From Candidatus Parcubacteria bacterium (lineage in GTDB: Bacteria; Patescibacteriota; Patescibacteriia; UBA1558; GWA2-36-10): a DNA stretch of 64,000 nt. Positions within the stretch are counted from its first letter, which is position 1. Each line of letters starts with the position of its first letter. Made by a program: the position numbers and the translations under genes. The stretch covers positions 7,204 through 71,203 of the forward strand of contig JABJNO010000024.1 in the NCBI GenBank assembly GCA_018664825.1, read 5' to 3'. The notes below the pieces were generated by a model. It was not told the origin of the DNA and ran no database searches. It saw nothing but the letters and a program-made list of their open reading frames with translations. Below, in pieces: positions 1 to 64,000 of this stretch.

Positions 1-562
1 TCACCAAAATCTTGTTTGGCTGTACCCCGTAGCGTTGCAACCTAGCTTTGACTCGCCTGTTTGGAACCAAATAAGTAATCTTACTTTTCTTTGGATAATA
101 TGGTGCCCAAGCACGCGCTACATCAGCATCACAAACCACACAATAAATCTTGCCCTTATAACCATAATAATCTGCAAAATATGCAGGTACAAAAAAAGTG
201 GACAAAAACGGCAAAGGATTTTTGTTTAGCTCATGTATCAAATCCTGCCCTAGGCCACCTTTTATTTTTTTATAAAAATAAGTCAATTGTTGTGAAGGTT
301 TGGATAAATCCCTATTTGGATAAAAAGGGTCTATCTTTTGAAAATGATCCATAATAGCAAAAGCAGCTGTACCCAAAAGAGGTATTTTTTTGAAACGAGA
401 AATTATTTCATACCATTTTCGGCCACTCTCCCAACTTTTTTCTTCACCCTTGCTAATTCCTTGATAACGATTGGCATTGATTATCCCTCCTTTTGCACTA
501 GCCATAAAAGGATAAGCCGCCCTTTGATGACCGTAGCCCATGTCAACAGCCACTACGTACAT
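1..562 (-). CDS. glycosyltransferase-like protein, partial (start at 562, C-terminal part runs off the left edge); N-term MYVVAVDMGYGHQRAAYPF resembles the GxGH N-terminus of GT-B (MGDG-synthase/UgtP/MurG-like) enzymes
   Basis: Minus-strand ORF open to position 1, so absent from the ORF track; ATG at 562 with an alternative in-frame ATG at 583; antisense + ORFs 35-679 are spurious. Confidence 0.4.
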   Translation of the reverse strand, partial: MYVVAVDMGYGHQRAAYPFMASAKGGIINANRYQGISKGEEKSWESGRKWYEIISRFKKIPLLGTAAFAIMDHFQKIDPFYPNRDLSKPSQQLTYFYKKIKGGLGQDLIHELNKNPLPFLSTFFVPAYFADYYGYKGKIYCVVCDADVARAWAPYYPKKSKITYLVPNRRVKARLQRYGVQPNKILV

Positions 563-777
563 TTTTTGTTTTTGTTTTATCATTTTTTTGATCTAATAGC
601 GAACGTTGGCCACTTCTTTACCGGCTTTTTTGCGGTGTTTTTTCTTGGCCATTTTCTTTTTTTTATTCATCCCGTTTAGAATTTAATAATTAAAATTCTC
701 TCCATCAGAAACAAAACGTTTCCAACGGGATATATATGTGTATTATAACACAAAAGTGTATTTTTTGAGAAATTTTT

Positions 778-1386
778 TTATTCAACTCTAATGCCACTGA
801 TCTGTCCTTTTCTTTTTAGGGCTGCAGCTTGCACCATAATAGGGCTATGATTTTGAGTTTTATCATTCATAATCAAAACACCACCAACACGCAAATCATC
901 TGGCAAAGAATCAAGACTGGTCATAAAAATATCCAAATTACCATCTATATTCAATCCTTTGGGTAGCGACTCTTGTCCTTTGGCAATAAACTCAAAGTAA
1001 CCGTAGACCGTAAGATTTTCTGGAATATCTATTTGCCCGCTAGTATTGATAGTCAAATCACGATTGATAGTTATGCGAGTACCTTTTCTTTTGTTGGGGA
1101 AAACTACGCACTCATTCTTCAAACAACTGTCTACAGTAGTGATATTTCCCGTCCCTGTTTCTTCAGGAAAGGCATTTATCTTTTCCAAAAATTTTCTTAA
1201 AACTATAAATTTTATTACCAATCCTTCCAATGAATTAATTCTTTCTTCTATTTTGTCTCTTTTATTTGCCCACATAGCAAAATTATCAGAACTAATATCT
1301 GGTACAGAAAAATCACTTACTGTAATTTTGATTTCTGATAAAATCCTTCTAAAATTTTTGCAATTTGGTATTTCTATGTCTCTCAT
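778..1386 (-). CDS. LRR-like repeat protein, paralogue family member (20-residue LPxxLxVxGxL repeats, conserved C-terminal tail AAALKRKGQISG)
   Basis: Repeats SLPKGLNIDGNLDI / SLPDDLRVGGVLIM; C-tail shared with 5507, 8202, 8854 and 14509 genes; no signal peptide. Confidence 0.6.
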   Translation of the reverse strand: MRDIEIPNCKNFRRILSEIKITVSDFSVPDISSDNFAMWANKRDKIEERINSLEGLVIKFIVLRKFLEKINAFPEETGTGNITTVDSCLKNECVVFPNKRKGTRITINRDLTINTSGQIDIPENLTVYGYFEFIAKGQESLPKGLNIDGNLDIFMTSLDSLPDDLRVGGVLIMNDKTQNHSPIMVQAAALKRKGQISGIRVE

Positions 1387-1580
1387 ATTTATCTAGCTAA
1401 TTTTTCATCCATCTATAAATCAAATAAACTAAAATCAAAGCATACAAGTAGTATTCTAAATTTATCAAACGATGTACCATACCTGAATTGGACAATTCGA
1501 GTACAACCAAAATAATCCAAGTGCCTAGAGCTACATGGAAAAAATCTTGAATTATTAATACGTGCTTTTTCATAATTATT

Positions 1581-2837
1581 TTAAAATACTTTTTTGCCTT
1601 TTTTATCTATACAAAATTGTTCCTTACCCTTTTTTACTGCAGCTATACCATTTTCAAATCTACCAATAGAATCAAATCTTTCTGAAGTTATTCTTTTACC
1701 TTTTTTATCTACAAAAAACCATTCTTCACCTTTTTTAACCTCGGCTATACCATTTTGAAACCTACCAACAGAATCATATCTTTCAGGGCTTATCTCTTTA
1801 CCTTTTTTATCTACAAAAAACCATTCTTCACCTTTTTTAACTCCAGCTATTCCTTCTAAAAAATACTCTACTCTATCATATCTTTCAGGGCTTATTTCTT
1901 TACCTTTTTTATCTACAAAAAACCATTTATCATCTTTTTTAACTCCAGCTATTCCTTCTGAAAAGCCACTGCATCCATCAAATCTATTAGGACTTACCTC
2001 CTCATTCTTTGTATTGATAAAAATATACTCGTCACCTTTCTTAATTGCAGCTATGCCTCCTGAAAAACCATAGCCACCATCATGTCCCTCAGCATCTAAT
2101 ATTTCACCTTTTGTATTTATAAAAAACCATCTATGAGCTGTCCTTTCTTTTGTAACTGAAGCAAAGCCATCGCGGAACCCATCAACGAAATCATACTCTC
2201 TACTAGGATACACCTCTTCACCTTTTGCATTTATGTGAAACATTTTCCCATCTTTTTTAACTGAGCCAAATCCACCTGAAAAATCATAAGTAGCATCATA
2301 TCTTTTAGAAGTAATTTCTTTGCCTTTTTTGTCTACATAAAACCATCCCTCGCCTCTTTTGACCCTGGCCATTCCTTCATGAAACTCCCAAATGCCATCA
2401 TACAATTGAGAATCTACCTTCTCGCCCTTGGCGTTGATAAAAAAATATTTATTATTTTTTACCACATAAGCTATTTCTTCTTCAAAATAACTAGTATAAT
2501 CGTATTTTTCTGTTCCTATCTGCTCTCCTTTTGTGTTGATAAAAAATTCTTCATTATCTTTTTTAACTTTGGCTATACCTCTAAAAAATTTTTCTATGTG
2601 ATCTAGACCCAACTTTTGAGCTAACTCTCTTTTTAATTCTACTGTATATGTCTCTAACAAATTTTCCAGCTCTTCTACACTACTTGTCAATATAAGCTGT
2701 TTGTCTATTAGCTTATCTAAACCTTCCGTAAAAGAAATAGTATTTATGCTTAAACTAAAATCTTCAAAGTTTGTCTGAACTTGAGATAATTCTTGTTTTA
2801 ATTGTTCACAGGTAACGTCCATATAATTATCTATCAA
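1581..2837 (-). CDS. WG-repeat (KWG-like) protein carrying the same N-terminal CEQLKQEL helix as the LRR-like family
   Basis: At least 9 tandem ~40-aa repeats of WFFVDKKGKEISPERYDxVxxFxxGIAxVKKGEE (PF14903-like WG repeat); N-term VTCEQLKQELSQV. Confidence 0.6.
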   Translation of the reverse strand: MIDNYMDVTCEQLKQELSQVQTNFEDFSLSINTISFTEGLDKLIDKQLILTSSVEELENLLETYTVELKRELAQKLGLDHIEKFFRGIAKVKKDNEEFFINTKGEQIGTEKYDYTSYFEEEIAYVVKNNKYFFINAKGEKVDSQLYDGIWEFHEGMARVKRGEGWFYVDKKGKEITSKRYDATYDFSGGFGSVKKDGKMFHINAKGEEVYPSREYDFVDGFRDGFASVTKERTAHRWFFINTKGEILDAEGHDGGYGFSGGIAAIKKGDEYIFINTKNEEVSPNRFDGCSGFSEGIAGVKKDDKWFFVDKKGKEISPERYDRVEYFLEGIAGVKKGEEWFFVDKKGKEISPERYDSVGRFQNGIAEVKKGEEWFFVDKKGKRITSERFDSIGRFENGIAAVKKGKEQFCIDKKGKKVF

Positions 2838-3324
2838 ATATAAATTGCCAATTATTGTGCAGACTGACAGTAGAGGTACTTTTGAGATCTGGTACAGACA
2901 AAATCATTTCTACTTTATTATTTTTTATATCTACATTCTCCAAATCATAGATCAGAGAAAAATCAGAGCCTTGAATCTCTTGCCAGTACCAATCTCCGTT
3001 TTCCTGACGCAAGCCTAGTCTCATGCTTTCATCTATATAATCAACACTACCTTCTACTACTAGCCGATCAAAACTCAGCGGTGTGTATAGTTTTATATAA
3101 AGAGGCTCACTAACTAGCTTAAATTTATCATTTTGAAAACTCCCCCTGACCTCAGGATACCAACCTACAATGTCTTTGGTGATAGATACATCAAAATCAG
3201 GTTGATAGGTCAGGATACGCTTGGTATAGACTCCATTTATAAACACATACAAAAGAATGGCTAGAGCGATTATTAGCCATATATAACGAAAAATGCTTCG
3301 AATAGCAATTTTTTTCAAATTCAT
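2827..3324 (-). CDS. membrane-anchored hypothetical protein (single N-terminal TM helix)
   Basis: 165-aa ORF with hydrophobic N-terminus IWLIIALAILLYVFI; 11-nt overlap with the downstream WG-repeat gene. Confidence 0.45.
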   Translation of the reverse strand: MNLKKIAIRSIFRYIWLIIALAILLYVFINGVYTKRILTYQPDFDVSITKDIVGWYPEVRGSFQNDKFKLVSEPLYIKLYTPLSFDRLVVEGSVDYIDESMRLGLRQENGDWYWQEIQGSDFSLIYDLENVDIKNNKVEMILSVPDLKSTSTVSLHNNWQFIFDR

Positions 3325-3401
3325 GTACTCATTGTAGCAAATCTAAAGCATTTACAGAAGTGTAAAAATGTATTAAATTATGATACAATATACCGGTATT
3401 T

Positions 3402-5504
3402 ATGATAAATTTTAGCCGTCAACAACATCTAATTTGGCAAGCATTTAGCATCGCTGTAATCTTAGCCAATTATATATGGCTTCAATGGCCAATTTTGGGC
3501 GTTATATTTGGATTTTTTTATTTATGGTTCAATAGTAAAAAAATATCTGACTTATTTTTCCCAAAAATTCGAAAAGGCCTAAAAAGCACCTGTGGATTTG
3601 TAGTGCTACTTGCTTATGTCAGTGTAGTGTATACAATTTTTTATCATGCCTGGCTTATCAATTTTTGGACATTTTTGTGGACACTTGTTTCTATTCCTAT
3701 TTTGGTAGAATTTTTCTCATACAAACTATACATCAACCATTATTTTCTAAAAGATACAAACTTTGGTTTTTTTGGTGACAACAATATCCGAAACAAATTT
3801 TTGCCCATTATTGTTTTTTTAATTGATTTGCTTTTATTTTATGTTTTATTCAAAAAAGCATCCATGGGTATCATTCGTTCTCCTTGGGAACTTTTGCATT
3901 TCAAATTTTGGGCATTGTTTATGCTTAGTAATATATTGCTAGTGACAAATTTTGTTAGCAAAAAATCTTTCAAAAATATCTTTTTGATCGTTTGGCATTT
4001 TTTGTTGATAGCTTGTATCGGTATTATATTATATCCACTGGGCTTTGGTTATGATTCTTTTATCCATCAAGCAGCCCTAGAGACAATCAAAAACACCAGT
4101 ACTATACAGCCTCGCCTGTTTTTGTACATTGGCCAATATGCTCTGACTTTTTTTGTGTCCGGCATCTCTCAGCTTTCCCTGGCAACCACAAACAAAATAC
4201 TATTACCAGGACTCTTTGCCCTGATATGGCCAACTAGCCTGTACTACGGTTTACGATACGGCTTTAATTGGTCTCGAAAAATCAGCTACCTAGCAGTCCT
4301 ATGGAGTATTTTTATTGGCATCAATTTTGCCATTATGACCACTCCCCAAAGCTTATCTTTTCTTTTGTTGTCTCTGATTTTCTTTTTGATGCCAGATATG
4401 AACAACCGTAAAATAAGTCATTTGTTTGCTTGGGTGGTTGCTATCATGACTATGACCATCCATCCTTTGGCTGGTATACCATTGTTTTGCTTGGCTGCTA
4501 TGATGACAGTCTGGCAAATGCGTAAAAACAAAAAAATACGTAAAATTTTATTTTATATAGTATCTACAATATCAGCCATAATATTACCAATATTTTTGGC
4601 CTTGTACCAAAGAGTTCAAGGTATTGCTTGGTCAGAAATATTTAGTTTCAAGCTCTGGCCTTTATTGGACTTTCCTGATCTTGGTTGGTACCAAACTTTC
4701 AACTTTCCCCTTGATCTCGTCTATAATATTGGCTCAAATCAAGTATGGATTTATGTTTTGGCTATTTTAATTGGTCTCTGGACTATATTTAGAGAAAACA
4801 AATACATATTTTTCAAAAGGCTTACTTTTTTTACTATTATGTTGGCTATCAATTTTTTGATTACCAAAATATTTTTGAACTTCAATCTCCAGATTACCTA
4901 CCAAAAAGACGACTATTCAAACCGAATTCTATTTATGATAGCCCTGGGAGCTTTACCACTGTTTTTGACTACTGTTTATTTTTGGTTTAGAGAGGTTTTC
5001 CGAAACAATGGTTTTTGGAATAAAGTCTGGTTGGTAGTATTGACTTCAATCATAATCGGTATCAGTACTTATTTTAGCTACCCCGTCTATGACCAACACG
5101 GCAATAGCAAAAGCTTTAATGTCACAGAGTTTGATATAGAAACAGTCGCCGCCATAAAAGAAAACGCCGAAGGTGACCCATATGTAGTACTAGCCAACCA
5201 AATGGTCGGTGCAGCCGCTATCAAAGACTACGGCTTTGCTCACTACTACAATGACAATTTTTATTATTCTATGCCCCTAGGTACTGCCAATATCTATGAC
5301 CAATACCTAAATATGATAGAAAAAAATGCTTCCCGTGAGGAAGCGCTAGTAGCCATGGACAAAGCTGGTGTAGATAGACTGTATTTTGTAGTCAACAACT
5401 ACTGGCATTCTGCCAAACAAGCCATAAATCAAGCAGAGACTACTGCCGATGAAAAAATATTGATTGGCAATGGCGTCAATACTATATTTATTTACGAAAG
5501 ATAA
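3402..5504 (+). CDS. polytopic integral membrane protein (more than 12 TM helices plus ~160-aa C-terminal soluble domain); possibly a GT-C-type glycosyltransferase or polymerase, function unknown
   Basis: 700-aa ORF with numerous hydrophobic helices and a hydrophilic C-terminal domain; no recognisable catalytic motif. Confidence 0.5.
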   Translation: MINFSRQQHLIWQAFSIAVILANYIWLQWPILGVIFGFFYLWFNSKKISDLFFPKIRKGLKSTCGFVVLLAYVSVVYTIFYHAWLINFWTFLWTLVSIPILVEFFSYKLYINHYFLKDTNFGFFGDNNIRNKFLPIIVFLIDLLLFYVLFKKASMGIIRSPWELLHFKFWALFMLSNILLVTNFVSKKSFKNIFLIVWHFLLIACIGIILYPLGFGYDSFIHQAALETIKNTSTIQPRLFLYIGQYALTFFVSGISQLSLATTNKILLPGLFALIWPTSLYYGLRYGFNWSRKISYLAVLWSIFIGINFAIMTTPQSLSFLLLSLIFFLMPDMNNRKISHLFAWVVAIMTMTIHPLAGIPLFCLAAMMTVWQMRKNKKIRKILFYIVSTISAIILPIFLALYQRVQGIAWSEIFSFKLWPLLDFPDLGWYQTFNFPLDLVYNIGSNQVWIYVLAILIGLWTIFRENKYIFFKRLTFFTIMLAINFLITKIFLNFNLQITYQKDDYSNRILFMIALGALPLFLTTVYFWFREVFRNNGFWNKVWLVVLTSIIIGISTYFSYPVYDQHGNSKSFNVTEFDIETVAAIKENAEGDPYVVLANQMVGAAAIKDYGFAHYYNDNFYYSMPLGTANIYDQYLNMIEKNASREEALVAMDKAGVDRLYFVVNNYWHSAKQAINQAETTADEKILIGNGVNTIFIYER

Positions 5505-5506
5505 AA

Positions 5507-6103
5507 TTACCTACCAGCAGGATAATTAAACATTACTTCGGATACTTGACCTTTTTCACTCAAAGCTAGGGCCTGCTGTCCTAGTTTTTCATTACTTGCA
5601 TTTAACATTAATTTTCCTTTTACTACTATATCGTCTGGTAGTTCTGTAATAAAATTATTTTCATCCAAAATTAAATCTCCATAAACTACCAATCCTTTTG
5701 GTAGTTCTTTGACTCCAGAAAAATTTATATTAAAACTTCCTACTACTTCTAGGTTGTCTGGCAATTGCCTGATTTTTCCTTCTCCGCGGATATCCAAATC
5801 TGTATCTACTATAAACCTGTATCTATCCGCATAAAGCCTAGCTCCATATTTTTTCTCTACTCTTTCTTGTTTTTGTTTTGTTATCTTTGCTATAAAATGA
5901 AAAAAACTAAGCCTATCCATGTTGGTGGTAAAATAACAAAAATGATAACCTATCTGACGTTTTAGATCCTGTGCTCTTCTAATAAGTAGCTGAGTATCCT
6001 TTGTATCAGAAATATTTTCAAGATCAGAAATAAAATCTACCAAAGCAGGTCTCAACTGTTGCTCTATTACCATTTTATAATCTGGACATTTTTCTTTTCT
6101 CAT
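5507..6103 (-). CDS. LRR-like repeat protein, paralogue family member
   Basis: Repeats LPDNLEVVGSFNINFSGVKELPKGLVVYGDLILDENNFITELPDDIVVKGKLML; tail ALALSEKGQVSEVMF. Track ORF reaches 6241 but would overlap hup, so the start is trimmed to the ATG at 6103 (MRKEKCPDYK). Confidence 0.55.
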   Translation of the reverse strand: MRKEKCPDYKMVIEQQLRPALVDFISDLENISDTKDTQLLIRRAQDLKRQIGYHFCYFTTNMDRLSFFHFIAKITKQKQERVEKKYGARLYADRYRFIVDTDLDIRGEGKIRQLPDNLEVVGSFNINFSGVKELPKGLVVYGDLILDENNFITELPDDIVVKGKLMLNASNEKLGQQALALSEKGQVSEVMFNYPAGR

Positions 6104-6179
6104 ACATACATAATATAGCAAACAAAAAAGGCTGTCCATGTAGGACAGGCCTTTTTTAATATAATTTCTATTCTCTGCC

Positions 6180-6461
6180 TTAGAGTACTGAATCTTTAGC
6201 AGCTTTTGCAACACGGAATTTAACAACAGTCTTGGCAGCAATCTGGATAGATTCGCCTGTGGCTGGGTTACGTCCCATACGTGCAGCGCGGTCTTTCTTT
6301 ACCAATTTTCCAATTCCAGGAATGATAAATTCGCCACTTTCTCTGACTTCGCTATAAGCCAATTCTGCAAAAGTGTCCATAAATTCGGTCACTTCTTTTT
6401 TGCTCATGCCTGTCTTTTCAGCCAAGACATTTAGCAACTGTGATTTTGTTAGTTTTGCCAT
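6180..6461 (-). CDS. hup: DNA-binding protein HU
   Basis: 93 aa, MAKLTKSQLL...GFGKF-like arm RMGRNPATGESIQIAAKTVVKFRVAKAAKD. Confidence 0.9.
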   Translation of the reverse strand: MAKLTKSQLLNVLAEKTGMSKKEVTEFMDTFAELAYSEVRESGEFIIPGIGKLVKKDRAARMGRNPATGESIQIAAKTVVKFRVAKAAKDSVL

Positions 6462-6707
6462 AACTTTATTTATCTTAATTAATTAATATTTTCATTAGGA
6501 AATATATCACAAAAATCTAATTTTGTTAAGTAAAAATGGGGAAATTGTGCATAAGTGGATACATAAAATAATTTCTATGTCAAATAAAAAAACCCTAAAT
6601 ATAACATTTTACTATGATTTTGTGGCTAATATTAGGTAATTAAATACTTTTAATTATTTTACACCAATTGTCCAAAGAGCAAAAATAGGGCTTTTTTCAG
6701 GCTTTTC

Positions 6708-7715
6708 CTAATTAGAATCAAAAGCCAAGAAAAATCCTTGTTTAGCTCTCTTGATAAATTGAGGCCTATTGAGCTTTAGGGTTTCAATAATGCCTTTAGG
6801 TGACAAATCATAGCCCTCTATCTCTATATTTTTACCATCAACCTCAGCTGTAGCCATGACTGGCTGTGGCTCACCGATGGCATAAGCCAATTTTACCAAT
6901 ACTTCTTTGGCTTGATGCTTTTTGAGGTACTCAACAGCTAAATATCTAGCCATATAGGCCGCTGACCTATCTACCTTGGTACTGTCTTTGCCAGAAAAAG
7001 CTCCTCCGCCTACAGGAATCTGTGGTCCATAGTTGTCTGCTGTGATTTTACGTCCAGTCAGACCAGTATCAGCCTCAAATCCCCCCGATACAAATGGTCC
7101 GGCTGGGTTGATGTATAGTTTTTTATAATCTGATACTACCTGATCTACGATTTCTTTTTTCAAAAAATCTTTGAGCTCCTCAAAATCCACCTCCTCGCTA
7201 TGCTGAGTAGAAAGTACAACTGACTCTACCTTGTCCCCATCTAGAGTCACCTGAGCCTTGCCGTCTGGCCCTAGGGCCTTGGCAAATTTTGATTTACCCT
7301 CTTGCCTGACTCTCTCTAGTCTTCTGACAAGCCTTGTTGCCAGGACGTGTTCTAATGGAAGTAGCTCCTCTGTCTCAGAAGTAGCATAACCGACCATGAT
7401 TCCCTGATCTCCTGCTCCACCAGTATCTACTCCGTTGGCAATATCTGGACTCTGCCTGACAATATTGACCAAAATATCCAGCTCATCGTCATAGCCAATA
7501 TCTTTGTAGATTTGGCGAGCAATTTTATCGGCCTCAAATTTTGCCCTTGATGTTATCTCTCCTATTATTACCAATTGTCCGTGTCCCCCTAGAGTCTCTA
7601 CCGCTACCCTACTATTTGGATCTTGTCTTAGGCATTCGTCCAAAATAGCGTCTGAGATTTGATCACAAACTTTGTCAGGGTGTCCCATGGTGATGTTTTC
7701 TGCTGTCTTTAGCAT
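6708..7715 (-). CDS. metK: S-adenosylmethionine synthetase (compact, 335 aa)
   Basis: GHPDKVCDQISDAILD, GGGAFSGKD and DTYGG-like motifs; shortened C-terminus. Confidence 0.9.
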   Translation of the reverse strand: MLKTAENITMGHPDKVCDQISDAILDECLRQDPNSRVAVETLGGHGQLVIIGEITSRAKFEADKIARQIYKDIGYDDELDILVNIVRQSPDIANGVDTGGAGDQGIMVGYATSETEELLPLEHVLATRLVRRLERVRQEGKSKFAKALGPDGKAQVTLDGDKVESVVLSTQHSEEVDFEELKDFLKKEIVDQVVSDYKKLYINPAGPFVSGGFEADTGLTGRKITADNYGPQIPVGGGAFSGKDSTKVDRSAAYMARYLAVEYLKKHQAKEVLVKLAYAIGEPQPVMATAEVDGKNIEIEGYDLSPKGIIETLKLNRPQFIKRAKQGFFLAFDSN

Positions 7716-7736
7716 TGTTCTTTTTTGTTTAATAAT

Positions 7737-7878
7737 AAAAAATTTCTCCTCAAAAAGGAGAAATATAATGTAAACATCATCTTCCCCTTTTTAGGGGTTG
7801 GATTTAGCACCGTTCCTATAAGGATGGTTGCCGGCGGGTCGTCGAGCCAATTCTCTCACCGCACTCTTGATAACTAAA
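7737..7878 (-). ncRNA. SAM-I (S-box) riboswitch with intrinsic terminator in the metK leader
   Basis: Minus-strand transcript GUUAUCAAGAGUGCGGUGAGAGAAUUGGCUCGACGACCCGCCGGCAACC...ACGGUGCUAAAUCCAACCCCUAAAAAGGGGAAGAUGAUG matches the S-box consensus (UUAUCAAGAG..GGNGGAGGGA..GCAACC..GGUGCUAA.UCC), followed by hairpin UUUCUCC-UUUUUGA-GGAGAAA plus U-tract just upstream of the metK ATG. Confidence 0.8.
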
Positions 7879-7970
7879 ATATTCAATTGTAAAGTAATAA
7901 CATTATATATCATTTTGTAAAATTTGCCAAATAGTGCCATAATATATGTATAAAAATTAAACAAAAAAAT

Positions 7971-8198
7971 ATGTTTCATGAAAAGCATTCCCGTACAATT
8001 GCCAAATCAGTTACTTGGCGCCTAATAGCCTTTGTGTCCAGTATACTGGTGCTCTATTTATTAATTGGAGATTGGGAAACTTCTTTTTATCATTCAGTGA
8101 TTATCCATTCAGTAAAAACTGTTCTCTACTATTTCCACGAAAGAATCTGGAATTCATCAAACTTTGGACAAGAAATACGAAAACCTAAGGCCGTGTAA
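7971..8198 (+). CDS. DUF2061-family small membrane protein
   Basis: RTIAKSVTWRLIAF...YYFHERIWN pattern typical of DUF2061. Confidence 0.55.
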   Translation: MFHEKHSRTIAKSVTWRLIAFVSSILVLYLLIGDWETSFYHSVIIHSVKTVLYYFHERIWNSSNFGQEIRKPKAV

Positions 8199-8201
8199 TA
8201 T

Positions 8202-8849
8202 ATGACCTCAATAACTTGCAAACAACTTAAAAGAGACTATACAACATTAAAAGCTGATCTTATAGAGATTAATCAGCTCTTGGCTACTGGCAAAAATCAT
8301 AGCGACATAGCAGAAATCAAAGACAAACAAAAACAACTTCTTGATGCCATAGAAACTTTGGCAGAAGATGTTTTTGTCTTCAAGGCTCACGAACAAGTCA
8401 CGGCTATGTTGCTCGGAGATACTAGATTACAATCTGGTAGAGTAAAAACCCGTGAAAAAGCAACTACCTGGATTGAAAAAAATGTTGACCTAGACATGGC
8501 ACAAAAATTGGTGAAAATAGAAAATCTTTATTACGAAAACGTCCAGATTACTAAACTACCTGACAATCTCTATATCAAAGGAAATCTAGAACTACGAGGA
8601 TCTCAAGTTGCTGAACTTCCTGGATTTTTATATGTGGGAGGAAATATGGATATACAAGAAACTAGAATCACAACCTTGCCCAATGGTTTGTCTGTAGGAG
8701 GAAATTTGAACCTAATAAATTCAGGTGTCGCTACTTTTCCTGAAATTATCTATATCAAAGGAGGTTTGATAGTAGGAAAAAATCTAGAAGACGCAGCCAA
8801 TAAACTAAAAGAGAACGGAAGAGTCCAAGGAGAAATCACAGTAATATAA
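8202..8849 (+). CDS. LRR-like repeat protein, paralogue family member
   Basis: N-term ITCKQLKRDYTTLKADL; repeats KLPDNLYIKGNLELRGSQVAELPGFLYVGGNMDIQETRITTLPNGLSVGGNLNL; tail AANKLKENGRVQGEITVI. Confidence 0.65.
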   Translation: MTSITCKQLKRDYTTLKADLIEINQLLATGKNHSDIAEIKDKQKQLLDAIETLAEDVFVFKAHEQVTAMLLGDTRLQSGRVKTREKATTWIEKNVDLDMAQKLVKIENLYYENVQITKLPDNLYIKGNLELRGSQVAELPGFLYVGGNMDIQETRITTLPNGLSVGGNLNLINSGVATFPEIIYIKGGLIVGKNLEDAANKLKENGRVQGEITVI

Positions 8850-8853
8850 AAAT

Positions 8854-9393
8854 ATGCCCGAACCAAGCTGCGAACAACTTAGACAAGAATTGACTGCGGT
8901 AAAATCTATACTGGCTGAATTTGCTTTAGCTATAAACGAACCCTTGAGTGATAAAAGTATCAAGATTTTACAAAGCCTAAAAACTAAAATTCAAAAAGCT
9001 ATACCCAAACTAGACAACTTGTGGTTTGATTCTGAACCAATCTTGAATAAGATTATAGATATAGTAATAAAAACAGCTGACAGTAGTCCAAGCAACAAAG
9101 AAGAAGTAGAACAACTAATAAAAGATTGGACAAAAAATAATCTAAGAATAGACCAAAAGAATAGAAAAATAATAATTACAGGAGACTGGGATCTTTCAGG
9201 TTCTACTATTGGCGAGCTACCCGACAATATCCAGATAGAAGGAAATTTACACCTTGAGCATAGCTCAATTAGTAAACTACCAAACAACCTCTATGTAGAA
9301 GGATGGTTATACGTAGACAAAAGTTTGAAGAAAGAAGCAGAAAGACTAGCTAAACTAGGAAATTTAAAAGAAGGCGTAGCAACAAGAGAATAA
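8854..9393 (+). CDS. LRR-like repeat protein, paralogue family member (tandem to 8202)
   Basis: N-term PSCEQLRQELTAVKSIL; repeats ELPDNIQIEGNLHLEHSSISKLPNNLYVEGWLYV; tail AERLAKLGNLKEGVATRE. Confidence 0.65.
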   Translation: MPEPSCEQLRQELTAVKSILAEFALAINEPLSDKSIKILQSLKTKIQKAIPKLDNLWFDSEPILNKIIDIVIKTADSSPSNKEEVEQLIKDWTKNNLRIDQKNRKIIITGDWDLSGSTIGELPDNIQIEGNLHLEHSSISKLPNNLYVEGWLYVDKSLKKEAERLAKLGNLKEGVATRE

Positions 9394-9397
9394 TAAT

Positions 9398-9712
9398 ATG
9401 AATCTTTCAAGGCTACAAAAATATATCTTGAAAAAAGCTTGGGAAAGTAAAAACCCCCGAGTTTCTCGAGATATTTTTGATAGCTTTTACAATTTTATCA
9501 AAGATCCGCCTTCTCAAAAAATCCGCGCCAACATCATCACCAAAAGTATGGAAAGACTGATAAGCCGCGGCCTGATAGCTGGCTTTGGTGAAAAAACTCA
9601 ACACAAACTTTTTATCCAATATATACGCCTCACTCCCCTTGGTAGGAAAACAGCCCGCCAGCTCCTAGGCACTCAATCAGAATTTCCATTTATCAAAAAA
9701 CTCCGTCAATAA
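9398..9712 (+). CDS. hypothetical protein (104 aa)
   Basis: ORF 4 nt downstream of the 8854 gene; no recognisable motif. Confidence 0.4.
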   Translation: MNLSRLQKYILKKAWESKNPRVSRDIFDSFYNFIKDPPSQKIRANIITKSMERLISRGLIAGFGEKTQHKLFIQYIRLTPLGRKTARQLLGTQSEFPFIKKLRQ

Positions 9713-9725
9713 GCGGGGTTTTATA

Positions 9726-10457
9726 TTATTCTATGATTACTTTTGTGTCATACTCAGACCACCAGTAGAGATGTTCCATGTCTCTATAATGCACATTGAC
9801 GCAACCATGGCTCATTGGCTGGCCAAAATTGTCATGCCAATAAGCTCCATGGATATAATACCGATATCGCTGAGTAGTAAAATGTAAATTCCATTTTGTA
9901 TTTGGATAATCAAAGTCTGCTCCACCATAATGCTTGACTGGTACTTTATCCAAAATAGTAAATTGACCTTCTGGAGTAGGCATATTGCTCAGACCGCTAG
10001 ATATCGGAAAAGAATCAAATAAATATTCTCCAAAATAATAACTCAAACTTTGTTCTGCCAAATTGACCTTGATCAATTTTTCTTTTTTTACAGGCTCGCT
10101 ACTAAGTGGGTCATAGCCAGCTGCTACCTCAGTACCATCTAGATAAAGATCACCATCCGAATCAGGATTCATCAAACCAGTACCAAGTATCAACTCCCAC
10201 TTGTCATTGAGATAATCTTTGTCACTATCTACCTCTATCAAACGAGAGCCATCTCCGTGTCGTGGTGAATATCCATAGGATACTTCCAAGGAATCTGAAA
10301 AACCATCACCATCAGTATCTGGATTGTTTGGATCTGTATAATAAATATTTTTCTCCTGATCATCAAATAAACCATCTTTATCTGCATCCATCACGTCTGC
10401 ACTGGCAATCATTGGTATCAAGCATAAGAAAAATAAAATAAAATATATTTTTTTCAT
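9726..10457 (-). CDS. secreted L,D-transpeptidase (YkuD domain) with N-terminal thrombospondin-type-3-like Ca-binding DxDxDG repeats
   Basis: Signal peptide MKKIYFILFFLCLIPMIASA; DADKDGLFDD, DTDGDGFSD, DSDGDLYLD; catalytic HGxxxxxxxxSHGCVNV motif. Confidence 0.75.
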   Translation of the reverse strand: MKKIYFILFFLCLIPMIASADVMDADKDGLFDDQEKNIYYTDPNNPDTDGDGFSDSLEVSYGYSPRHGDGSRLIEVDSDKDYLNDKWELILGTGLMNPDSDGDLYLDGTEVAAGYDPLSSEPVKKEKLIKVNLAEQSLSYYFGEYLFDSFPISSGLSNMPTPEGQFTILDKVPVKHYGGADFDYPNTKWNLHFTTQRYRYYIHGAYWHDNFGQPMSHGCVNVHYRDMEHLYWWSEYDTKVIIE

Positions 10458-10769
10458 AAGTTTATTATAGCATATGATTTTATATTATAAAAAAGTACTA
10501 TTGACAAAACCATAATTATTGTATATAATAATCATCTGTACATTAAATATCGCCCGTCACTATCAGGCCAATAACCAAAAAAGGAGGTGAAGAAATTTCT
10601 AAGGAGTTTTTCAGGAGCGTTGACCTCATTAAGCAAGGTCAACACAAGGATGTAACTTAAGAAGGTTGGGGGACAACCAATGTGTAACTGTTCTGCTCAC
10701 TCAAATCAATTTTTCTCGGCTTTTAGCCTCAAAACAACACGCTCTGTCAATGTGGAACGCGCAACCCAA

Positions 10770-11147
10770 ATGGCTCAAGAGGTCAAATCGACTCTCAGTG
10801 GCCCCAAAGGGGAAATTGCCGTATGCAAGCTGGAGCAAGGTCTTATGACAGCAATCAACGAGATTCTCTGTTTACAAGACCGTACTGATGGCAACGGTGA
10901 ATTTGAGGCTGTAAAAGCCTTTGTCGTGGAGCTGGGAAAATATCCCCGCGTCAATATCCAAGACAAAAAGGTTCGAGAACGGTTTTCCGTTCTTATCACT
11001 AGTCTCAAATCGTCCGCAGGACTCTATGTACGTGGTCGCAAGACCGCAGCATCTGCGACAGTAGCCGACAAAGCTATTACACCGAAGAAAGCCCGGGCCC
11101 AGAAGAAGATTCGTAGAAAGAGAACAACTCAGAAAATTACAATCTGA
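10770..11147 (+). CDS. hypothetical protein with lysine/arginine-rich C-terminal tail, in a GC-rich islet
   Basis: Visibly higher G+C than flanks. ORF could start at 10680, but the ATG at 10770 (MAQEVKSTL) is preferred. Ends with KKARAQKKIRRKRTTQK. Confidence 0.4.
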   Translation: MAQEVKSTLSGPKGEIAVCKLEQGLMTAINEILCLQDRTDGNGEFEAVKAFVVELGKYPRVNIQDKKVRERFSVLITSLKSSAGLYVRGRKTAASATVADKAITPKKARAQKKIRRKRTTQKITI

Positions 11148-11158
11148 TAGTCTCGCCG

Positions 11159-11207
11159 CCAGGTACCAAAATGCATCTAGAATGACATAGGTACCTGGCT
11201 TTTTTTT
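11159..11207 (+). terminator. intrinsic terminator
   Basis: CCAGGTACC...GGTACCTGG stem followed by TTTTTTTT. Confidence 0.6.
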
Positions 11208-11260
11208 GACTAAAAAAACTCCCAGTCTAACTGACTAGGAGTTTTTATATTATTTATAAA

Positions 11261-12787
11261 TTATTTTACAGGTAAGCCTGTGACATAAGCACTTAAATGA
11301 GTTCTATTTATGGTTATGATATCATTCCATTTGTATCCTCTGCTTTCAAAAACATTTCCTGATACAATTTCTTTTTTATAACCATTTTTTATCAAATAGA
11401 CAGTTGGACTATCTGCGGTTTTTACCAAACTGGCTGTTGGATATCTATCAACATCTGTTTTATCAAAAGTGATTATATCAGTCCAACTATTTTTAACATA
11501 TGAGTTAAAAGCAGCTGGCCCAGGAATATGTATCTTCTTGTTATTGAATATCTGATAAACTTTATGACTATCATTTGTCTTTACAAGATGAATATTTGGT
11601 ATAGATTTTATAGTCTGCTCACTGACACGTCTTACATCGTTCCAAGAAAATTTATAACGATTGAATGTATCGATGCTTGGAATACCATATTTTTGACCAT
11701 TATACACAGCATAAGTGACCATTCCCACACTAGATCTAGCTTGGTACAACATTTCTGGTTCAGAATATTTACTGGCACTAGAGCCATTTGATTGTTCTAC
11801 TTCTGAAGCTGCCTTGGTTCTGACACTATATACATTTGAATCCTTTTTTGCACCAAATACATCCACAGCTTTTATCATAAAATAATAAGTAGTATCTGGT
11901 TCTAGGTCTGACAAAAGAAATTCATGATCCATAGATCTAAAAACTTGCAACTGTTCTAAGCTTACTTTATTTTTTAATCTATTTGAATCAGTACCATAAT
12001 ATATATAACCTCCTGCCAATCTATTTGTTGACCAAGACAAAATAATACTGGTGTCACGAATTCCTGAATCATTGGCAGTGATAGGACCAAAATCAGAAAT
12101 TTTCAATGCTGTACGTTCGGCACTATCTGTAATAGTGGTTTTATGACTTTGATTATAATAACTAAACATGTCACCATCTGCATCTACTGATTCTACTTTA
12201 AAATTATAACGAGTAGATACATTTAGTCCACCAACTGTGATGTCATGGTTATTTACTTTTTTTCTGTTTTCTACCCTCTTACCATAAGCAGTAGTACGAC
12301 CATAGTGAACAACACTAGTAGATGGCACCTCTGTGTACCACTGAAAAGTAATACTGGTACCAGTAGTATAAACAACTCTCAAATTTTTAATTTCTAGATC
12401 TCCGCTGCCTTCTTCAAAATCACTAGTAGTAAATGTTCTATCAAATGTAGACAATATCTGTCCATCTGTACTTTGAGAAGTTATTTTAAAATGATAAACA
12501 GCATCAGAGTGTAGATTGTTTAGAGATAGTTCATGATTTAGATTTGTACTACCCTGAGAGACTACATAAGCTCCATAGCTATTGCTAAGACCAAAATCAA
12601 CACGACTGTCAGCTGGAATATTGGTATTCCAACTAATAGTAGCCCTATCATTGTTTAGGGATACTTCAACATTATCTATCCTTAAGCTTTCAGCATTGGC
12701 AATGCCAACAAAATTGACAAAAACCAAGCTCAAAATAATGGCAATAAGTAATGTATTTACGCTAATTTTAGCTAATTTTGACCACAT
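11261..12787 (-). CDS. secreted protein with three FN3-like domains and three C-terminal ~45-aa W-x-D-I/V repeats (possible wall- or glycan-binding)
   Basis: Signal/TM LLIAIILSLVFVNFVGIANA; YHFKITSQSTDG / YNFKVESVDADGD / YYFMIKAVDVFG strands; repeats SWNDVRRV..VYQIF, SWTDIITF..VYLIKNG, YKWNDIITI. Confidence 0.5.
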   Translation of the reverse strand: MWSKLAKISVNTLLIAIILSLVFVNFVGIANAESLRIDNVEVSLNNDRATISWNTNIPADSRVDFGLSNSYGAYVVSQGSTNLNHELSLNNLHSDAVYHFKITSQSTDGQILSTFDRTFTTSDFEEGSGDLEIKNLRVVYTTGTSITFQWYTEVPSTSVVHYGRTTAYGKRVENRKKVNNHDITVGGLNVSTRYNFKVESVDADGDMFSYYNQSHKTTITDSAERTALKISDFGPITANDSGIRDTSIILSWSTNRLAGGYIYYGTDSNRLKNKVSLEQLQVFRSMDHEFLLSDLEPDTTYYFMIKAVDVFGAKKDSNVYSVRTKAASEVEQSNGSSASKYSEPEMLYQARSSVGMVTYAVYNGQKYGIPSIDTFNRYKFSWNDVRRVSEQTIKSIPNIHLVKTNDSHKVYQIFNNKKIHIPGPAAFNSYVKNSWTDIITFDKTDVDRYPTASLVKTADSPTVYLIKNGYKKEIVSGNVFESRGYKWNDIITINRTHLSAYVTGLPVK

Positions 12788-12915
12788 ATTGGTTCATTAA
12801 TTATTTATTATTAATACTATATTATACTACTAAAATAAGGTTTTGTCAATAGTATTGATATTTATATTATACAATGAAAATAAATAATAAAAAACCCCAT
12901 TTTTTCAAATGGGGT

Positions 12916-13119
12916 TTATTTTCGGCGTGAATTGAGTATGATTTCCATCTTTTCATCTCTGGTCAAAAAATCTTCCCTTTCTGCTAATGCTCTTTTACGA
13001 GCTCTTTCCCTCTCCTCTGGCGGTAATTTACGTAAATATTTACGAAAACTATTGGGCAATCGTTTGCCCTTGCCATATGGAGAGCGTTTTCTGGGAACAC
13101 CTCTATACTTAACCATCAC
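12916..13119 (-). CDS. small highly basic hypothetical protein (67 aa)
   Basis: MMVKYRGVPRKRSPYGKGKRLPNSFRKYLRKL; bracketed by G/C-clamped hairpins at 12892-12921 and 13186-13211. Confidence 0.35.
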   Translation of the reverse strand: MMVKYRGVPRKRSPYGKGKRLPNSFRKYLRKLPPEERERARKRALAEREDFLTRDEKMEIILNSRRK

Positions 13120-13185
13120 TCACCTCCTTTGCTTGAGATAGAACTACTATACCTATATCTTACCTAATTATTGAAAAAAGTAAAA

Positions 13186-13211
13186 CCCCGTTAGAAAATT
13201 TTCTAACGGGG
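13186..13211. repeat. perfect palindromic hairpin CCCCGTTAGAAAATTTTCTAACGGGG (bidirectional terminator, copy 1 of 2)
   Basis: Same 13-bp arms recur at 14445-14472; T-runs on both sides. Confidence 0.6.
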
Positions 13212-13220
13212 TGTTTTGTT

Positions 13221-13787
13221 TTACAAATTGTACTCTTGCCAAAGAGGTAGCCACTCTTCTCGGAAGACTGCCGTCAATACTCCATCATAATACTGACCGT
13301 CTTTGAAAAAATGATCTTTTCGCCGACCCTCTTCTTTGTAGCCACACCTGGCGTTGAATGCCAAACTGCGACCATTGTAGGCAATGGCTTCTGAGCAAAC
13401 CTTTCTGAGGTTTAAAGTATGAAAAGCATAGTCAAGCAAAATCATCTTGGCATCAGTACCATATCCTTTGCCACGATTCTGCTCATCACCAATCAAAGCA
13501 CCCGTAGTAGCCACTCTAGCGACCCAATCAATACCATGCAAACCGATATTGCCAATCAACTCCCCTTCTAATGTTTCGATAGCAAAGGTAATGTTATTTT
13601 TCCTTTTACCCAAACCATCGATCCATTCCTCTTCTTCTTGTAGGCCAATAGGTGTAAACCCGGTCATAAACTTTCTCACACCTGGATCATTGATCCAGCG
13701 CTGAAAAGCTTCCATATCGGTCGCCTTATTGACTGGCCGAAGAACTACCTTTTTTCCTTGCAGAAAAACTACTTTGTCACTCATCAT
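13221..13787 (-). CDS. GNAT family N-acetyltransferase (RimJ/RimL-like)
   Basis: GNIGLHGIDWVARVATTGALIGDEQNRGKGYGTDA acetyl-CoA binding motif; AGGAGG SD in front of ATGATG at 13787; G+C higher than flanks. Confidence 0.7.
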   Translation of the reverse strand: MMSDKVVFLQGKKVVLRPVNKATDMEAFQRWINDPGVRKFMTGFTPIGLQEEEEWIDGLGKRKNNITFAIETLEGELIGNIGLHGIDWVARVATTGALIGDEQNRGKGYGTDAKMILLDYAFHTLNLRKVCSEAIAYNGRSLAFNARCGYKEEGRRKDHFFKDGQYYDGVLTAVFREEWLPLWQEYNL

Positions 13788-14109
13788 TTTCCTCCTATGT
13801 AAAAGAACGCAACAAAAAAACTGTCTCACGCATTGAGACAGCCTTTGTATACTACAAAATAATTTTTTCTATGTATTTATAAAATAAAAAGACTGCCTCA
13901 ATGGAAAATTGGCCACCATTTTGGTGGAATCAATACATAGTCCATAGTTGTGCAATCTTTGATTGTTCATATATTTATTTTATTGTAATCCAATTACAAC
14001 ATCTTTATATATTTTTGTCAAATCATCGACCTTCACCTTATTGACAAACAATACCTATCATGTTAATTTAATTTGTTCTTTTAAATAAACTTTTTCAAAG
14101 GAGATAATC

Positions 14110-14403
14110 ATGCAAAACGGATACCTTCTAGTAGCCAACAACAAGGCTTTTCTCAGAGAATTTGGCAAACGGGCCCCCAAGGGACTAAAAACAACCTGGG
14201 AAGATGTGCCCAAAGAACATCTACCCGTAACCTTGATTGATAATGGTGATTTTAGTTCTGCGGCAGTCAACCACAGTCAACGTGAATTTGAAGTTTTTAC
14301 AGCCCTCAATCCTGGTGATACCCGACCCAAGACAATATATTTTGTCCCTATAGAAGTTCTATTGCTGGCCACCCCTGGTTTGGACGAACTCCTCAAGAAG
14401 TAA
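14110..14403 (+). CDS. hypothetical protein (97 aa)
   Basis: SD AAAGGAGATAATC-ATG; followed by perfect hairpin GCCGACGTGTA-C-TACACGTCGGC and then the second CCCCGTTAGAAAAT palindrome. Confidence 0.45.
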   Translation: MQNGYLLVANNKAFLREFGKRAPKGLKTTWEDVPKEHLPVTLIDNGDFSSAAVNHSQREFEVFTALNPGDTRPKTIYFVPIEVLLLATPGLDELLKK

Positions 14404-14444
14404 ACTCTCGGCCGACGTGTACTACACGTCGGCTGTTTTATTTG

Positions 14445-14472
14445 CCCCGTTAGAAAATATTTTCTAACGGGG
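14445..14472. repeat. palindromic hairpin CCCCGTTAGAAAATATTTTCTAACGGGG (copy 2 of 2)
   Basis: Near-identical to 13186-13211. Confidence 0.6.
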
Positions 14473-14508
14473 TTTGCTTATCTTTGCTAAATATAATAAA
14501 ATAACTTT

Positions 14509-15291
14509 ATGAAACTTTGCGAAAAAATAGCCGAACAAATGCAATCTATCTATGCTCTAAGGCAGGAGTTTGTCGATGCTATTGAAGATGGCAAAAAAAC
14601 CAAAGATTTTAAACCCGCTCACAAAATCAAAGACGTATATGAAGGAAAATATGTAAAAACTGTCTATAAAAATATCCATCCTTATATAAACCTGATTTTT
14701 TTGGCTGTTACATACCTATCAAGAGAGGGAAAGGCTCATGGCAAAAAACAACTTTCAGAAGCCCTAAACAAAATAGAGGTCAAGGGAGAAGCTGTACATG
14801 TGCCATATTCTCTAACCGTAGGAAATAAAACAGCCGACGGACCAAGTGATATTATGATATTACCAGATGATTTGGTGGTTGATGGTGATTTGGACATTTG
14901 GAGCTACTCAATAGAAAAGTTACCCAGCAAACTAAAAGTAAAAGGAGACTTGAATATTTCTGGTACTACTATCACTGAAATTCCCAAGGGTATAGAAATC
15001 GGTGGAGATTGTAAAATGCAAAAAACAAATATACACCAACTCCCACTAAATTTTAAAATCAAAGGAGATCTTGATATCAGAAGTACCCAAATAGCCTGGC
15101 TACCAAAAGGATTGCATGTAGGTGGAAGTGTATATGCCCAGGCCACAGGCATCGATACTATTGTAGATATCCCTGATGATGTAGTCATCGAAGGAGATTT
15201 ACATGTACGTAATAAATTTAACAATAACGAAGCCCTAGAACTAAAAAACCAGGGTATTGTAAAAGGTGAGGTATACAATCACTACAACTAA
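14509..15291 (+). CDS. LRR-like repeat protein, paralogue family member (six 20-residue repeats)
   Basis: LPDDLVVDGDLDIWSYSIEK / LPSKLKVKGDLNISGTTITE / IPKGIEIGGDCKMQKTNIHQ / LPLNFKIKGDLDIRSTQIAW / LPKGLHVGGSVYAQ.. / IPDDVVIEGDLHV; tail ALELKNQGIVKGEVYNHYN. Confidence 0.65.
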   Translation: MKLCEKIAEQMQSIYALRQEFVDAIEDGKKTKDFKPAHKIKDVYEGKYVKTVYKNIHPYINLIFLAVTYLSREGKAHGKKQLSEALNKIEVKGEAVHVPYSLTVGNKTADGPSDIMILPDDLVVDGDLDIWSYSIEKLPSKLKVKGDLNISGTTITEIPKGIEIGGDCKMQKTNIHQLPLNFKIKGDLDIRSTQIAWLPKGLHVGGSVYAQATGIDTIVDIPDDVVIEGDLHVRNKFNNNEALELKNQGIVKGEVYNHYN

Positions 15292-15306
15292 AAAAGACTT
15301 GTTGGA

Positions 15307-15335
15307 TTGACAAAATAGCATATTTATGCTATTTT
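15307..15335 (+). promoter_or_regulatory. sigma-70-like promoter TTGACA-17-TATTTT with embedded 18-bp palindrome ATAGCATA-TT-TATGCTAT (putative operator)
   Basis: Hexamers at 15307-15312 and 15330-15335; perfect inverted repeat 15315-15332. Confidence 0.45.
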
Positions 15336-15384
15336 TAGTTGTTCGCGTTTTTTCAAAACAAACTCAAAAACAAGGAGAAGGCAC

Positions 15385-15630
15385 ATGGCTGCTGTAAATG
15401 TCAGAGGATTCAAAAACAAAGAAGCAATTATTGTACAGGATATTCCCTACGGTGAAGACGAGACACTGGAAGTTGATTCACCGGTCACTCTGACTGGTAT
15501 GACAAAAGTTTGCGTTAGCAAAACCCGTAGAATACCTTTTATCATGGTTGAAGTAACATCCGTACTACTTCTCAATGGAACTGATTCCATCTTTGTTGAT
15601 GGAAACTGTCTCGAACTGTTGGAAATCTGA
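15385..15630 (+). CDS. hypothetical protein (81 aa), GC-rich islet
   Basis: SD AAGGAGAAGGCAC-ATG; higher G+C than genome background. Confidence 0.45.
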   Translation: MAAVNVRGFKNKEAIIVQDIPYGEDETLEVDSPVTLTGMTKVCVSKTRRIPFIMVEVTSVLLLNGTDSIFVDGNCLELLEI

Positions 15631-15654
15631 CAACACCCAAAAAAGGAGAGACTA

Positions 15655-16020
15655 ATGCCGAACATTGAAATGCACGGGTTCCAAACCCACATAGTCATGC
15701 CTGAGGATGACGTTTCCTTTTTCCGGAACACCAAAAACAAGATTCACGAAGTTATTCGTAAACTCGAGCTGACTGGGGAAGCGGTCATCACTATTCACAA
15801 TACAACTGTCGAACGTTGTGATGGTAGCGATAAGCCCGCTCCCTATCTCCGTGTCTGTGGGACAAATGATACAGATGACGCCGATATCGAAGGCATCGTC
15901 GAGGCTCTGATTGAGTGCGAGATCGCAGTTGACTGCGAAACCCTGACACTCGATGACTTCTACCCCGATGTTGAAATGGGAGCAGAAGCCAAAGAAGACG
16001 ATTCGAAAAAAGAATCGTAA
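15655..16020 (+). CDS. hypothetical acidic protein (121 aa), GC-rich islet
   Basis: SD AAAGGAGAGACTA-ATG; acidic C-terminus; strong terminator follows. Confidence 0.45.
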   Translation: MPNIEMHGFQTHIVMPEDDVSFFRNTKNKIHEVIRKLELTGEAVITIHNTTVERCDGSDKPAPYLRVCGTNDTDDADIEGIVEALIECEIAVDCETLTLDDFYPDVEMGAEAKEDDSKKES

Positions 16021-16026
16021 AAAATA

Positions 16027-16062
16027 ACCCCGCCAAGCAAAGCTTGGCGGGGTCTTTATTTT
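16027..16062. terminator. bidirectional intrinsic terminator CCCCGCCAAGC-AAA-GCTTGGCGGGG
   Basis: 11-bp GC-rich stem with T-tracts on both strands, between convergent genes. Confidence 0.7.
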
Positions 16063-16065
16063 GAT

Positions 16066-16548
16066 TTATTTTACTAACTTTTCTAGCTCCATTACTACCT
16101 GAGGAGTAGCTTTGTCTGCTGTCTCAATGACTTTACCAAAATCTACTTTGGCAACTGCATTGTAGACAAACTCAGCCGCATCTTTACCATGTGGAGGCTC
16201 ACGACTTGCATCTCGCTCTATGCAGATATCAAGTGGTGCATGTAAAGTAAAAACTTGCGTATCCACCGATACATTGTCTACCAAATCATCTATCGCTTCT
16301 TTAAAATAAAAATTTCCATCAACAATTACACTTGTTCCCCTATCAAAATTCTTTTCAAGTTCGGAAAGTATGATTTTATTAGCCTTGAGGAAATCTTCTA
16401 CCACATAGCCATTCTCTGCTTCAAGGTCATTGTCTTTGAGAACTTGATCAACTGAAATATACTCGGCTTGGATATGATGAGCCAAATATTTTGATACTGT
16501 TGATTTACCGACTCCTAGAGGGCCCCGGATTATTATAAGTTTTGACAT
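16066..16548 (-). CDS. P-loop NTPase / small-molecule kinase-like AAA-domain protein
   Basis: Walker A GPLGVGKST; ~160 aa, reminiscent of shikimate-kinase/zeta-toxin/chloramphenicol-phosphotransferase-like kinases. Confidence 0.55.
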   Translation of the reverse strand: MSKLIIIRGPLGVGKSTVSKYLAHHIQAEYISVDQVLKDNDLEAENGYVVEDFLKANKIILSELEKNFDRGTSVIVDGNFYFKEAIDDLVDNVSVDTQVFTLHAPLDICIERDASREPPHGKDAAEFVYNAVAKVDFGKVIETADKATPQVVMELEKLVK

Positions 16549-16567
16549 GTTTCGTTAAAAATTGTTA

Positions 16568-17251
16568 CTAATCTATAGAAATTAGTTTGATACTAAAGAT
16601 TAGGGTTGAATTTGGTGGTATTGGACCAACGGCAGTTGAGCCATAGCCCAATTCAGAAGGAATAGTCAATTTTCTTTCTTCACCTATCTTCATACCAATC
16701 AAACCTTGATCCCAACCAGTTATAACCTGTCCTTGCCCAACGGTAAAGACAAAAGGCTCTCTTCCTATACTAGAATCAAATTCTGTACCATCTTCTAAAG
16801 TACCTGTATAGTCTACACTGACTGAATCACCAGTTTTGACAACTTGATCACCACTACCTTCTACTAAAATTTCTGTTTTTAATTCCATTTGATTTTGATT
16901 ATTGTTGTTATTGTTATTATTTTCTGAAATTTCAGGTTCTTCATCTACTATTACTCCTGTTATTTCTATTTTTTCTGGAAAGAAAAATTTACCATCTTTG
17001 GTCAAATAAGAAAACACTTCCCTGCCATCCGAAAGATTGATAGATATTTTATACAAGTCACCTTCTTCGGTTATTTCACCAACGACAATGGTTTCACCTA
17101 TTTCAAGTAATTCTTCATTGATAAACTTTTCTGTTATAGCTTTGGCCTTATCTTTTCCTATGGCGCCAAAGTTGGGACTGGTAAATACCATATAACCAAG
17201 AGACCCTACTGATATTATTGCCAAAACAATAATGATTATTATCTTATTCAT
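16568..17251 (-). CDS. membrane-anchored FKBP-type peptidyl-prolyl cis-trans isomerase with internal poly-Asn tract
   Basis: VDYTGTLEDGTEFDSS..FVFTVGQGQVITGWDQGLIGMKIGEERKLTIPSELGYG; N-terminal TM; NNNNNNNNQNQ encoded by an (ATT/GTT)n run around 16895-16925. Confidence 0.85.
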   Translation of the reverse strand: MNKIIIIIVLAIISVGSLGYMVFTSPNFGAIGKDKAKAITEKFINEELLEIGETIVVGEITEEGDLYKISINLSDGREVFSYLTKDGKFFFPEKIEITGVIVDEEPEISENNNNNNNNQNQMELKTEILVEGSGDQVVKTGDSVSVDYTGTLEDGTEFDSSIGREPFVFTVGQGQVITGWDQGLIGMKIGEERKLTIPSELGYGSTAVGPIPPNSTLIFSIKLISID

Positions 17252-17358
17252 GAATTTTTAGTTTAATTATTTAGCTTATCAATTATACTATATTACTGAT
17301 TAAGGTCAAATATGAACAACAAAAAAACAAGCCTAACTAAGACCTGTTTTAATTAAAT

Positions 17359-18012
17359 TTATCTGCATTCACAGGCTGGATAATCTGTCTTAGTTGAAAA
17401 ATCAGGACATGGCGGATCCATAGGACTACAACCAGCTGGTACATATATCAATTTGCATTCACAGGCTGGATAATCTGTCAGATAAGCACTACCAATACCT
17501 CTATAACCAATGCAAGATTCAATTGAATTGGAACACTGTGTGCCATCTGGCTCTGGAAGTAAATCATCATTATCTACAATAGCATCATCATCTTCACCTT
17601 TGGGGTTCAAATCATAATCTTCTCCCACCAAACCATCGACTTCTTCTCCTGTGAGTATATCATCGTTTTCTACACACTCTCCAACACTACAATCCTCTGG
17701 ACACTCTTCTAAAAATCTAAGATCTCCCTGACAGGTTCCATTTGAACATACTTGGCCATAGACATCTCCATTGTGACATCTATCACAGTCCAAATCTACA
17801 TTACACTGGTAGACCGGCACTGTCACCTCATCCCCAATAGTGACTATGGGTGTTAGCTCGTTTACTACACTATTTGCCTCTTCTATATCTTTGTCAAAAA
17901 ATCCTGGACCAAGATCAAATGGTGCTGGGCTAGTATCATCACCACAACCCGTTATGAGCAAAGGAATAACTAACACAAAAAGTATAAAATATAATTTATT
18001 TATTTTTAGCAT
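17359..18012 (-). CDS. cysteine-rich acidic lipoprotein
   Basis: Lipobox LLITGC; about 20 Cys; C-terminal duplicated TDYPACEC(K/R) encoded by a ~26-bp direct DNA repeat (17363-17395 and 17454-17481). Confidence 0.55.
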   Translation of the reverse strand: MLKINKLYFILFVLVIPLLITGCGDDTSPAPFDLGPGFFDKDIEEANSVVNELTPIVTIGDEVTVPVYQCNVDLDCDRCHNGDVYGQVCSNGTCQGDLRFLEECPEDCSVGECVENDDILTGEEVDGLVGEDYDLNPKGEDDDAIVDNDDLLPEPDGTQCSNSIESCIGYRGIGSAYLTDYPACECKLIYVPAGCSPMDPPCPDFSTKTDYPACECR

Positions 18013-18184
18013 ATTTTTACTTAAATAATAATATGGCCGCAGTCCACCTTACTTGACTTCGCCATTCACATTGAATCTAGCTTATCAAAAAAACAGGATT
18101 ATAACAATCCAGTTCTTTTTGACAGGAACAACAAAACAATACATGAACCTTTTTTAATAACAACGATTAAAGGTCTTGATTATT

Positions 18185-18364
18185 TTATGCTGAAACAACT
18201 TCTTTCTTTACCTTGTGCTTGGCTTTACAATCAATACAATATAGTAGTTGATCTTTTTTTTGAATATTTAGAGTAACTTCAAATAAGTCACTGGACTCTA
18301 CTCCACATTTTTGACAATATCTAGATTGCCCAGTTGCAAATTTTTTTATTTGATCTTTTTTCAT
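18185..18364 (-). CDS. small zinc-ribbon protein (59 aa, below the ORF-track cutoff)
   Basis: MKKDQIKKFATGQSRYCQKCGVESSDLFEVTLNIQKKDQLLYCIDCKAKHKVKKEVVSA with two CxxC pairs. Confidence 0.4.
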   Translation of the reverse strand: MKKDQIKKFATGQSRYCQKCGVESSDLFEVTLNIQKKDQLLYCIDCKAKHKVKKEVVSA

Positions 18365-18495
18365 ATATTTTTATAATTTCAAAATCTTAATAAGCGAGTT
18401 AATCATACCAAAAAAACTCACAAATGTCAATAAAATAAGGCATTTTAAGCTAGTAGAGACAATAGGACGATATTTAGGCCCTTTTTAAAGAATGG

Positions 18496-18526
18496 TTGAC
18501 AAAATTGCTATTTTATAGTAAAAATA
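18496..18526 (+). promoter_or_regulatory. putative sigma-70 promoter TTGACA-17-TAAAAA upstream of the 18577 gene
   Basis: Perfect -35 at 18496-18501; weak -10. Confidence 0.35.
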
Positions 18527-18576
18527 TAACCCTGTCATAACCATATGACATGTTCCTACAATAGAAAGTGATAATC

Positions 18577-18894
18577 ATGCCACAAAAGAAACACCTTTTC
18601 TTCTCAGCTCGACAGAACGCACATTCTACTGGTGACGGACTCATTCTCTGGTACGTAAAAGAGGACGAAGAATGCCCAGGAGTACCAGAGCTTGTAGAGG
18701 TATCAGAAGTTATGGAAGTTCATGAAAATGAGCCAATCCCGACAAGTACTTGGGATGACGCCAAGTATCTAGGGATCGGAGCCTTCCATCAAAAAGGACC
18801 TGGATTTGCAACTACAGATTTTTCCCCCAACGACACGGATGATTTAGCCGCTGACCTTGCTAGCGATTATCCCTTCTATGATGTCTATGAATAA
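18577..18894 (+). CDS. hypothetical acidic protein (GC-richer islet)
   Basis: SD GAAAGTGATAATC-ATG (track ORF begins 9 nt earlier); followed by two hairpin terminators 18920-18995. Confidence 0.45.
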   Translation: MPQKKHLFFSARQNAHSTGDGLILWYVKEDEECPGVPELVEVSEVMEVHENEPIPTSTWDDAKYLGIGAFHQKGPGFATTDFSPNDTDDLAADLASDYPFYDVYE

Positions 18895-19004
18895 GTCTCT
18901 ACGGAGACAGGTTCCCCCGAGCGCCCACCTATAAAGGGTGCTCATTTTTTTATTTAAAAAAACAAGCTTTACAGCTTGCTTCTTATTTTTGTATTTGTAT
19001 AAAA

Positions 19005-19606
19005 TTAATGGTTCCGTGGACCTAATAGCCAGTATGGCGTCAGCGCGCCAACACCGTTACCTTCTTCATAAACAGTGTCCTCTCGCCCTCCATCATTTGC
19101 CATCTTATACGCGCCAGCTTCAAGGTAGGTAGCTATAATATATGTTTGCCTATCTGCAGTAACATGATAAAGATAGCCCCGCCCCAAATCATCCCAGACA
19201 GTTTGTCCTTCCACTAGTGATGGATCTAGAGGGCATGATGTATGAAGTAAGCCCATACTAAATAGCCCACCAATTGGTAAACCATCACAGTTATCCTCTG
19301 GCGGGTTTACCCCAGTGCCATTTAAAAATCCTTCTACGTCAGCAGTTGGATTAGGACCACAACTTAAATTTGAATCCTTTGTCCCCCCATTAACATCCTC
19401 TGCATCACCACAAGGATATACGCCATAGTGTTCATAATATATTTTCAAAGCAAGTCGAAAATCATCTAACTCATGAAGACGTACAGCATCACGAGCCTTG
19501 GCTTTGACGGTATTTAAATTTATTATAGACACAGTAGAGAGTATTCCAATAATAGCAATTACAACTAACAATTCGACAAGCGTAAAACCTAATTTATTAT
19601 GTGCCA
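19005..19606 (-). CDS. type IV pilin-like protein (prepilin N-terminal cleavage/methylation domain), solitary copy
   Basis: MAHNKLGFTLVELLVVIAIIGIL; start trimmed from 19652 to the ATG at 19606. Confidence 0.75.
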
Positions 19607-19653
19607 TTATTTTATACATAAATTTATTATACCAGAAAAATAAAAAGTTCAAA

Positions 19654-19718
19654 AGTTACTTTAGGGTAACAAAAAAACAGGATTAAAAATCCAGTTCTTT
19701 TGGCAGGGGCGGTGGGAC
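19654..19718. repeat. ~65-bp repeat, copy 1: AAGTTCAAAAGTTACTTTAGGGTAACAAAAAAACAGGATTAAAAATCCAGTTCTTTTGGCAGGGG (includes a copy of the tRNA-Trp 3' end CCCCTGCCA)
   Basis: Near-identical to 20414-20480; degenerate third copy around 18095-18140. Confidence 0.7.
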
Positions 19719-19826
19719 GATGTTAGAACCTTTATTGACAAAAATAAAGATATATAGCATTATAATATGATTTGTTCAATTGGTTCATTACATGGTTGCT
19801 AAGCAACCTTTTCCGGAGGTAAAGAA

Positions 19827-20360
19827 ATGAAGGTAACTGTTCTTGTTTTAGGTCTTGTGATTCTCTTGGGTGGTGTGCTTTTTAAAGAAGGTATTGCCGT
19901 TGTCTTGGGCACTCTACTGTTTATAGGTAGCATAACAAGCTTTTCAAAACCAAAACACCGTAACAACCCCCCTACTAATAAGCGTCATCTTAATGATTCA
20001 AAAAGAAGGGACGACTTAACCGAGGCTGAGCTACTAGCTCTTCAAGAAACTATAGAAAACTATCTTTTTGAAAGATTTAATACAATCAGATTATCTGGTG
20101 TATCTAGATATCCAAAGATAGGTGAAGTTTTTTTGATAAACCATATAAGCTGTAGGGAAGATGTATCTAAACGTCTAGTAGGCAAAGCCTTAAAAGCTAT
20201 CGTGGTAGATTATGGTTCACCTAATTATTTTTCTGCTTGTTTTGTTGGAGATAATAAGGCTATTTGGGATCTACCATATCCACATAACAAAAAAAACATA
20301 GGACCTGGACCCAAATTCGAAGAAAAAATTAGACACCGAAAAAACCGACATAAGACCTGA
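19827..20360 (+). CDS. membrane-anchored hypothetical protein (177 aa)
   Basis: SD GGAGGTAAAGAA-ATG; N-terminal TM VLVLGLVILLGGVLF; sits between the two 65-bp repeats. Confidence 0.5.
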   Translation: MKVTVLVLGLVILLGGVLFKEGIAVVLGTLLFIGSITSFSKPKHRNNPPTNKRHLNDSKRRDDLTEAELLALQETIENYLFERFNTIRLSGVSRYPKIGEVFLINHISCREDVSKRLVGKALKAIVVDYGSPNYFSACFVGDNKAIWDLPYPHNKKNIGPGPKFEEKIRHRKNRHKT

Positions 20361-20413
20361 GTAAGTCTCAAGAACTACTCCCCCTGTACATCGCGTGCGG
20401 GGTTTTTTATTTA

Positions 20414-20480
20414 AAAAGTTCGAAAGTTACTTTAGGGTAACAAAAAAACAGGATTAAAAATCCAGTTCTTTTGGCAGGGG
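20414..20480. repeat. ~65-bp repeat, copy 2, the native tRNA-Trp trailer/terminator (GGATTAAAAATCC hairpin plus T-tract)
   Basis: Abuts and overlaps the 3' end of tRNA-Trp. Confidence 0.7.
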
Positions 20481-20548
20481 TACTAGGATTCGAACCCAGT
20501 CTTGTGGTTTTGGAGACCACCGTGCTAGCCAATTGACACTATACCCCC
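20472..20548 (-). tRNA. tRNA-Trp (anticodon CCA), CCA end encoded
   Basis: GGGGGTATAGTGTCAATTGGCTAGCACGGTGGTCTCCAAAACCACAAGACTGGGTTCGAATCCTAGTACCCCTGCCA folds as a cloverleaf; anticodon loop CUCCAAA. Confidence 0.85.
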
Positions 20549-20576
20549 TCGACACAATACTCCCAAAAAATTGAGA

Positions 20577-20732
20577 TTATTTAGTCTCTTTGTGTTGTGT
20601 ATGGTTTTTACACTTTTGACAATATTTTTTAAGCTCCAATCTTTCCTTTACCATCTTTTTGTTGCGATGGCTGTGATAGTTTATACTATGACATTCAGTA
20701 CATTCAAGCTTTGCTAGATTATCTTGTGACAT
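20577..20732 (-). CDS. rpmG: 50S ribosomal protein L33 (51 aa, below the ORF-track cutoff)
   Basis: [51 protein letters not shown] with CxxC...CxxC and [10 protein letters not shown] hallmark. Confidence 0.85.
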
Positions 20733-20757
20733 ATCGTTTTTATTACTTAAATAAATC

Positions 20758-20833
20758 TGGAGCCATCCGTCGGACTCGAACCGACGACCGACGGTTTACA
20801 AAACCGTTGCTCTACCAACTGAGCTAGGATGGC
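20758..20833 (-). tRNA. tRNA-Thr (anticodon UGU), CCA end encoded
   Basis: GCCATCCTAGCTCAGTTGGTAGAGCAACGGTTTTGTAAACCGTCGGTCGTCGGTTCGAGTCCGACGGATGGCTCCA. Confidence 0.85.
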
Positions 20834-20979
20834 AAATATATTAAATAATCACCCTTTATCAAGAGTATAATATAAGGATAACGGGATAAATTATAGACAA
20901 ATACAGAAGAAAAGTCAAGATGTAGTGTGCGCCTTCACTTTTAAATAAAATCACCCTTGTAAAACAAGGGTGATATGTT

Positions 20980-21177
20980 TTAAGAAGATTTCTTTTCGGA
21001 CAAAACTTTGATAATTTCATCAGTTTCACCGCCCCTGATTACACCTACCAAGCTTACCCGTCCAGTGTCGTGTTGCTCATACCAACGACGACAAATTTCG
21101 GTAGCTGAAGCAGATATACCCATCGGCTCCTTGTGAAATGTACCATCTTGCCTTCTGACAATTGCCAACCAATTCAT
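20980..21177 (-). CDS. hypothetical protein (65 aa), last gene of the heat-shock operon
   Basis: SD AAAGGAGATAACC-ATG; followed by terminator hairpin 20941-20975. Confidence 0.4.
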   Translation of the reverse strand: MNWLAIVRRQDGTFHKEPMGISASATEICRRWYEQHDTGRVSLVGVIRGGETDEIIKVLSEKKSS

Positions 21178-21211
21178 GGTTATCTCCTTTGTTTGAGTGT
21201 GCGATTATGAA

Positions 21212-22312
21212 TTAAAACCAAGATTTTTTATCTTTTATTAATTCTTTATTTAATTCTTCCAACAACTGTTTTTGTTTTTTACTCAGTTTGGTCGGAACAT
21301 CTACATTGATTATCACTACTTGATCTCCTCTACCTCGGCTTTTTAGCCTATTTACTCCTTTGCCTTTGAGGATAAACTTTTTAGCACTTGGCGTACCAGC
21401 TGGAATCTTTAACTTTACTTTACCATCTATAGTTTTGACCTCTATCTGACTGCCCAGCGCTGCCATAGTAAAAGGTATATCATATTCTGAGATTAAATCA
21501 AATCCTTGTCGCTCAAATCCTTTTTCTGCAACAACTACTATATTTGCATAGAGATCACCAGCAGGAGCTCCATTTTTGCCTGCATTACCTTGTCCTGCTA
21601 GGCGGATAGCTTGTCCATTGTCTATGCCGGCTGGTATTTCTACATTGATATCTACATTTTCAGTAGTCACTCCAGTAGCGCTACAATTCCCACATTTATC
21701 CTTGATAGTTTTGCCTTGACCCTTACAGTCTGGGCAGACAGTCTGCATACGAAAAGTACCAAGTACAGTTGTACTTATTCGACCACTACCAGCACAAGAC
21801 TTACATTGATCAAAAGAATCTCCTTTGTCTGCTCCTGTACCTTTACAAGGTTCGCAAGAATTTTCTTTTCGGATAGAAATATTTTTGGAAGTACCAAAGA
21901 CTGCTTCTTTGAGAGATATATCTAATTCTACTTCTATATCAGTACCTCTGTTGGCACGACCGCCTCCGGCTGGTCCGCCACCACCAAACATACTACCAAA
22001 AATATCCCCCAAATCAAAATCTGCATTTTGACCGCCACCAAAACCCTGGGAAAAATCAAAACCCTGTCCAAAAGGATTACCGCCACCCATACCACCTTGG
22101 CCATCAAAGGTAGTGCCAAACTGATCGTATTGTTGGCGCTTTTCTTTGTTGCCTAGGACCTGATAGGCTTCATTTATCTCTTTGAACTTTTCAATATCTC
22201 CACTGGCTTTATCAGGATGATGCTCGTGAGCAAGTTTGCGAAAGGCGCGCTTGATATCAGCATCATTCGCACCTTTCTCAACTCCTAATATTTTGTAATA
22301 ATCTTTTCCCAT
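21212..22312 (-). CDS. dnaJ: molecular chaperone DnaJ
   Basis: J domain YYKILGV..HPDK, G/F-rich linker, four CxxCxGxG zinc-finger repeats. Confidence 0.95.
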   Translation of the reverse strand: MGKDYYKILGVEKGANDADIKRAFRKLAHEHHPDKASGDIEKFKEINEAYQVLGNKEKRQQYDQFGTTFDGQGGMGGGNPFGQGFDFSQGFGGGQNADFDLGDIFGSMFGGGGPAGGGRANRGTDIEVELDISLKEAVFGTSKNISIRKENSCEPCKGTGADKGDSFDQCKSCAGSGRISTTVLGTFRMQTVCPDCKGQGKTIKDKCGNCSATGVTTENVDINVEIPAGIDNGQAIRLAGQGNAGKNGAPAGDLYANIVVVAEKGFERQGFDLISEYDIPFTMAALGSQIEVKTIDGKVKLKIPAGTPSAKKFILKGKGVNRLKSRGRGDQVVIINVDVPTKLSKKQKQLLEELNKELIKDKKSWF

Positions 22313-24243
22313 TATTTTTTATCGTCTTTCTTGTCTTCGTCCTTTACTTCTTCAAAATCACCTTCAACAGCGTCTTTGTCGGATTTTTTGTCATCATCTG
22401 ACTTGGTCTCTGCTTCTGGTCCAGCAGCTCCTGCAGATTGGGCTTGTTGCTGATACATAGCTGCACCAATTTTTTGTACAGCTTCATCCATCTCGGTCAT
22501 GGCTGATTTGATAGGTTCTAGCTCTTTGCCATCTTTTACTTTTTTCAAAGCTTCCATCTTTTCTTCCATTATTTTCTTGTCTTCGTCTTTGATTTTATCT
22601 TTGTTCTCTTTGATAAACTTTTCGGTTTGGAAAATAATATTTTCTGCATTATTTCTGACTTCAACTTCTTCTTTCTTTTTTTTGTCTTCTTCGGCATTTA
22701 ACTCAGCGTCTTTTTGCATCTTGTCTACTTCTTCTTCACTGAGACCAGATGAAGACTTGATTGTAATTGATTGTTCTTTGTTGGTTGCTTTGTCTGCAGC
22801 TTTTACATTCAAAATACCATTGGCATCTATATCAAAACTTACTTCTACTTGTGGGACACCACGTGGTGCTGGAGGGATACCAGACAAAGTAAATTTACCC
22901 AAAGTCTTGTTATCAGCTGCCATCTCACGCTCACCTTGTAAGACATGGATTTCTACCGTGTCTTGATGATCAGCGGCAGTAGAAAAGATTTGAGTCTTGC
23001 TAGCTGGGATAGTAGTGTTTCTTTCTATCAATGGAGTACGTACACCACCCAAAGTCTCAATACCTAGAGTAAGTGGAGTAACATCCAGCAACAATACATC
23101 TTTGACATCACCCTGCAAAACACCAGCTTGGACAGCGGCCCCAAGAGCTACTACTTCGTCAGGATTGACTGAGATATTTGGTTTTTTACCAAAAAATTCT
23201 TCCACTTTTTGCAAAACCAATGGCATACGAGTCATACCACCGACCAATATCACTTCTTCTATGTCGCTAGTGCTCAAATTTGCGTCTTTTAGAGCTTTTT
23301 CACATGGTTTTAGGGTATCTGCCACCAAATCTCCAACTAGCTCTTCTAGCTTGGCTCTAGTCATTTTCATGACCAAATGTTTTGGTCCTGACTCATCGGT
23401 TGTGATAAATGGTTGATTGATTTCTGTTTCCATAGATGATGAAAGCTCGATCTTTGCTTTTTCGGCTGACTCTTTGAGTCTTTGCAAAGCAAGAGGATCT
23501 TTTGATAGGTCCATGCCTTCTTGTTTTTTGTATTCATCCAAAATCCAATTGATAATCACTTGATCAAAATCATCGCCACCAAGGTGAGTATCACCGTTGG
23601 TTGATTTTACTTCGACAGTATCAGCTGAGACATCCAAAATAGAAATATCAAATGTACCACCACCCAAATCATAAACAGCAATCTGTTGATCTTTCTTTTT
23701 ATCAAAACCATAAGCTAAAGCAGCTGCAGTCGGCTCGTTGATAATACGTTTTACTTCAAGGCCTGCTATTTTACCAGCATCCTTGGTAGCTTGTCTTTGT
23801 CCATCATCAAAATAAGCAGGTACAGTAATCACAGCTTCTTTTACTTCTTCACCTAGACGTTCTTCGGCATCGGCTTTGATTTTTTGTAAAATCATAGCAG
23901 AGACTTCTTGGGGACTATGTTCTTTGTCTCCCATTTTTACTTTGACACCTTCGCCTGCTTGGACGATTTTATAAGACATAGTCTCTACATCTTTTTTGAT
24001 TTCAGCATCAGAAAATTTTCTACCAATCAAACGTTTTACAGAAAAAACTGTATTTTCTGGATTGGTGACAGCCTGACGCTTGGCTGGTAGACCCACTAGT
24101 CTTTCGCCATTTTTTGAAATGGCTACCATAGAAGGAGTGGTCCTACTACCCTCTTTATTTTCCAGGATCTTTGGTTTTCCTCCCTCAATCACAGCAAAGG
24201 CTGAGTTGGTTGTTCCTAGGTCAATTCCAATAATTTTACTCAT
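22312..24243 (-). CDS. dnaK: molecular chaperone DnaK (Hsp70)
   Basis: [18 protein letters not shown], canonical Hsp70 throughout; acidic C-tail. Confidence 0.97.
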
Positions 24244-24252
24244 ATTTTTATA

Positions 24253-24588
24253 TTATATTAATTTTTTAAAATTGTTTACTAATTCTTTTTTTGACAACAG
24301 GTGTTGGATATCCAAAACATCATCGTCATTTATACCGTCTCCATCTGCAAACTCCAAAACTTCTTGAGGAGTCAGATCAGTCAAGATGGCATTGCCAATC
24401 ACGCCTTGTGGCAATGAAGCAAATTTGGTAAGCAAATTGGCACCACAACTTTTGCAAGTAGCATAAGTCAGTACCCCATATTCACTTTCATCCAAAACTT
24501 GAATCATTGATTGTTGATAATCAACATTGCAAATCGGACATTTTTTTATCAACCGCAGATTGAGCGGTGAATTCATATTGGTCATCAT
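24253..24588 (-). CDS. zinc-ribbon hypothetical protein embedded in the heat-shock operon
   Basis: CPICN...CKSCG pairs; acidic C-terminus; tightly packed between hsp20 and dnaK. Confidence 0.45.
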   Translation of the reverse strand: MMTNMNSPLNLRLIKKCPICNVDYQQSMIQVLDESEYGVLTYATCKSCGANLLTKFASLPQGVIGNAILTDLTPQEVLEFADGDGINDDDVLDIQHLLSKKELVNNFKKLI

Positions 24589-24984
24589 TTATTTATCTAT
24601 ATTAATTTTAATATTTTTTGGTTTAGACTCTGTTTCTTTTGGCAACAATACTTTGAGCATGCCATTTTCAAACTTGGCCTTGGCTTTGTCTGCTTGGACA
24701 GAAGCTGGCAAGATTACACTACGATGAAAAGAACCACTTCGTACTTCTTTGCGATAATAATTTTTTTCATCAATTTCACTAGAAGTCTGACGTTTACCTT
24801 CTAAAGTAAGTACATCATCATGCACATTGATTTCTACTTCTTCTGGTTTGATGCCCGCCAATGTTGCTTCTACAATCACATTGTCTTTTTCTTCATAGAC
24901 ATCTATAGCTGGTACAAAATTTGTAAAACCCTTTTCTAGACTATCAAATGTGTCCAAAAATGGACTCCATGGTATCAACGACAT
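24589..24984 (-). CDS. Hsp20/alpha-crystallin family small heat-shock protein
   Basis: PAIDVYEEKDNVIVEATLAGIKPEEVEINV..AKFENGMLKVLLPK. Confidence 0.9.
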   Translation of the reverse strand: MSLIPWSPFLDTFDSLEKGFTNFVPAIDVYEEKDNVIVEATLAGIKPEEVEINVHDDVLTLEGKRQTSSEIDEKNYYRKEVRSGSFHRSVILPASVQADKAKAKFENGMLKVLLPKETESKPKNIKINIDK

Positions 24985-24988
24985 ATTT

Positions 24989-25477
24989 TTATTTTAAGTT
25001 ATTAATTATTACTTTTGCTGGACGAACTACTCTGTCCTTTATTTTATAACCAGCCAATTTTTCTTCTACTATTATTTGATCTTTTTGATCTTTCTCATTT
25101 ACCTCACCTATTGATTCGTGTAATGCAGTATCAAACATCTGATCAACTGTTTTTATCATCTCCACTCCATGATCATTCAAAAAGCTTTCCCACATTTTCA
25201 AAATATGTTCTAGGCCTATTGCCCATGATTCTTTTTTTTGGCCTTCTGGAATATGGGTAATAGCTATTTGGTAATTATCAAAGATTGGTAATAGCTCAAG
25301 GATAAAAGTAGCGGTTGTAAACTCACTCATACCCGAGAGACGATTTTCCATTTCTTTTTCAAGGTTTTGATAATCAGCCAAGGCTTTTTGCCAGCCAGCT
25401 AGATTTTCGCCAGCTTTTTGCTCTAGCTCTGCTAATTTATCTTTCTTCTTCACTTTCTTTTCTTTCTTTTCTTTCAT
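24989..25477 (-). CDS. grpE: nucleotide exchange factor GrpE
   Basis: Coiled-coil N-term, FILELLPIFDNYQIA, GVEMIKTVDQMFDTALHESI; start taken at MKEKKEKK (25477) giving an ATGA overlap with the hrcA stop. Confidence 0.8.
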   Translation of the reverse strand: MKEKKEKKVKKKDKLAELEQKAGENLAGWQKALADYQNLEKEMENRLSGMSEFTTATFILELLPIFDNYQIAITHIPEGQKKESWAIGLEHILKMWESFLNDHGVEMIKTVDQMFDTALHESIGEVNEKDQKDQIIVEEKLAGYKIKDRVVRPAKVIINNLK

Positions 25478-25479
25478 AA

Positions 25480-26139
25480 TTATTTTACTATTTTTACTGT
25501 TTCTTCTAAAAATCCCAAAATACGATTGTAGTCCATACGGACTGGACCCAGAACTGCCAAAATTTGCTTGCCAGGCAATGGAGTGATAGCTACTGCGCAA
25601 TCACTTGAAAAAGGATTGTCATCACCTATCAAAAGTTCTGGTTTTTCTATACTACTATATATATCACCCATGGCTTTTTCTAAACTATCTACCACCTGAC
25701 TCATGGACAATACCATCTTGTAGTCTTCAAACTCTGGCTGAGAAAATAAATTGAACAAACCAGTAAAATAAAAACTATTTGGTGCAAAGCCGACAATAGT
25801 AGCCATGTTTGTCTTTTCTACCAAAAGTTTGGCCAATTCACGAATATCATTTTTATAAGCAGATTTCAATTCTGTTCTTTCTTTGGCTGTGGCTTTTTGG
25901 ATTGCCAACAAATTGTCCAAATAATATCTATATCCTTCGATGGTAGGAATACGACCAGCCGAAGTATGTGGCTGCATGATATATCCTAGTTGCTCGAGCT
26001 CAAACATATCATTTCGAATGGTGGCTGGGGAAACATCAAATTTCTTGTCTTCTGACAAGCTCTTGGAGCCAACTGGCCGGGCTGTTTTTATATATATATC
26101 GATGATTTCTTTGAGTAATTTTTGCTTCCTTTTTTCCAT
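25480..26139 (-). CDS. hrcA: heat-inducible transcription repressor HrcA (compact, ~219 aa)
   Basis: KRKQKLLKEIIDIYIKTARPVGSKSL winged-helix N-term; track ORF starts at a TTG inside the CIRCE element, so the ATG at 26139 is preferred. Confidence 0.75.
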   Translation of the reverse strand: MEKRKQKLLKEIIDIYIKTARPVGSKSLSEDKKFDVSPATIRNDMFELEQLGYIMQPHTSAGRIPTIEGYRYYLDNLLAIQKATAKERTELKSAYKNDIRELAKLLVEKTNMATIVGFAPNSFYFTGLFNLFSQPEFEDYKMVLSMSQVVDSLEKAMGDIYSSIEKPELLIGDDNPFSSDCAVAITPLPGKQILAVLGPVRMDYNRILGFLEETVKIVK

Positions 26140-26157
26140 GAAGTTATTATATACAAA

Positions 26158-26184
26158 TTGGCACTCTCCGTCAAGGAGTGCCAA
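26158..26184. promoter_or_regulatory. CIRCE operator TTGGCACTC-N9-GAGTGCCAA
   Basis: Perfect 9-bp inverted repeat with 9-nt spacer, matching the TTAGCACTC-N9-GAGTGCTAA consensus, 19 nt upstream of the hrcA start. Confidence 0.85.
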
Positions 26185-26266
26185 TGAGTAAATTGACTAA
26201 TATACTCCTATCCCCTAATATAAAAATAGTTTACAATTGTTCTCTACAAAAAACGGAGGTAAAACC

Positions 26267-26572
26267 ATGTACATAAACCTGGCTATTTGTTTCGTCGGAC
26301 TCTACTTTGTCCTTCGCTGTATGGGTATCAAAGTATCTCTTGGCAAAAAATGCCCCTGTGATTCTTACCTTACCCTATCGATTAGACGTATTACCCTGAC
26401 TTGTCATCATATATTTCGAAACAATGATGGTGACCTAGAAGAAGTCTGGCAAAGCAAAAAATCTATTCTTCTGTGTGCAAAATGCAGAAAAATAAACACT
26501 GGCAAGTACGCCAATCTGAGCAAAATCAAAATGGAAAGGACAGAATCATGTCAGAACAAAGACGCTCAATAA
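26267..26572 (+). CDS. small Cys-containing membrane protein
   Basis: SD ACGGAGGTAAAACC-ATG; one TM helix; 7 Cys. Confidence 0.4.
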   Translation: MYINLAICFVGLYFVLRCMGIKVSLGKKCPCDSYLTLSIRRITLTCHHIFRNNDGDLEEVWQSKKSILLCAKCRKINTGKYANLSKIKMERTESCQNKDAQ

Positions 26573-26802
26573 AGGAAGTAATCGTGGAACTTAAACAGGT
26601 ATATATTTATGTTTCACTGTTTATCTTTGTAGCCACCTGCCTAATGCTTGTCCCTGGATTTGATTATCCAGAAAACCAAAAAGATCCAATGACTTGGCTC
26701 TGGGTTTGTGCCTTGACCTGGCTACTTGCCAGTATCCTGGTCAGTGCAGCTATTACTATTGGGGATTATTTTAGAAAACCAGAAGAAAATGGAGGTACCT
26801 AA
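26548..26802 (+). CDS. small membrane protein (2 TM)
   Basis: Start taken at MSEQRRSIKE; hydrophobic helices. Confidence 0.35.
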   Translation: MSEQRRSIKEVIVELKQVYIYVSLFIFVATCLMLVPGFDYPENQKDPMTWLWVCALTWLLASILVSAAITIGDYFRKPEENGGT

Positions 26803-27080
26803 TGCTCACTCGAAAACAAGCCCTCAAAGAAGCTTTTTGGTCTCTGCGGTATCCTATATGTAAATGTTTTTTCTGGGGAATTGGATTTTTCTCTTTGGTG
26901 ATATCCTCTCTCCCATACACCTCTACTCCTCAGTACAGTAGCATACCCTTCAATCTCTTTGATTGGCTTAGACTGTTGTTGGTACCTTGGCTAGGAACAA
27001 CTATCTTTATGGCGCTTCTTGCCATGTCATTGACCTACTCCGAAAAAAGAACAAAAGTACCAAGCAATAGCACTCCGTAA
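26802..27080 (+). CDS. small membrane protein (2 TM)
   Basis: SD ATGGAGGTACCTA-ATG; terminator 27086-27118 follows. Confidence 0.4.
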   Translation: MLTRKQALKEAFWSLRYPICKCFFWGIGFFSLVISSLPYTSTPQYSSIPFNLFDWLRLLLVPWLGTTIFMALLAMSLTYSEKRTKVPSNSTP

Positions 27081-27200
27081 AAACAAAGCCCTATCTAAAA
27101 AGATGGGGCTTTTTATTTATATTGACAAAAATACACTAACATGGTATTTTCCAATGTTTTCAATTGACCTTTCAAACCTTAAAAAATAGGAGGCAAAAAA

Positions 27201-27464
27201 ATGTTTACATTTATAATCATGTCATTGATCGCCTTGATTTTTGGCACATTGGTTGCTTGGGCATTCTTTAATGAAAAAATCATTTTTTATTTACTGTCTG
27301 GCCTACTCCTTTTGGAAGGGTCATTCGCAGTCATCCTTACTATTGGCCCTAAGCCTATTCCACTACTTGCCATGCAAATTCCAAATATAATTGCCGCCCT
27401 TATAATCCTCGGCACCCAGATCATCCGCCAACGTAAACAAAAAAATGAGGCAATTACCTCATAA
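27201..27464 (+). CDS. small membrane protein (3 TM)
   Basis: SD AATAGGAGGCAAAAAA-ATG; terminator 27472-27499 follows. Confidence 0.45.
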   Translation: MFTFIIMSLIALIFGTLVAWAFFNEKIIFYLLSGLLLLEGSFAVILTIGPKPIPLLAMQIPNIIAALIILGTQIIRQRKQKNEAITS

Positions 27465-27499
27465 AAATCGAGCCCCGTCTAAAAAGATGGGGCTTTTTA

Positions 27500-28735
27500 T
27501 TATTCTTTCCTCAAGGCTGTAATAGGATCCAAAGAAGCGGCTTTTCTAGCTGGATAAAGTCCAAAGATGAGACCTACTACAACTGAAAAACCTATGGCCA
27601 ATAATATACCTAACCAAGATATAGACAATGGCCATTCCATACCATAATAATTTGCCCCAAAATATACTCCATAAATAACAATGATTCCTAATATAATTCC
27701 AAAGAACCCTCCTAAAAATGTAATAATAATAGATTCTATTAAAAATTGTTGTAAAATATCTTTGGGACTAGCTCCAACAGCTTTTCTGAGACCTATCTCA
27801 AAAGTACGCTCAGCTACAGTGGCGTACATAATATTCATAATACCTACTCCTCCCACCAAAAGAGACAAGCCGGCCAATACTACCAAGAGGATTGTCATAC
27901 CTCCCAAAACAGTAGCCATCATTTCCATGGCTTCTGTACCTGACATGACCTCAAAGTCATCTTTTTCTGGATCATCTATGTCATGATTTTCACGAAGTAT
28001 CATCCTCATTTGCTCAGCGGTTTCTTCTTCTGCGCCAGAATCTACCATTTGAGAAGTAATGGCTGACAAATAATTGATGCCCATCAACACTGTTTGAGTA
28101 GTTTTGACTGGTATATAAACCAAGTCATCCAAATCAAAAGTAAAGACTGCTCCGCGAGGCTTGGCTACACCAATAACCTTAAAACTAATTTTATTTATTT
28201 TGACATTTTGACTAATAGCATCACTAGATCCAAATAAATCCTCTTTTACCTTGGAGCCCAAAACTATCACCCGAGCTTTACTATTATCTTCATCCTCTGT
28301 ATAAAATCTACCTTGATCAATCTCGGTAGTATCAATATCTATATAATCAGACCCAACACCATAAATCATTACCTTGTTTATCTCCCCTCGCCAAGAAATA
28401 ATATCTTGTGTTATCACCGCTCCATAAGACTTATCAATATTTTCTAGATCCAAAAAATCTTGTCTATCTTTTTCTTTGAGCGTAGATATAACTATGCCTT
28501 GAATCTGAGAAGCTGCACCGCCACTTCCTTTTGGTACCCTGACCTCTGTTTGTATATAATTTGAACCAAAGCCTTCTATTTGTTTAAAAATCAAGGCTTC
28601 CACACTGTTGCCAGCTGAAATAATAATAGTAACTGAAGAAATGCCAACTAAAACACCCAACACAGTCAAAAATGTGCGTATTTTGCTTCTTGCCAAAGCT
28701 CTTATTGCTATGTTGAATATATTATTTAATTTCAT
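27500..28735 (-). CDS. ABC transporter permease, FtsX/MacB family
   Basis: N-terminal TM, large extracytoplasmic domain, C-terminal four-helix FtsX bundle. Confidence 0.85.
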   Translation of the reverse strand: MKLNNIFNIAIRALARSKIRTFLTVLGVLVGISSVTIIISAGNSVEALIFKQIEGFGSNYIQTEVRVPKGSGGAASQIQGIVISTLKEKDRQDFLDLENIDKSYGAVITQDIISWRGEINKVMIYGVGSDYIDIDTTEIDQGRFYTEDEDNSKARVIVLGSKVKEDLFGSSDAISQNVKINKISFKVIGVAKPRGAVFTFDLDDLVYIPVKTTQTVLMGINYLSAITSQMVDSGAEEETAEQMRMILRENHDIDDPEKDDFEVMSGTEAMEMMATVLGGMTILLVVLAGLSLLVGGVGIMNIMYATVAERTFEIGLRKAVGASPKDILQQFLIESIIITFLGGFFGIILGIIVIYGVYFGANYYGMEWPLSISWLGILLAIGFSVVVGLIFGLYPARKAASLDPITALRKE

Positions 28736-28738
28736 AAA

Positions 28739-29980
28739 TTATTCATAACGAAGTGCTTCTATTGGATTGAGTTTGGCGGCTTTTCTGGCTGGATACCACC
28801 CAAAACTAAGCCCTACTACAATAGTAAATACCACTGCAATTATTATAGAAGTGGCCGAAATCACAAAATCCCAATTATAACCCAAAGAGTTAACTATCAA
28901 GCTAATAATAAAAGCCACAAGTACTCCCAATATTATACCTATCAAACCTCCCATAGAAGTCAACATTATAGTTTGAATTAAAAAATGATTAGAAATATTT
29001 GAACTAGTAGCTCCAACTGCTTTCCTAAGTCCAATCTCCCTGGTACTTTCTGTGACCGAAACAAGCATGATATTCATAATACCAATTCCCCCCACCAAAA
29101 GTGATATAGCAGCTACCATAGCCAAAAAATAATTGAGAGCTCCTGTAATACTCTCCAACATTTCCAAAGATTCTTCTGAGGACTGAACTGTGAAATCGTC
29201 TTCGGATGGATCATCTATGTCGTGCTGCTCTCTCAGTGTACTTTTGATTTTTTCTTGTACAAATTCTACATCCGCTCCTTTGATTACCTTGGCTCTCATC
29301 ATACTAATATAATTGATGCCCAACATCAATTTTTGAGCAGTGGTAATAGAAATAAAAATTTGATCATCTTGATCCTGAAAAGAAGCTGACCCTCTTTCTT
29401 TCATCAAGCCTATCACTCTAAAAGATTCTTTATTTATTTTTATTCGTTCATCTATGGGATCCATAGGGCCAAACAATTCTTCGGCTACAGAAGATCCTAA
29501 AACAGCCACCTTGGTAATAGAGTCTGCTTCTTCTTTGCCTATAAATCTACCAAGCTCTACATCAGCACCTGACTCTACATCCATATAATTTGCAGTAACG
29601 CCGGCAAAGCTTGTGTCTGCAACTTTATTTTGCCAAGTAACTGTAGCTGATCCACGAACATAAGCTGTGACACCTATTATCTCTTCAACATCTTTTTCTA
29701 CGGCCTTGGCATCATCCAAAGTAAGGGTAGTAATATTGATACCCATTATGGCGGCTGGTGGTCCATCATCATCACTGGCCCCTGGTAATACTCCTATAAG
29801 ATCACTGCCTACTCCTTGAATTTCGTTGGCAATCAAAGAGTGAGCGCCCGAACCAACGGACATAATGATAATCACAGCTGAAATACCAATGATTATTCCC
29901 AGAGATGTCAAAAAAGAGCGCATTTTATTACGCTTCAATGCTTTGATGACAGATATGTAATTACGAAAATCAAAACGCAT
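28739..29980 (-). CDS. ABC transporter permease, FtsX/MacB family (paralogue)
   Basis: Same architecture as 27500-28735. Confidence 0.85.
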   Translation of the reverse strand: MRFDFRNYISVIKALKRNKMRSFLTSLGIIIGISAVIIIMSVGSGAHSLIANEIQGVGSDLIGVLPGASDDDGPPAAIMGINITTLTLDDAKAVEKDVEEIIGVTAYVRGSATVTWQNKVADTSFAGVTANYMDVESGADVELGRFIGKEEADSITKVAVLGSSVAEELFGPMDPIDERIKINKESFRVIGLMKERGSASFQDQDDQIFISITTAQKLMLGINYISMMRAKVIKGADVEFVQEKIKSTLREQHDIDDPSEDDFTVQSSEESLEMLESITGALNYFLAMVAAISLLVGGIGIMNIMLVSVTESTREIGLRKAVGATSSNISNHFLIQTIMLTSMGGLIGIILGVLVAFIISLIVNSLGYNWDFVISATSIIIAVVFTIVVGLSFGWYPARKAAKLNPIEALRYE

Positions 29981-29983
29981 AAT

Positions 29984-30694
29984 TTATTTTAAATGGCCAT
30001 TTAATGCTTTGCCATCTATCACATCTTTATTATCTTTATCGCTAACAATTTTGCCATCTCTTATTTCTACTATCCGCTTGGCGTAGCGAGCAGTAGTTGT
30101 CTCATGAGTCACCAAAATAATAGTTTTGCCCATTTTACTCAAACCCTGCAAAATCTCCATAATCTGAATACCGGATTTTGAATCAAGGTTTCCAGTGGGC
30201 TCATCAGCAAAAATCAAATCTGGCTTGTTGACTAGAGCGCGAGCTATGGCTACTCTTTGTTTTTCACCACCAGAAAGCTGATTGGATAGATGGTCTCTAC
30301 GGTGCTCAAGACCAACACTTTTGATAGCGTCATCCACAGCATCAAGATTTTGTTTTCCTTTGACATACAGCAAAGGTAACCGAACATTGTCCCAGACCGA
30401 AGTCTTGGGAAGCAGATTGAAACTTTGAAATACAAAGCCCACTTTTTTGTTTCTATATTCAGCTAGCGTATCATCATCCAAACTACTCACGTCTTTGTTG
30501 TCAAAAAGATATTTACCTGCAGTCAAAGTATCCAAAAAACCCAAGATATGCATCAAGGTAGATTTTCCTGAGCCAGAAGGCCCCATAATAGCTATAGATT
30601 CTCCCTTGTCTATTTTCAAATCAACACCATGTAAAACCTTGGTGACAACTTCATCGTTGACAAATTCTTTGTGTAAATCTTTTATTTCTATCAT
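29984..30694 (-). CDS. ABC transporter ATP-binding protein (MacB/LolD-type)
   Basis: Walker [10 protein letters not shown], signature [15 protein letters not shown], Walker [13 protein letters not shown]. Confidence 0.9.
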
Positions 30695-30696
30695 GT

Positions 30697-32355
30697 TTAT
30701 TTACTATCTTTTATAAAAGTAATCACATCCGCACCTTCTTCGATGCCAGAAACAACTTCCGTCACACCACCGTCACCTTTGAGTCCGGTGGTCACTTCTT
30801 TTTCTGTTAGTAGCCCATTTTCCAAAATTTGAATATATTTGCCATCTTCACGATAAACCACTGCTCGAGAAGGAACAGCTAAAACTCCTTCTCTACTTTC
30901 GGTAGAAATAGTAATATCAGCAGTCATACCAGATTTTATACGATTATCTTTTTCGTTGAATATTATTTTGACCTGATAATAAATAACTCCATCAATATTG
31001 GTCGCAGCTGGATCTACAAAAGTAACTGTACCAACAAATTTGTCTTCACTAGAAAATGCATCCAAGGTTATTTCTACTTCATCGTTGAGCTCTACTTTGG
31101 TAATGTCTGACTCTGGTACATCTACCTCTATCTGCATTGTGCTCAAACCAATCATTGAAACAACCGGGGTAGCCATAGAACTTTGCTCACCAACATCAAA
31201 ATTTATTTCTGTCACAATACCGTCAACAGGAGCCTTGATAACTGTGTCGCTCCAATTACTCAAATATCTATTGAGTGTAGCTTGGGCTCTGCGTACGTTG
31301 GCTTCGGCTGCTGCAATCTCAAAATCTCTTGGCGGAGCTCCTTTTAGTCCCAATCTTGCTTCCGCTAGATTCAAACTAGCCAAGGCTGACTCTACATTGT
31401 TTTGAGCATCAATAATAGATGTTTCATAATATAATTTTCTAGTATTGATGTCAGAGGCTGAATTCTGGACACTTGTAATTGCGGTATTTACTACAGTACT
31501 TTGAGCATTTACACCTGACTTGTAAGCATCAATCACGGTGTCTGTATAAACAGAGTTTTCTATTGCTGTCCGCAATGCTGTAAGTGTGTAATTGAGTGAA
31601 TCAGCCACCTCTTCTAAAATATTTTCTAGACTAGCCAAGGCAATTATTATATCGCTATCTAGATTGGTCTCATTTGCTTGAGTAATCAAATTCCCAAGTC
31701 CCTGATAAGCAAGTGTGGCATCAGAGTGAAGGGCTTTGGCCTGAGTAAGTGAAGTTGTATCTCCAACATACAAATACTGATCAGCGTCACCATCCATAAT
31801 AGAATCATAAATTATGTCCAAAGAATATTGTATTACAAAATATTTATCTTTTATAATATTAAGAGCTACTTCTCGTAAACTTTCCAGTTCATTATCTCTG
31901 GTATTTTCCAAGTTTTCCAAAATATCAATCTTGGCTTGATGAGTAGTTCTGGCGCTAGCCACTTCTTCTTCGGTCACTTGTAGATCCAAGGTGCTGGCTC
32001 CAGCCATCAGTTGGTCCAAATTACTCCTAGCTACATCCAGGGCTGCTCGAGCATCCTCTACCTGAGAAGCAACACTTCCGGATGAAAGTCTGGCCAATAT
32101 CTGCCCCACCTCTACCTCGTCACCGACACCCACCAAAACAGCTGCCAATCTACCCGAGGTACTAAAATTGAGATCAATATCATCTGCTGATTCTACTGAG
32201 CCAGTCACTTCTACTGTCTGTACCAAATCCTGTATTGTTGCTTTTTCTGTAACATAATTTACATCTTCTTTGGAAGACACAGAAGCAAAAACAATGATAA
32301 TAACCACTAAAATAACAGCTATTATCCAAAACCATTTTTTCTTAAATAAGTTCAT
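30697..32355 (-). CDS. HlyD-family periplasmic adaptor / membrane-fusion protein
   Basis: N-terminal TM, long coiled-coil, C-terminal beta-barrel lipoyl/MFP domains. Confidence 0.75.
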   Translation of the reverse strand: MNLFKKKWFWIIAVILVVIIIVFASVSSKEDVNYVTEKATIQDLVQTVEVTGSVESADDIDLNFSTSGRLAAVLVGVGDEVEVGQILARLSSGSVASQVEDARAALDVARSNLDQLMAGASTLDLQVTEEEVASARTTHQAKIDILENLENTRDNELESLREVALNIIKDKYFVIQYSLDIIYDSIMDGDADQYLYVGDTTSLTQAKALHSDATLAYQGLGNLITQANETNLDSDIIIALASLENILEEVADSLNYTLTALRTAIENSVYTDTVIDAYKSGVNAQSTVVNTAITSVQNSASDINTRKLYYETSIIDAQNNVESALASLNLAEARLGLKGAPPRDFEIAAAEANVRRAQATLNRYLSNWSDTVIKAPVDGIVTEINFDVGEQSSMATPVVSMIGLSTMQIEVDVPESDITKVELNDEVEITLDAFSSEDKFVGTVTFVDPAATNIDGVIYYQVKIIFNEKDNRIKSGMTADITISTESREGVLAVPSRAVVYREDGKYIQILENGLLTEKEVTTGLKGDGGVTEVVSGIEEGADVITFIKDSK

Positions 32356-32405
32356 ATTTTTATCTTAATTACACCTGTTATTATACCCTGAACCAAAAAA
32401 TTTGT

Positions 32406-32440
32406 AAAAACAAAAACCCCACTAAAAATAAATTAGTGGA
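32406..32440 (-). terminator. intrinsic terminator after the major-pilin genes
   Basis: Minus-strand CCACTAA-TTTATTT-TTAGTGG followed by GGTTTTTGTTTTT. Confidence 0.6.
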
Positions 32441-32459
32441 GTTTTAAATTTAGAAAATA

Positions 32460-32948
32460 TTATCTAATGACCTTGATTGCTGCAGTTTGATATTTATCAC
32501 AAGATCCTATGGTCACAACTCCGTTTGCATCTTTGAGAAAATAATAACCTGTGCTAGTACCTACGACTGAACTAGATTTTGGATCAAATGGAACAGAGCC
32601 TATATAGCCATTGGTTACTAACGGGTCTAGCCAAATTATAGCATTGGTAGTAGTGGCCCCACAAGCATAATCTGCGTCTGTACCAGCATAATTGGCAATC
32701 ATACAAGTTGTATTGGCTGTAATACAATCTGCAGATGTAGTCACAAATGTACCGCTATTGTCAGAGGCATAAGTAGACCAGGCATCAGCAATACTAGTAA
32801 TATCAGACCAACGTTGAGCATCATTTGCTTCTCCGAGACGTTTGGCTGGATTGATAGCTACAAAAGTAGCAGCTGCGAGTAACGCAATAATAGCTACTAC
32901 TATTATCAGCTCTACCAAAGTAAAGCCCTTGTTTTTTATCTTCTTCAT
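32460..32948 (-). CDS. type IV major pilin-like protein (tandem paralogue 3 of 3)
   Basis: KGFTLVELIIVVAIIALLAAATFVAINPAKRLGEANDAQRWSD prepilin N-terminus; conserved C-term GSCDKYQT. Confidence 0.8.
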   Translation of the reverse strand: MKKIKNKGFTLVELIIVVAIIALLAAATFVAINPAKRLGEANDAQRWSDITSIADAWSTYASDNSGTFVTTSADCITANTTCMIANYAGTDADYACGATTTNAIIWLDPLVTNGYIGSVPFDPKSSSVVGTSTGYYFLKDANGVVTIGSCDKYQTAAIKVIR

Positions 32949-32975
32949 ACTAATCTTTTTTTAAAATTTAATATA

Positions 32976-33470
32976 TTATCTAGTAATTTCGATAGTATTG
33001 GTTTGGTATTTAGCACAAGAGCCTACAACAACAGCTCCGTTGGCATCTTTATGAAAAAAATACCCAGTAGTAGTACCTGTACCCCCGCTTGATTGTGGAT
33101 CATAGGGAATATCACCAATATAACTACCCGCCACCAAAGGATCTAACCAAATTGTACCATTGGTAGTACTAGCACAAGCAGTATTAGCACTAGTAGTACT
33201 AGTTGCTCCATCAAGCGTAGAAATCATACAATTGATATTACCACTTATGCAGGGCGAACTAGTTGCATTTGAACCACCATTGTCAGCCACATAAGCAGCC
33301 CAAGCATCAGCAATAGCAGAAATATCAGACCAACGTTGAGCGTCATTTGCTTGTCCAATACGCTTGGCTGGATTAGTAGCTACAAAAGTAGCGGCTGCTA
33401 GTAATGCAATAATAGCTACTACTATAATCAGCTCCACCAAAGTAAAGCCCTTATTTTGTTTTTTCTTCAT
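32976..33470 (-). CDS. type IV major pilin-like protein (tandem paralogue 2 of 3)
   Basis: As above; variable central Cys-containing segment. Confidence 0.8.
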   Translation of the reverse strand: MKKKQNKGFTLVELIIVVAIIALLAAATFVATNPAKRIGQANDAQRWSDISAIADAWAAYVADNGGSNATSSPCISGNINCMISTLDGATSTTSANTACASTTNGTIWLDPLVAGSYIGDIPYDPQSSGGTGTTTGYFFHKDANGAVVVGSCAKYQTNTIEITR

Positions 33471-33495
33471 CCTAATTTATTTTAAATTAAATGTT

Positions 33496-33996
33496 TTATC
33501 GGACAACTTGAATATTAGCAGTTTGATATTTATCACAAGAGCCTACAGCGACAACCCCGTTGGCATCTTTATGAAAGTAATACCCGGTAGTAGTACCTGT
33601 ACCACCACTTGATTTTGGATCAAAAGGAATACTACCAATATAACCTCCGTCAACCAAAGGATCTAACCAGATTGTACCATTTGTAGTACTAGCACAAGCA
33701 GCATCTGCATTAGCAGTACTACTAGCGGTTCCAGTATAAGTACCTATCATGCAATTTATATTTCCAGTAATACAACCCACAGACGTAGTTGCATCTGTGC
33801 CACTGTTTTCAGCCAAATAAGTAACCCAAGCATCAGCAATAGCAGTAACATCAGACCAACGTTGAGCGTCATTTGCTTCTCCAAGACGCTTGGCTGGATT
33901 GATAGCTACAAAAGTAGCGGCTGCAAGTAACGCAATAATAGCTACTACTATTATCAGCTCTACCAAAGTAAAACCCTTATTTTGTATTTTGTTCAT
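33496..33996 (-). CDS. type IV major pilin-like protein (tandem paralogue 1 of 3)
   Basis: As above. Confidence 0.8.
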   Translation of the reverse strand: MNKIQNKGFTLVELIIVVAIIALLAAATFVAINPAKRLGEANDAQRWSDVTAIADAWVTYLAENSGTDATTSVGCITGNINCMIGTYTGTASSTANADAACASTTNGTIWLDPLVDGGYIGSIPFDPKSSGGTGTTTGYYFHKDANGVVAVGSCDKYQTANIQVVR

Positions 33997-34102
33997 AGTA
34001 ATTTTAGTTTAAATTAAAATATATTATATATAATAGCAATTTTTCGAAATTTTGCCAATCAAAGCTTTTTATATTATAGCACAAAATCTAAAAAAATAAT
34101 AT

Positions 34103-35896
34103 TTAGAGGCGTTTTAAATCCATATTAACCATAATATTATAAGTTTTATTATCTACATCATATTTTATTACTTCATATCCTTTTGTTAGCTCCCAATCTG
34201 ACAATGGGCCTATATTTTGAGCAGAAATAACCCCTGACAAGTACTCATCTACCTCCTGCTCATTTATTTTGAAAAAAGTAAACTCTGCATCTATAGTAAG
34301 AGGGTCGCCCAAGTTGTATTCATCTTCTGAGGGGGATATTTTTTTTATATCAGCCAAAACAGCTTTGGGTAAAATATAAAATCCCTCCTCTTGTGTAGAC
34401 TCTAGATCAAGGCTACCAAGGGTCCTGGTATCCAACAGGTCATAAATATCTTTTGTGATTTCCTGATATCCATATTCTACACCCCTACTTGTTATCACAT
34501 CACTCACCTTGTGCTCTTTTGCAGAAATAAAATTATCGACACCAGTCTCATTTGTCGTGGCTACAAAAATTTCTTTATCAAAAGAATAATTATCCAAAAC
34601 AACAACAATATCTTCCTGATCATCGATAACTGCATCTTTTTGACCAAGACCGGGTATAAAGCTCGAAATCTTATCTCGGAACATAAAACCAGCCCCTGCC
34701 AATAATAATATAGCTAAAATAATAATATACAAAGGTTTTATTTTGAGCTTCTTTTTTTCTTCTTCAACTATCTCCTCGCCATCTTCATTGACTGTTTTGA
34801 CTGGGACAATTGGCTCTTTAGAAACTTCTTCTTTTTTTTCTCTAGAAAATTTTTGATAAAAGTTGATGACTGATTTAGAGTACCCAAGTTTGGCCAATCC
34901 CAAAGCATTTACAAACTTGGTATTGGCTACTGGCTTTGGTAAAAAACTAGCATCAATAAAAGAATAGCCTACTATAGCCGGGATACTAAGATTGTCTCCA
35001 AAATATTTATCTATACCTTTCATCTGAGCCAAACCACCAATCAAGACTATTTGTTCTATTTTTTTATTGTAAGTAGTCTGAAAATAATTTATAAAATTTT
35101 TCAGCTCATCTGCCAGTGGCTGAAGCTGTCCTTGAATAATCAACATTATTTCCCCATCATTGGCACTAGCATCCAATCCTACACTTTGTTTTCTTTCATT
35201 GGCTACTGAACGAGGAATATCCATCTTTTGAGCCAAGGCATCATCAATGTCGTTCCCGGCAATATTTATATTTATAGAATCACGAATACCAGAATGATCA
35301 AAAACAGAAGCAATGGTTGTCCTTGATCCTATATCCAATAAAAGAGTCACTTTTTTCTCAAGAGAATCTGATAATCCCGCAAAAGAGCTAATCGCTTCAC
35401 TGGTAATGCCCTCTATCTCAAAATTCATAGAATCAAATACATCCACAAAACTGGCAATCACATCTTTTTCAGCAGCTGTAAAAAATATTTCTTTATTCTC
35501 TCCTTTGTCTCCTAGTATTCTCATGTCAGTAACTAGATTATCAAAAGCCTCTGGAATCATTTCTTCTGCTCGCCTTTTGGCAACCTCTTTGATATCTTTG
35601 TCTTTTACGCTTTTTGGTATCGTCAAAATCTTGGAAAATACTTTTGACTCAGGAATTGACAAAAATACCTTATAGTCCTCTGCTTTACTAATAGGCTTTG
35701 GTTGGGCACTAGAAAAAAGTTGCTTCAAAGCAACCTTGAATTTTTCTTTATCCAAAATTCTACCATCCTCTACAATATCTGGCACCAAATTTACACGAGA
35801 ATAGGCCTCTACTTTGTATCCTTTTCTTTCTTTATCCAAAACAACAGCTTCGATAGAAAAATCTGCAATATCTATTCCTATTATGTTTTTTGCCAT
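34103..35896 (-). CDS. pilM: type IV pilus assembly protein PilM fused to a TM helix and PilN/PilO-like extracytoplasmic domain
   Basis: IIGIDIADFSIEAVVL actin-like ATPase fold (~380 aa), then TM LYIIILAILLLAGAGFMF and ~200-aa C-terminal domain. Confidence 0.7.
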   Translation of the reverse strand: MAKNIIGIDIADFSIEAVVLDKERKGYKVEAYSRVNLVPDIVEDGRILDKEKFKVALKQLFSSAQPKPISKAEDYKVFLSIPESKVFSKILTIPKSVKDKDIKEVAKRRAEEMIPEAFDNLVTDMRILGDKGENKEIFFTAAEKDVIASFVDVFDSMNFEIEGITSEAISSFAGLSDSLEKKVTLLLDIGSRTTIASVFDHSGIRDSININIAGNDIDDALAQKMDIPRSVANERKQSVGLDASANDGEIMLIIQGQLQPLADELKNFINYFQTTYNKKIEQIVLIGGLAQMKGIDKYFGDNLSIPAIVGYSFIDASFLPKPVANTKFVNALGLAKLGYSKSVINFYQKFSREKKEEVSKEPIVPVKTVNEDGEEIVEEEKKKLKIKPLYIIILAILLLAGAGFMFRDKISSFIPGLGQKDAVIDDQEDIVVVLDNYSFDKEIFVATTNETGVDNFISAKEHKVSDVITSRGVEYGYQEITKDIYDLLDTRTLGSLDLESTQEEGFYILPKAVLADIKKISPSEDEYNLGDPLTIDAEFTFFKINEQEVDEYLSGVISAQNIGPLSDWELTKGYEVIKYDVDNKTYNIMVNMDLKRL

Positions 35897-35919
35897 AATT
35901 TATATTTTAAAATTTTTAT

Positions 35920-36789
35920 TTAAAGACAATACTTGGTACAAGCTGAACAATCTGTATTACAATAAGTAGAACATTCTGCCGTTGGAGACGTACGAGCTAT
36001 GCCTACTCCCCCACAAGAACCACCTGTATAATCACAACCTTCACCACCAACATAAGTAGCTGAACAGGTATTGTTGCAATAAGGGCCACCGGCTTGTCTA
36101 GTGCCATCTCCGCAAGATTCATTTACACCATTACCATCATCACAAGTCTCGTCTGCTACGATCGCCGTACAATCAGCATTGCAGGCATCTGTATCTGGAG
36201 TACCATCTCCACAATATTCAGTAACCTCATTGCCATCATCGCAAACTTCTGAGCCAGTAGTTGCTCCATCTCCACACACCTGACAAACCCCACAATCAGC
36301 ACTACAGTCACCACAAGCCTCAATACCATTGCAGGTGCCGTCGCCACACCAAATATAAGATTTGTAAGACGTCTTGGACTCATTGAAAGAATCAATACTT
36401 ATGGGTGAACTAGATACATTTATTTTGACGACTGCTGTTTTGGTCCAACTACCTAGATCTGATGTACTAGTTGCTGTCGAAGTGACCGTTTTGAATCCAG
36501 CAACAATATTGGTACTAATAGTAGAACTACAAGCAACATCACTAGTCAATAAATTAAAACTACCAGAAATAGCTGTACTAGATGCAATCCTCACCAACGC
36601 ATCATCAATGCAAGTACTTATATCTATCGCTGCCTCCTGGCCTTCACTGATATGATAGTTTGCTAGCTTGTCATTGGTGTTGAGCATAGCAACAATAATA
36701 CTAGACAATACTGTCAGAGTAGTGATCATAATCACCAAAATCAAAGCTATGGCTCCTTTATTTTTTTCTTTTTTAATTTTATTCTTCAT
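35920..36789 (-). CDS. membrane-anchored protein with Myxococcus-type cysteine-rich repeats (CGDGxxxxxExCDDGN)
   Basis: VCGDGATTGSEVCDDGNEV, YCGDGTPDTDACNADC, ETCDDGNGVNESCGDGT; N-terminal hydrophobic anchor without the canonical prepilin Glu. Confidence 0.6.
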   Translation of the reverse strand: MKNKIKKEKNKGAIALILVIMITTLTVLSSIIVAMLNTNDKLANYHISEGQEAAIDISTCIDDALVRIASSTAISGSFNLLTSDVACSSTISTNIVAGFKTVTSTATSTSDLGSWTKTAVVKINVSSSPISIDSFNESKTSYKSYIWCGDGTCNGIEACGDCSADCGVCQVCGDGATTGSEVCDDGNEVTEYCGDGTPDTDACNADCTAIVADETCDDGNGVNESCGDGTRQAGGPYCNNTCSATYVGGEGCDYTGGSCGGVGIARTSPTAECSTYCNTDCSACTKYCL

Positions 36790-36795
36790 ATATTT

Positions 36796-38130
36796 CTAAT
36801 AATCTCCTTGTGATTGTAAAGCTGAAATTTCCTCATCTGTTAAAGCTCTATTATAAAATCTCACTTCATCTATTATACCATCAAAGGTGCCCGAGGTGCC
36901 TGAATAGCTTAGATGAGGTTCATAGGTATCATTAACTAATATTGGAACCGTCCCATCATAGATAACGGACGAAATGGGCCCTGTATCTTTTTCATAAACA
37001 TATACCTGTAGTCTATTATTATTTAGGTCATAAACACAAGCTATATGATAAGTATTTCCTACTACAATAGATGAATCAGCCGAAGCGACCTCAACGTATG
37101 TTGTTCCATCGAAAACTTTGCAATTTGCAGCCTCAGTAGTGGAAAGTAACTCCATCACATAACCTCTCTGGTATGCCCACTGAGTTTTGCTCATAATTTT
37201 ATGTTGAACCGAACCGTTAAATGCTTCCGGCTTTACCCAGGCTGTGATAGTAAATTGATCACTAAAATTCAAATCATCGGGGTCAGTAGTAGATTCAGTA
37301 GCAGGATCATAAGTAATACAAGTTGAAGGATCGTCATCATATTCAAAATCCAGTGCATAAGTACTACCGTCCACTATACCCGCAGCCCAAGTAGGTGTGC
37401 TGCCAGGTGGATAACAACCAGCTGGATTATCACCAATACTATCAACCGTAGTTGTACCCGTGCCCTCTTCAAGTCTCCACCAAGTCACTAAACCGCTTGG
37501 TTTTTCACTATACACTACTACCGTACTAGATGCTGTAGAGGTAGCTGACAACATAGCCTGCCGATTATTTTGACTACTGACTGACAAGGTGGTGGTAATG
37601 TTTATATTGGAATTGGCGGTAGAGGTCGCAGTCGAGGTTGCAAATGTCAGACTAGTATCCAAAACTTCAACATCATCTGAACTAAGATAATACTTGTTCC
37701 CAACGGCAAATGTATCAACACTACAATTGTTATAATGTCCGTTGCCATTCATATTTGGATAACAAGCCATGACAATCCTCCTGTCACTCAGGGTGACTCT
37801 CACTCCGCCACCATTTTTTACGCAAGTACCAGGTAGGTAATCATCATTTTCAAAATACAAAGCCAAAGCCTGAGGAGAAGCACCAAAGGTTGAACAATCT
37901 CCACTTGTATCTTTTAGCATGCCATCTGCATTTTTTACCAAATAATCAATAGCATTGAGTGCTATACGACGGTTACGCGAAGTTTCAACTCCGGCGCCTA
38001 CTTTGACTGCAGTATTTCCTAAAGTGAGGTTGAAACTCACAACAGCAGTAAGTAAAATACCAACAATAGCCAAATATACTATGGCTTCTACTAAAGTAAA
38101 TCCTTTTTTGTTTTTTGTTTTTTGTTTCAT
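36796..38130 (-). CDS. prepilin-type N-terminal domain protein with C-terminal LamG-like (concanavalin-type) jelly-roll domain
   Basis: KGFTLVEAIVYLAIVGILL; FDGIIDEVRFYNRALTDEEISAL LamG signature. Confidence 0.7.
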   Translation of the reverse strand: MKQKTKNKKGFTLVEAIVYLAIVGILLTAVVSFNLTLGNTAVKVGAGVETSRNRRIALNAIDYLVKNADGMLKDTSGDCSTFGASPQALALYFENDDYLPGTCVKNGGGVRVTLSDRRIVMACYPNMNGNGHYNNCSVDTFAVGNKYYLSSDDVEVLDTSLTFATSTATSTANSNINITTTLSVSSQNNRQAMLSATSTASSTVVVYSEKPSGLVTWWRLEEGTGTTTVDSIGDNPAGCYPPGSTPTWAAGIVDGSTYALDFEYDDDPSTCITYDPATESTTDPDDLNFSDQFTITAWVKPEAFNGSVQHKIMSKTQWAYQRGYVMELLSTTEAANCKVFDGTTYVEVASADSSIVVGNTYHIACVYDLNNNRLQVYVYEKDTGPISSVIYDGTVPILVNDTYEPHLSYSGTSGTFDGIIDEVRFYNRALTDEEISALQSQGDY

Positions 38131-41100
38131 TATCTATAGTTAAATCTCGCTCCATACAAAGTGGGAGTATTTGCATTGCTACTACAAGCAGTCAATGCAG
38201 CCTTGTATCTCAAATATCTTTTGCCATTCATAGTGGCGTCTGTACTACTAGTATAATATCCTGCACTAGCATCACTATAAACTTCGCTAGTGACTCCTGT
38301 TGCAAAAGTAACATCATCACTTACCTCAGCTGTAATCTGCAAATCACAACCAGCTGGTACGTTTTGTTCGACGGTCAGACTTTTTATTTCTTTATCTGTT
38401 GAGCCCAAGTCCAAAATAGACGAGTACAAACTACCAGGAGTATTGTACCCCATTTGTGTTTCTGCTCCTATAGTATAAAAAGTAGTAGTTGAATTTATAT
38501 TGTTGTATCCAGTGGTCATCCAATCTGTACTTTTGACATCAGAAGATATTCTTACTTCATCTATCTCTCCATGAAAAAAATAAGCTTTACTTGACCAATC
38601 TTTACCAATATTTACATCATAAACATTACCAATATCATAAGCCGTGGTGTCATCACACGGAGAAGCAGTACAGCCACTTTTGATAACTGTATTTATATAA
38701 GCTTGATAACCTACATCTCTATCTACGGTTGTAGCGATATAAGTCCAGACATCATCTGTAATAGCCGCCGTATCAACATACATACCTCCTAAATTTGTCA
38801 CATTATTATGACCCATATGAAAATATAATTTCTTGGTAGATAAATAGGTCCTAAACAACCAGGCATCGGCATCATTCACATCTCCATTGCCAAACCATAA
38901 CGTAGATGAGTACGTCTGATCTTGTGCTGAATCTGGTTTCATCCAAAACTCTACTGTAAAATCATCTGTGCCCTGAGCTTTGTCACTATTATTTTCTACA
39001 GTAAGATAATCATAATCACCATCAAAGTATTGAGCCCGTCCTACCCTGCCGCTTGACTCGCTAGGAGAATCAATATCATATTTGAACCAACCATTACTAC
39101 TATTGACGCTAGAGCCGACTCCACCTATACCCGAATCTGTCATGTGGGTGACCATTTTATAATTACTACTCCATACTTCATCTATATGTTCCGTGGTACT
39201 AGTGACGTTTGAATTCCCATAAAACATATAAATATCTGTATCAGCTGCCAAAGAATCTACTTTTACCCAGGCTACATATTCACCGGTAGTACTAGCATAA
39301 TATTCTATCTCATGATCTAGTACCAGGGTACCATCCGAATCTGAAGTAAATATTACGTCATAGCCATATTCATTGTATACGTTTCCTCCATTACCAGTAG
39401 TTTTAAAATAATCATTTGTTTCAGATATCACTACCGGAAAGTCAACATGCGCCCCACCTGAGACATTACCATTTTCTCCCAAGGTAATAGTCCTTTTATA
39501 ATCAAAAGTACCGCCAGTTGGATTGGTCCTAGTTTTGCCTATAAAATAAAGTGTCGTAGTGTTGGTCGTACCATCATGACCACCAACAAAAAATCCACGT
39601 GAAGTAGTACTATAAATAGACTGATCAAAGGTAGTATAATTTGATTTTCTACCAAAACCAGGATTACTCAAAACACCGTCTGCTGGGCTAGCCCTGTTGG
39701 TGATATCAATAGCATAAATCCCCCCTGGATTATAATAATGTATAAAAGCCATATCTTCATCAACATCTGGTATGACCTCGGCATAACCTTGACTAGTACC
39801 TACATTATAAGAGCCTATCTCTGATAAAGAGGTACCCTGATCTTCTACAATAATAAACTCTTCAGTTGAGCCTTCATTGCCCAAAACAAATCTATTTTTT
39901 CCTGAAGATTGTTCCAAAAATTCCATGTCCGTGATATCAGAAACATAAGTAGCATGGACATAAGCATTGGTACTTGTTGAGCTAAACCAACGATTATCAT
40001 TGATGCCCATTTTTTTGAACTCGCCCAAATAATCATCGCCCACTATATAAATATATGGCTCGGCTCCTGATTCATCCAAATAAACTTTGTTGATAGCATA
40101 ACCACTACCTGAGCCAGCACTTATCAGCTGAGCGGCATTGGTAACTGTCAAAGTGGCTCCTCCCCCAGTAATTTCAAAAGCATAGCCATAGCCATAACTA
40201 TCAAACATATACAAAGCATCGCCCGCTGCATTGACTACCATGTCCATAGCATAATATGTACCACCCGGATAGGTAATATCATAGCAAGTAGCCCCACTAC
40301 CAGAAATAGCCGTCAAGACAGTCAGGTCAACTACGCAGACGTTGTCTGTACCATCAGCTGGTAGTCTTTTGTTAATATACGCATAGTCACCATCAGGATG
40401 AAAGGCTACATTTTGAGTATGCCACGGCACTGCTCTTTTCCACTCTGGCCTAAAAATGCCTGCTGCTGCTCTAGATATATCATATTTTATAAAATCAAAA
40501 TTGGTAGTCCCAATAAGATAAAGACTCCTACCATCTGCCCCTAATTCATAATTATAAAAATCTTCCCAGGCTTTGTAGGCAGCCCTAGAATCTGGTATCA
40601 AATCAGCCCAGTCAGCCCAGCTTGTTTCTGAGCCTGCTAACTGAGAAAGAGCCAACTCACCAACCGTAGTGGTACTGATGTTGCTATATGATGAAGAAGC
40701 CATGGTCAGGTCTGACCAAAACTCTCTATCTCCTACCCCTGACCAATCTGATTGCTCCCAAGTTTTGTATGACCAATTGGTCACATAAGTAGTAAGTACA
40801 TAATTATCTATCCCTGTACCAGATACTGTGACGACTACTTTTTTTGTGTTTGGATCTTCGGTGCCAGAATCAGTTATATCCCAACTGGCATCTCTTTGAG
40901 CATTGGTAATAGTCACGATTCTAGTCAAATCACCAGAGGTATCCGATGTACCACTAAACTCCCAATAGCCACTAACATTTTTGGCCAGTCCTTTGGCACC
41001 ATCACCAGAAACTGTTTCTATAGTTTGCCAACTATTGTTACGGATAGCCCTGACAATCTCTATACCCTCATCTGCAAACTCTGTGACTGTCTGTCTATCA

Positions 41101-41231
41101 CCGACACCATAAAAATTTTTATACGAATTTGTCGCTACATAAAAAACACCAGTTGCTAAGATAGCAAAAATAGCCAAAGCTATAATTAGCTCTATAACAG
41201 AAAATCCTTTGTTTTTTATATTTATTTTCAT
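38130..41231 (-). CDS. giant (1033 aa) prepilin-type N-terminal domain protein with C-terminal LamG-like domain (putative tip adhesin/minor pilin)
   Basis: KGFSVIELIIALAIFAILATGVF; FHGEIDEVRISSD; Ser/Thr/Gly/Tyr-rich beta-rich body. Confidence 0.7.
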   Translation of the reverse strand: MKINIKNKGFSVIELIIALAIFAILATGVFYVATNSYKNFYGVGDRQTVTEFADEGIEIVRAIRNNSWQTIETVSGDGAKGLAKNVSGYWEFSGTSDTSGDLTRIVTITNAQRDASWDITDSGTEDPNTKKVVVTVSGTGIDNYVLTTYVTNWSYKTWEQSDWSGVGDREFWSDLTMASSSYSNISTTTVGELALSQLAGSETSWADWADLIPDSRAAYKAWEDFYNYELGADGRSLYLIGTTNFDFIKYDISRAAAGIFRPEWKRAVPWHTQNVAFHPDGDYAYINKRLPADGTDNVCVVDLTVLTAISGSGATCYDITYPGGTYYAMDMVVNAAGDALYMFDSYGYGYAFEITGGGATLTVTNAAQLISAGSGSGYAINKVYLDESGAEPYIYIVGDDYLGEFKKMGINDNRWFSSTSTNAYVHATYVSDITDMEFLEQSSGKNRFVLGNEGSTEEFIIVEDQGTSLSEIGSYNVGTSQGYAEVIPDVDEDMAFIHYYNPGGIYAIDITNRASPADGVLSNPGFGRKSNYTTFDQSIYSTTSRGFFVGGHDGTTNTTTLYFIGKTRTNPTGGTFDYKRTITLGENGNVSGGAHVDFPVVISETNDYFKTTGNGGNVYNEYGYDVIFTSDSDGTLVLDHEIEYYASTTGEYVAWVKVDSLAADTDIYMFYGNSNVTSTTEHIDEVWSSNYKMVTHMTDSGIGGVGSSVNSSNGWFKYDIDSPSESSGRVGRAQYFDGDYDYLTVENNSDKAQGTDDFTVEFWMKPDSAQDQTYSSTLWFGNGDVNDADAWLFRTYLSTKKLYFHMGHNNVTNLGGMYVDTAAITDDVWTYIATTVDRDVGYQAYINTVIKSGCTASPCDDTTAYDIGNVYDVNIGKDWSSKAYFFHGEIDEVRISSDVKSTDWMTTGYNNINSTTTFYTIGAETQMGYNTPGSLYSSILDLGSTDKEIKSLTVEQNVPAGCDLQITAEVSDDVTFATGVTSEVYSDASAGYYTSSTDATMNGKRYLRYKAALTACSSNANTPTLYGARFNYR

Positions 41232-41232
41232 T

Positions 41233-42321
41233 TTAATAATCTTTTAAACATCTTACTGAAAAACCCCATCCCTGATCATTGGTTGTTACGCCCATAGTAG
41301 CTGTGGGAGTATCTGTATAATGAGCATATGACTCTGTAGCTGGATCATCGTGTATAGTAGAAGTCCAAACCACCATTAAATCTGCATCATCATAAGTATT
41401 GGTACCTGTATTCATCTCGTTTGATTCAATCAAATCAAAACCAGAAGAACCATTTTTTTTGAGCTCTGTACCATCGCTAGCTGGGGGGAAATTTGCTTCT
41501 AGGGTATTTACTTCCGTATTTGTTGGTATATGCCAACCAGCGGGACAAATACCCTGAACACTAGCTGTCTCCACATAGCCCATCAACTCGTCCCAATGAT
41601 AAAGACCACCCTTGGCATCACAACCGCTAGTTACATCATTTTCGCACCATTTTTCTATTGCACCATTGTCAGTTGGATCAGTGGCAGCACTAGCCAACAT
41701 GGTGCCAGTATTCAAATTTTGTGTCATCCAGCACTGATCTCCTATCTTGACCGTCCGATAGCTATTTCCGTCTATATCAAATACCTTGTCCTCACCACAA
41801 TAAAAAAGTGAAGACACCCCTGTTGGGTTTATCACAACTGAACGTTGATCTCCTGTATTATTTTTGACCACTATCAACTGCTCTGTAGAAGTACTGATAG
41901 TACTAGTGCTGAGCCAACCACTACCTGCACTAAAATGAAATTCATTTATCTGAGTAGATTCTAAATATGTACCCGTCTTTCCTGTGCCTAGCGATACCTC
42001 CTGATCAAAAGAATTGTCCCTAGTAGAATAATAAACTCCTTTATACATTATCACGCAGTCTGCACTACTAGTACAATCCGCATGACTGTCCAATACTTTT
42101 ATTCCCCAAACATCTCCCTTGAATCCAGATGCAGAATAATTTCTAGCTTTATCTATCAAACCCATAATCTCTTGAGTTTTGGCATCAAGATCAGCATCCG
42201 TAATACGCCTAGTCACTAGACTAGTAGCTGAAGAAATCAAAATTACAAATATAGCAATAACAACCAAAATTTCTATTAGGTTAAACCCATCTTGTTTTAT
42301 TTTAAAATTTCTTATACCCAT
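41233..42321 (-). CDS. prepilin-type protein with C-terminal Fibrobacter succinogenes major paralogous domain (TIGR02145-like)
   Basis: GFNLIEILVVIAIFVIL; DGNSYRTVKIGDQCWMTQNLN..GGLYHWDELMG..CPAGWHIPTNTEVNTLE..GFSVRCLKDY. Confidence 0.7.
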   Translation of the reverse strand: MGIRNFKIKQDGFNLIEILVVIAIFVILISSATSLVTRRITDADLDAKTQEIMGLIDKARNYSASGFKGDVWGIKVLDSHADCTSSADCVIMYKGVYYSTRDNSFDQEVSLGTGKTGTYLESTQINEFHFSAGSGWLSTSTISTSTEQLIVVKNNTGDQRSVVINPTGVSSLFYCGEDKVFDIDGNSYRTVKIGDQCWMTQNLNTGTMLASAATDPTDNGAIEKWCENDVTSGCDAKGGLYHWDELMGYVETASVQGICPAGWHIPTNTEVNTLEANFPPASDGTELKKNGSSGFDLIESNEMNTGTNTYDDADLMVVWTSTIHDDPATESYAHYTDTPTATMGVTTNDQGWGFSVRCLKDY

Positions 42322-42332
42322 TTCAAAAATTA

Positions 42333-43562
42333 TTATCTTCCAACACCACTGGTCAATCCATAAATAGGATTGATGATAGCCATTGCCACAAAACCTACGA
42401 TCAATCCAATGAATATCAATAAAGCTGGCTCCAAGGCAGTTGATAAATTTTTGGTGGAGTGATCAACTTCTGATTCATAAAAATCTGACAGATAACTCAA
42501 TGACTCACCAAGTTTTCCAGAATTTTCACCTACCTGAGTCATACTACGGACAATACTTGGAAAATAATATTCTTTGGATAGACAGTCTGACAAGGCTGTG
42601 CCTTTTAGAACTTTGTGATATATGATGTCAATCTCTCTCCTATAAACATCACTAGTAACGGTTTCGGATACAATATGAAGAGACTTATCAATAGTAATTC
42701 CACTATCAAGTAAAGATCCTAAAGTACGGCAAAAAAGAGCAAGATTCATATTGCGTACAATTTTTCCAGTTATGGGTAGCTTCAAAAATACTGTGTGCAG
42801 CACAAGTCTACTTTGCCTTATTGCCAACAGGGCTCTAAACAAAATTACCAAGCCAATAATACCCAATAATACCCAGCGCCAATTGTCTCCCATAAAACTA
42901 GCAACAACTATAAATACCTTTGTAGTCATCGGCAATTCTACGCTTAGGGTTGTGAAAAAATTTACAATCTTTGGCAAGACAACAGCCGAGATGACTATCA
43001 TCAAACCAACAACAGCAACAATAACCAAGGTAGGATAGACTGAGGCAGATTTTATTTTTGATTTCAACTCATAACTTTTTCTTTGCTGGATTGATAACAA
43101 CTGAAGATTTTTTGCCAAGTTACCCCCTTTTTCTCCGACGGCAACCATATTTACAAACAAACGATCAAAATCTTTTTTGTGTTTTGCCAAAGAATCAGAT
43201 AAGGTATGCCCTTTACGAACATCTACCAAAATTTGATTTAGCTTCTTTGACATCAAGGGTGAACCACTGTCTGCCAAAACCTTGAGAGCCTTATCAATAG
43301 ATAACCCTGCCTGGATCATCACCGATAGATGTTTGGCAAACATTACTTTTTCCAAAAGTTTTAACTTGCCAAAAACAAGTCCTCCTTTTTTCTTCTTTCC
43401 TTTTGATTTATATTTATCTTCACTACCAGCCACTGGTTCCAAAGATACGATAATGCCCTCTTTGGAGGCGAGCTTGTTTCTAGCACCATTAATAGAAGAG
43501 GCCTCTATGGTTCCTTTTAATGTTTTTCCACTGGTGTTTGAAATTTTATAAGAATACAACAT
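42333..43562 (-). CDS. pilC: type IV pilus platform protein PilC (GspF family)
   Basis: Two GspF repeats with three TM segments. Confidence 0.85.
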   Translation of the reverse strand: MLYSYKISNTSGKTLKGTIEASSINGARNKLASKEGIIVSLEPVAGSEDKYKSKGKKKKGGLVFGKLKLLEKVMFAKHLSVMIQAGLSIDKALKVLADSGSPLMSKKLNQILVDVRKGHTLSDSLAKHKKDFDRLFVNMVAVGEKGGNLAKNLQLLSIQQRKSYELKSKIKSASVYPTLVIVAVVGLMIVISAVVLPKIVNFFTTLSVELPMTTKVFIVVASFMGDNWRWVLLGIIGLVILFRALLAIRQSRLVLHTVFLKLPITGKIVRNMNLALFCRTLGSLLDSGITIDKSLHIVSETVTSDVYRREIDIIYHKVLKGTALSDCLSKEYYFPSIVRSMTQVGENSGKLGESLSYLSDFYESEVDHSTKNLSTALEPALLIFIGLIVGFVAMAIINPIYGLTSGVGR

Positions 43563-43568
43563 ATATAA

Positions 43569-45257
43569 TTATTGTTTAGTTACTCTAAATATTTCTTCTA
43601 GGGTAGTCTTACCTGATATGGCTTTTTTAAAACCATCCTCAAACATAGTAGTCATACCTTGTTCCATGGCTTTTTTACGGATAGTATCCGCATCGGCCCG
43701 ACTTAATATAAGATTTTTTATTTCTTCATCTATCTGTAACACTTCAAAGATACCTATACGTCCAGCATAACCACTGTTGTTGCAGTTTTCACATCCTTTA
43801 CCTTTATAAAAACGGATATCTTTTATTTCTTGAGTGTCCAAAAATTTGCTAATATCTATCTCACTTTTTAGATCTTCGACTTCTTTTTCATCAAGAGTAT
43901 AACTGACAATACATTTCATACAAATTCTCCTGATCAAACGCTGAGCAACCACAACATTGACCGTGGAGGCTACCAAAAATGGCTCAACATTCATATCAAA
44001 TAAACGTGGTAAAGCAGTAGAAGCATCATTGGTATGCAGGGTGGTCAAAACAAGATGTCCGGTCATCGCAGAGTTGATAGAAATAGCCGCTGTTTCCTCA
44101 TCTCGAATCTCACCTACCATGATGATGTCCGGATCTTGACGAAGAAGAGAGCGTAATCCAGAGGCAAAGGTAAGGTTGGTATTTGCATTTACTTGAATCT
44201 GATTGACGCCAGTCAAATCATACTCTACTGGATCTTCGATAGTACATATATTTACATTTCTGCTATTCAAAATTTTGATGACTGCATAAAGAGTAGTCGT
44301 CTTACCAGAACCCGTAGGACCGGTCACCAATATCATGCCATATGGTCTTTTGGCAGCTTTGCTAATTATCCCAAAATCACGACCATTCATACCTAGACCC
44401 TCAAGGTCAAACTGTTTACCTTTTGATGACAAAAGACGCATTACTATCTTTTCACCTTGTGTAATAGGAATTGATGAAACTCTAATGTCCAACTTCTCGC
44501 CTTCTACGGTAGTTACAATTTTACCATCCTGAGCAGAGCGAATTTCGTCGGTACGTAGCTGGGCCAAAATTTTTATCCTAGCAACTATAATATTCAAAAT
44601 ATTTTTTGGTAGTTTCAAAACATCATACAAAATACCATCTATCCTAAAGCGAACTATGATTTCTTTATCGGCTGGCTCAATATGAATATCAGAAGCATGA
44701 TTGGTGTATGCATAGCTAAACAAATCATCCACTAGGCTGACCACCGAAATATCCTCAGCAGCTGACCCCTGAGCTTTGATAGCGTGTTTTTGGATACTGC
44801 TTGCATACTCCTGTTGGATTGTCTTACGATAAAGACTAAAGCTATTGTCAATACTAAACTGCGTAGCATAATAAGGGTTTACTTTATCTCCAACTTTTTT
44901 TTCAACCATCTTGATCATGGCATAGTCAAAAGGATTGGTCATGGCTATTTTTACCCCTTCTTCATCTCTACCAAAAACAATCATTTTCTGTTTTCTAGCA
45001 ACTACTTCCGGAATCAAGCCTAAGATTTCTGATTTTATTTTTTGTTTTGCCAAATTTACAAAACGAATATGTAATTGGTTGGCTATCAGCTGACCAATTT
45101 CTTCTGCCTTTATCAGATTTTGCTTTATCAAAAAAGTAGCAAAATCTTTTTTTCTTTCTTTTGCGGTCTTCAAGGCAGTATCCAAAATACTAGTTTCGAT
45201 CAAACCTATCTTGGAAATAATTTGATAAATTTTTTCATCAGAAATTATTTTGTTCAT
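43569..45257 (-). CDS. pilB: type IV pilus assembly ATPase PilB (GspE family)
   Basis: N-terminal GspII_E_N domain, Walker A GPTGSGKTT, Asp box, tetra-Cys CMKC..CENC. Confidence 0.95.
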   Translation of the reverse strand: MNKIISDEKIYQIISKIGLIETSILDTALKTAKERKKDFATFLIKQNLIKAEEIGQLIANQLHIRFVNLAKQKIKSEILGLIPEVVARKQKMIVFGRDEEGVKIAMTNPFDYAMIKMVEKKVGDKVNPYYATQFSIDNSFSLYRKTIQQEYASSIQKHAIKAQGSAAEDISVVSLVDDLFSYAYTNHASDIHIEPADKEIIVRFRIDGILYDVLKLPKNILNIIVARIKILAQLRTDEIRSAQDGKIVTTVEGEKLDIRVSSIPITQGEKIVMRLLSSKGKQFDLEGLGMNGRDFGIISKAAKRPYGMILVTGPTGSGKTTTLYAVIKILNSRNVNICTIEDPVEYDLTGVNQIQVNANTNLTFASGLRSLLRQDPDIIMVGEIRDEETAAISINSAMTGHLVLTTLHTNDASTALPRLFDMNVEPFLVASTVNVVVAQRLIRRICMKCIVSYTLDEKEVEDLKSEIDISKFLDTQEIKDIRFYKGKGCENCNNSGYAGRIGIFEVLQIDEEIKNLILSRADADTIRKKAMEQGMTTMFEDGFKKAISGKTTLEEIFRVTKQ

Positions 45258-45262
45258 AGTAT

Positions 45263-45709
45263 TTATTGTGGTTTATTTTGTTTTTCTTCGGCACCCCCAT
45301 TGCCATTTGTTTTTGCCTCTTTACTTTGGCTCTTGGAATGTAAATATTGATTTACTTTGTCCATAATAGCGGTCAGAGTAATATCGTCCTTGATCAGATA
45401 ATCCACTGCTCCCAAATCCAATCCTTTTTTGACATCATCTTCTTGTCCTAGGTTGGATAAAATGATTACAGGAATATTTTTGGTTTTTTCGTCTTCCTGT
45501 AATTCCATCAAAACTTCAAAACCATTTTTCTTGGGCATAATCATATCCAAGATAATTAAATCTGGATCATTGGTCCTGGCTTTTTCCAGGCCTTCCTCGC
45601 CATCAACAGCCAAAATAACATCATAACCTCTATCTCCCAATTCTGACTGATAAACTTTCCTTAAAAAATTATCATCATCTACAAATAAAATTTTTACATT
45701 GTCTGCCAT
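45263..45709 (-). CDS. cheY: CheY-like single-domain response regulator (PilG/PilH-like)
   Basis: ILFVDDD...LIILDMIMPKKNGFEVL...IPVIILS..K receiver-domain residues. Confidence 0.85.
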   Translation of the reverse strand: MADNVKILFVDDDNFLRKVYQSELGDRGYDVILAVDGEEGLEKARTNDPDLIILDMIMPKKNGFEVLMELQEDEKTKNIPVIILSNLGQEDDVKKGLDLGAVDYLIKDDITLTAIMDKVNQYLHSKSQSKEAKTNGNGGAEEKQNKPQ

Positions 45710-45713
45710 AGCT

Positions 45714-47270
45714 TTAAATTATGTTGTTTATATCAATTACTAACACCGGCCCACCATCTTCCGATACAGCCACTCCTTTTATATAATCCTTATCTTTCAA
45801 AATTGTTGGCATTTTTTTATTTACCAATTCTTGCTCTGTGATTTTCCCAAACAAAGGCAAAGCCACCCTGCCTTCTTTTGTTTTTAATAACAAAACATAC
45901 TTATACAAAGCGTCAAATCTTGGCATTGCCAAAGTTTCAAAAAGATAAATCAATTTATATTTTTTTCTATTGTCTACAAAAAACTTACTTTTCTTGAAAT
46001 CTTTTACTTCTTCTAGCTTTACAATTTTTTCTACAATAGACAGGGGCACTGCTAAAGCATGCTCCTTGAAGCTAAACACTATGCTCCTAAAAATAGATAA
46101 GGGTAATGGAAGGGTAATGGTAAAAGAAGTCCCTTTTTTGGAAACACTATCTACTTCAACACTTCCTTTTAGCTCTGCTACCTTGTCTTTGACGAGACTC
46201 AATCCCACACCACGACCAGAACTAATACTAACACTCTTTCCACTAGAAATACCTGGACTAAAAATCAAACCCTTAACTTCTTTTACTGTAAGTTTTTTGG
46301 CTTTTGCCTTGCTTATGATTCTATGTTTCACGGCTTGATCCATTATCTTTTGCCAATCTATACCTTGGCCATTGTCCTGAACTATTACTTTCATCATCTC
46401 GCCATCAAGTCTAGCTTCTAGATTTATGCGGCCATTTTTTTGATCCTTGCTTATTCCATGGGCAACTGCATTTTTCAAAAGCTGAATCAATATTTCAATC
46501 AACTCATCAAGAATAGATTTATCAAGAGCCAAGTCATTGTCTTCTATAATCAATTCTGCTTCTTTACCTTCGTTTTTGGCTATTTCTCTAACCAAAAATG
46601 GTAACGAAGAAAATATCTGAGCCAGAGGAACAATCCTCAATTTTTCAAATTCACGACGAAGATTATTGACCACCTCATCCATACGCATACAATTGGAAAG
46701 CATTTTGCTATTGCCATGTTTTTTGATGACACTCTTATTTTCCATAGTACTAATCATCAGATCATCCAATAAATATTGGATTACATTGAGCTTGTGGATA
46801 GACACTGATATCTCAGCTACCGTTGGTAGGCTACCCAAAATATGTTTTTCTCTTTTGACTATTACTTTTTTACCGTCTTTATTTTTGGTATTTTTTTTCT
46901 TAACAATATTTTTAAAAATTGTTGTTTGTTGTTGTAAATTTATTTCTTTACTTGTTTTTTGAATAGTTTGAATATTTTGTTTAAATTTTTCCAAAGAACC
47001 AATCAAAATATCCATGACTTCTTCGTCTATTATCAAACTTTGGTTGTAAGCAGAATCAATAATATTTTCCATAGCATGAAAAGCATGCACTGTTTTTTTG
47101 TAACCCATAGTAGCAGCTGCGCCTTTCATAGAATGTATCAATCTAAAAATATTTTCTATCAAATTTTGGCTTTTGGTATTTTTTTCCAAAGCAAGCAACA
47201 AGTCGGCCATTTTTTTTAGCTGACTTTTGTAAGTAGATAAATATAGATCTTTGTATTTGTTGTTAATCAT
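45714..47270 (-). CDS. cheA: CheA-type histidine kinase (Hpt - dimerisation - HATPase_c - CheW-like)
   Basis: HSMKGAAATMG Hpt His box; N/G1/G2 boxes NAVAHGI, DNGQGID, SGRGVGLSLV; C-terminal CheW-like domain. Confidence 0.85.
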   Translation of the reverse strand: MINNKYKDLYLSTYKSQLKKMADLLLALEKNTKSQNLIENIFRLIHSMKGAAATMGYKKTVHAFHAMENIIDSAYNQSLIIDEEVMDILIGSLEKFKQNIQTIQKTSKEINLQQQTTIFKNIVKKKNTKNKDGKKVIVKREKHILGSLPTVAEISVSIHKLNVIQYLLDDLMISTMENKSVIKKHGNSKMLSNCMRMDEVVNNLRREFEKLRIVPLAQIFSSLPFLVREIAKNEGKEAELIIEDNDLALDKSILDELIEILIQLLKNAVAHGISKDQKNGRINLEARLDGEMMKVIVQDNGQGIDWQKIMDQAVKHRIISKAKAKKLTVKEVKGLIFSPGISSGKSVSISSGRGVGLSLVKDKVAELKGSVEVDSVSKKGTSFTITLPLPLSIFRSIVFSFKEHALAVPLSIVEKIVKLEEVKDFKKSKFFVDNRKKYKLIYLFETLAMPRFDALYKYVLLLKTKEGRVALPLFGKITEQELVNKKMPTILKDKDYIKGVAVSEDGGPVLVIDINNII

Positions 47271-47679
47271 AAATCTTTAAGTCTTCCATGATTTTATCTG
47301 TCTCTAAAATATAAACTTTTTGTTTGTTTATTTTTATATACTTTTTAAATTGTTTTTTGTTGCGGTCAGTAAAAACCTGATTGACCTTTATGGTTTCTCC
47401 ACCCTGATCAACAATCAAACCATAAAAATCTTTGCTAAAACTAAAGAGTAGACAGTTGTGTTCATCTGGAAGATTATATTTTATATCCAAAAATTTAGCT
47501 GTGTTCAAAACAGTGATAATATTGCCTCCGTGATATATCAAACCAGTTATTCGATTGTCGACATCTGGTAAAATTGCAACTTTATCACAACTAATAAATT
47601 GACTATCACCCAAAAGAGGCATGGCAAATTTCTCATCATTTATGTAAAACAAAATAAATTTTTGCTGTTTTTTTACCAT
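47263..47679 (-). CDS. cheW: CheW-like coupling protein
   Basis: 138-aa CheW domain; 8-nt overlap with cheA. Confidence 0.7.
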   Translation of the reverse strand: MVKKQQKFILFYINDEKFAMPLLGDSQFISCDKVAILPDVDNRITGLIYHGGNIITVLNTAKFLDIKYNLPDEHNCLLFSFSKDFYGLIVDQGGETIKVNQVFTDRNKKQFKKYIKINKQKVYILETDKIMEDLKIYD

Positions 47680-48821
47680 TATTGTTTACCTACCAAATTA
47701 TTTAAAGTGCTAGTCGCCCTGTTGAGCGAGGTTGATGACTTGTTCAATGACTTATTCACCACTAATTGCTTGAATATAATCTGAGCTATATCATCTGTTT
47801 GCTTGACTAGGGATTTTGATTCTTTATTTAGGTTGCCGATCATAGTTTTGATGTTATCAGATTCTTGGTGAGTTTTTTCAGTTGACTTGTTTATATCGTT
47901 GATACTTTGAGAAATAATACCAATACCGCCTGCTATTTTGCTCAAAAACTTTATTGTCTGACTAACAACTTTGATGCTCTTATTGGTCTCTTCCCATTCT
48001 GATTGAGATGATTCTTTGACTTGTTCTATCTGTCTCTGCATATCCCCAACCAACGATTGGATGCTAGCAGCTGCTTGCTCACTAGTAGCATTTAGTTCTC
48101 TTATTTGTGAAACAATGCCTGCGAAACTATCTCCTGAAGATGATTGATTGGCCCGAATAGATGCATTGAGACTCAAAAATTTGGCCGTGTCTGCCAATAC
48201 AGCCACTCTTTCGGCAATATTTTTTACTTTTTTGGTATAAGCATCCAGAGCTTGTGATAATTTTTGATTTTCTGTAACAAGATTTTTGACTGACACCAGA
48301 CTATCGAGAGCTAGCTTTGATTTACTTTCACTCTGACTAGCCAATTTATCAATATCACTAGCATGCTTGGCTGAACTTTGAGTCTTGCCAACAATCTGAT
48401 TCAGTGATTTGACCATACCTGCCACTGCAACGCTTCCTGATTTGAGCCCTAGTTGCTGTTGTTTACTACTAGAAATCAAAAATTCGGAAATTTCACTATT
48501 GTTTTCACTAATGTCTGATAAGTTCTCAATAGATTTTGATAAATTTTCTACAACTTTTGATAAATCAAGAACTGCTTCTTGGATAGGTTCTGTTATAAGA
48601 CGTGATAATCTACGCGTAGCGATCAAAGATAGGATAAAAACAAAGGCCAGGGACGCAAAAACGGCTATCAATACTGCCCTCACTACTTCCTGATCTTCCA
48701 ATAAATTGACTTGCGGCGAAAATATATAGATCAAAATAAACAATATAGCTAAAGGTAGTAAAGATACCAAAATAAACCAAGAAATAAACTTGAGATAGAT
48801 TTTTGTTTCTACGACTTTCAC
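47679..48821 (-). CDS. methyl-accepting chemotaxis protein-like transducer (two TM helices with minimal loop plus MCP signalling domain)
   Basis: Highly conserved hairpin-tip region ...QTSLLALNASIEAARAG-like (LSLNASIRANQSS); heptad coiled-coil; no periplasmic sensor domain. Confidence 0.8.
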   Translation of the reverse strand: MKVVETKIYLKFISWFILVSLLPLAILFILIYIFSPQVNLLEDQEVVRAVLIAVFASLAFVFILSLIATRRLSRLITEPIQEAVLDLSKVVENLSKSIENLSDISENNSEISEFLISSSKQQQLGLKSGSVAVAGMVKSLNQIVGKTQSSAKHASDIDKLASQSESKSKLALDSLVSVKNLVTENQKLSQALDAYTKKVKNIAERVAVLADTAKFLSLNASIRANQSSSGDSFAGIVSQIRELNATSEQAAASIQSLVGDMQRQIEQVKESSQSEWEETNKSIKVVSQTIKFLSKIAGGIGIISQSINDINKSTEKTHQESDNIKTMIGNLNKESKSLVKQTDDIAQIIFKQLVVNKSLNKSSTSLNRATSTLNNLVGKQ

Positions 48822-49037
48822 TTATGTGTATTTTTTATTTTTTTATTTTTGTTTTTCCAGAAATCTGGACTAAATTATTTGTAAATTATAACATATTTCG
48901 GGGTTTAGAACAAAGGAAATTTTGCACTTTTTTTTCTCTTTTAGCATTTTTTTTACAAAACTACCCAAAAAGATACTCAAAACATTTAGTAGTAAAAAAT
49001 TAGTCTATTTTTTTAGCTAAGGTTAGATAAAAAAACT

Positions 49038-49066
49038 TTGACAAATTCCTGCTTTTTTACTATAAT
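49038..49066 (+). promoter_or_regulatory. sigma-70 promoter TTGACA-17-TATAAT for the polysaccharide operon
   Basis: Perfect consensus hexamers 25 nt upstream of the 49091 ATG. Confidence 0.55.
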
Positions 49067-49090
49067 TAAAAAACTAATAAACTATATTTA

Positions 49091-50458
49091 TTGATGAAAA
49101 AAGTAATTTTACTCATCGGAGACATCGTCTTGCTTTATGCAAGTTTGGCCATAACGGTTTGGTTGCGTTATGGTTATTTGGATGGCCAAATTTTTGTTCG
49201 TCACCTTATCCCCTTTTCAATTGTTTTTATTATTTGGTTGATGATATTTTTTATCAATGGTCTTTATGAAATGAAAAAGGTTCGTAATGATTTTAAATTT
49301 TACGGACAGCTTGTCCAAAACCTAGCTATCAACGCTCTCCTTGGATTTGCCCTCTTCTACTCTATCCTCGGACAATTCACTACTCTGCGTCCTCAAAAGG
49401 TTTTAATTGTCTTGTTGATAATCTTTGCTATTTTATTTTTGTTGTGGAGAAAGATATTTTACAAAATAGTTTCTAGTGCTACCTTGGGAACCAATCTAGC
49501 AATCATCGGAATCAACGAAGAGTCTCTTATCTTGGCGCAAGAAATAATGACCAAACCTCAACTAGGTTATAAACTAAAATTATTTATCAACCCAGACCAA
49601 GCTCGGCTACCGGACAAATTTTTGGTAGTACCAATGGCACGAGATATCTCAGAACTAAAAAATAATCTACTAAAACACAAAATAAGCACCGTTGTTGTAT
49701 TGAACAACCCAAAATACGGACCAGAGGTTGCCAAGCATCTTTTTGAAAGTATTGACCTCAAGGTCCAGTATTTTAACTTGGTAAGTTTTTATGAAAAAGT
49801 TTTGGGTAAGATGCCACTAAATTCACTAGAAAGAAGCTGGTTTTTGGAAAATTTTAATAATAAAAACTTTAAATGGAACAAAATTGTTAAAAAAACCATA
49901 GATTTGCTATTTGCTGGTCTATTTAGTCTTGTTTCCCTTGTTTTGTTACCTTTTATAGCCCTATCTATAAAACTAGAGTCAAAAGGACCTCTTATATATA
50001 GCCAAGAAAGAGTTGGTCTAAATGGAAAAATATTTACTGTTTACAAGTTTCGTTCTATGGTAAAAAATGCCGAAACCAATGGCGCTCAATGGGCAAAAGA
50101 AAATGACGCTCGTGTCACTAGAGTTGGTAAATTTATCCGTAAAACAAGAATCGATGAAATTCCCCAATTTTGGAATATCCTAAAAGGCGATATGAGTTTT
50201 GTTGGTCCTCGCCCAGAAAGACCAGAGTTTGTATCTGAACTAAAAGAAAAAATTACTTTTTATGACGAACGACACTTGGTCAAACCAGGGCTGAGTGGTT
50301 GGGCTCAAATCAACTTCCCCTATGGTGCGAGTGTGGAAGATGCCAAAGAAAAATTAAGCTACGATTTGTTTTATATAAAAAATCAATCAGTGGCTCTTGA
50401 TATATCTACAATTCTAAAAACTTTCAATACTGTCTTTAATAAAAGCCTAGGAAGATAA
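49091..50458 (+). CDS. polyprenyl-phosphate sugar phosphotransferase (WbaP/EpsL 'bacterial sugar transferase' family), priming enzyme
   Basis: N-terminal TMs; C-terminal KRxIDxxxAxxxL..GP..YSQERVG.NGK.F..YKFRSM..PGLSGWAQI. Confidence 0.85.
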   Translation: MMKKVILLIGDIVLLYASLAITVWLRYGYLDGQIFVRHLIPFSIVFIIWLMIFFINGLYEMKKVRNDFKFYGQLVQNLAINALLGFALFYSILGQFTTLRPQKVLIVLLIIFAILFLLWRKIFYKIVSSATLGTNLAIIGINEESLILAQEIMTKPQLGYKLKLFINPDQARLPDKFLVVPMARDISELKNNLLKHKISTVVVLNNPKYGPEVAKHLFESIDLKVQYFNLVSFYEKVLGKMPLNSLERSWFLENFNNKNFKWNKIVKKTIDLLFAGLFSLVSLVLLPFIALSIKLESKGPLIYSQERVGLNGKIFTVYKFRSMVKNAETNGAQWAKENDARVTRVGKFIRKTRIDEIPQFWNILKGDMSFVGPRPERPEFVSELKEKITFYDERHLVKPGLSGWAQINFPYGASVEDAKEKLSYDLFYIKNQSVALDISTILKTFNTVFNKSLGR

Positions 50459-50463
50459 AGTCT

Positions 50464-51432
50464 ATGGACAGATTGAAAAACAAAACAATTTTGGTTACCG
50501 GTAGCGCCGGTTTTATTGGTTTCAATGTATCCAAAAAATTATTAGCCGAAGGCATCAAGGTTGTTGGTATCGACAACTTCAATGATTATTATTCTGTTGA
50601 GCTAAAAGAAGCTCGCAATAAACTCCTAGAAAAATTTGATAACTACAAGTTGTATAGAGGCAACTTGGAAAATATAGATTTTATTGAAAAAGTATTTGAA
50701 CAAGAAAAAATAGATCGGATATGCCACCTAGCAGCTCAAGCTGGTGTCAGATACAGCCTAGAACATCCTGACGTCTACATACAAACAAATATTGTTGCTA
50801 CTCACAATTTACTGAAACTTGCCAAAGATCATAAGGTGAGCGACTTTGTATTTGCATCTAGCTCTTCTGTCTATGGTACAATTGATGTGTTCCCTTCTAA
50901 AGAAGATTTTAATCTACAAACTCCCCTGTCTCTATATGCGGCCACAAAACAATCCGGAGAGTTGATGGCCCATGCCTACAATCATCTTTATGGCCTAAGG
51001 ATAAGATGTCTGAGATTTTTCAATGTTTATGGCCCCTGGGGAAGACCTGATTCGGCCTTATATATCTTTACTGATTTGATAAGCAAAAATAAAACAATAG
51101 ATGTTTTTGGTGATAGCGCCAAAGATTATACTTATATAGATGATATAGTAGATGGCGTAGTCAATTCTATTGCCGTAGATTTAGATTATGAGATAATAAA
51201 CCTAGGCAACGATAGACCAATAGAGCTATCACGCTACATCGAACTAATAGAAAAAGAGTTGGGTAAAAAAGCAACTAAAAATAAACTGCCTCCAGCTGTT
51301 GGTGATGTACAAAAATCGTGCGCCGATATAAGCAAGGCCAAAAAACTTTTGGGCTATAATCCAAAAACACCCGTAGAGCAAGGAATCAAAAAATTTGTTG
51401 CCTGGTATAAAGAATATTATAAAATAAAATAA
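50464..51432 (+). CDS. NAD-dependent sugar-nucleotide epimerase (WbpP/TviC-like UDP-GlcNAcA/UDP-glucuronate 4-epimerase)
   Basis: GSAGFIGFNV Rossmann; YAATKQSGE catalytic YxxxK. Confidence 0.8.
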   Translation: MDRLKNKTILVTGSAGFIGFNVSKKLLAEGIKVVGIDNFNDYYSVELKEARNKLLEKFDNYKLYRGNLENIDFIEKVFEQEKIDRICHLAAQAGVRYSLEHPDVYIQTNIVATHNLLKLAKDHKVSDFVFASSSSVYGTIDVFPSKEDFNLQTPLSLYAATKQSGELMAHAYNHLYGLRIRCLRFFNVYGPWGRPDSALYIFTDLISKNKTIDVFGDSAKDYTYIDDIVDGVVNSIAVDLDYEIINLGNDRPIELSRYIELIEKELGKKATKNKLPPAVGDVQKSCADISKAKKLLGYNPKTPVEQGIKKFVAWYKEYYKIK

Positions 51433-52631
51433 TGAAATCTAAAAAAACAAAAATCTGTATTGTAGGATTGGGCTATGTAGGTCTCCCTCTGGCGGTTGCT
51501 TTTGGTAAACAAGAAAAAATAAACGGCTTTGATATAAATAAAAAAAGAATTGAAGAGCTCAAAAAAAATATTGATTCTAGCAAAGAAACAAGCTCTAAGG
51601 ACATCCAAAGAGCAAAAATAACTTTTTCTTTTGATCCAAAAATTATTAGTCAGTCAAATTTTATCATAATCGCCGTACCCACTCCTATAGACAAGTACAA
51701 AAACCCTGATTTACGTCCACTACTCAGTGCATCAAAGCTAGTCGGCCAAAATCTAAAAAAAGGTAGTGTAGTAGTCTATGAATCAACTGTTTATCCTGGT
51801 TGTACCGAAAATGACTGTGTCCCTGTACTAGAAAAATATTCTAAATTAAAGTTTGGTGAAGATTTTCAAATTGGTTATTCACCCGAGAGGATAAATCCAG
51901 GAGACAAAGTATATACCATAGATAAAATTGTAAAAGTAGTTTCTGGTAGTGACAAAAAAACTTTGGAGCTAGTCGCTAAAACATATTCAAAAATAATAAA
52001 AGCTGGTGTGCATAAAGCATCAAGTATACAAGTAGCCGAAGCTTCTAAAATCATCGAAAACACCCAAAGAGATGTAAATATTGCTTTGATGAATGAATTT
52101 AAAATGATTTTTGACAAAGCAAACGTCAATTGGGAAGACACCCTGAAGGCTGCTGGTACCAAATGGAACTTTCTAAAATTTACCCCCGGACTTGTCGGTG
52201 GTCATTGTATCAGCGTAGATCCCTACTATCTTACCCAAAAAGCAAAATCCCTACACCACAATCCCAAGATGATCTTGGCTGGTAGAGATATCAATGATAA
52301 TATGGCAAAATATGAAGCCAAGCGCATGATAAGGTATATCCGTAAAAACAAAATCAAAGCCAAAAAAATATTGATTTTAGGAGCTACTTTCAAACCAGAT
52401 GTTTCTGATACTAGAAATTCAAAAATCGAAGATTTTGCAAATGAAATCAAAAAAAAGAACTACCAAGTAGCTATCTTTGATCCTTTTATAAAATCTACTA
52501 GGATATTTGGCTGCCAAAACATAAAAAAATCCGAAATCAAAAAATATGATTTTGTAGTCAAGGCTGTAAATCATAAATTGTTTAAAGATTTGACACCTAA
52601 TTACGAAATATTAAAATATATAGATGTTTAG
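51432..52631 (+). CDS. nucleotide-sugar dehydrogenase (UDP-glucose/GDP-mannose dehydrogenase family; WbpO/TviB/WecC-like)
   Basis: KICIVGLGYVGLPLAVAF; catalytic Cys region GGHCIS. Confidence 0.85.
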   Translation: MKSKKTKICIVGLGYVGLPLAVAFGKQEKINGFDINKKRIEELKKNIDSSKETSSKDIQRAKITFSFDPKIISQSNFIIIAVPTPIDKYKNPDLRPLLSASKLVGQNLKKGSVVVYESTVYPGCTENDCVPVLEKYSKLKFGEDFQIGYSPERINPGDKVYTIDKIVKVVSGSDKKTLELVAKTYSKIIKAGVHKASSIQVAEASKIIENTQRDVNIALMNEFKMIFDKANVNWEDTLKAAGTKWNFLKFTPGLVGGHCISVDPYYLTQKAKSLHHNPKMILAGRDINDNMAKYEAKRMIRYIRKNKIKAKKILILGATFKPDVSDTRNSKIEDFANEIKKKNYQVAIFDPFIKSTRIFGCQNIKKSEIKKYDFVVKAVNHKLFKDLTPNYEILKYIDV

Positions 52632-53901
52632 AAGTTTGCAACAAAAAATATACAAGCTACTAAAACGTAGTGAAAAATATACAAAAACTGACATGGTCTA
52701 TCTAGCCAAGGGTGGTTTTTGGCTTACTTTATATCAAGGATTTTCTATACTGACGGGTTTCTTGTTGGCTATTGCCTTTGCAAATCTTTTGCCAAAAGAA
52801 ACTTATGGTACTTACAAATATATATTGTCTATTGCTAGCCTCCTATCTATACCTACACTATCTGGTATAAATACTGCCATCACTCAAGCGGTGGCCCGGG
52901 GTTTTGAACAGTCTTTTTATCCAGCTCTAAAGACAAAAATAAAATGGGGACTCCTTGGTGGAGTAGCTAGTTTATTTTTGGCTTTATACTACTACACCAA
53001 TGACAATAATACTTTGACGATTAGCTTTTTGATTGTTGCCCTATTTACACCTTTCATGGATCCTTTGTCATTGTACACATCTTATCTCAGTGGCAAAAAA
53101 GAATTCCGTATTCTCAGCAAGTACAATATCATCACCAGAGTATTTGATGCTATTGTGTTGGGTGTAGTAATTTATTTTACAAGCAACCTCTTTCTTTTGG
53201 TGGCCGCCTATTTTATTGCAAACACCACAATTCGTTTTATATTCTTTAAACTAACTACCAAAAACTTCCCTATTCATCACAAATATGACCCTAGTACACT
53301 GAGCTACGGAAAACACCTTAGCCTAATGAATATAATCACTACAATAGCTGGGCAATTGGATAAAGTTTTGGTTTTTCATTATTTGGGCGCTGTAGATCTG
53401 GCTATATTTTCTTTTGCCATCATCATGCCCGAACATATCAAGGGTATATTCAAAAATATAAACGCCCTGGCTTTTCCAAAATTTTCAGAAAATCACACTA
53501 CTGCTGAAATCAAAAAAACCATTTTCAAAAAAATGGGCAAACTACTTATCTTGGCTACTGCTATAACAATAGTATATGTAGTGGCGTCTCCTTATATTTT
53601 TAGATGGCTATTTCCAGAATATATAGAATCAATTTTTTATTCTCAAATATTTGCGATATCTATAATATTGTTACCTATCACAGGTCTAATGCTTACAGCC
53701 TTGCAGGCCCAAAAAGCTCAAAAGGAGCTATATCAATTCAATATATACTCCTCTATCACTCAAATAGTAATTCTATTTTTCTTTATTTATTTTTATGGTT
53801 TGATGGGTATGATAGTAGCTCGTATTGTCATCCGATTTATCAGTGGTGCTATATCTATAGCCCTACTAAATAAAGCAGCCGCTAAATCTACAAGTGCTTA
53901 A
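52624..53901 (+). CDS. oligosaccharide flippase (Wzx / MOP superfamily), 12 TM
   Basis: 425 aa, evenly spaced hydrophobic helices. Confidence 0.7.
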   Translation: MFRSLQQKIYKLLKRSEKYTKTDMVYLAKGGFWLTLYQGFSILTGFLLAIAFANLLPKETYGTYKYILSIASLLSIPTLSGINTAITQAVARGFEQSFYPALKTKIKWGLLGGVASLFLALYYYTNDNNTLTISFLIVALFTPFMDPLSLYTSYLSGKKEFRILSKYNIITRVFDAIVLGVVIYFTSNLFLLVAAYFIANTTIRFIFFKLTTKNFPIHHKYDPSTLSYGKHLSLMNIITTIAGQLDKVLVFHYLGAVDLAIFSFAIIMPEHIKGIFKNINALAFPKFSENHTTAEIKKTIFKKMGKLLILATAITIVYVVASPYIFRWLFPEYIESIFYSQIFAISIILLPITGLMLTALQAQKAQKELYQFNIYSSITQIVILFFFIYFYGLMGMIVARIVIRFISGAISIALLNKAAAKSTSA

Positions 53902-54973
53902 ATATCCTTTCGGCAACCTTGTCGTCCCACAATGGAATATGTCCTGATTCAAAATCATCTCTTTGGAGATGTTTTATTACATCTTTATTTTCCAAATAAT
54001 CATCAATAGAAAACAATTTGTTGGAACCCTTCTCCAAAGTAATGGGTCTTTCAGTATTATCTCTCAAGGTAGCACAAGATATACCAAGGTGCGTAGTCTC
54101 TTCTTGGATACCCCCAGAGTCTGTAATCACTCCCTGACTTTCTGACATTAGCTTCATAAAATCAAAATACCCCAACGGCTCTACAATATTTAAATTATCC
54201 AATAAAAAACCTAATTTTAAATCTTCTATTTTATGTTTGGTGCCTGGATGAATTGGTAAAACAACCGGAATGTCACCATTTACTTCATTTAGCAACATCA
54301 ATATCTTTTTGAACAACATAGGATTGTCTGTATTTTCTTGACGATGAATTGTAGCTACAACATATTTTTTTGATTGTAAATTCAAAGTTTTTAAAATATC
54401 AGATTTATTGAATTGATCTCTAAATATCTCAATACTATTTATCATTATATTTCCAACATAATGTATTTTGTTTTTTGGAACACCCTCTCTTTCTAAATTC
54501 TCATTGGCTGATGGCTCGGTAGTAAAGAGGGATTCTGAAAGATGATCAACTATAGCTCTGTTTATTTCTTCGGGCATACGACGGTCATGACTTCGTAGGC
54601 CGGCTTCTATATGAATCAATTTTTGACCGCTCTTCATAGAAGCTACCGCTCCTGCTAGAGTTGAGTTTACATCTCCAAACACAATTACTCCTTCATAATC
54701 TCCCTTGGACAAAATTTCTGTCAAAGCTGTGAACATTTTACCGATTTTTTCAGTATGAAATTTGCCCTGAATATCAAGATTGAAATCTGGTTTTGGTATA
54801 GCCATCTCTTCAAAAAATATTTTTGACATATTTTGATCGAAATGTTGACCAGTATGTATAATCGTAAATTCAAATTCTGGATGTTTTTTGGCTTCCTTAA
54901 AAAATGGAGCCGCTTTTACAAAGTTTGGTCTAGCTCCCATAATAACTACAAATTTTCTTTTCTTGTTTTCCAT
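53888..54973 (-). CDS. wecB: UDP-N-acetylglucosamine 2-epimerase (non-hydrolysing)
   Basis: GARPNFVKAAP, HTGQH, HIEAGLRS; start taken at MENKKRKF to avoid overlap with the upstream gene. Confidence 0.9.
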   Translation of the reverse strand: MENKKRKFVVIMGARPNFVKAAPFFKEAKKHPEFEFTIIHTGQHFDQNMSKIFFEEMAIPKPDFNLDIQGKFHTEKIGKMFTALTEILSKGDYEGVIVFGDVNSTLAGAVASMKSGQKLIHIEAGLRSHDRRMPEEINRAIVDHLSESLFTTEPSANENLEREGVPKNKIHYVGNIMINSIEIFRDQFNKSDILKTLNLQSKKYVVATIHRQENTDNPMLFKKILMLLNEVNGDIPVVLPIHPGTKHKIEDLKLGFLLDNLNIVEPLGYFDFMKLMSESQGVITDSGGIQEETTHLGISCATLRDNTERPITLEKGSNKLFSIDDYLENKDVIKHLQRDDFESGHIPLWDDKVAERIFKHL

Positions 54974-54977
54974 AATT

Positions 54978-55790
54978 TTATGATTCCATAATTTTTTTAA
55001 CACGCTCCTTGCCCCAGCCAGATTCTTCAAATTGATCCTGACTCAAAGTCAATAGTATTGTAGCTCTAGCCGGTGAAGTCAATCTATCACCCAATAAAAA
55101 TTCTTCTACTTTATCCAAGGGAATGGTTTCAAATTGACCCTCCTCTGTTGTTGGCGCTTTATCCTCTACCTCTCCATACATCGCTACATTGTACAAAGAA
55201 TAATGTGCATCAAAAATACGTTCCAAGCCCATACTAACTATATTTGCAGGTTGTAATCCCAGTTTTTTATCAAAACGATTTTTGATAGTAGCAAATGGAT
55301 CAGCATCTTCAAAATCAGGATTCAATACTCCTCCAGGTGCATCTACCATACTAGCCTGCTCTTGAGAATCACTTGGCCTTACACTCATATAAAAACATTT
55401 TCTAGTTTTATCATAGACTATTCCGCAGGTAGACAAGGCCGCATAACGCTCTTCCATTTTTTCTGGTTGCTCTTGTCTCAATTCATGTGCAGCAAAATAA
55501 ATATGATAATGCAATTTTTCCGCCGTCAAATCAAGACTATCTCCCTCTGTTGATTTGACACCCATATTGCCCAATAAAATACCATTGAATGCTCCTGGAG
55601 ATTCTACCTTAAAATCTCTGGCCTTGGCAATAACACCTTTTAGCTCTGGATGTTCTTTGAAGGCATCTTTGATTGCCAAATCTCTTTCTGGAAAATCAAT
55701 ATCTACGGACTGAAATGTCTTTCCAAGTGGCGTTTCAAAACCAATTCCCTCTGGCTTGGTTATTTTTTCTTGTGGATCTTCAAAACCCAT
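54978..55790 (-). CDS. hypothetical protein (270 aa) within the polysaccharide locus
   Basis: Complete ORF, no recognisable motif. Confidence 0.4.
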   Translation of the reverse strand: MGFEDPQEKITKPEGIGFETPLGKTFQSVDIDFPERDLAIKDAFKEHPELKGVIAKARDFKVESPGAFNGILLGNMGVKSTEGDSLDLTAEKLHYHIYFAAHELRQEQPEKMEERYAALSTCGIVYDKTRKCFYMSVRPSDSQEQASMVDAPGGVLNPDFEDADPFATIKNRFDKKLGLQPANIVSMGLERIFDAHYSLYNVAMYGEVEDKAPTTEEGQFETIPLDKVEEFLLGDRLTSPARATILLTLSQDQFEESGWGKERVKKIMES

Positions 55791-56744
55791 TTATTTGATT
55801 TTATAATATTCTTTCATCCAATCAATGGTAGTTTTTACACCATCTTCTAGTTTTACGGTCAATTTGTGACCTAGATCTTTGACTGCCTTGGAAGTATCTA
55901 CTTTCTTTGATTTGGTAGTCAAAACTTCTGATTCTTTGAATTCAATCAATTTTTTATCAGCTCCTGTGTATTTCCAAATTGTCTCTGCCAAAGTTTCGAT
56001 ATCATGATACTCCAGACCACCGACATTATAAATCTCGCCTGCTTTGAAGTTGTCGATAATGTTTGATAAGGTTCGGCAAGTATCTTCTAGATATGTAGAA
56101 GTACGGAAATGTCCTTTGTAGACAACTATCGGCATACCATGCAAGGCGTGATAACAAAATTTACAGTTTACACTACGATATGGATGATACCATTCACCTG
56201 GTCCATAAGTATTGAAAAGCCTGACAATCACGGTCTCGGTACCGTATTGAATAGCTGAGTTTCTAATTTGAGTTTCGTTTACCCATTTTGATAGTGCATA
56301 GTCATTCATCTGCCTGATGACAACTTTGTCCATTGTATCTTCTTTCATTACATCATCATAGTCTCCATAAACTTCAGAAGATGAAAAATGAATCAATTTA
56401 AATTTGTACTTTTCTTGAAGACGAATTACATTTTTTGTTCCAATAGCATTTGAACGCCAAACATTTTCATAATAATCTTCACCATTCCATCTGCCAAATT
56501 CAGCTGCAGTATTGTAAACAACATCAAAAGGACCAGCTTCCTCAAAAATACGAGATAACTGACGGAAATTTGATATATCACAACGAGCATAAAAAAAGTC
56601 TCCTTTTGACATAGTATGTTGCCAACCACGCTCGCCTACGGCATGAAAAAGATCAATACCAAATACTTCATGTCCTTTGGCCTTTAACATTTTTTCTAGC
56701 CAAGAACCTACAACGCCTTTGCTTCCTGTAATCAAAATTTTCAT
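55791..56744 (-). CDS. SDR-family NAD-dependent epimerase/dehydratase
   Basis: ILITGSKGVVGSWL; YALSK catalytic dyad. Confidence 0.8.
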   Translation of the reverse strand: MKILITGSKGVVGSWLEKMLKAKGHEVFGIDLFHAVGERGWQHTMSKGDFFYARCDISNFRQLSRIFEEAGPFDVVYNTAAEFGRWNGEDYYENVWRSNAIGTKNVIRLQEKYKFKLIHFSSSEVYGDYDDVMKEDTMDKVVIRQMNDYALSKWVNETQIRNSAIQYGTETVIVRLFNTYGPGEWYHPYRSVNCKFCYHALHGMPIVVYKGHFRTSTYLEDTCRTLSNIIDNFKAGEIYNVGGLEYHDIETLAETIWKYTGADKKLIEFKESEVLTTKSKKVDTSKAVKDLGHKLTVKLEDGVKTTIDWMKEYYKIK

Positions 56745-56758
56745 AATATTATTTTATA

Positions 56759-57571
56759 TTATTTTTTAATTGCCTTTATAATCAATTGCCTACCAAAAAA
56801 TAAATTTATATTAGTAAGAAATTTTTCTAGGCCTATGATGGCCTTTTGGATTATTTTTATATGTAATAAAACTTTTAATAAAAACTCAAACCAACGTGGC
56901 CCATCAATAAAAGAAGCTGATTTTATAACTTTAACTTCATAGTCATTTTTCTCGAGCCATTGACTCAAAGACTTTTTACTAAATTCTCTAACATGAGCAT
57001 CTCCGTGTTTGACCAACTCTTCTTTGGAAAAAACATCAATCGGCGTAAATTTGCGTACCTTGATTAGTCTCAAAAATCTTCCCCACAGCGTTGCATCTGC
57101 ATTCATGTTTGGTACTGTGATTAGTAGTGTACCACCTGTTTTTAGCACCCTACCCAGCTCACCCAGAGCTATATCTTTGTCAAAAACATGTTCCAATACT
57201 TCACCGCAGATTATTTTATCAAAGAAACTATCTTCAAATGGCATTTCTTCTATATCACTTTGAGAGAAAAATAAATTTTCAACATTATTTTCTTGTTTAT
57301 GTTTGTCAGCCATATCTACAAAGCTTTGTGCAATATCAGTTCCATAACCAGCCTTGATTGATTTTGATAAAGCAAAGAGCTGTTTACCAGCTGCGCAACC
57401 ACAGTCCAAGAGAACATCTTCTTTTTGGGGATCAATAAATTTTATTATCAATAATTCTCTCAAATAATTGGTCAGGCCTATTCGGTAAGTTGGCTCAAAT
57501 TTGTATCCCAAATATGATTTCTTGCCCTTACCAAAATCCTGCCACATTTTTTCATAAGTCTGATTGGACAT
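56759..57571 (-). CDS. class I SAM-dependent methyltransferase
   Basis: LLDCGCAAGKQL motif I; acidic motif II GTDI. Confidence 0.75.
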   Translation of the reverse strand: MSNQTYEKMWQDFGKGKKSYLGYKFEPTYRIGLTNYLRELLIIKFIDPQKEDVLLDCGCAAGKQLFALSKSIKAGYGTDIAQSFVDMADKHKQENNVENLFFSQSDIEEMPFEDSFFDKIICGEVLEHVFDKDIALGELGRVLKTGGTLLITVPNMNADATLWGRFLRLIKVRKFTPIDVFSKEELVKHGDAHVREFSKKSLSQWLEKNDYEVKVIKSASFIDGPRWFEFLLKVLLHIKIIQKAIIGLEKFLTNINLFFGRQLIIKAIKK

Positions 57572-57574
57572 ATA

Positions 57575-58678
57575 TTATAATTCTGCTAAATGTTTATTTA
57601 TTTTTTTACCTATTATTTCCCAGGTGAGGTTTTCTTTTACAAAATCAATTGCCCTGCCACCCACGGCCATTCTCTCTTCTCTACTCATCTTGTATATTTT
57701 TTGTAAATTGTCCTCTAAATCACCCACGATATTGTCTGTATCCAAAATAATACAAACATCCTTACCCACCAACAACTCCTCCACTGGCCCTACGTTGGTA
57801 GTGATATTTATGATACCCGTAGCTAAATATTCTGGCAATTTTGCTGGATAGGCGTATTCTGTCATCATAATGCCAGCGGGCCGTGCCAAAACCAAAACAT
57901 CTGAATCATTGACTATGTCATTGACCAAATGATGTTCAACGTTGCAATGAAGTACTACGTCGTCTTTTAATCCATTTTTTTCAATCAATGTTTCAACTTC
58001 TTTTGGATCTCCGCTAGTTATCAAATTTAGTTTAAAAGGTAATAACTTTTTTTGTTTTATATTTTTGGTAGCTTCAAGCAATAGATCCAGTCCTTGATAT
58101 GAACGAGCGTTGCCCATATAGCCTATTACCAAGTGATCTCTTTCTTTGTAGTCTGTTCTTTGAAATTCTGATAAATCCACTCCTCCATATATGACTTCAA
58201 TATTTTTATTTTCTTTTTTATAATAACTTTTTAGTTTTCCAGAAACAACAAATAATAAATCATAAAATCTCAATAAAAATTTTATTATGACTTTTCTGGT
58301 CATCATTGTCCTTTTGTTTATGTAGCCATGATAATACGGCTCTTCAAAATCAAGTCCATGTAGATCAACTACAATCTTGACTCCAGATAAAAGTTTTAGG
58401 ACAACCAAAAGTTTGATACTGGTGCCCGTAGCACTAATTACTATATCAATCTTGTTTTCTTTTATTATTTTGTGAAAAAATAAAAACTTTTTTATCAGAT
58501 TTACTTTTGGAATCTCAAAATACTGATCACCAAAATCTTTGTGGTTAGTTTGGGATGATACCCAGACATTGTTTTCCTTTTTTATATTTAAAATAAATTT
58601 GTAAATCCTCAAGGGTGTTCCCCTCATCGGATTGTCCAACTTTATATTTGAAATAAACAAGACATTCTTAGGCTTCAT
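57575..58678 (-). CDS. glycosyltransferase family 4 (GT-B)
   Basis: C-terminal Glycos_transf_1-like region with E..E motif. Confidence 0.7.
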   Translation of the reverse strand: MKPKNVLFISNIKLDNPMRGTPLRIYKFILNIKKENNVWVSSQTNHKDFGDQYFEIPKVNLIKKFLFFHKIIKENKIDIVISATGTSIKLLVVLKLLSGVKIVVDLHGLDFEEPYYHGYINKRTMMTRKVIIKFLLRFYDLLFVVSGKLKSYYKKENKNIEVIYGGVDLSEFQRTDYKERDHLVIGYMGNARSYQGLDLLLEATKNIKQKKLLPFKLNLITSGDPKEVETLIEKNGLKDDVVLHCNVEHHLVNDIVNDSDVLVLARPAGIMMTEYAYPAKLPEYLATGIINITTNVGPVEELLVGKDVCIILDTDNIVGDLEDNLQKIYKMSREERMAVGGRAIDFVKENLTWEIIGKKINKHLAEL

Positions 58679-58682
58679 AGTT

Positions 58683-60068
58683 TTAAGATAATTTTGATTT
58701 AACTTTTTTTACAACTTTACTGAATATACTAGGACTAATAAAATAAAATCTACCCTTGCTAAAAGTATATTTATAATGCCAACGATATATTCTAGCCAAC
58801 CAAGGTGGTTGATTCACATTTACTCTACCTGCAAATTTTTCTAAATTTTGCCAATCAAATTCTTTGCCCTCTTGTTTTTTAAGCATCTCGTACATCTCAG
58901 TGCTAAAATAAGGAATAGGTAAATTTGGTTCACACATTGTCTCGAGATCATTATCAGACAAAAACTTTTCAGTTTCTTTGATTGAACTCCTGTCCTCTCC
59001 TGGTAAATTGAGAATAGCATAAAGACCAATGATTATTTCGTGTTTCCTCAATACCTCTACACAATTTTTCGTCTCTTCTAGAGTAATGCGTTTATTTAAT
59101 ATATCCAAAACTTTTTGTGAACCACTTTCAAATCCAATATTTACCCTGACACAACCTGCTTGTTTCATCTTTTGGGCAACCTCATCATCTATATCGGCTA
59201 CTCGAGCATTGCAACCCCATTTGATATCTAGTCCTTCTTTTATAATCAAATCACAAATCTCAATTGTCCTAGCTTTGTTGATAACAAATTCCCAATCTTG
59301 AAAATATATTCCTTTTACTCCAAATTTATCAATCAGATATTTTATTTCCGCCAATACATTTTCTGGACTACGGACAATATAAAATCTTTCCATCATGACC
59401 TTTAGGCAATATATACAATTAAAAGGACATCCTCGAGATGTCATCATGATAGAAAATGGTTCTGGAATGTCAGCCTGAGTATAACGATATCTATCCATCG
59501 GCAACAAGTCATAAGCTGGAAAAGGCATACTATCCAAATCGCGATTACGCTGAGCACTTGGATTGTTTATAACTTTATCATCTTTGATATAAGAAATCCC
59601 CTCTACTTCACTAATGTCTCCTTTTTTAGACAAAGTTTTGATCAGTTCTACAGTGATCAATTCTGGCTCATTGCGAACTACAAAATTTACTTTGCTTTTT
59701 TCTAGTATCCATTCTGGCATCAATGAGCCATGAGCTCCAACTAAAATTGTTGTAGGTATCTTGGCCGCCTCTACTGTCTCTATGATATTGTTTGCCAAAA
59801 ATTTGATATGAGCATGAGAAGGTACTTCCCACCTATCAACTGGTGTAGAAGTCAAAATCAAAACTTCTGGATTGAAGTCTTTTATTTTTTCTATAGTATC
59901 TTCCAATGACAAATTTAAGGCGTTGGCATCCAATAATTTTATTTCATGATCATCACGAAGTATGCTTGCAATATAAGCTAGAGACAAGGGCTGCCTCTTT
60001 CTAGAAAGCTTACTTAGCTTACCTGAAAATAAAAATGGATTTAAAATAAATATTTTCATATATATCAA
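58683..60068 (-). CDS. B12-binding domain-containing radical SAM protein (class B radical SAM, probable C- or O-methyltransferase)
   Basis: CPFNCIYC CxxxCxxC motif after an N-terminal Rossmann-like B12-binding region. Confidence 0.75.
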   Translation of the reverse strand: MIYMKIFILNPFLFSGKLSKLSRKRQPLSLAYIASILRDDHEIKLLDANALNLSLEDTIEKIKDFNPEVLILTSTPVDRWEVPSHAHIKFLANNIIETVEAAKIPTTILVGAHGSLMPEWILEKSKVNFVVRNEPELITVELIKTLSKKGDISEVEGISYIKDDKVINNPSAQRNRDLDSMPFPAYDLLPMDRYRYTQADIPEPFSIMMTSRGCPFNCIYCLKVMMERFYIVRSPENVLAEIKYLIDKFGVKGIYFQDWEFVINKARTIEICDLIIKEGLDIKWGCNARVADIDDEVAQKMKQAGCVRVNIGFESGSQKVLDILNKRITLEETKNCVEVLRKHEIIIGLYAILNLPGEDRSSIKETEKFLSDNDLETMCEPNLPIPYFSTEMYEMLKKQEGKEFDWQNLEKFAGRVNVNQPPWLARIYRWHYKYTFSKGRFYFISPSIFSKVVKKVKSKLS

Positions 60069-61183
60069 CCGATAAAGTTTATTATATTTTTAGATCTGGT
60101 ATCCCAGCTATATTTAGCAACATCAACCAAAGCTTGTTGGGATATTTTAGCACTAAAACCCTCATCTAGCAATGCTGTTTTTATGCCTTTAGCCAAAGAA
60201 TCCGGGCTATCTGGCTCAAACAAAATAGCATTTTTATCATTTAAAACTTCCTTGATAGACGGCAATGCAGAAGCTACAATGGGCCTTCCAGAAGCCATAT
60301 ATTCAAAAAGTTTCATTGGAGAGGTATAATATCTAGAAACCTTTTCTTTACCACTATTTGGCAAAATCAAAGCATCAGCTGCCCGCAGATAGATGGGTAC
60401 TTTTTCATGTGGCTTGCGACCGGCTATCAAAATATTTTTGTAGTCTTTATTTTTTTCTTGGAAAGTCTCAATATCCTTATCTGTACCTCCAATAAACACT
60501 ACTGTTGTATTTTGATCCAAAAATTTTGAGGCATCAGCCAAAGTCTGAGCTCCTTTCCAATCATAGAGATGCCCTGCATAAAGAGCTATTTTTTTGTTTT
60601 GGTCTAAATCTAGTTTTTCTCTAGCCTCTTTTTTTGAAAGTTGAATATCAAATTGTTTTAAATCAACACCATCATGAGAAGCCAAAACTCTTTCCTCTTT
60701 GATGCCAAAATTCAAAAGTTCTTTTTTCAAACCATTGCTAATGGCTACAAACTTTAAATAAGGAAATAGTTTTTTATGAAAATAATTTAAATTTTTTGGA
60801 AAGTTATGAATTTCATAAACCAGATCATAATTTTTATTGTCTTTGAGTAACCACAAAACAAATAAATCCCTACTATAAACTACTCCTTTGTACTTTTTGA
60901 AACTCAAGTATTTTTTGGCCTTTTTGGCAAAAGACCAGCTACTCAACCAAAAACCAAAACGAGGGATAGTCCCTACCAAGTCTATGGCTGATAAATATTT
61001 TATTTCAAAATTATTTTCTAATTTATAGTAATCAAAAATATCCTTCTGAATAAAATTGTTTCTTTTGGGAACTATCAATTTTAATTCAGAGAACCTTTCA
61101 AAGGCTTCACACATTTTGGCTATTTGAATGCCGTGAGCTTTTTCTGTTGGTATTCTATTGTTGGCTATATATAATACTTTCAT
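60065..61183 (-). CDS. glycosyltransferase family 4 (GT-B)
   Basis: GT1/GT4 C-terminal domain; 4-nt overlap with the radical SAM gene. Confidence 0.7.
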   Translation of the reverse strand: MKVLYIANNRIPTEKAHGIQIAKMCEAFERFSELKLIVPKRNNFIQKDIFDYYKLENNFEIKYLSAIDLVGTIPRFGFWLSSWSFAKKAKKYLSFKKYKGVVYSRDLFVLWLLKDNKNYDLVYEIHNFPKNLNYFHKKLFPYLKFVAISNGLKKELLNFGIKEERVLASHDGVDLKQFDIQLSKKEAREKLDLDQNKKIALYAGHLYDWKGAQTLADASKFLDQNTTVVFIGGTDKDIETFQEKNKDYKNILIAGRKPHEKVPIYLRAADALILPNSGKEKVSRYYTSPMKLFEYMASGRPIVASALPSIKEVLNDKNAILFEPDSPDSLAKGIKTALLDEGFSAKISQQALVDVAKYSWDTRSKNIINFIG

Positions 61184-61186
61184 CTC

Positions 61187-62659
61187 TTATTCCGATTTTA
61201 TTTTATAAGCTTGATTATCAAATAATATTTCTACCTTACAATTTTTGTTATCCAAGAGTCTGCCATATTTTGTAGCCGGTATGATAGAAAACCTGAGTTT
61301 ATTGTTGTCCCAAACAAAATTATCTACTTTCCCATATTTTAACTGGTAGACTGGCATAATAGAAACAAATATTCCCTTGCTCAATTTTATCAACCTGGCA
61401 AAAAACTCACCCAGATGAAAAGTGCGTAGAGCTACCTTACAATGATACAATGTTTCTCTGATAGAAAACAATACATTCTTATTTGGTTTTAATAAAGAAA
61501 ATTTATAAAACTTTTTATTGCACTCTTTTGGTAAACCGTTGCCATATATACCTACTGTATAATTTCTTTCCTGCCAAAACTTGTTTAAAATAACTTGATA
61601 ACTATTATGACTAATATTGACGACCTTATCTAGCTTTATTTCAAAATCAATAGGCTCTTGATCAATATTCAATGACCATAATTTTTCTATATCACCAACT
61701 CTAGTTACCCAAGCCAAATGAGCATTCCAAAATAAATTACACTGATAATTATGATTTGATCCTGCATGAGAATGTAAATAACCATTTTTGATGTGATTTT
61801 TGATTTGGTGCAAAGAACGTAATAGTATTTGTTTGGCCAAGGGGTTTGTGGATTTTGATAAAGCATAAACATCAAAAGTATGAGAAGCTATCTCGTAATC
61901 ACTCAACCAATACCATTTTTTACACTCCAGATTCAAATCCTTGTAGCCCTCTTGTTTGTACATACTCAACAAGGCCAATATACTTTGTTCTAGTTTGTTT
62001 TGATATAGACCCAAATCCAATCCTGATTTTTCTATAGCATAATATATAAAAGCTGTGCACCTTGATTGATAATAAGTGGTCAATCCACCATAACCAGGAA
62101 AATTTTTGACCTGATCTGTATGTGGATGATAGATAAAAAACCCATCATCAGTCATCTCTTTCAAAGAAACTTCTATAGACTCTTTTATAATTGGCAATAA
62201 GTTTGAATCTTTTTTGTAATGATAATAAGAAGCCAAGCCTGTCAATCCCCATAGCCTTTGATTTGTAATTGGCTTTTTTACTGCCGCATCAACCAGATAA
62301 GTATTTACCACTCTATCCAAAACACCCTCTATCTTTTCTAGCTCTTCTTTGTCAAAAATATCTTTATGCCGATAAAGAAATCTGGACAATGAATCAATAA
62401 TAGCTCCACAGTCAATGACGTTGTTGCTTTTGTTGTAATGATTGAATATACCTGGATAAAAAACTAAGTGCCCATCTTTTTCTTTTGCCTTGTCTATAAT
62501 TTTGAAAACTAATTTTTTGGCTTTACCCATATCACCCAAGGCCATATAAAAATCAAGGGCGTATGCATTTTTTCCAGTATGCTCAATTTTGTGCTTCTTG
62601 CAATAATAATTTTTATCCAAGTACTGAGCTATTTGTTCTAAAAAATTTCTGAATTCCAT
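61187..62659 (-). CDS. hypothetical protein (~490 aa), possibly an alpha/alpha-toroid polysaccharide-modifying enzyme
   Basis: Start trimmed to MEFRNFLEQ (62659) to avoid overlap with the methyltransferase; W/Y-rich; no firm motif. Confidence 0.35.
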   Translation of the reverse strand: MEFRNFLEQIAQYLDKNYYCKKHKIEHTGKNAYALDFYMALGDMGKAKKLVFKIIDKAKEKDGHLVFYPGIFNHYNKSNNVIDCGAIIDSLSRFLYRHKDIFDKEELEKIEGVLDRVVNTYLVDAAVKKPITNQRLWGLTGLASYYHYKKDSNLLPIIKESIEVSLKEMTDDGFFIYHPHTDQVKNFPGYGGLTTYYQSRCTAFIYYAIEKSGLDLGLYQNKLEQSILALLSMYKQEGYKDLNLECKKWYWLSDYEIASHTFDVYALSKSTNPLAKQILLRSLHQIKNHIKNGYLHSHAGSNHNYQCNLFWNAHLAWVTRVGDIEKLWSLNIDQEPIDFEIKLDKVVNISHNSYQVILNKFWQERNYTVGIYGNGLPKECNKKFYKFSLLKPNKNVLFSIRETLYHCKVALRTFHLGEFFARLIKLSKGIFVSIMPVYQLKYGKVDNFVWDNNKLRFSIIPATKYGRLLDNKNCKVEILFDNQAYKIKSE

Positions 62660-62669
62660 AAAAATACTC

Positions 62670-63317
62670 TTAGGTTTTCTTGACTCTAAAAATATAGCCC
62701 AAAACAAATCTTTCTTTTAGGCTTGGTTTTATTTTTATCAACAACAAATCCAAAATATAATAAAAAGGGAAAAGAATGACTCTTATAAAAATTGGGAACA
62801 AAACCATTATGTTGTTGTAATTTGCTATAAACGGCCCCATGCCAACGCTACTAATAGAGATATCATCAAAAGAAGTAGCTTTGAATAATTTATATAAAGC
62901 TTCTTTTGTATACCTAAAATAGTCATGTGGATCAGGATGATAGGCTATCAAAAAAGGTACAAATCCCAGCAGAACGCCTTGATTTTTAAGAACTCTATTT
63001 GCTTCACTCAATACAAATTTGTGTTCGTATATATGCTCCAACAAATTAAACATCAAAACTTGATCTACTGAGCCATCTTCCATTGGTAGTTTATCTTTTT
63101 CTAGGTCGATCTTATTTGAATCATCTTTGGCATCTAAATCAACATTTATAATTTTTACGCCTTCTGATTTTTTCAAAAATCTCTGATAACTCGGTATATC
63201 TGCCCCAGCGCCGACATCAACAACTTTTCCTTTCAAAGTATACTGTGCTACCGAAAAATTGGTCATTGCCTTCATGACCGTCTTACCTTTTGAAATTTCT
63301 TTTATTATTTTAAACAT
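62670..63317 (-). CDS. class I SAM-dependent methyltransferase (Methyltransf_11-like)
   Basis: VVDVGAGADIPSY motif I; LLEHIY. Confidence 0.7.
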   Translation of the reverse strand: MFKIIKEISKGKTVMKAMTNFSVAQYTLKGKVVDVGAGADIPSYQRFLKKSEGVKIINVDLDAKDDSNKIDLEKDKLPMEDGSVDQVLMFNLLEHIYEHKFVLSEANRVLKNQGVLLGFVPFLIAYHPDPHDYFRYTKEALYKLFKATSFDDISISSVGMGPFIANYNNIMVLFPIFIRVILFPFYYILDLLLIKIKPSLKERFVLGYIFRVKKT

Positions 63318-63327
63318 TGTATTTTTA

Positions 63328-64000
63328 TTAAAATAAACTAACGATTGTTTTTGATAGTTTATCCAGGCTATGATGACTATCTACATAAGTATGTAAATCT
63401 TTCAAAAAACTAGCATCTCCAATATCAGCAACCACCAAGGCTTTATCACCAAGCTTATCAAGATTGTTTATATACATCGATTTATTTATTGGTTCCAAAA
63501 TATCCCTGAAGGCTTCATTTGAAACCAGTACAGGCGTACCAGAACTCATAGCCTCCAAAACAGTCTTGTCTACACTACCTGTTTTTGAAAAGTTCAAAAA
63601 TATATCAGCCCACTGATACAAGGGTGGCGTTTCGGTATTTGAAACTGAACCCAAAAATTTTACTTCTTCTTTTAGATTCAATTTAAAAATCCTATTATTT
63701 TGTTCATTTAAAAAAACCTTATCTTTTTCTAACGTAGCTTCGCCAACTATTTTTAGAACAACTTTTTTGTTTGTTTTTGATTTTATACTAGCCACCAAGT
63801 CAATCATTTTATCAATCTGTTTGGTAGCCGAAATACGACTAACACTCAACAATCTCAACTCATCATGAATTTCTTTTTCTTTGAAATAAAAAATTTCTGT
63901 ATCAATACCATGATGCAAAAATATAACCTTTTTGCTTGGCAAACGAAAACTCTCTTTGTTTATAGAAAGCATTTTGTCAGACAAAAAATTTAGCAGCCTC
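63328..64000 (-). CDS. glycosyltransferase family 4, C-terminal half (gene start lies beyond the right edge)
   Basis: Glycos_transf_1-like EAMSSGTPVLVS; frame stays open to position 64000. Confidence 0.6.
   Translation of the reverse strand, partial: RLLNFLSDKMLSINKESFRLPSKKVIFLHHGIDTEIFYFKEKEIHDELRLLSVSRISATKQIDKMIDLVASIKSKTNKKVVLKIVGEATLEKDKVFLNEQNNRIFKLNLKEEVKFLGSVSNTETPPLYQWADIFLNFSKTGSVDKTVLEAMSSGTPVLVSNEAFRDILEPINKSMYINNLDKLGDKALVVADIGDASFLKDLHTYVDSHHSLDKLSKTIVSLF

What the first reader, a model, noticed from the sequence alone, without database searches (positions are those of the whole stretch)
7737..7878. Canonical SAM-I riboswitch with terminator controlling metK
The minus-strand leader reads GUUAUCAAGAGUGCGGUGAGAGAAUUGGCUCGACGACCCGCCGGCAACC..ACGGUGCUAAAUCCAACCCCUAAAAAGGGGAAGAUGAUG. 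All S-box landmarks are present (P1, the kink-turn region GGUGAGAGA, GCAACC, GGUGCUAAAUCC, P4 hairpin). A UUUCUCC/GGAGAAA terminator with U-tract lies immediately before the metK AUG. The track ORF 7791-7988 is an artefact of this RNA. This is worth noting because riboswitch regulation is seldom reported in reduced CPR-like genomes.
Basis: partly seen in the sequence, partly recalled or inferred. Interest (0 to 1): 0.5.

Follow-up and report, generated by a model that had tools for sequence, protein, structure and literature searches.

The report
SAM-I riboswitch controlling metK (Parcubacteria)
This is a genuine but textbook S-adenosylmethionine-sensing RNA switch that most likely stops transcription of the SAM synthetase gene when SAM is plentiful; the only mildly new point is that it sits in a reduced Parcubacteria (CPR) genome, where such switches prove common upstream of metK but are hardly ever written about.

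Summary
On the minus strand, 7876-7774 matches Rfam RF00162 (SAM-I/S-box) over the full model at 66.2 bits (gathering score 44.4, E 3.4e-13). Its unconstrained MFE fold is the P1-P4 four-way junction. An 11/12 sigma-70-like promoter lies upstream (7930-7902). Downstream lie a 10-bp hairpin (7764-7742) with a U tract, then metK 26 nt later (7715-6708; all three Pfam domains; TIGR01034 above cutoff). A 19-bp antiterminator (7793-7751) uses the 3' strands of P4 and P1 plus the terminator's 5' strand. It is the MFE before the terminator's 3' strand is made, and nearly isoenergetic with the P1+terminator state (-37.6 vs -38.5 kcal/mol). This is a classic transcriptional OFF switch. The window's proteins are deposited as 'Candidatus Parcubacteria bacterium'. 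Seventeen of the 18 closest CPR metK loci carry a SAM-I-like leader: 14 with strong model scores, three weak ones with large insertions. Covariation supports all helices and the pseudoknot. ORF 7791-7988 is not conserved and not called by source pipelines. Verdict: real, ordinary, a new member of a known kind. SAM binding and termination are inferred, not measured. Interest is low.

The parts
7902..7930 (-). Sigma-70-like promoter: -35 TTGGCA (7930-7925), 17-nt spacer, -10 TATAAT (7907-7902). The inferred transcription start is near 7895, about 19 nt before the aptamer.
   Evidence: 11 of 12 consensus matches, the best site in the 2-kb scan. Sequence read. The start site is inferred, not measured.
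7774..7876 (-). SAM-I (S-box) aptamer. P1 is 7874-7869 with 7781-7776. P2, with kink-turn-type GA dinucleotides, is 7864-7834. P3 is 7832-7806. J3/4 is 7805-7798. P4 is 7797-7784. The pseudoknot pairs the P2 loop UUGG (7850-7847) with J3/4 CCAA (7801-7798).
   Evidence: RF00162, 66.2 bits, GA 44.4. (the MFE is the four-way junction). (covariation in all helices and the pseudoknot across 11 CPR sequences). (42/48 conserved positions identical).
7751..7793 (-). Antiterminator hairpin UAAAAAGGGGAAGAUGAUG-UUUA-CAUUAU(A)UUUCUCCUUUUUG: 19 pairs and one bulge. It consumes the P4 3' strand and loop, the P1 3' strand and the terminator 5' strand.
   Evidence: it is the MFE (-33.6 kcal/mol) of the transcript ending at the terminator loop. 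In the full leader it scores -37.6 kcal/mol against -38.5 for P1+terminator; the core hairpin alone is -10.4 kcal/mol; the same aptamer-3'/terminator-5' pairing is seen in L001, L003, L004, L008, L013, L014 and L015.
7731..7764 (-). Intrinsic terminator: a 10-bp stem AUUUCUCCUU/GAGGAGAAAU with a 3-nt loop (7764-7742), followed by UUUUUAUUAUU (7741-7731).
   Evidence: terminator scan. (-10.1 kcal/mol). It forms in the MFE of the full leader.
6708..7715 (-). metK, methionine adenosyltransferase, 335 aa (a short form). This is the regulated gene.
   Evidence: Pfam S-AdoMet_synt N, M and C domains. (TIGR01034, 337 bits against a cutoff of 309.4). (E 4e-75 to solved MAT structures). (NCBI MBT4850273.1).
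7791..7988 (-). Spurious 65-aa ORF spanning the promoter and most of the aptamer. The 50-aa ORF on the opposite strand, 7725-7877 (+), lies over the same non-coding leader and is probably spurious too, though only the first point below was checked for it.
   Evidence: mechanical ORF list. (no Pfam hit for 7791-7988). (no gene called between DUF2061 and metK by JGI, ENA or Logan callers). (stops in all frames across the aptamer on the riboswitch strand in L002, L003, L005, L009).

Best explanation
A class I S-adenosylmethionine riboswitch (S-box, Rfam RF00162) sits in the 5' leader of metK in a Candidatus Parcubacteria (CPR/Patescibacteria) genome and acts as a transcriptional OFF switch. Transcription most likely starts near 7895 from the TTGGCA-17-TATAAT promoter. 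When SAM is abundant it binds the four-way-junction aptamer (7876-7774) and stabilises P1 and P4. The segment GGGGAAGAUGAUG is then locked up, the downstream UUUCUCC pairs with GGAGAAA, and the 7764-7742 hairpin with its U tract ends the transcript 26 nt before the metK AUG. When SAM is low, P1 and P4 are not held. The 19-bp antiterminator (7793-7751) forms as soon as its 3' strand emerges, the terminator cannot form, and metK is transcribed. Shown here: family membership, the fold, the two mutually exclusive structures and their near-equal energies, the gene's identity, and conservation with covariation in relatives. Inferred: SAM binding, the start site, and actual termination.
For: RF00162 full-length hit at 66.2 bits against GA 44.4. 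42/48 conserved positions are identical and two further pairs are compensated. The MFE of the aptamer is the P1-P4 junction. A promoter with 11/12 matches and a terminator hairpin with a U tract were found by independent scans. The antiterminator is the MFE of the nascent transcript. The P1+terminator and antiterminator states differ by only 0.9 kcal/mol in the full leader. Downstream is a true MetK. In 10 CPR relatives RF00162 hits lie directly upstream of metK above the gathering score. Four more score strongly with a CPR-trained model, and three more weakly with large insertions. Across the 11 aptamers 96.6% of pair cells are paired, against about 40% when partners are slid. 14 of 27 pairs show compensatory changes, including 3 of the 4 pseudoknot pairs, and 0/500 shuffles reach this. 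For 13 of the 17 relatives with an aptamer a terminator hairpin with a U-rich tail was seen after it, either by the automatic scan or by inspection of the folded tail. L007 and L016 showed none, L005 only a short U run by inspection, and L011 only the bare sequence. The genome barely uses Shine-Dalgarno sites (3/35 genes), so transcriptional control is the natural mode.
Against: No experiment shows ligand binding, termination or the start site. The aptamer's folding energy alone is unremarkable (z = -1.38). The terminator stem is AU-rich with only 3 G-C pairs and -10.1 kcal/mol, so its efficiency is uncertain. The five other contigs carrying this locus are 100% identical over 1283 nt, so they give no within-population test of constraint. 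The R1 model was trained on relatives and the alignment structure came from these sequences, so the counts lean slightly towards the structure.
Confidence: 0.92

Rival explanations
1. The same aptamer acts mainly on translation. SAM binding would hide a ribosome-binding site, the GGAG in the 3' strand of the 7764-7742 hairpin, rather than terminate transcription.
For: The hairpin's 3' strand contains GAGGAG (7751-7746). Some SAM riboswitch classes do act on translation (general knowledge; the SAM-III/SMK box on metK in Lactobacillales).
Against: The GGAG lies 30 nt upstream of the AUG, far outside Shine-Dalgarno spacing. Only 3 of 35 genes in the window have any SD-like motif, so this organism does not appear to rely on SD pairing. 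The hairpin is followed directly by a U tract, the signature of an intrinsic terminator. For 13 of the 17 relatives with an aptamer a hairpin with a U-rich tail is seen after it, with variable stem sequences.
Confidence: 0.03
2. The element is a decaying or re-purposed S-box. It keeps the fold but no longer binds SAM, or binds another ligand such as SAH, and so does not regulate metK by SAM.
For: CPR genomes are reduced and fast-evolving. Six of the 48 conserved positions differ from the consensus. Ligand binding cannot be tested here.
Against: Four of those six differences are compensated pairs. The other two are U to C and A to C in the P2 internal loop, next to the retained GA. The positions I recall as contacting SAM in the solved SAM-I structure are all as in the consensus (alignment; the contact list is from memory). 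These are the P1 A-U/U-A pairs, G of AAGAG, CAAC of GCAACC and UG of GGUGC. The scores in CPR relatives and the covariation, including the pseudoknot, indicate purifying selection on the structure.
Confidence: 0.03
3. The region is protein-coding (ORF 7791-7988 on the minus strand, or 7725-7877 on the plus strand) and the RNA match is incidental.
For: Both ORFs exist mechanically.
Against: ORF 7791-7988 has no Pfam match, and no gene caller in five source assemblies calls a gene there. The reading frames across the aptamer are broken by stops in all three frames of the riboswitch strand in L002, L003, L005 and L009, while the RNA structure is kept. An E-value of 3.4e-13 against Rfam is not a chance match.
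Confidence: 0.01

Closest known systems
SAM-I / S-box riboswitch (Rfam RF00162), e.g. the Bacillus subtilis metK and yitJ leaders and the Thermoanaerobacter tengcongensis metF aptamer used for the crystal structure
   Same: It shares the four-way junction P1-P4, the GA dinucleotides of the P2 kink-turn, the P2-loop/J3-4 pseudoknot, and the conserved AUCAAGAG, GCAACC, GGUGC and AGAU cores. It also has a terminator/antiterminator expression platform and sits upstream of a SAM-cycle gene.
   Different: The host is a Parcubacteria (CPR) bacterium rather than a Firmicute. P3 and P4 are minimal. The antiterminator recruits the P4 3' strand and even the P4 loop, not only the P1 3' strand. The terminator is AU-rich. 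The regulated MetK is a 335-aa short form.
SAM-IV (RF00634) and SAM-I/IV (RF01725), the other members of Rfam clan CL00012
   Same: They have a similar ligand-binding core and the same ligand (established knowledge).
   Different: Those classes lack the internal P4 of SAM-I and use other peripheral pseudoknots (from my own knowledge). Here P4 (7797-7784) is present, and within the clan only RF00162 is reported as the best match.
SAM-III (SMK box), SAM-II/V and SAM-VI riboswitches upstream of metK or methionine genes in other phyla
   Same: They perform the same task: feedback control of SAM or methionine genes by SAM.
   Different: Their folds are unrelated and their control is mostly translational (established knowledge; PMC6914780 for SAM-VI). 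None of these families reached its gathering score anywhere in the window.

Membership tests
SAM-I riboswitch (RF00162) | Covariance-model score at or above Rfam's gathering score, over the whole model | tested here: met
   66.2 bits against 44.4, E 3.4e-13, model 1-108/108, not truncated.
SAM-I riboswitch (RF00162) | Four-way junction of helices P1, P2, P3 and P4 | tested here: met
   The unconstrained MFE of 7876-7774 gives exactly these four helices. They agree with the Rfam consensus structure line. All four are supported by covariation in 11 CPR sequences.
SAM-I riboswitch (RF00162) | Pseudoknot between the P2 terminal loop and J3/4 | tested here: met
   UUGG (7850-7847) pairs with CCAA (7801-7798). 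Across 11 sequences 100% of cells are paired, and 3 of the 4 pairs show changes on both sides.
SAM-I riboswitch (RF00162) | Kink-turn in P2 (tandem sheared G-A pairs flanking a short bulge) | tested here: inconclusive
   The conserved GA dinucleotides on both strands are present (UGAGAG and CGACGAC, aligned to consensus GAGGGA and UGAA). Two neighbouring conserved positions differ, U to C and A to C. The 3D kink cannot be tested with these tools.
SAM-I riboswitch (RF00162) | Conserved ligand-pocket nucleotides (P1 A-U/U-A, G of AAGAG, C-A-A-C of GCAACC, U-G of GGUGC) | tested here: met
   All are identical to the consensus in the cmscan alignment. 42/48 upper-case positions are identical overall. 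The assignment of these positions as ligand contacts is from my memory of the published structure.
SAM-I riboswitch (RF00162) | Location in the 5' leader of a methionine or SAM metabolism gene, on the same strand | tested here: met
   metK starts 58 nt after the aptamer on the same strand.
SAM-I riboswitch (RF00162) | Expression platform with mutually exclusive terminator and antiterminator, the latter competing with aptamer helices | tested here: met
   Terminator at 7764-7742 with a U tract. Antiterminator at 7793-7751, which is the MFE of the nascent transcript. The two states score -38.5 and -37.6 kcal/mol.
SAM-I riboswitch (RF00162) | Selective binding of SAM (over SAH) and SAM-dependent termination | not testable with these tools
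   This needs in-line probing or ITC and in vitro transcription.
SAM-IV / SAM-I/IV (RF00634, RF01725) | No internal P4 and alternative peripheral pseudoknots; a better score for these models than for RF00162 | tested here: not met
   P4 is present. Within clan CL00012 the only hit kept is RF00162.

The most novel reading that the evidence does not exclude
The SAM-I riboswitch with a terminator on metK is an ancestral, near-universal regulatory circuit of Patescibacteria, found in 17 of 18 sampled lineages spanning Parcubacteria, Saccharibacteria, Uhrbacteria, Lloydbacteria and Paceibacterota. That would make it one of the few conserved metabolite sensors in these reduced, largely regulator-poor genomes. 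Some lineages (L006, L011, L012) have rebuilt the aptamer with an extra helix at or beside the P2 kink-turn position, plus expanded P3 or P4, so the Rfam model misses them. This distribution is not described in the literature I could search. Such elements would offer a native, host-compatible ligand-responsive part for the genetic tools now being built for CPR bacteria.
Probability: 0.55. Interest if true: 0.4.

Novelty: new member of a known kind. Interest (0 to 1): 0.2.

Why it matters
The window itself adds little: a standard Rfam scan finds the element, and it behaves as the textbook S-box does. From my own knowledge, NCBI's annotation pipeline also marks such Rfam riboswitch hits automatically, so the deposited record may already carry it. 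I did not verify this. The modest value lies in the context. CPR/Patescibacteria bacteria have few recognisable regulators and no methionine synthesis pathway to speak of. Yet they keep a SAM-sensing attenuator on metK across many lineages. This shows that SAM homeostasis is actively controlled in these epibionts. It fits the known Firmicutes-centred distribution of SAM-I. It also points to a ready-made regulatory part for CPR genetics. The insertion-bearing variants seen in three relatives may interest RNA structure specialists.

Tried and rejected
(1) Thermodynamic significance of the aptamer alone is not significant (z -1.38), so I did not use it as support. The full leader gives z -2.44.

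(2) Within-population variation gave nothing. The five other contigs encoding the identical MetK are 100% identical over the 1283 nt of promoter, leader and metK.

(3) Literature. Eight searches were run, six of them pairing riboswitch terms with CPR, Patescibacteria, Parcubacteria, Saccharibacteria or TM7. None found a report of a native riboswitch in CPR. The only relevant statements are that no FMN riboswitch was found in Parcubacteria (PMC4508563) and that synthetic riboswitches might serve as tools (PMC11665869). Subscription-journal papers are not covered, so absence is weak.

(4) The Rfam model at a relaxed E-value missed L006, L011 and L012. A motif regex, folding and a CPR-trained model recovered them, but only at weak scores of 16-22 bits. 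I count them as probable, not certain.

(5) My automatic terminator finder failed or picked a poor hairpin for L002, L005, L007 and L016. For L002 and L005 the hairpin is visible by inspection. L007 and L016 have hairpins with weak U tracts.

(6) The plus-strand terminator-like site at 7784-7797 is just the complement of P4.

(7) SD sequestration was rejected on spacing and on genome-wide lack of SD motifs.

Full report
OBSERVATION. A cmscan of the whole 64-kb window against all 4227 Rfam families returns three hits at gathering threshold. Two are tRNAs. The third is RF00162 (SAM riboswitch, S-box leader) at 7876-7774 (-): 66.2 bits against a gathering score of 44.4, E 3.4e-13, covering model positions 1-108 of 108 without truncation. 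Of the 48 upper-case (highly conserved) consensus positions, 42 are identical. Four of the six differences are two compensated pairs, G-C to C-G in P2a and G-C to A-U in P2b. The other two lie in the P2 internal loop next to the retained GA. The unconstrained minimum-free-energy fold of the 103 nt is the expected four-way junction. P1 is 7874-7869 with 7781-7776. P2 is 7864-7834, P3 is 7832-7806 and P4 is 7797-7784. The energy itself is not unusual (z -1.38), which I record as a caveat.

SURROUNDINGS. The consensus scan finds its best promoter-like site in the 2-kb neighbourhood at 7930-7902 (-): TTGGCA, 17 nt, TATAAT, 11 of 12 matches. It also finds a terminator-like hairpin at 7764-7742 (-), ATTTCTCCT-TTTTG-AGGAGAAAT, followed by TTTTTATTAT. 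The ORF at 7715-6708 (-) has all three S-AdoMet synthetase Pfam domains. It scores 337 bits against the metK equivalog TIGR01034, whose cutoff is 309.4. It matches solved methionine adenosyltransferases at E 4e-75. Upstream lies a divergent DUF2061 gene (7971-8198 +). Downstream lies an HU gene (6461-6180 -) with its own promoter-like site. I found no terminator between metK and the HU gene, so read-through into it cannot be excluded.

MECHANISM. I folded nascent transcripts of increasing length. Up to the end of P1 the aptamer fold is the MFE (-27.9 kcal/mol). Once the transcript reaches the terminator loop, the MFE (-33.6) is different. P2 and P3 stay, P1 and P4 are gone, and a 19-pair hairpin forms at 7793-7751: UAAAAAGGGGAAGAUGAUG-UUUA-CAUUAU(A)UUUCUCCUUUUUG. 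This hairpin uses the 3' strand and loop of P4, the 3' strand of P1 and the whole 5' strand of the terminator, so it is an antiterminator. In the complete leader the state with P1 and the terminator scores -38.5 kcal/mol and the antiterminator state -37.6. The system is bistable, and ligand stabilisation of P1/P4 would decide the outcome. The GGAG in the terminator's 3' strand lies 30 nt from the AUG. Only 3 of 35 genes in the window have any Shine-Dalgarno-like motif. A translational mechanism is therefore unlikely. SAM binding, the start site near 7895 and real termination are inferred.

RELATIVES. The exact MetK, DnaK and PilB of the window are NCBI proteins MBT4850273.1, MBT4850297.1 and MBT4850318.1, named 'Candidatus Parcubacteria bacterium'. 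The same 1283 nt of promoter, leader and metK occur at 100% identity on contigs from five other metagenome samples. A scan of one genome per GTDB species with MetK returned 80 loci. The 18 closest (52-75% identity, match lengths of 813-999 nt) are Patescibacteria MAGs or unlabelled or evidently mislabelled MAGs with the same short MetK. The rest are mainly Planctomycetota, plus Bacillota, Acholeplasma, Spirochaetales and others.

RF00162 hits above the gathering score lie directly upstream of metK in 10 of those 18: L001, L002, L003, L005, L008, L009, L013, L015, L017 and L018. Four more score 24-42 bits with Rfam. With a model trained on the 11 CPR aptamers they score 36.8-66.5 bits (L004, L007, L014, L016). 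L006, L011 and L012 are missed by Rfam. They still contain the full core, AUCAAGAG/AUAAAGAG ... GNCAACC ... GGUGC ... AAGAU, with large insertions. They score weakly with the CPR model at 16-22 bits. Only L010 has nothing. Among the 62 non-CPR loci the CPR model hits only five Bacillota or Acholeplasma loci and no Planctomycetota.

COVARIATION. I counted 27 pairs, including the four pseudoknot pairs, on the alignment of the 11 above-threshold CPR aptamers. 96.6% of pair cells are standard pairs, against 30-42% when partners are slid by 1-3 columns. 14 pairs show changes on both sides, and 0 of 500 column shuffles reach the observed values. The pseudoknot is 100% paired, with compensatory changes in 3 of its 4 pairs.

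TERMINATORS IN RELATIVES. For 13 of the 17 relatives with an aptamer, a hairpin with a U-rich tail was seen after the aptamer, by the automatic scan or by inspection of the folded tail. L007 and L016 showed none, L005 has only a short U run seen by inspection, and L011 was judged from the bare sequence only. In seven relatives the MFE of the truncated transcript pairs the aptamer's 3' part with the terminator's 5' strand, as in the window.

THE ORF. ORF 7791-7988 has no Pfam match and is not called by the JGI, ENA or Logan gene callers. Its frame is not conserved: stops occur in all three frames across the aptamer in L002, L003, L005 and L009. It is an artefact of an AT-rich leader.

COMPARISON WITH WHAT IS KNOWN. 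Every defining feature of SAM-I that can be tested in silico is met. The kink-turn geometry and ligand binding cannot be tested here. The element works like, and is a member of, the S-box family. The differences are minor: minimal P3 and P4, an AU-rich terminator, an antiterminator that also recruits P4, a CPR host and a short MetK.

LITERATURE. In the searchable library I found no paper reporting a native riboswitch in CPR. One paper notes the absence of FMN riboswitches in Parcubacteria (PMC4508563). A 2024 perspective mentions only synthetic riboswitches as future tools (PMC11665869). Searches gave nothing else. But the element is common, not rare, upstream of CPR metK genes.

VERDICT. This is a real, canonical SAM-I riboswitch with a terminator/antiterminator platform controlling metK. 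It is a new member of a known kind, and interest is low (0.2). The most novel reading not excluded is that this circuit is ancestral and near-universal in Patescibacteria, with insertion-bearing structural variants that current models miss. I give that a probability of about 0.55 and an interest of about 0.4 if confirmed.

Noticed in passing
L006:1208-1403, L011:1122-1325, L012:1265-1443: Three CPR metK leaders carry the complete SAM-I core but with large insertions. L006 and L011 have an extra hairpin at the P2 kink-turn position, so P2 becomes a three-way junction in the unconstrained fold. L012 has an insertion on the 3' side of P2; its unconstrained fold did not give a clean P2. L011 and L012 also have a longer P3, and L006 a branched P4. 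Rfam RF00162 gives no hit at E<=0.5. A CPR-trained model gives only 16-22 bits. This may be a structural variant of SAM-I that replaces the kink-turn.
   Followed up: partly
window 6708-7715 (-): MetK is a 335-aa short form, against 377-430 aa in solved structures. Several surface-loop deletions are visible in the alignment, and the C-terminal tail after the GHFG-equivalent (here QGFF) is missing. The 18 CPR relatives share the short length, whereas non-CPR relatives are 350-375 aa.
   Followed up: partly
window, whole (35 gene starts): Only 3 of 35 genes have a Shine-Dalgarno-like motif within 21 nt of the start codon. The leaders are A/U-rich instead, which suggests SD-independent initiation in this Parcubacteria genome.
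   Followed up: partly
window 5507-6241 (-), 8202-8849 (+), 8854-9393 (+): Three small paralogous proteins flank metK. They contain tandem roughly 20-aa 'ELPDNLxVxGxLxL'-type repeats that look leucine-rich-repeat-like. The two scanned against Pfam (5507-6241, 8202-8849) had no hit; 8854-9393 was not scanned. Pairwise BLASTP gives E 4e-10 and 2e-8.
   Followed up: partly
L010 (Saccharibacteria MAG), upstream of 1480: This is the only one of the 18 CPR metK loci without any SAM-I-like leader. Its intergenic region is short, and in my reading contains only a promoter-like TATAAT stretch.
   Followed up: no
L001:1407-1500 and L002:1420-1500: The closest relatives have an additional GC-rich hairpin (ACCCGCC...GGCGGGU) inserted between the riboswitch terminator and the metK start codon. 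It is absent from the window.
   Followed up: no
L004:1106-1178: A second, weak hit of the CPR SAM-I model (17.6 bits, E 0.01) lies about 90 nt upstream of the main aptamer (1269-1381). It could be a degenerate tandem copy or chance.
   Followed up: no
L002, L003, L009 (record titles): These MAGs are titled 'uncultured Gammaproteobacteria' but carry the CPR-type short MetK (54-70% identical to the window's) and a SAM-I riboswitch leader. The taxonomic labels look wrong.
   Followed up: no
window 7784-7797 (+): The plus-strand 'terminator-like' site reported by the scan is simply the reverse complement of the riboswitch P4 hairpin.
   Followed up: yes
window 34103-45257 (-): A type IV pilus gene cluster includes PilM-like and PilB/GspE-like ATPase genes and a 1033-aa protein with only an N-terminal prepilin cleavage/methylation motif, i.e. 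a giant pilin-like protein. A CheA-like kinase lies at 45714-47270.
   Followed up: no
L081-L085 and JGI 3300072015: The promoter, leader and metK segment (1283 nt) is 100% identical on contigs from five other metagenome samples. The exact MetK is also encoded on a 283,695-bp JGI contig (3300072015) whose DNA could not be fetched. This indicates a widespread, nearly clonal population.
   Followed up: partly

What the first reader, a model, noticed from the sequence alone, without database searches (positions are those of the whole stretch)
10560..16062. GC-rich islets of small unknown genes bracketed by near-identical G/C-clamped hairpins: likely horizontally acquired cargo
By eye the segments 10680-11147, 13221-13829, 14110-14403, 15385-16020 and 18568-18894 have clearly higher G+C (roughly mid-40s percent) than the ~one-third G+C background. 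Each encodes one or two small proteins with strong AGGAGG ribosome-binding sites and no recognisable family, apart from the GNAT acetyltransferase. Each is terminated by a GC-rich perfect hairpin; two of the hairpins are the same 26-28 bp palindrome. The 15.3 kb promoter carries a perfect 18-bp palindromic operator (ATAGCATA-TT-TATGCTAT), suggesting a dedicated repressor. Inference: recently acquired genes, conceivably from a higher-GC host or phage, inserted among the LRR-like paralogues. The pair at 15385-16020 (81-aa protein plus 121-aa acidic protein, shared promoter/operator and terminator) looks like a self-contained two-gene module of unknown function.
Basis: partly seen in the sequence, partly recalled or inferred. 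Interest (0 to 1): 0.55.

Follow-up and report, generated by a model that had tools for sequence, protein, structure and literature searches.

The report
Small odd-composition genes, mobile hairpin terminators
In an uncultured Parcubacteria genome, a row of small GC-richer genes proves to be mostly old, stably inherited lineage-specific genes rather than fresh imports, while the two "identical hairpins" are copies of a tiny mobile palindrome found in several phyla and used here as transcription stops.

Summary
Genes A (10680-11147), GNAT, D, G and H have raised G+C and GC3. G, A and H are the three strongest codon-usage outliers of 65 genes. All seven long perfect palindromes in the 64 kb lie between 12.9 and 21 kb.

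In two sister lineages (L010, L032) the 66-aa gene B, GNAT, F and G sit at the same positions. They are under purifying selection, their synonymous sites are saturated, and GC3 is still raised. These are therefore not recent cargo.

Only D (with E) lies in a 1.26-kb indel between lineages. D belongs to an uncharacterised ~100-aa family also found in phage and mobile-element contexts.

The shared hairpin is a MITE-like element with ends CCCCGTTAGAAAAT. Nineteen of 38 distinct copies from metagenomes have exact 4-bp target duplications. Hosts include Nitrospirota and Patescibacteria. Window copy 2 sits in the T-tract of D's own terminator, flanked by TTTG/TTTG. The hairpins do not delimit cargo.

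The GNAT also has a conserved upstream-ORF/terminator attenuator, present in 20 of 23 loci.

A, F, G and H remain without assigned function.

The parts
10501..10529 (+). Consensus sigma-70 promoter (TTGACA-17-TATAAT) of gene A
   Evidence: scores it 12 of 12. It is a 35-nt inverted near-copy of the promoter at 12821-12849 (I1).
10680..11147 (+). Gene A: 155 aa, basic C-terminal tail, no known family, atypical codon usage
   Evidence: GC3 is 0.44 and codon z is -6.4. There are no Pfam, PHROG, NCBIfam, PADLOC or PDB hits and no viral relatives. It is fixed in the same context in 23 contigs of the species.
11158..11207 (+). Terminator of A: 10-bp stem, 22-nt loop, T8
   Evidence: Read from the sequence.
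12892..12917 (-). Intrinsic terminator of gene B (perfect 11-bp stem)
12916..13116 (-). Gene B: 66-aa very basic protein. It is conserved in sister lineage L010 at 82% aa identity.
   Evidence: dN/dS is 0.135.
13186..13211 (.). Mobile palindrome copy 1 (CCCCGTTAGAAAA|TTTTCTAACGGGG). It serves as the bidirectional terminator after the GNAT. It is orthologous in L010, with no recognisable target duplication.
13221..13787 (-). GNAT acetyltransferase (Acetyltransf_3 type, no equivalog). It belongs to a family widespread in Patescibacteria.
   Evidence: Pfam E-value is 1.8e-20. NCBIfam hits all fall below their cut-offs. Homologues of 45-58% identity occur in 21 genomes. L010 is 80% identical.
13813..13842 (-). 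Leader terminator of the GNAT (CUGUCUCA-AUGCG-UGAGACAG followed by U7)
13869..13970 (-). 33-codon upstream ORF, MNNQRLHNYGLCIDSTKMVANFPLRQSFYFINT. Its 3' part (13888-13901) is the antiterminator strand that pairs with the 5' arm of the terminator.
   Evidence: Against L010, the first 16 codons show 5 synonymous and 0 non-synonymous changes.
13993..14021 (-). Promoter of the GNAT leader (-35 TTGACA at 14016-14021, -10 TGTAAT at 13993-13998)
   Evidence: Sequence. It is conserved in L010. The same layout is seen in homologous loci.
14024..15305 (.). Segment present in the window but absent in L010. It carries the D promoter, D, two terminators and E, and is bounded by ATTGACAAA repeats at 14042-14050 and 15305-15313.
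14110..14403 (+). Gene D: 97 aa, a divergent member of an uncharacterised ~100-aa family (162 representative clusters). The alpha/beta fold is confidently predicted and has no significant structural match.
14409..14435 (+). D's own intrinsic terminator (perfect 11-12-bp stem)
14441..14476 (.). Mobile palindrome copy 2 (14445-14472) with its 4-bp target duplication TTTG (14441-14444 and 14473-14476). It is inserted in the T-tract of D's terminator.
14509..15291 (+). Gene E: 260-aa repeat protein with background composition. It is one of five paralogues in the window (778, 5507, 8202, 8854, 14509).
15307..15335 (+). F-G promoter. The 24-bp palindrome AAAATAGCATA-TT-TATGCTATTTT (15312-15335) overlaps it, running from the last base of the -35 box (15307-15312) through the -10 box (15330-15335).
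   Evidence: The outer 8-bp arms are kept in L010 although the surrounding DNA is no longer alignable.
15385..15630 (+). Gene F: 81 aa, fast-evolving (40-42% identity to the L010 orthologue)
15655..16020 (+). Gene G: 121 aa, acidic, with four Cys that are invariant in the alignment with its L010 orthologue. It is a near-orphan, kept in three lineages.
   Evidence: Only 2 clusters in 5.8 billion proteins. It is 67-70% identical in L010 and L032. dN/dS is 0.05-0.32.
16027..16053 (.). Bidirectional terminator shared by G and the convergent kinase gene. The sequence is conserved in L010 and L032.
18577..18894 (+). Gene H: 105 aa, acidic, no known family, atypical codon usage
   Evidence: It has the same context in 23 contigs.

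Best explanation
**What the stretch is.** The window comes from an uncultured Parcubacteria (Patescibacteria) bacterium. Between about 10.5 and 19 kb its genome holds a run of independent one- or two-gene transcription units. Most carry a near-consensus sigma-70 promoter, several have a Shine-Dalgarno site, and most end in a perfect-stem intrinsic terminator. This layout explains why long perfect hairpins are concentrated here.

**The genes.** Six small genes (A, GNAT, D, F, G, H) have raised GC3 or atypical codon usage. Where sister lineages can be read, B, GNAT, F and G are vertically inherited, selected genes. Their odd composition is a stable property and not a trace of recent import. For G it must be actively maintained. 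For the GNAT an old import from a GC-richer Patescibacterium remains possible.

**The exception.** Gene D, a member of a phage- and mobile-element-associated family, lies with the native-looking paralogue E in a 1.26-kb segment that differs between lineages.

**The shared hairpin.** The two identical hairpins are copies of a miniature transposable palindrome. It has terminal inverted repeats CCCCGTTAGAAAAT, a variable centre, a length of 26 to about 150 bp and a 4-bp target duplication. It occurs in Nitrospirota, Patescibacteria and some viral contigs. It lands in intergenic A/T-rich sites and here acts as a terminator. Copy 1 is the GNAT terminator and is an old insertion shared with L010. 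Copy 2 sits behind D's own terminator. The hairpins do not delimit cargo.

**GNAT control (inferred).** A short upstream ORF overlaps the antiterminator strand. Smooth translation would let the terminator form. Stalled or absent translation would allow read-through.

**Shown versus inferred.** Shown: composition, synteny, selection, target duplications and leader architecture. Inferred: terminator activity, transposition in trans, the attenuation logic, and F-G autoregulation through the promoter palindrome.
For: **Organism.** The exact proteins lie on contigs of GCA_018670855.1, 'Candidatus Parcubacteria bacterium'.

**Composition.**

**Transcription-unit anatomy.** Promoters and terminators are. 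Long palindromes occur only at 12.9-21 kb.

**Synteny.** L010 reads B, hairpin, GNAT, leader, F, G, kinase. L032 reads FKBP, kinase, terminator, G.

**Selection and saturation.** dS is 0.94 for B, 1.6 for GNAT, 4.4 for G and 1.65 for the kinase. dN/dS is 0.05-0.14.

**Persistent GC3.** G is 0.52 versus 0.50 and GNAT is 0.41 versus 0.43, while the kinase is 0.25 in both. The GNAT family tends to exceed local GC3 in 15 of 20 other hosts.

**Expression bias is not enough.** Four-fold sites are 48-58% G+C in A, D and G, against about 23-25% in HU and DnaK.

**Gene D.** It has 162 homologous clusters. Contexts include a phage early module next to RusA and replication genes, a TrwB/TraG-type neighbourhood and a phage-like contig.

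**The palindrome.**
- It occurs in 38 metagenome loci with unrelated flanks and G+C of 34-55%.
- Nineteen of 38 distinct copies have an exact 4-bp direct repeat. Permuting the flanks gives a mean of 2.9 and a maximum of 10 in 10,000 trials.
- Longer and nested forms have the same ends and TAAA duplications.
- Hosts are named Nitrospirae and Kaiserbacteria.
- Three viral contigs carry variants.
- Thirty-three of 38 copies are intergenic.

**The leader.**
- Twenty of 23 loci (all but L011, L014 and L023) show a TTGAC -35 motif and/or an upstream ORF together with a terminator, followed by the GNAT.
- The best complement to the terminator's 5' arm lies inside the upstream ORF in every scored locus, and 10-35 nt before its stop in most.
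- Both leaders fold more stably than shuffles, with z of -3.1 and -4.1.
- Codons 1-16 show 5 synonymous and 0 non-synonymous changes.
Against: - Only two short sister contigs exist (2.2 and 1.5 kb). Conservation of A, H, D and E outside the species is untested.
- The direction of the D/E indel cannot be set without an outgroup. It could be a gain in the window lineage or a loss in L010.
- The mechanism that would keep GC3 high is unknown. Nei-Gojobori estimates on 66-190 codons are noisy.
- No autonomous element with the same ends was found, and no clean filled-versus-empty site pair either. The L037/L068 comparison was uninformative.
- Half of the copies lack a duplication, including window copy 1.
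- No expression data exist for any promoter, terminator or the attenuator. Individual antiterminator duplex scores are modest in many loci.
- Functions of A, F, G and H remain unassigned. The AlphaFold model of G was unusable, with mean pLDDT 44.
Confidence: 0.6

Rival explanations
1. One reading: each GC-rich islet is recently acquired cargo from a GC-richer host or phage, delivered as cassettes that are delimited by the near-identical hairpins.
For: The composition and codon usage are atypical. The genes are near-orphans. D is variable and belongs to a phage-associated family. The palindrome is itself mobile.
Against: B, GNAT, F and G are syntenic in two sister lineages. Their synonymous sites are saturated and GC3 is unchanged. 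The two identical hairpins have no common outer duplication: copy 2 has its own TTTG pair and copy 1 is ancestral. The other hairpins are unrelated to each other in sequence. No recombinase gene lies between 8 and 21 kb (gene table). No donor or viral relatives were found.
Confidence: 0.08
2. Old horizontal acquisition. The islets entered the common ancestor of this genus-level group from GC-richer donors, such as other Patescibacteria or their phages. They are still only partly ameliorated.
For: Four-fold sites are enriched in both C and G, unlike the native highly expressed genes. The best GNAT homologues sit in genomes of 47-51% G+C and have GC3 of 0.62. Back-extrapolating the GNAT's excess over about 0.8 substitutions per site gives an ancestral GC3 near 0.6, which is plausible. 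The region is a variable, accessory-looking stretch.
Against: For G the synonymous sites are fully saturated (pS 0.75). A relic signal would therefore need an impossible ancestral GC3 above 1 (inference). Both lineages show nearly the same GC3, as expected at an equilibrium. The GNAT family is GC3-rich relative to its neighbours in 15 of 20 hosts, which points to a property of the family.
Confidence: 0.25
3. The shared palindrome is not mobile. It would be either a convergently selected strong terminator or the binding site of a conserved protein (Xer/dif-like or attC-like) that flanks exchangeable modules.
For: Many copies are 28 bp long, as dif sites are. Several loci have a gene flanked by two copies: tsaB in L068, rplA-rplL in L040, and GNAT plus D in the window. 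The stems followed by T-runs score as terminators.
Against: Exact 14-nt arms across phyla are not expected from convergence. The centre varies from 0 to more than 50 nt, unlike the fixed 6-bp dif spacer. The GTTAG...CTAAC order is the reverse of the attC core sites. The 4-bp direct repeats, which differ from copy to copy, are the mark of transposition.
Confidence: 0.07
4. F-G is a toxin-antitoxin-like or defence-related addiction module, which would explain both its persistence and its operator.
For: Two small co-transcribed genes lie behind a promoter-overlapping palindrome. One partner, F, evolves fast.
Against: Neither protein hits any Pfam, PADLOC, NCBIfam or PDB entry. Both proteins look acidic by inspection of their sequences. 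The module is single-copy and fixed at one locus in three lineages rather than patchy.
Confidence: 0.1

Closest known systems
Miniature inverted-repeat transposable elements (MITEs) reused as regulatory signals, such as Neisseria Correia elements (comparison from general knowledge)
   Same: Both are non-coding with perfect terminal inverted repeats. Both have short target-site duplications, sit between genes, occur in many copies and can fold into a hairpin that acts on transcription.
   Different: Most copies here are only 26-42 bp, essentially two ends with almost no interior. The 14-nt ends are identical across phyla. The duplication is 4 bp with a TTTA/TAAA preference (9 of 19). No autonomous partner is known. 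Any link to IS1380/piggyBac-type elements rests on memory of 4-5-bp duplications, 'CC' ends and a piggyBac end CCCTAGAAAG. Only the pairing of piggyBac with IS1380 was checked in a paper (PMC5718144).
Ribosome-mediated transcription attenuation by leader peptides (trp-type attenuators; antibiotic-responsive leaders of resistance genes such as vmlR, as recalled from the term-seq literature)
   Same: Both have a short upstream ORF, an intrinsic terminator before the gene and a mutually exclusive antiterminator whose 5' strand lies inside the ORF.
   Different: This one uses three segments rather than four. The ORF starts at or near the transcript start and lacks a Shine-Dalgarno site in many loci. 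It controls a GNAT acetyltransferase in Patescibacteria. There is no run of regulatory codons. The N-terminal half is conserved as peptide and the 3' half as RNA. No Rfam family matches it.
Genomic islets or 'morons' of orphan genes with atypical composition
   Same: They are small genes with their own promoter and terminator, atypical codon usage and no known family. At least one (D) has phage relatives.
   Different: Most are stably syntenic in sister lineages, and their composition has not drifted toward the host despite saturated synonymous change.
pdif (Xer) modules and integron cassettes
   Same: Genes are flanked by short palindromic sites of about 28 bp.
   Different: The spacer is variable, each site has its own target duplication, the order of the core motifs is reversed relative to attC, and there is no Xer- or integrase-type gene nearby.

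Membership tests
Recently acquired genomic island / cargo cassette | Composition and codon usage differ from the host | tested here: met
   GC3 is 0.38-0.52 against 0.305 +/- 0.062. Codon z ranges from -3 to -7.2.
Recently acquired genomic island / cargo cassette | Absent from, or differently placed in, close relatives | tested here: not met
   B, GNAT, F and G are syntenic in L010, and G in L032. Only D and E are absent from L010. A and H could not be tested.
Recently acquired genomic island / cargo cassette | Boundaries marked by shared repeats or att sites, or a mobility gene | tested here: not met
   No recombinase is present (table). The two identical palindromes are independent insertions. 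The other hairpins are unrelated to each other.
Recently acquired genomic island / cargo cassette | Compositional signal decays with time (amelioration) | tested here: not met
   GC3 is equal in orthologues although dS is saturated.
MITE (non-autonomous DNA transposon) | Terminal inverted repeats | tested here: met
   Perfect 13-14-nt arms CCCCGTTAGAAAAT are present in all copies.
MITE (non-autonomous DNA transposon) | Target-site duplication of fixed length that differs between copies | tested here: met
   Nineteen of 38 copies have an exact 4-bp repeat. Permutation gives a mean of 2.9 and a maximum of 10 in 10,000 trials. Window copy 2 has TTTG/TTTG.
MITE (non-autonomous DNA transposon) | Many copies in unrelated genomic contexts | tested here: met
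   It occurs in 38 metagenome loci and 3 viral contigs, with no shared flanking genes. Two copies lie in this 64 kb.
MITE (non-autonomous DNA transposon) | Autonomous element with the same ends encoding a transposase | tested here: inconclusive
   None was found in about 0.7 Mb of fetched loci. None was found in PLSDB plasmids or INPHARED phages. The large collections could not be rescanned.
MITE (non-autonomous DNA transposon) | Filled and empty alleles of one site | tested here: inconclusive
   In the L037/L068 comparison the intergenic DNA is too different to call an empty site.
REP/REPIN elements moved by RAYT transposases | GTAG-type head, imperfect palindrome, no target duplication, RAYT gene in the genome | tested here: not met
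   The palindrome is perfect and target duplications are present. No RAYT was seen in the loci held.
Intrinsic (Rho-independent) terminator | G+C-rich stem followed by a T-run at the 3' end of a gene | tested here: met
   Twenty-six terminator-like sites were found against 8.5 +/- 3.0 in shuffles. All the named hairpins are listed. Activity was not measured.
Leader-peptide transcription attenuator | Upstream ORF plus terminator between the promoter and the gene | tested here: met
   The window, L010 and 18 of 21 distant GNAT loci show it.
Leader-peptide transcription attenuator | Alternative pairing that excludes the terminator and overlaps the ORF | tested here: met
   The best complement to the terminator's 5' arm lies inside the ORF in every scored locus, and 10-35 nt before its stop in most. 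A long antiterminator helix appears in the MFE folds.
Leader-peptide transcription attenuator | The ORF is translated and its peptide or codons matter | tested here: inconclusive
   Codons 1-16 show 5 synonymous and 0 non-synonymous changes between the window and L010. No Shine-Dalgarno site is present. There are no expression data.
Leader-peptide transcription attenuator | Read-through responds to ribosome stalling | not testable with these tools
   This needs reporter assays or term-seq.
Known RNA families (Rfam 15) | Match at or above the gathering score in the GNAT leader or any islet | tested here: not met
   Searches found only tRNAs and the metK SAM riboswitch.
Type II toxin-antitoxin module (F-G) | Homology of either partner to a known toxin or antitoxin family | tested here: not met
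GNAT acetyltransferase (gene at 13221-13787) | Acetyltransferase domain above the Pfam cut-off | tested here: met
   PF13302 scores 74.5 bits against a cut-off of 25.4. No NCBIfam equivalog is reached, so the substrate is unknown.

The most novel reading that the evidence does not exclude
The CCCCGTTAGAAAAT palindrome would be a previously undescribed, near-minimal mobile element. Many copies are only 26-42 bp, little more than two transposase-binding ends. It would have spread between phyla (Nitrospirota, Patescibacteria, some phages) and would deliver ready-made bidirectional terminators into intergenic A/T-rich sites. Next to it, a Patescibacteria-wide GNAT would be controlled by an undescribed nascent-peptide attenuator that senses translation stress.
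Probability: 0.35. Interest if true: 0.65.

Novelty: new member of a known kind. Interest (0 to 1): 0.45.

Why it matters
**For the original claim.** The result is a caution. Atypical G+C and codon usage in a small, AT-rich symbiont-type genome need not mean recent transfer. Here the signal survives saturated synonymous divergence.

**For CPR biology.** Three reusable leads come out of the work.
1. A tiny palindromic element appears to move between phyla and to supply terminators. It could serve as a marker for gene flow among groundwater and sediment bacteria.
2. A conserved upstream-ORF attenuator sits in front of a widespread GNAT. It gives a testable handle on how these uncultured, ribosome-poor organisms sense translation stress or antibiotics.
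3. A family of ~100-aa proteins with more than 160 clusters is shared by phages and bacteria. Its fold is confidently predicted and has no significant structural match.

Tried and rejected
- **Concatenated homology search.** One search with all six small proteins joined returned nothing, because the candidate list was swamped. It cost one of three searches, so A, B, F and H never had a deep homology search.
- **Structure of G.** The AlphaFold model built from a 2-sequence alignment was unusable, with mean pLDDT 44. My guess of a tautomerase-like fold, based on the MPNIEMHGF start, is untested and dropped.
- **Sequence libraries.** Pfam, PHROGs, NCBIfam, PADLOC and PDB sequence searches were negative for A, B, D, F, G and H.
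- **Viral scans.** Scans for A, D, G and H were negative.
- **Rfam.** Nothing was found at permissive thresholds for the region or for seven homologous GNAT loci.
- **More distant synteny.** The GNAT (21 genomes) and the kinase (about 50% identity) show no shared neighbours, so the lineage is isolated.
- **Empty-site test.** The L037/L068 comparison for the palindrome was uninformative.
- **Cultured plasmids and phages.** BLAST of the palindrome found only chance partial hits.
- **Literature.** Searches for the sequence and for MITEs in CPR gave nothing relevant.
- **Expression-linked codon bias.** This was considered as the whole explanation for the high GC3. C-ending NNY codons are shared with HU, but four-fold G+C is not.
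- **Other readings rejected.** The dif/pdif, attC and REP readings of the palindrome were rejected on spacer variability, motif order and the presence of target duplications.

Full report
**Source and setting.**
The exact 121-aa product of 15655-16020 is encoded on 23 contigs. These include NCBI MAG GCA_018670855.1 ('Candidatus Parcubacteria bacterium') and a 283-kb JGI contig, and all show the same gene order. Nine same-species contigs are 99.6-100% identical to the window. The finding lies between metK, which has a SAM riboswitch at 7774-7876, and the L33/tRNA/dnaK cluster.

**Observation check.**
- The window is 35.8% G+C. Mean GC3 of 71 mechanical ORFs is 0.305 +/- 0.062.
- The named segments stand out in the sliding profile and per gene. 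GC3 is 0.44 for A, 0.41 for GNAT, 0.41 for D, 0.34 for F, 0.52 for G and 0.385 for H.
- A synonymous-codon likelihood test ranks G (z -7.2), A (-6.4) and H (-4.3) as the top three outliers of 65 genes. D scores -3.0 and GNAT -2.95.
- All seven perfect palindromes with arms of at least 10 nt in the 64 kb lie between 12.9 and 21 kb.
- The arm CCCCGTTAGAAAAT occurs in exactly two palindromes, at 13186-13211 and 14445-14472.
- The promoter palindrome is 24 bp (15312-15335). It overlaps the last base of TTGACA and runs through TATTTT.
- Only the GNAT matches any protein library.
Two small corrections apply: A and H lack a strong ribosome-binding site directly upstream of the start.

**Are the islets recent imports?**
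G has only two clusters among 5.8 billion proteins: its own and a 67%-identical one. The contig of that relative (L010, 2.2 kb) reads B, the same palindrome, GNAT, a conserved leader, F, G, kinase.

A third lineage (L032, 1.5 kb) reads FKBP, kinase, the same terminator, G.

| Gene | aa identity to the window | Lineage |
|---|---|---|
| B | 82% | L010 |
| GNAT | 80% | L010 |
| kinase | 78% / 89% | L010 / L032 |
| FKBP | 76% | L032 |
| G | 67% / 70% | L010 / L032 |
| F | 40% | L010 |

Nei-Gojobori estimates give dS of 0.94 for B, 1.6 for GNAT, 1.65 for the kinase and 4.4 for G. F is saturated. dN/dS is 0.05-0.14. These are real, selected genes, and their synonymous sites have turned over.

The orthologues nevertheless keep the same GC3. 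G is 0.52 versus 0.50, GNAT is 0.41 versus 0.43, and the kinase is 0.25 in both.

For G, a relic of import would need an ancestral GC3 above 1, so the excess must be maintained (inference). For the GNAT, an old import from a donor with GC3 near 0.6 is arithmetically possible. Its best homologues, in genomes of 47-51% G+C, do have GC3 of 0.62. The family also exceeds local GC3 in 15 of 20 other hosts.

Expression-linked bias explains part of the signal only. C-ending NNY codons are shared with HU. Four-fold G+C, however, is 48-58% in A, D and G against about 23-25% in HU and DnaK.

A and H could not be checked outside the species. They are fixed in it.

**The one variable piece.**
L010 aligns to the window at 12912-14023 and again at 15643-16371. 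F's promoter and coding region follow directly after the GNAT leader promoter in L010. The window therefore has an extra 14024-15305, bounded by ATTGACAAA at both ends. This segment holds D's promoter, D, two terminators and E.

E has background composition and four paralogues in the window. D is GC-richer. The block is therefore compositionally mixed, and its polarity cannot be set without an outgroup.

An exhaustive HMMER search gives D 162 homologous representative clusters. The family is ~100 aa, with the pattern MGxYVNP...KE.FL...LPV.LVDNG.F.AA...F..P.D.RPK. It is absent from Pfam, PHROGs and the PDB.

Family members sit in four kinds of context:
- a phage early module, between RusA and an HTH gene and upstream of terminase and portal;
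- beside a sigma-like/HARE-HTH gene, DUF8128 and a TrwB/TraG-type ATPase;
- a phage-like contig of many small unknown genes;
- an ordinary chromosomal neighbourhood.

D is thus the one islet gene with positive evidence of a mobile pedigree.

**The 'near-identical hairpins'.**
A metagenome scan for CCCCGTTAGAAAAT-N(0-14)-ATTTTCTAACGGGG returned 38 loci. Their flanks are unrelated, their G+C is 34-55%, and no protein is shared with the window.

- Nineteen of 38 distinct copies carry an exact 4-bp direct repeat immediately outside the palindrome. Counts are TTTA 6, TAAA 3, TGAA 2 and CTTG 2, plus single cases of CTCA, TTCA, TCAA, TGTA, TTAA and TTTG. Permuting the right flanks among copies gives a mean of 2.9 and a maximum of 10 in 10,000 trials.
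- Longer and nested forms share the ends and the TAAA duplications. Examples are 67 nt (L063), 95 nt (L043) and 147 nt (L036).
- Neighbouring proteins are named Nitrospirae bacterium (L040, where the element lies between rplK and rplA, and L047) and Candidatus Kaiserbacteria (L045).
- Three viral contigs carry variants, one with a CTCA duplication.
- Thirty-three of 38 copies are intergenic.
- Cultured plasmids and phages lack the element.

This anatomy is that of a very small MITE. In the window, copy 2 has TTTG on both sides (14441-14444 and 14473-14476) and sits in the T-tract of D's own terminator. That placement explains the tandem terminators.

Copy 1 is the only terminator after the GNAT. 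It is orthologous in L010, with a larger centre, and has no recognisable duplication. It is therefore older.

The remaining hairpins (12892, 14409, 16027) are unrelated in sequence. At least the G/kinase terminator is conserved with its genes in three lineages. The hairpins therefore do not delimit cassettes.

No transposase with these ends was found. A relation to IS1380/piggyBac-type elements is a lead from memory only (4-5-bp duplications, 'CC' ends, a piggyBac end CCCTAGAAAG). Only the pairing of piggyBac with IS1380 was checked in a paper (PMC5718144).

**The GNAT leader.**
About 200 nt upstream of the GNAT on the minus strand is as conserved between the window and L010 as the coding DNA. 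The parts are:
- a promoter, with -35 at 14016-14021 and -10 at 13993-13998;
- a 33-codon ORF at 13970-13869;
- a terminator, CUGUCUCA-AUGCG-UGAGACAG followed by U7, at 13842-13813;
- the ribosome-binding site and the gene.

The ORF's 3' part (CCAUUGAGGCAG...) pairs with the 5' arm of the terminator in a long helix. That helix dominates the minimum-energy folds of both leaders, with z of -3.1 and -4.1.

Twenty of the 23 GNAT loci, including 18 of the 21 distant ones, show this layout. The exceptions are L011, L014 and L023. A TTGAC motif lies 35-40 nt before a 29-47-codon ORF, followed by a terminator and then the GNAT. In nearly all of them the best complement to the terminator's 5' arm lies inside the ORF, 10-35 nt before its stop.

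Between the window and L010, codons 1-16 of the ORF differ by five synonymous and no non-synonymous changes. Codons 17-21 differ by four non-synonymous changes. This suggests that the N-terminal peptide is under selection.

No Rfam family matches. The inferred logic has two states. A ribosome that translates through the ORF masks the antiterminator strand, so the terminator forms. Stalled or absent translation frees the antiterminator and allows read-through. The GNAT reaches no NCBIfam equivalog, so its substrate is unknown.

**The F-G pair.**
F and G are co-transcribed behind the palindrome-bearing promoter and share one terminator. In L010 the outer 8-bp arms of the palindrome (AAAATAGC/GCTATTTT) are kept, although the neighbouring DNA no longer aligns. 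G has four invariant cysteines. F evolves fast. Nothing links either protein to a known family, and the model of G failed. Autoregulation through the palindrome is a reasonable guess and nothing more.

**Verdict.**
The model of 'GC-rich cargo bracketed by hairpins' fails for the genes that can be tested.

The stretch is best described as a lineage-specific accessory region made of self-contained transcription units. One gene (D) is plausibly derived from a phage or other mobile element. Two copies of a cross-phylum miniature palindromic transposon appear to serve as terminators. The GNAT is governed by an undescribed but conventional-type attenuator.

Each element is a new member of a known kind, so interest is moderate.

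Noticed in passing
window 13788-14021 (minus strand); L010 906-1206; L012-L031 upstream of each GNAT match: A conserved module of promoter, short upstream ORF, terminator and antiterminator lies in front of a Patescibacteria-wide GNAT. The N-terminal half of the ORF is conserved as peptide (5 synonymous, 0 non-synonymous changes in 16 codons). No Rfam family matches it.
   Followed up: partly
window 19641-19709 and 20412-20480: A 69-nt direct repeat (99% identical) flanks the single 177-aa membrane-protein gene at 19827-20360. The second copy abuts and overlaps the 3' end of tRNA-Trp (20472-20548, minus strand). This looks like an att-type duplication or a small insertion at a tRNA gene. A third partial copy lies at 18078-18119.
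   Followed up: no
window 14427-14443 and 14823-14839: A 17-nt perfect inverted repeat links the 3' half plus T-tract of D's terminator (CGTCGGCTGTTTTATTT) to a stretch inside the coding sequence of E. By rough estimate, about 0.01 such matches are expected by chance in 15 kb (I22).
   Followed up: no
window 10496-10530 and 12820-12854: The promoters of the convergent genes A and the 508-aa FN3 surface protein are 35-nt inverted near-copies (77%). Both contain consensus TTGACA-17-TATAAT. Together they bracket the A/FN3 pair.
   Followed up: no
window 778-1386, 5507-6241, 8202-8849, 8854-9393, 14509-15291: Five paralogues encode a repeat protein (LP..L.V.G.L.L....I..LP motif) that matches no Pfam family. 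One of them (E) lies in the lineage-variable segment.
   Followed up: partly
window 7774-7876 (minus): A SAM (S-box) riboswitch lies upstream of metK, at 66 bits against a gathering score of 44.
   Followed up: no
L040 2130-2157 and 3869-3897; L068 612-641 and 1443-1472; L036 3291-3437: In other organisms the same palindrome family flanks single genes or operon segments: rplA-rplJ-rplL in a Nitrospirae bacterium and tsaB elsewhere. It also occurs nested inside a 147-bp relative. Variant ends such as CCCCGTTAGGGAAT also exist.
   Followed up: partly
window 10536-10679: Gene A has a long 5' leader. It contains two strong Shine-Dalgarno-like sites (AAGGAGGTG, TAAGGAG) that are not followed by an obvious start codon, and a 7-bp hairpin (GTTGACC...GGTCAAC). 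It may be a small upstream ORF or a structured leader.
   Followed up: no
window 18496-18560: H's promoter shares the motif TGCTATTTT with the right half of the F-G palindrome, at a similar distance from TTGACA. It is followed by a second small palindrome (TGTCATAACCATATGACA). The two units may be co-regulated.
   Followed up: no
L086, L088 versus window 19005-19619; L083 versus window 9726-10457: Within the species, the type IV pilin-like gene (200 versus 204 aa) and the YkuD L,D-transpeptidase gene (228 versus 243 aa) vary in length between samples. The small islet genes are invariant.
   Followed up: no

What the first reader, a model, noticed from the sequence alone, without database searches (positions are those of the whole stretch)
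19654..20548. Direct ~65-bp repeat containing the 3' end of tRNA-Trp flanks a one-gene segment; rpmG-tRNA-Trp synteny is broken where secE-nusG would be expected
Copy 2 (20414-20480) is the native trailer of tRNA-Trp, with the last 9-10 nt of the tRNA followed by a GGATTAAAAATCC hairpin and T-tract. Copy 1 (19654-19718) reproduces the same 65 bp, including the tRNA 3' end CCCCTGCCA, 760 bp away. A degenerate third copy lies near 18095-18140. The segment between copies 1 and 2 holds a single membrane-protein gene (19827-20360). Established knowledge: duplication of a tRNA 3' end as a direct repeat is the footprint of site-specific integration at tRNA genes. In most bacteria rpmG-tRNA-Trp is followed by secE-nusG-rplK, which is absent here. 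Inference: a past integration or excision event at tRNA-Trp has left att-like scars. No integrase remains in the window, so this is a remnant rather than an active element.
Basis: partly seen in the sequence, partly recalled or inferred. Interest (0 to 1): 0.55.

Follow-up and report, generated by a model that had tools for sequence, protein, structure and literature searches.

The report
tRNA-Trp-anchored gene cassette array scars
The 69-base repeat is real and marks one slot in a small array of single-gene cassettes stacked behind the tRNA-Trp gene of an uncultured Patescibacteria bacterium, a miniature integrase-less version of the known habit of mobile DNA inserting at tRNA genes.

Summary
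The repeat is real. It is 69 nt, at 19641-19709 and 20412-20480, and 68/69 identical. Copy 2 holds the last 9 nt of tRNA-Trp plus its terminator hairpin. At least 12 independent assemblies carry it unchanged.

It is not an isolated scar. Left of copy 1 lies a 24-nt "Psi arm", a T-arm-like stretch with a 5-nt insertion. Two transition-decayed copies of arm plus core lie at 18451-18483 and 18120-18152.

These modules divide the 3.2 kb between tRNA-Trp and a conserved FKBP gene into cassettes: p177; pilin plus p105; Zn-ribbon; p217.

The same Psi family sits downstream of tRNA-Trp, co-oriented, in at least 8 related species, around unrelated ORFan genes. One relative has FKBP 41 nt after the tRNA. 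Another has the Zn-ribbon gene directly after it. The only p177 homologue lies between two Psi modules. A phage-type serine integrase abuts the tRNA-Trp CCA end in two relatives.

Best reading: repeated att-like recombination at the tRNA-Trp 3' end built the array, much like the Dehalococcoides ssrA islands. No recombinase is in the window, so the enzyme is unknown.

The missing secE-nusG is clade-wide and ancestral, not part of this event.

The parts
20758..20833 (-). tRNA-Thr(TGT), first gene of the conserved tRNA-Thr-rpmG-tRNA-Trp block
   Evidence: ARAGORN; Rfam 70.7 bits. The block is conserved in all 32 related species loci.
20577..20732 (-). rpmG (ribosomal protein L33, 51 aa)
   Evidence: Pfam Ribosomal_L33, E = 2e-16.
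20472..20548 (-). Functional tRNA-Trp(CCA), 77 nt, 'type B'. It is the proximal anchor (attB-like gene) of the array.
   Evidence: It is 90% identical to the type-B tRNA-Trp of L022 and L039. Most relatives carry a 74-nt type A.
20412..20480 (-). Direct repeat copy 2: last 9 nt of tRNA-Trp, terminator hairpin, and a second small hairpin (GTTACCCTAAAGTAAC)
   Evidence: The distal half matches the chromosomal trailer of L044.
20382..20402 (+). Terminator-like hairpin of the p177 gene
19827..20360 (+). p177: cassette gene for a 177-aa protein with an N-terminal membrane anchor. Near-orphan family.
   Evidence: ORF. Hydropathy. Only its own cluster among 5.8 G proteins. One 51% homologue among 1.84 G representatives. 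No Pfam, PHROG or PADLOC hit.
19735..19763 (+). Promoter-like site of p177 (TTGACA-17-CATTAT), immediately next to the Psi arm
   Evidence: The promoter and 5'UTR are ~95% identical to L119.
19710..19733 (-). Psi1 arm: T-arm-like stretch AAAGGTTCTAACATCGTCCCACCG carrying the family's 5-nt insertion
   Evidence: A model built only from relatives hits 19733-19701 at E = 8.6e-8 and 50 bits. Alignment A2.
19641..19709 (-). Direct repeat copy 1 (core CCCCTGCCA plus terminator), distal boundary of the p177 cassette. Its end lies just upstream of the pilin promoter.
19005..19610 (-). Type IV pilin-like gene (N-terminal methylation motif), second cassette
   Evidence: Pfam N_methyl, E = 6e-8. Apart from a 42-aa N-terminal motif match in L063, absent from the relatives' loci. 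An extended -10 (TGGTATAAT) was seen by eye.
18577..18894 (+). p105, opposite-strand ORFan in the second cassette
18431..18483 (-). Psi4: decayed arm plus core (18451-18483), followed by a remnant of an older, L020-type tRNA-Trp trailer (GCTTAAAATGCCTTATTTTATT)
   Evidence: Second-best PWM hit of 128,000 positions. 12 of 13 differences from Psi1 are transitions. It aligns to the tRNA-Trp 3' end and trailer of L020.
18402..18430 (-). Promoter of the Zn-ribbon gene (TTGACA-17-TG-TATGAT), conserved in L020
18185..18364 (-). Zn59: 59-aa zinc-ribbon protein gene. In L020 it lies directly after tRNA-Trp.
18086..18152 (-). Psi3: decayed arm plus core (18120-18152) and a well-kept terminator hairpin (18086-18119).
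   Evidence: A Psi module also follows the Zn59 homologue in L061.
17359..18012 (-). p217: Cys-rich lipoprotein-like ORFan, last cassette before FKBP
17324..17350 (-). Terminator-like hairpin ahead of the FKBP promoter
16568..17309 (-). FKBP-type isomerase gene with its conserved promoter (17282-17309). It is the distal conserved anchor of the islet.
   Evidence: Pfam FKBP_C, E = 5e-34. Promoter. Downstream of tRNA-Trp at 41 nt to 4.4 kb in 8 species.

Best explanation
The stretch between tRNA-Trp and the FKBP gene is a small hypervariable islet, built by repeated recombination at one att-like module.

The module has three parts: the tRNA-Trp 3' end (core CCCCTGCCA), the A-tract/hairpin/U-tract terminator that directly follows it, and, on the incoming side, a ~24-nt T-arm-like 'Psi arm'.

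Proposed mechanism. A circularised cassette carries Psi arm + core + hairpin + gene(s). It recombines with the identical core and hairpin behind the chromosomal tRNA. The tRNA stays intact. The cassette ends up directly behind it. A Psi arm + core + hairpin is left at the cassette's far end. Each new event pushes older cassettes and their Psi modules further from the tRNA, where the arms decay by C>T transitions. The hairpins stay useful as terminators that insulate each cassette.

In the window this gives, on the tRNA strand: tRNA-Trp|DR2 - p177 - Psi1|DR1 - pilin, p105 - Psi4 - Zn59 - Psi3 - p217 - FKBP. The reported 69-nt repeat is the youngest attL/attR-like pair.

What is shown: the repeats, the module family, its fixed orientation and its restriction to this locus in all DNA examined, the presence/absence and position differences between genomes, and the terminator fold.

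What is inferred: the circular intermediate and the recombination step.

What is unknown: the enzyme. Candidates are a trans-acting large serine integrase of the kind that abuts the tRNA-Trp CCA end in two relatives, or RecA acting on the 40-70 nt of identity after DNA uptake.
For: 1. The repeat is real, fixed in the population, and includes the tRNA 3' end.

2. All 12 Psi arms from 9 genomes share a 5-nt insertion relative to three real tRNA-Trp 3' ends, so they form one family and are not independent decay products.

3. A model built from relatives only finds window Psi1 at E = 8.6e-8. The 2nd- and 5th-best of 128,000 positions are Psi4 and Psi3, both inside the islet and on the tRNA strand. 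Their differences from Psi1 are 12:1 and 12:2 transitions to transversions.

4. Every arm-containing Psi hit in the relatives' loci lies downstream of tRNA-Trp and is co-oriented with it. None lies in the 8 kb upstream.

5. The genes between modules are unrelated ORFans in either orientation: p177, p116, p54, p202, p100, p159/p144.

6. Empty or less-filled states exist. In L067, FKBP starts 41 nt after the tRNA. In L020, Zn59 directly follows the tRNA and its trailer. In the window that same trailer type follows Psi4, as successive insertion at the tRNA predicts.

7. The only p177 homologue (51% aa) lies in L119 between two Psi modules. The same cassette is therefore bounded proximally by the tRNA in one genome and by a Psi arm in another.

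8. A phage-type large serine integrase (phrog_95, E = 4e-80) lies on the opposite strand, abutting the tRNA-Trp CCA end, in L024 and L064.

9. The Dehalococcoides ssrA islands have the same anatomy (PMC3146451): tandem direct repeats of the 3' end, a conserved element-derived motif just upstream of each repeat, a serine integrase beside attL, and some integrase-less units.
Against: No recombinase lies in the 64-kb window.

No empty-site or circular-junction variant was seen among at least 12 assemblies of this species.

No copy of the module was found on viral contigs.

Cassettes of 0.7-1.5 kb with their own promoters are much smaller than known integrative elements.

The G+C of the p177 segment is the same as its surroundings.

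The integrases in L024 and L064 are flanked by inverted, not direct, repeats and are not next to Psi arms, so their link to the cassettes is only positional.

The rest of the genome could not be scanned for further copies. The metagenome collection searched does not hold this species.
Confidence: 0.6

Rival explanations
1. Ancient duplicated terminators kept alike by gene conversion. In this reading the tRNA-Trp trailer was duplicated once, long ago. The genes between the copies are resident but fast-evolving. The near-identity of the two copies in the window reflects recent gene conversion, not insertion of a cassette.
For: The Psi1 module is orthologous across species, so the duplication as such is old. 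Pairs of trailers are near-identical within genomes but differ between genomes: window 68/69, L026 38/38, L061 40/42. The flanks of p177 are 95% conserved against L119 while the ORF is only 51% identical, which could reflect fast protein evolution in place.
Against: Older modules in the same window (Psi3, Psi4) have decayed and were not homogenised. The genes between modules are unrelated and lie in both orientations. The same cassette is bounded by the tRNA in the window but by a Psi arm in L119. L020 and L067 lack the intervening DNA. Conversion alone cannot create new Psi arms.
Confidence: 0.2
2. By-product of tRNA-Trp gene replacement by a GIY-YIG homing cassette. Relatives carry a GIY-YIG gene plus a complete tRNA-Trp inserted into a split resident tRNA-Trp. 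In this reading the window's repeat would be what remains of the displaced resident tRNA and its trailer.
For: The window carries type-B tRNA-Trp, whereas most relatives have type A. In L022 a type-B tRNA arrives with a GIY-YIG gene inside a split type A. The 13 nt ACCGCCCCTGCCA at copy 1 match type A rather than type B.
Against: The window has no GIY-YIG gene and no 5' tRNA fragment; only 28 nt separate rpmG from tRNA-Trp. Psi arms carry a 5-nt insertion absent from all real tRNA-Trp genes. They also occur in genomes whose type-A tRNA is intact (L041, L059, L061), and on both sides of the cassette in L119. In L022 the Psi module coexists with the split tRNA fragments.
Confidence: 0.08
3. Generic dispersed terminator or REP-like repeat that happens to sit near the tRNA.
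For: The unit is a terminator-like hairpin. Similar A-tract/hairpin/U-tract trailers follow tRNA-Trp in many relatives.
Against: The 64-kb window has no other copy at up to 3 mismatches, and no model hit outside the islet. In 41 related loci, every arm-containing copy is downstream of tRNA-Trp and co-oriented. The repeat includes tRNA sequence.
Confidence: 0.04

Closest known systems
Dehalococcoides ssrA-specific genomic islands (McMurdie et al. 2011, PMC3146451)
   Same: Both are tandem units downstream of a single-copy small-RNA gene. Each unit is bounded by a direct repeat of that gene's 3' end. A conserved element-derived motif lies just upstream of each repeat and does not match the gene itself. 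A large serine recombinase lies on the reverse strand next to attL, here only in relatives L024 and L064. Some units lack any integration gene and were interpreted as cis-mobilisable or fixed.
   Different: The target here is tRNA-Trp, not tmRNA. Units are 0.7-1.5 kb with one or two genes, not islands of several kb. The repeat extends 35-60 nt beyond the RNA gene into its terminator. No integration module is in the window. The host is a Patescibacterium.
Cis-mobilisable elements (CIMEs) and accretion at att sites of ICEs and IMEs (as summarised in PMC3146451 and PMC5704250)
   Same: These are DNA segments flanked by attL/attR-like repeats that encode no recombinase. They accumulate in tandem at one attachment site.
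   Different: Mobilisation in trans has not been shown here. No cognate ICE, IME or prophage is known in this genome. The cassettes are far smaller.
Integrons (own knowledge)
   Same: Both are arrays of mostly single-gene cassettes separated by a repeated, hairpin-forming recombination-type site. New cassettes enter at one end. Cassette content is very variable between relatives.
   Different: There is no IntI tyrosine recombinase, attI or Pc here. Cassettes carry their own promoters and lie in both orientations. The repeated site derives from a tRNA 3' end plus a terminator and is not an attC.
Classical prophage or island integration into tRNA 3' ends by tyrosine integrases (own knowledge; sublocation scheme of Williams 2002)
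   Same: A direct repeat of the tRNA 3' end flanks the insert, the tRNA stays intact, and the site is a hot spot.
   Different: No integrase is adjacent. Only 9 nt of the tRNA lie in the identity block. The rest of the repeat lies downstream of the gene.

Membership tests
tRNA-targeting integrative element (island or prophage) scar | Direct repeat that contains the 3' end of the target tRNA and flanks the insert | tested here: met
   69-nt repeat including the last 9 nt of tRNA-Trp.
tRNA-targeting integrative element (island or prophage) scar | Integrase gene inside the element, next to one att site | tested here: not met
   No recombinase domain in any window ORF of 140 aa or more. No homologue of the L024 integrase. 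It is present at this site only in relatives L024 and L064.
tRNA-targeting integrative element (island or prophage) scar | Relatives with an unoccupied site at the same boundaries | tested here: inconclusive
   L067 and L020 lack the inserted DNA, but they are distant (DnaJ 77% or less). No empty site for the p177 segment itself exists among at least 12 assemblies of the species.
Tandem accretion array / cis-mobilisable elements (Dehalococcoides ssrA-GI type) | Several co-oriented copies of the att repeat downstream of the target gene, delimiting units with different content | tested here: met
   tRNA plus Psi1, Psi4 and Psi3 in the window. Two or three Psi modules in L044, L039, L061 and L119. 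Content is unrelated between genomes.
Tandem accretion array / cis-mobilisable elements (Dehalococcoides ssrA-GI type) | Conserved element-derived motif adjoining each repeat that does not match the target gene | tested here: met
   The Psi arm with its shared 5-nt insertion, in 12 of 12 modules against 3 real tRNAs.
Tandem accretion array / cis-mobilisable elements (Dehalococcoides ssrA-GI type) | Excision or integration by a recombinase supplied in trans | not testable with these tools
   This needs read-level junction data or a recombination assay.
Integron | intI gene with attI and Pc at the head of the array; promoterless co-oriented cassettes ending in attC | tested here: not met
   No integrase. 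Cassettes have promoters and mixed orientation. The site is tRNA-derived.
Dispersed REP- or terminator-type repeat family | Many copies at unrelated loci across the genome | tested here: inconclusive
   None outside the islet in the 64-kb window or in the flanks of 41 related loci. The rest of the genome was not available.
Canonical rpmG-(tRNA-Trp)-secE-nusG-rplK synteny | nusG and rplK directly downstream of rpmG | tested here: not met
   0 of 41 Patescibacteria loci and not in the window, against 47 of 47 Selenomonadales controls. The absence is ancestral to the clade.

The most novel reading that the evidence does not exclude
A clade of Patescibacteria maintains an integron-like gene-cassette platform anchored on tRNA-Trp. 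Its dedicated ~70-nt module (Psi arm + CCA core + terminator hairpin) serves both as the recombination site and as a transcriptional insulator. Through it, single genes for small, fast-diversifying membrane or surface proteins are captured, stacked and exchanged by a recombinase acting in trans, or by RecA after natural transformation. The pattern of 95%-conserved flanks around a 51%-identical ORF (window versus L119) would then reflect exchange or diversifying selection of the cargo within a conserved cassette frame.
Probability: 0.3. Interest if true: 0.72.

Novelty: new variant of a known kind. Interest (0 to 1): 0.45.

Why it matters
Patescibacteria (CPR) have tiny genomes, and little has been described about how they gain genes. 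A conserved tRNA-Trp-linked slot that stacks single ORFan genes would be a concrete route for gene flux and surface variation in these episymbionts. The genes involved are pilin-like, membrane-anchored and Cys-rich secreted proteins.

The locus also gives a defined, testable recombination site (Psi arm + CCA core + hairpin) and a candidate enzyme family (the serine integrase at the same site in relatives).

For annotation, it warns against two errors: treating the lack of secE-nusG after rpmG-tRNA-Trp in this phylum as a rearrangement, and calling these tRNA-end repeats tRNA pseudogenes.

Tried and rejected
1. Psi1 as the remnant of a resident type-A tRNA-Trp displaced by the type-B gene. This was my first idea, based on the 13-nt match. 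I rejected it because all Psi arms share a 5-nt insertion, occur beside intact type-A tRNAs, and flank the cassette on both sides in L119.

2. The 11-mer GGGGGAGTAGT at 20374-20384 as a 5' fragment of a type-A tRNA. The E-value is 2, Rfam gives no support, and the stretch is not conserved in L119. I treat it as chance.

3. The 59-aa Zn-ribbon protein as an rpmG paralogue, suggested by a shared YCQKC word (repeat D14). Pfam gives no L33 match. Dropped.

4. Rfam search at permissive E-values for partial tRNAs across 17300-21000. It found only the two real tRNAs.

5. Scan of JGI metagenome contigs for the hairpin pattern. The ten hits were all unrelated, and the species is not in that collection. 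The question of copies elsewhere in the genome stays open.

6. Viral contig scans for the core + hairpin and for the Psi arm + core. These gave two chance hits and none respectively, so no attP-bearing phage was found.

7. Homologue searches for p177 and Zn59 in the word-indexed protein database. Each returned only itself. The exhaustive search then found the single p177 homologue.

8. Group I intron as an explanation for the GIY-YIG insertions in relatives. Rfam found no hit.

9. Closer relatives via DnaJ (P0004, P0006, P0010). Their contigs end before the tRNA block.
Full report
**Organism and setting.** The window comes from an uncultured member of the Patescibacteria (CPR). Sources label its proteins "Candidatus Parcubacteria bacterium", and the closest species genomes are labelled Komeilibacteria, Parcubacteria or Patescibacteria. 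On the minus strand the order is:

- hrcA-grpE-hsp20-dnaK-dnaJ, then a 65-aa ORF
- tRNA-Thr, rpmG, tRNA-Trp
- a 3.2-kb stretch of small genes
- an FKBP isomerase gene and a P-loop kinase

- The repeat finder reports one 69-nt direct repeat at 19641-19709 and 20412-20480, 68/69 identical.
- A 34-mer from it occurs exactly twice in the window, against none in 100 shuffles.
- tRNA-Trp(CCA) occupies 20472-20548 on the minus strand, so copy 2 includes its last 9 nt.
- On the tRNA strand the repeat reads CCCCTGCCA, then an A-tract/GGAUU-AAUCC hairpin/U-tract, then a second small hairpin. It folds at -12.8 kcal/mol with z = -3.7.
- At least 12 independent assemblies of the same species carry both copies with the same single C/T difference. 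The repeat is therefore neither an assembly artefact nor polymorphic in the sampled population.
- The ORF between the copies (p177, 19827-20360) has a hydrophobic N-terminus, a promoter and a terminator. It has almost no relatives: only its own cluster in one database and one 51% homologue among 1.84 billion representatives.

**secE-nusG.** I used E. coli NusG and L11 (sequences from memory) as tblastn probes. All 47 Selenomonadales loci fetched through their L33 gene have nusG and rplK within about 1.4 kb of rpmG. None of the 41 Patescibacteria loci does, and neither does the window. All 32 related species keep tRNA-Thr-rpmG-tRNA-Trp. The uncoupling from secE-nusG is therefore an old trait of the clade and has nothing to do with the repeat.

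**What lies behind tRNA-Trp in relatives.** The FKBP gene is the recurrent downstream neighbour, at very different distances:

| Locus | Distance from tRNA-Trp to FKBP |
|---|---|
| L067 | 41 nt |
| L049 | about 0.6 kb |
| L022 and L039 | 1.1-1.2 kb |
| L058 | 2.2 kb |
| window | 3.2 kb |
| L043 | 4.4 kb |

The genes in between are unrelated to one another: p177, p116, p54, p202, p100 and a 536-aa membrane protein. Only p159 (L022) and p144 (L026) are homologous.

In L020 the homologue of the window's 59-aa Zn-ribbon gene follows tRNA-Trp directly, behind a trailer and a conserved promoter. In the window that gene lies 2.1 kb further on.

**The Psi module.**
- Just left of copy 1 the window has AAAGGTTCTAACATCGTCCCACCG, which resembles a tRNA T-loop and the acceptor 3' strand.
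- The same arm, followed by ..CCCTGCCA and a trailer hairpin, occurs downstream of tRNA-Trp in L022, L039, L041, L044 (three times), L052, L059 and L061.
- In a joint alignment, all 12 arms share a 5-nt insertion that three real tRNA-Trp 3' ends lack. They are therefore one family, not independent decay products.
- A profile built only from the relatives' arms finds window 19733-19701 at E = 8.6e-8.
Both lie in the islet on the tRNA strand.
- Their differences from Psi1 are 12 transitions to 1 transversion and 12 to 2, mostly C>T. This is the signature of homologous sequence decaying in an AT-rich genome.
- Psi4 is followed by GCTTAAAATGCCTTATTTTATT, the trailer type that follows the real tRNA-Trp in L020, and then by the shared Zn-ribbon promoter.
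- Every arm-containing hit in the related loci is downstream of tRNA-Trp and co-oriented with it. None lies in the 8 kb upstream.

**The p177 cassette elsewhere.** The single p177 homologue (P0123) is on a 1,265-nt contig, L119.
- There the gene is flanked on both sides by Psi arm + core + hairpin. No tRNA is present, and another gene lies before the proximal module.
- The same cassette is therefore bounded by the tRNA in the window and by a Psi arm in L119. This is expected if a later insertion at the tRNA pushed it outward and deposited a new arm.
- The flanks (arm, core, half hairpin, promoter, 5'UTR; window 19682-19830) are about 95% identical.
- The ORF is a mosaic of 46-90% nucleotide identity with indels, and 51% identical at the protein level.

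**Recombinases.**
- No window ORF of 140 aa or more has a recombinase or transposase domain.
- In relatives L024 and L064, a 481-aa large serine recombinase lies on the opposite strand, abutting the CCA end of tRNA-Trp. It matches phrog_95 "integrase" at E = 4e-80 and has the Pfam domains Resolvase, Recombinase and Zn_ribbon_recom.
- In L024 it is followed by ORFan genes and an HNH-endonuclease-like gene.
- The tRNA-Trp 3' end is thus used as an attachment point by an integrase-bearing element in this clade.
- Those integrases are flanked by inverted repeats and are not next to Psi arms, so they are candidates only.

**Interpretation.** The anatomy matches the tandem ssrA islands of Dehalococcoides. 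Those show several direct repeats of the 3' end downstream of the gene, a conserved element-derived motif just upstream of each repeat, a serine integrase beside attL, and some units without integration genes, read as cis-mobilisable or fixed (PMC3146451).

I conclude that the window's repeat is the youngest attL/attR-like pair of a cassette array that grew by successive recombination at the tRNA-Trp 3' end and terminator.

Shown:
- the module family
- its restriction to this locus in all DNA examined, and its fixed orientation
- the occupancy differences between genomes
- the positional shift of one cassette
- the terminator fold

Inferred:
- the circular intermediate
- the enzyme. With 40-70 nt of identity, either a dedicated recombinase or RecA could produce the same products.

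**Main rival.** The alternative is an ancient duplication kept alike by gene conversion. It explains the within-genome identity of trailer pairs (window 68/69, L026 38/38, L061 40/42). It does not explain four things:
- the unrelated cargo
- the undecayed versus decayed modules within one genome
- the new arm in L119
- the unfilled sites in L020 and L067

The GIY-YIG replacement idea and the dispersed-repeat idea are weaker still; see the rival explanations.

**Limits.**
- I could not scan the rest of this genome.
- No read-level evidence of excision is available.
- The nearest relatives' contigs end before the locus.

Noticed in passing
L022 17420-18070 (-); L043 8190-8660; L044 8190-8740; L063 2200-2625; L064 8190-8640; L052 8190-8410: In six related species a 78-81-aa GIY-YIG gene plus a complete tRNA-Trp sits between rpmG and the rest of the locus, next to fragments of a second tRNA-Trp split at the anticodon loop. 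The 5' part (positions 1-41) lies upstream. In L022, L044 and L052 a 3' part lies downstream. The new and old tRNAs can be different types (A, B, C). L044 has a 45-nt exact direct repeat of the anticodon stem-loop. This looks like a homing-type cassette that restores the gene it disrupts. Rfam finds no group I intron there.
   Followed up: partly
L024 8697-10263; L064 8626-10188: A large serine integrase gene abuts the tRNA-Trp CCA end on the opposite strand and is flanked by 66-76-nt inverted repeats that begin at CTGCCA of the tRNA. The last ~27 codons of the integrase lie inside the repeat, so inversion would keep both the tRNA end and the protein C-terminus.
   Followed up: partly
L022, L043, L044, L052, L063, L064 (tRNA fragments); L039 8917-8977; L119 ~195-233: GC-rich inserts lie in otherwise AT-rich DNA. 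The tRNA-Trp fragments carry 27-28-nt palindromes (for example CCCAGCCGCTCGCGAGCAGCTGGG), often right after the anticodon CCA. The Psi arm of L039 and the hairpin of an L119 module carry longer inserts of ~60 and 39 nt. They may be a miniature mobile element family.
   Followed up: no
L043 8656-8753; L046 8247-8365; L048 1065 onward; L042 8231-8273: Structured GC-rich inserts sit exactly at the junction between the tRNA-Trp CCA end and its terminator in several species. One type, of ~100-115 nt, begins TTCGACTCCGTC. L042 has a 43-nt insert. The junction seems to be a preferred insertion point.
   Followed up: no
window 19682-20480 versus L119: The non-coding flanks of the p177 cassette are ~95% identical between two genomes, while the ORF is a mosaic (46-90% nt identity, indels, 51% aa) with one 70-nt block at 90%. 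The cause may be diversifying selection or segmental exchange within a conserved frame.
   Followed up: partly
window 18895-18950 versus L119 ~920-1020: The 3' UTR and terminator of window p105 (AAGTCTCTACGGAGAC...GAGCGCCCACCTATAAAGGGTGCTC) resembles the 3' UTR of the p177 homologue in L119. Cassettes on the opposite strand seem to share regulatory ends (seen by eye).
   Followed up: no
window 20472-22312 versus L020, L022, L026: The tRNA-Thr-rpmG-tRNA-Trp block is co-oriented with dnaK-dnaJ in the window, L024 and L039. It is inverted relative to them in L020, L022 and L026, so an inversion breakpoint lies between dnaJ and tRNA-Thr. Several contigs of this species and its relatives also end at this block.
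   Followed up: no
window 7774-7876 (-): A SAM-I riboswitch (Rfam 66 bits) lies directly upstream of the S-adenosylmethionine synthetase gene (6708-7715).
   Followed up: no
window 32460-48821: A type IV pilus cluster (three pilin-like genes, PilM-like, two giant pilin-domain proteins, PilC- and PilB-type genes) lies next to a response regulator, a CheA-like kinase with a CheW domain, and an MCP. This looks like a chemosensory module coupled to pili in a Patescibacterium.
   Followed up: no
window 17354-17389 and 17444-17479: A 36-nt repeat (89% identical) lies inside the Cys-rich p217 gene and encodes the TDYPACEC motif twice.
   Followed up: no
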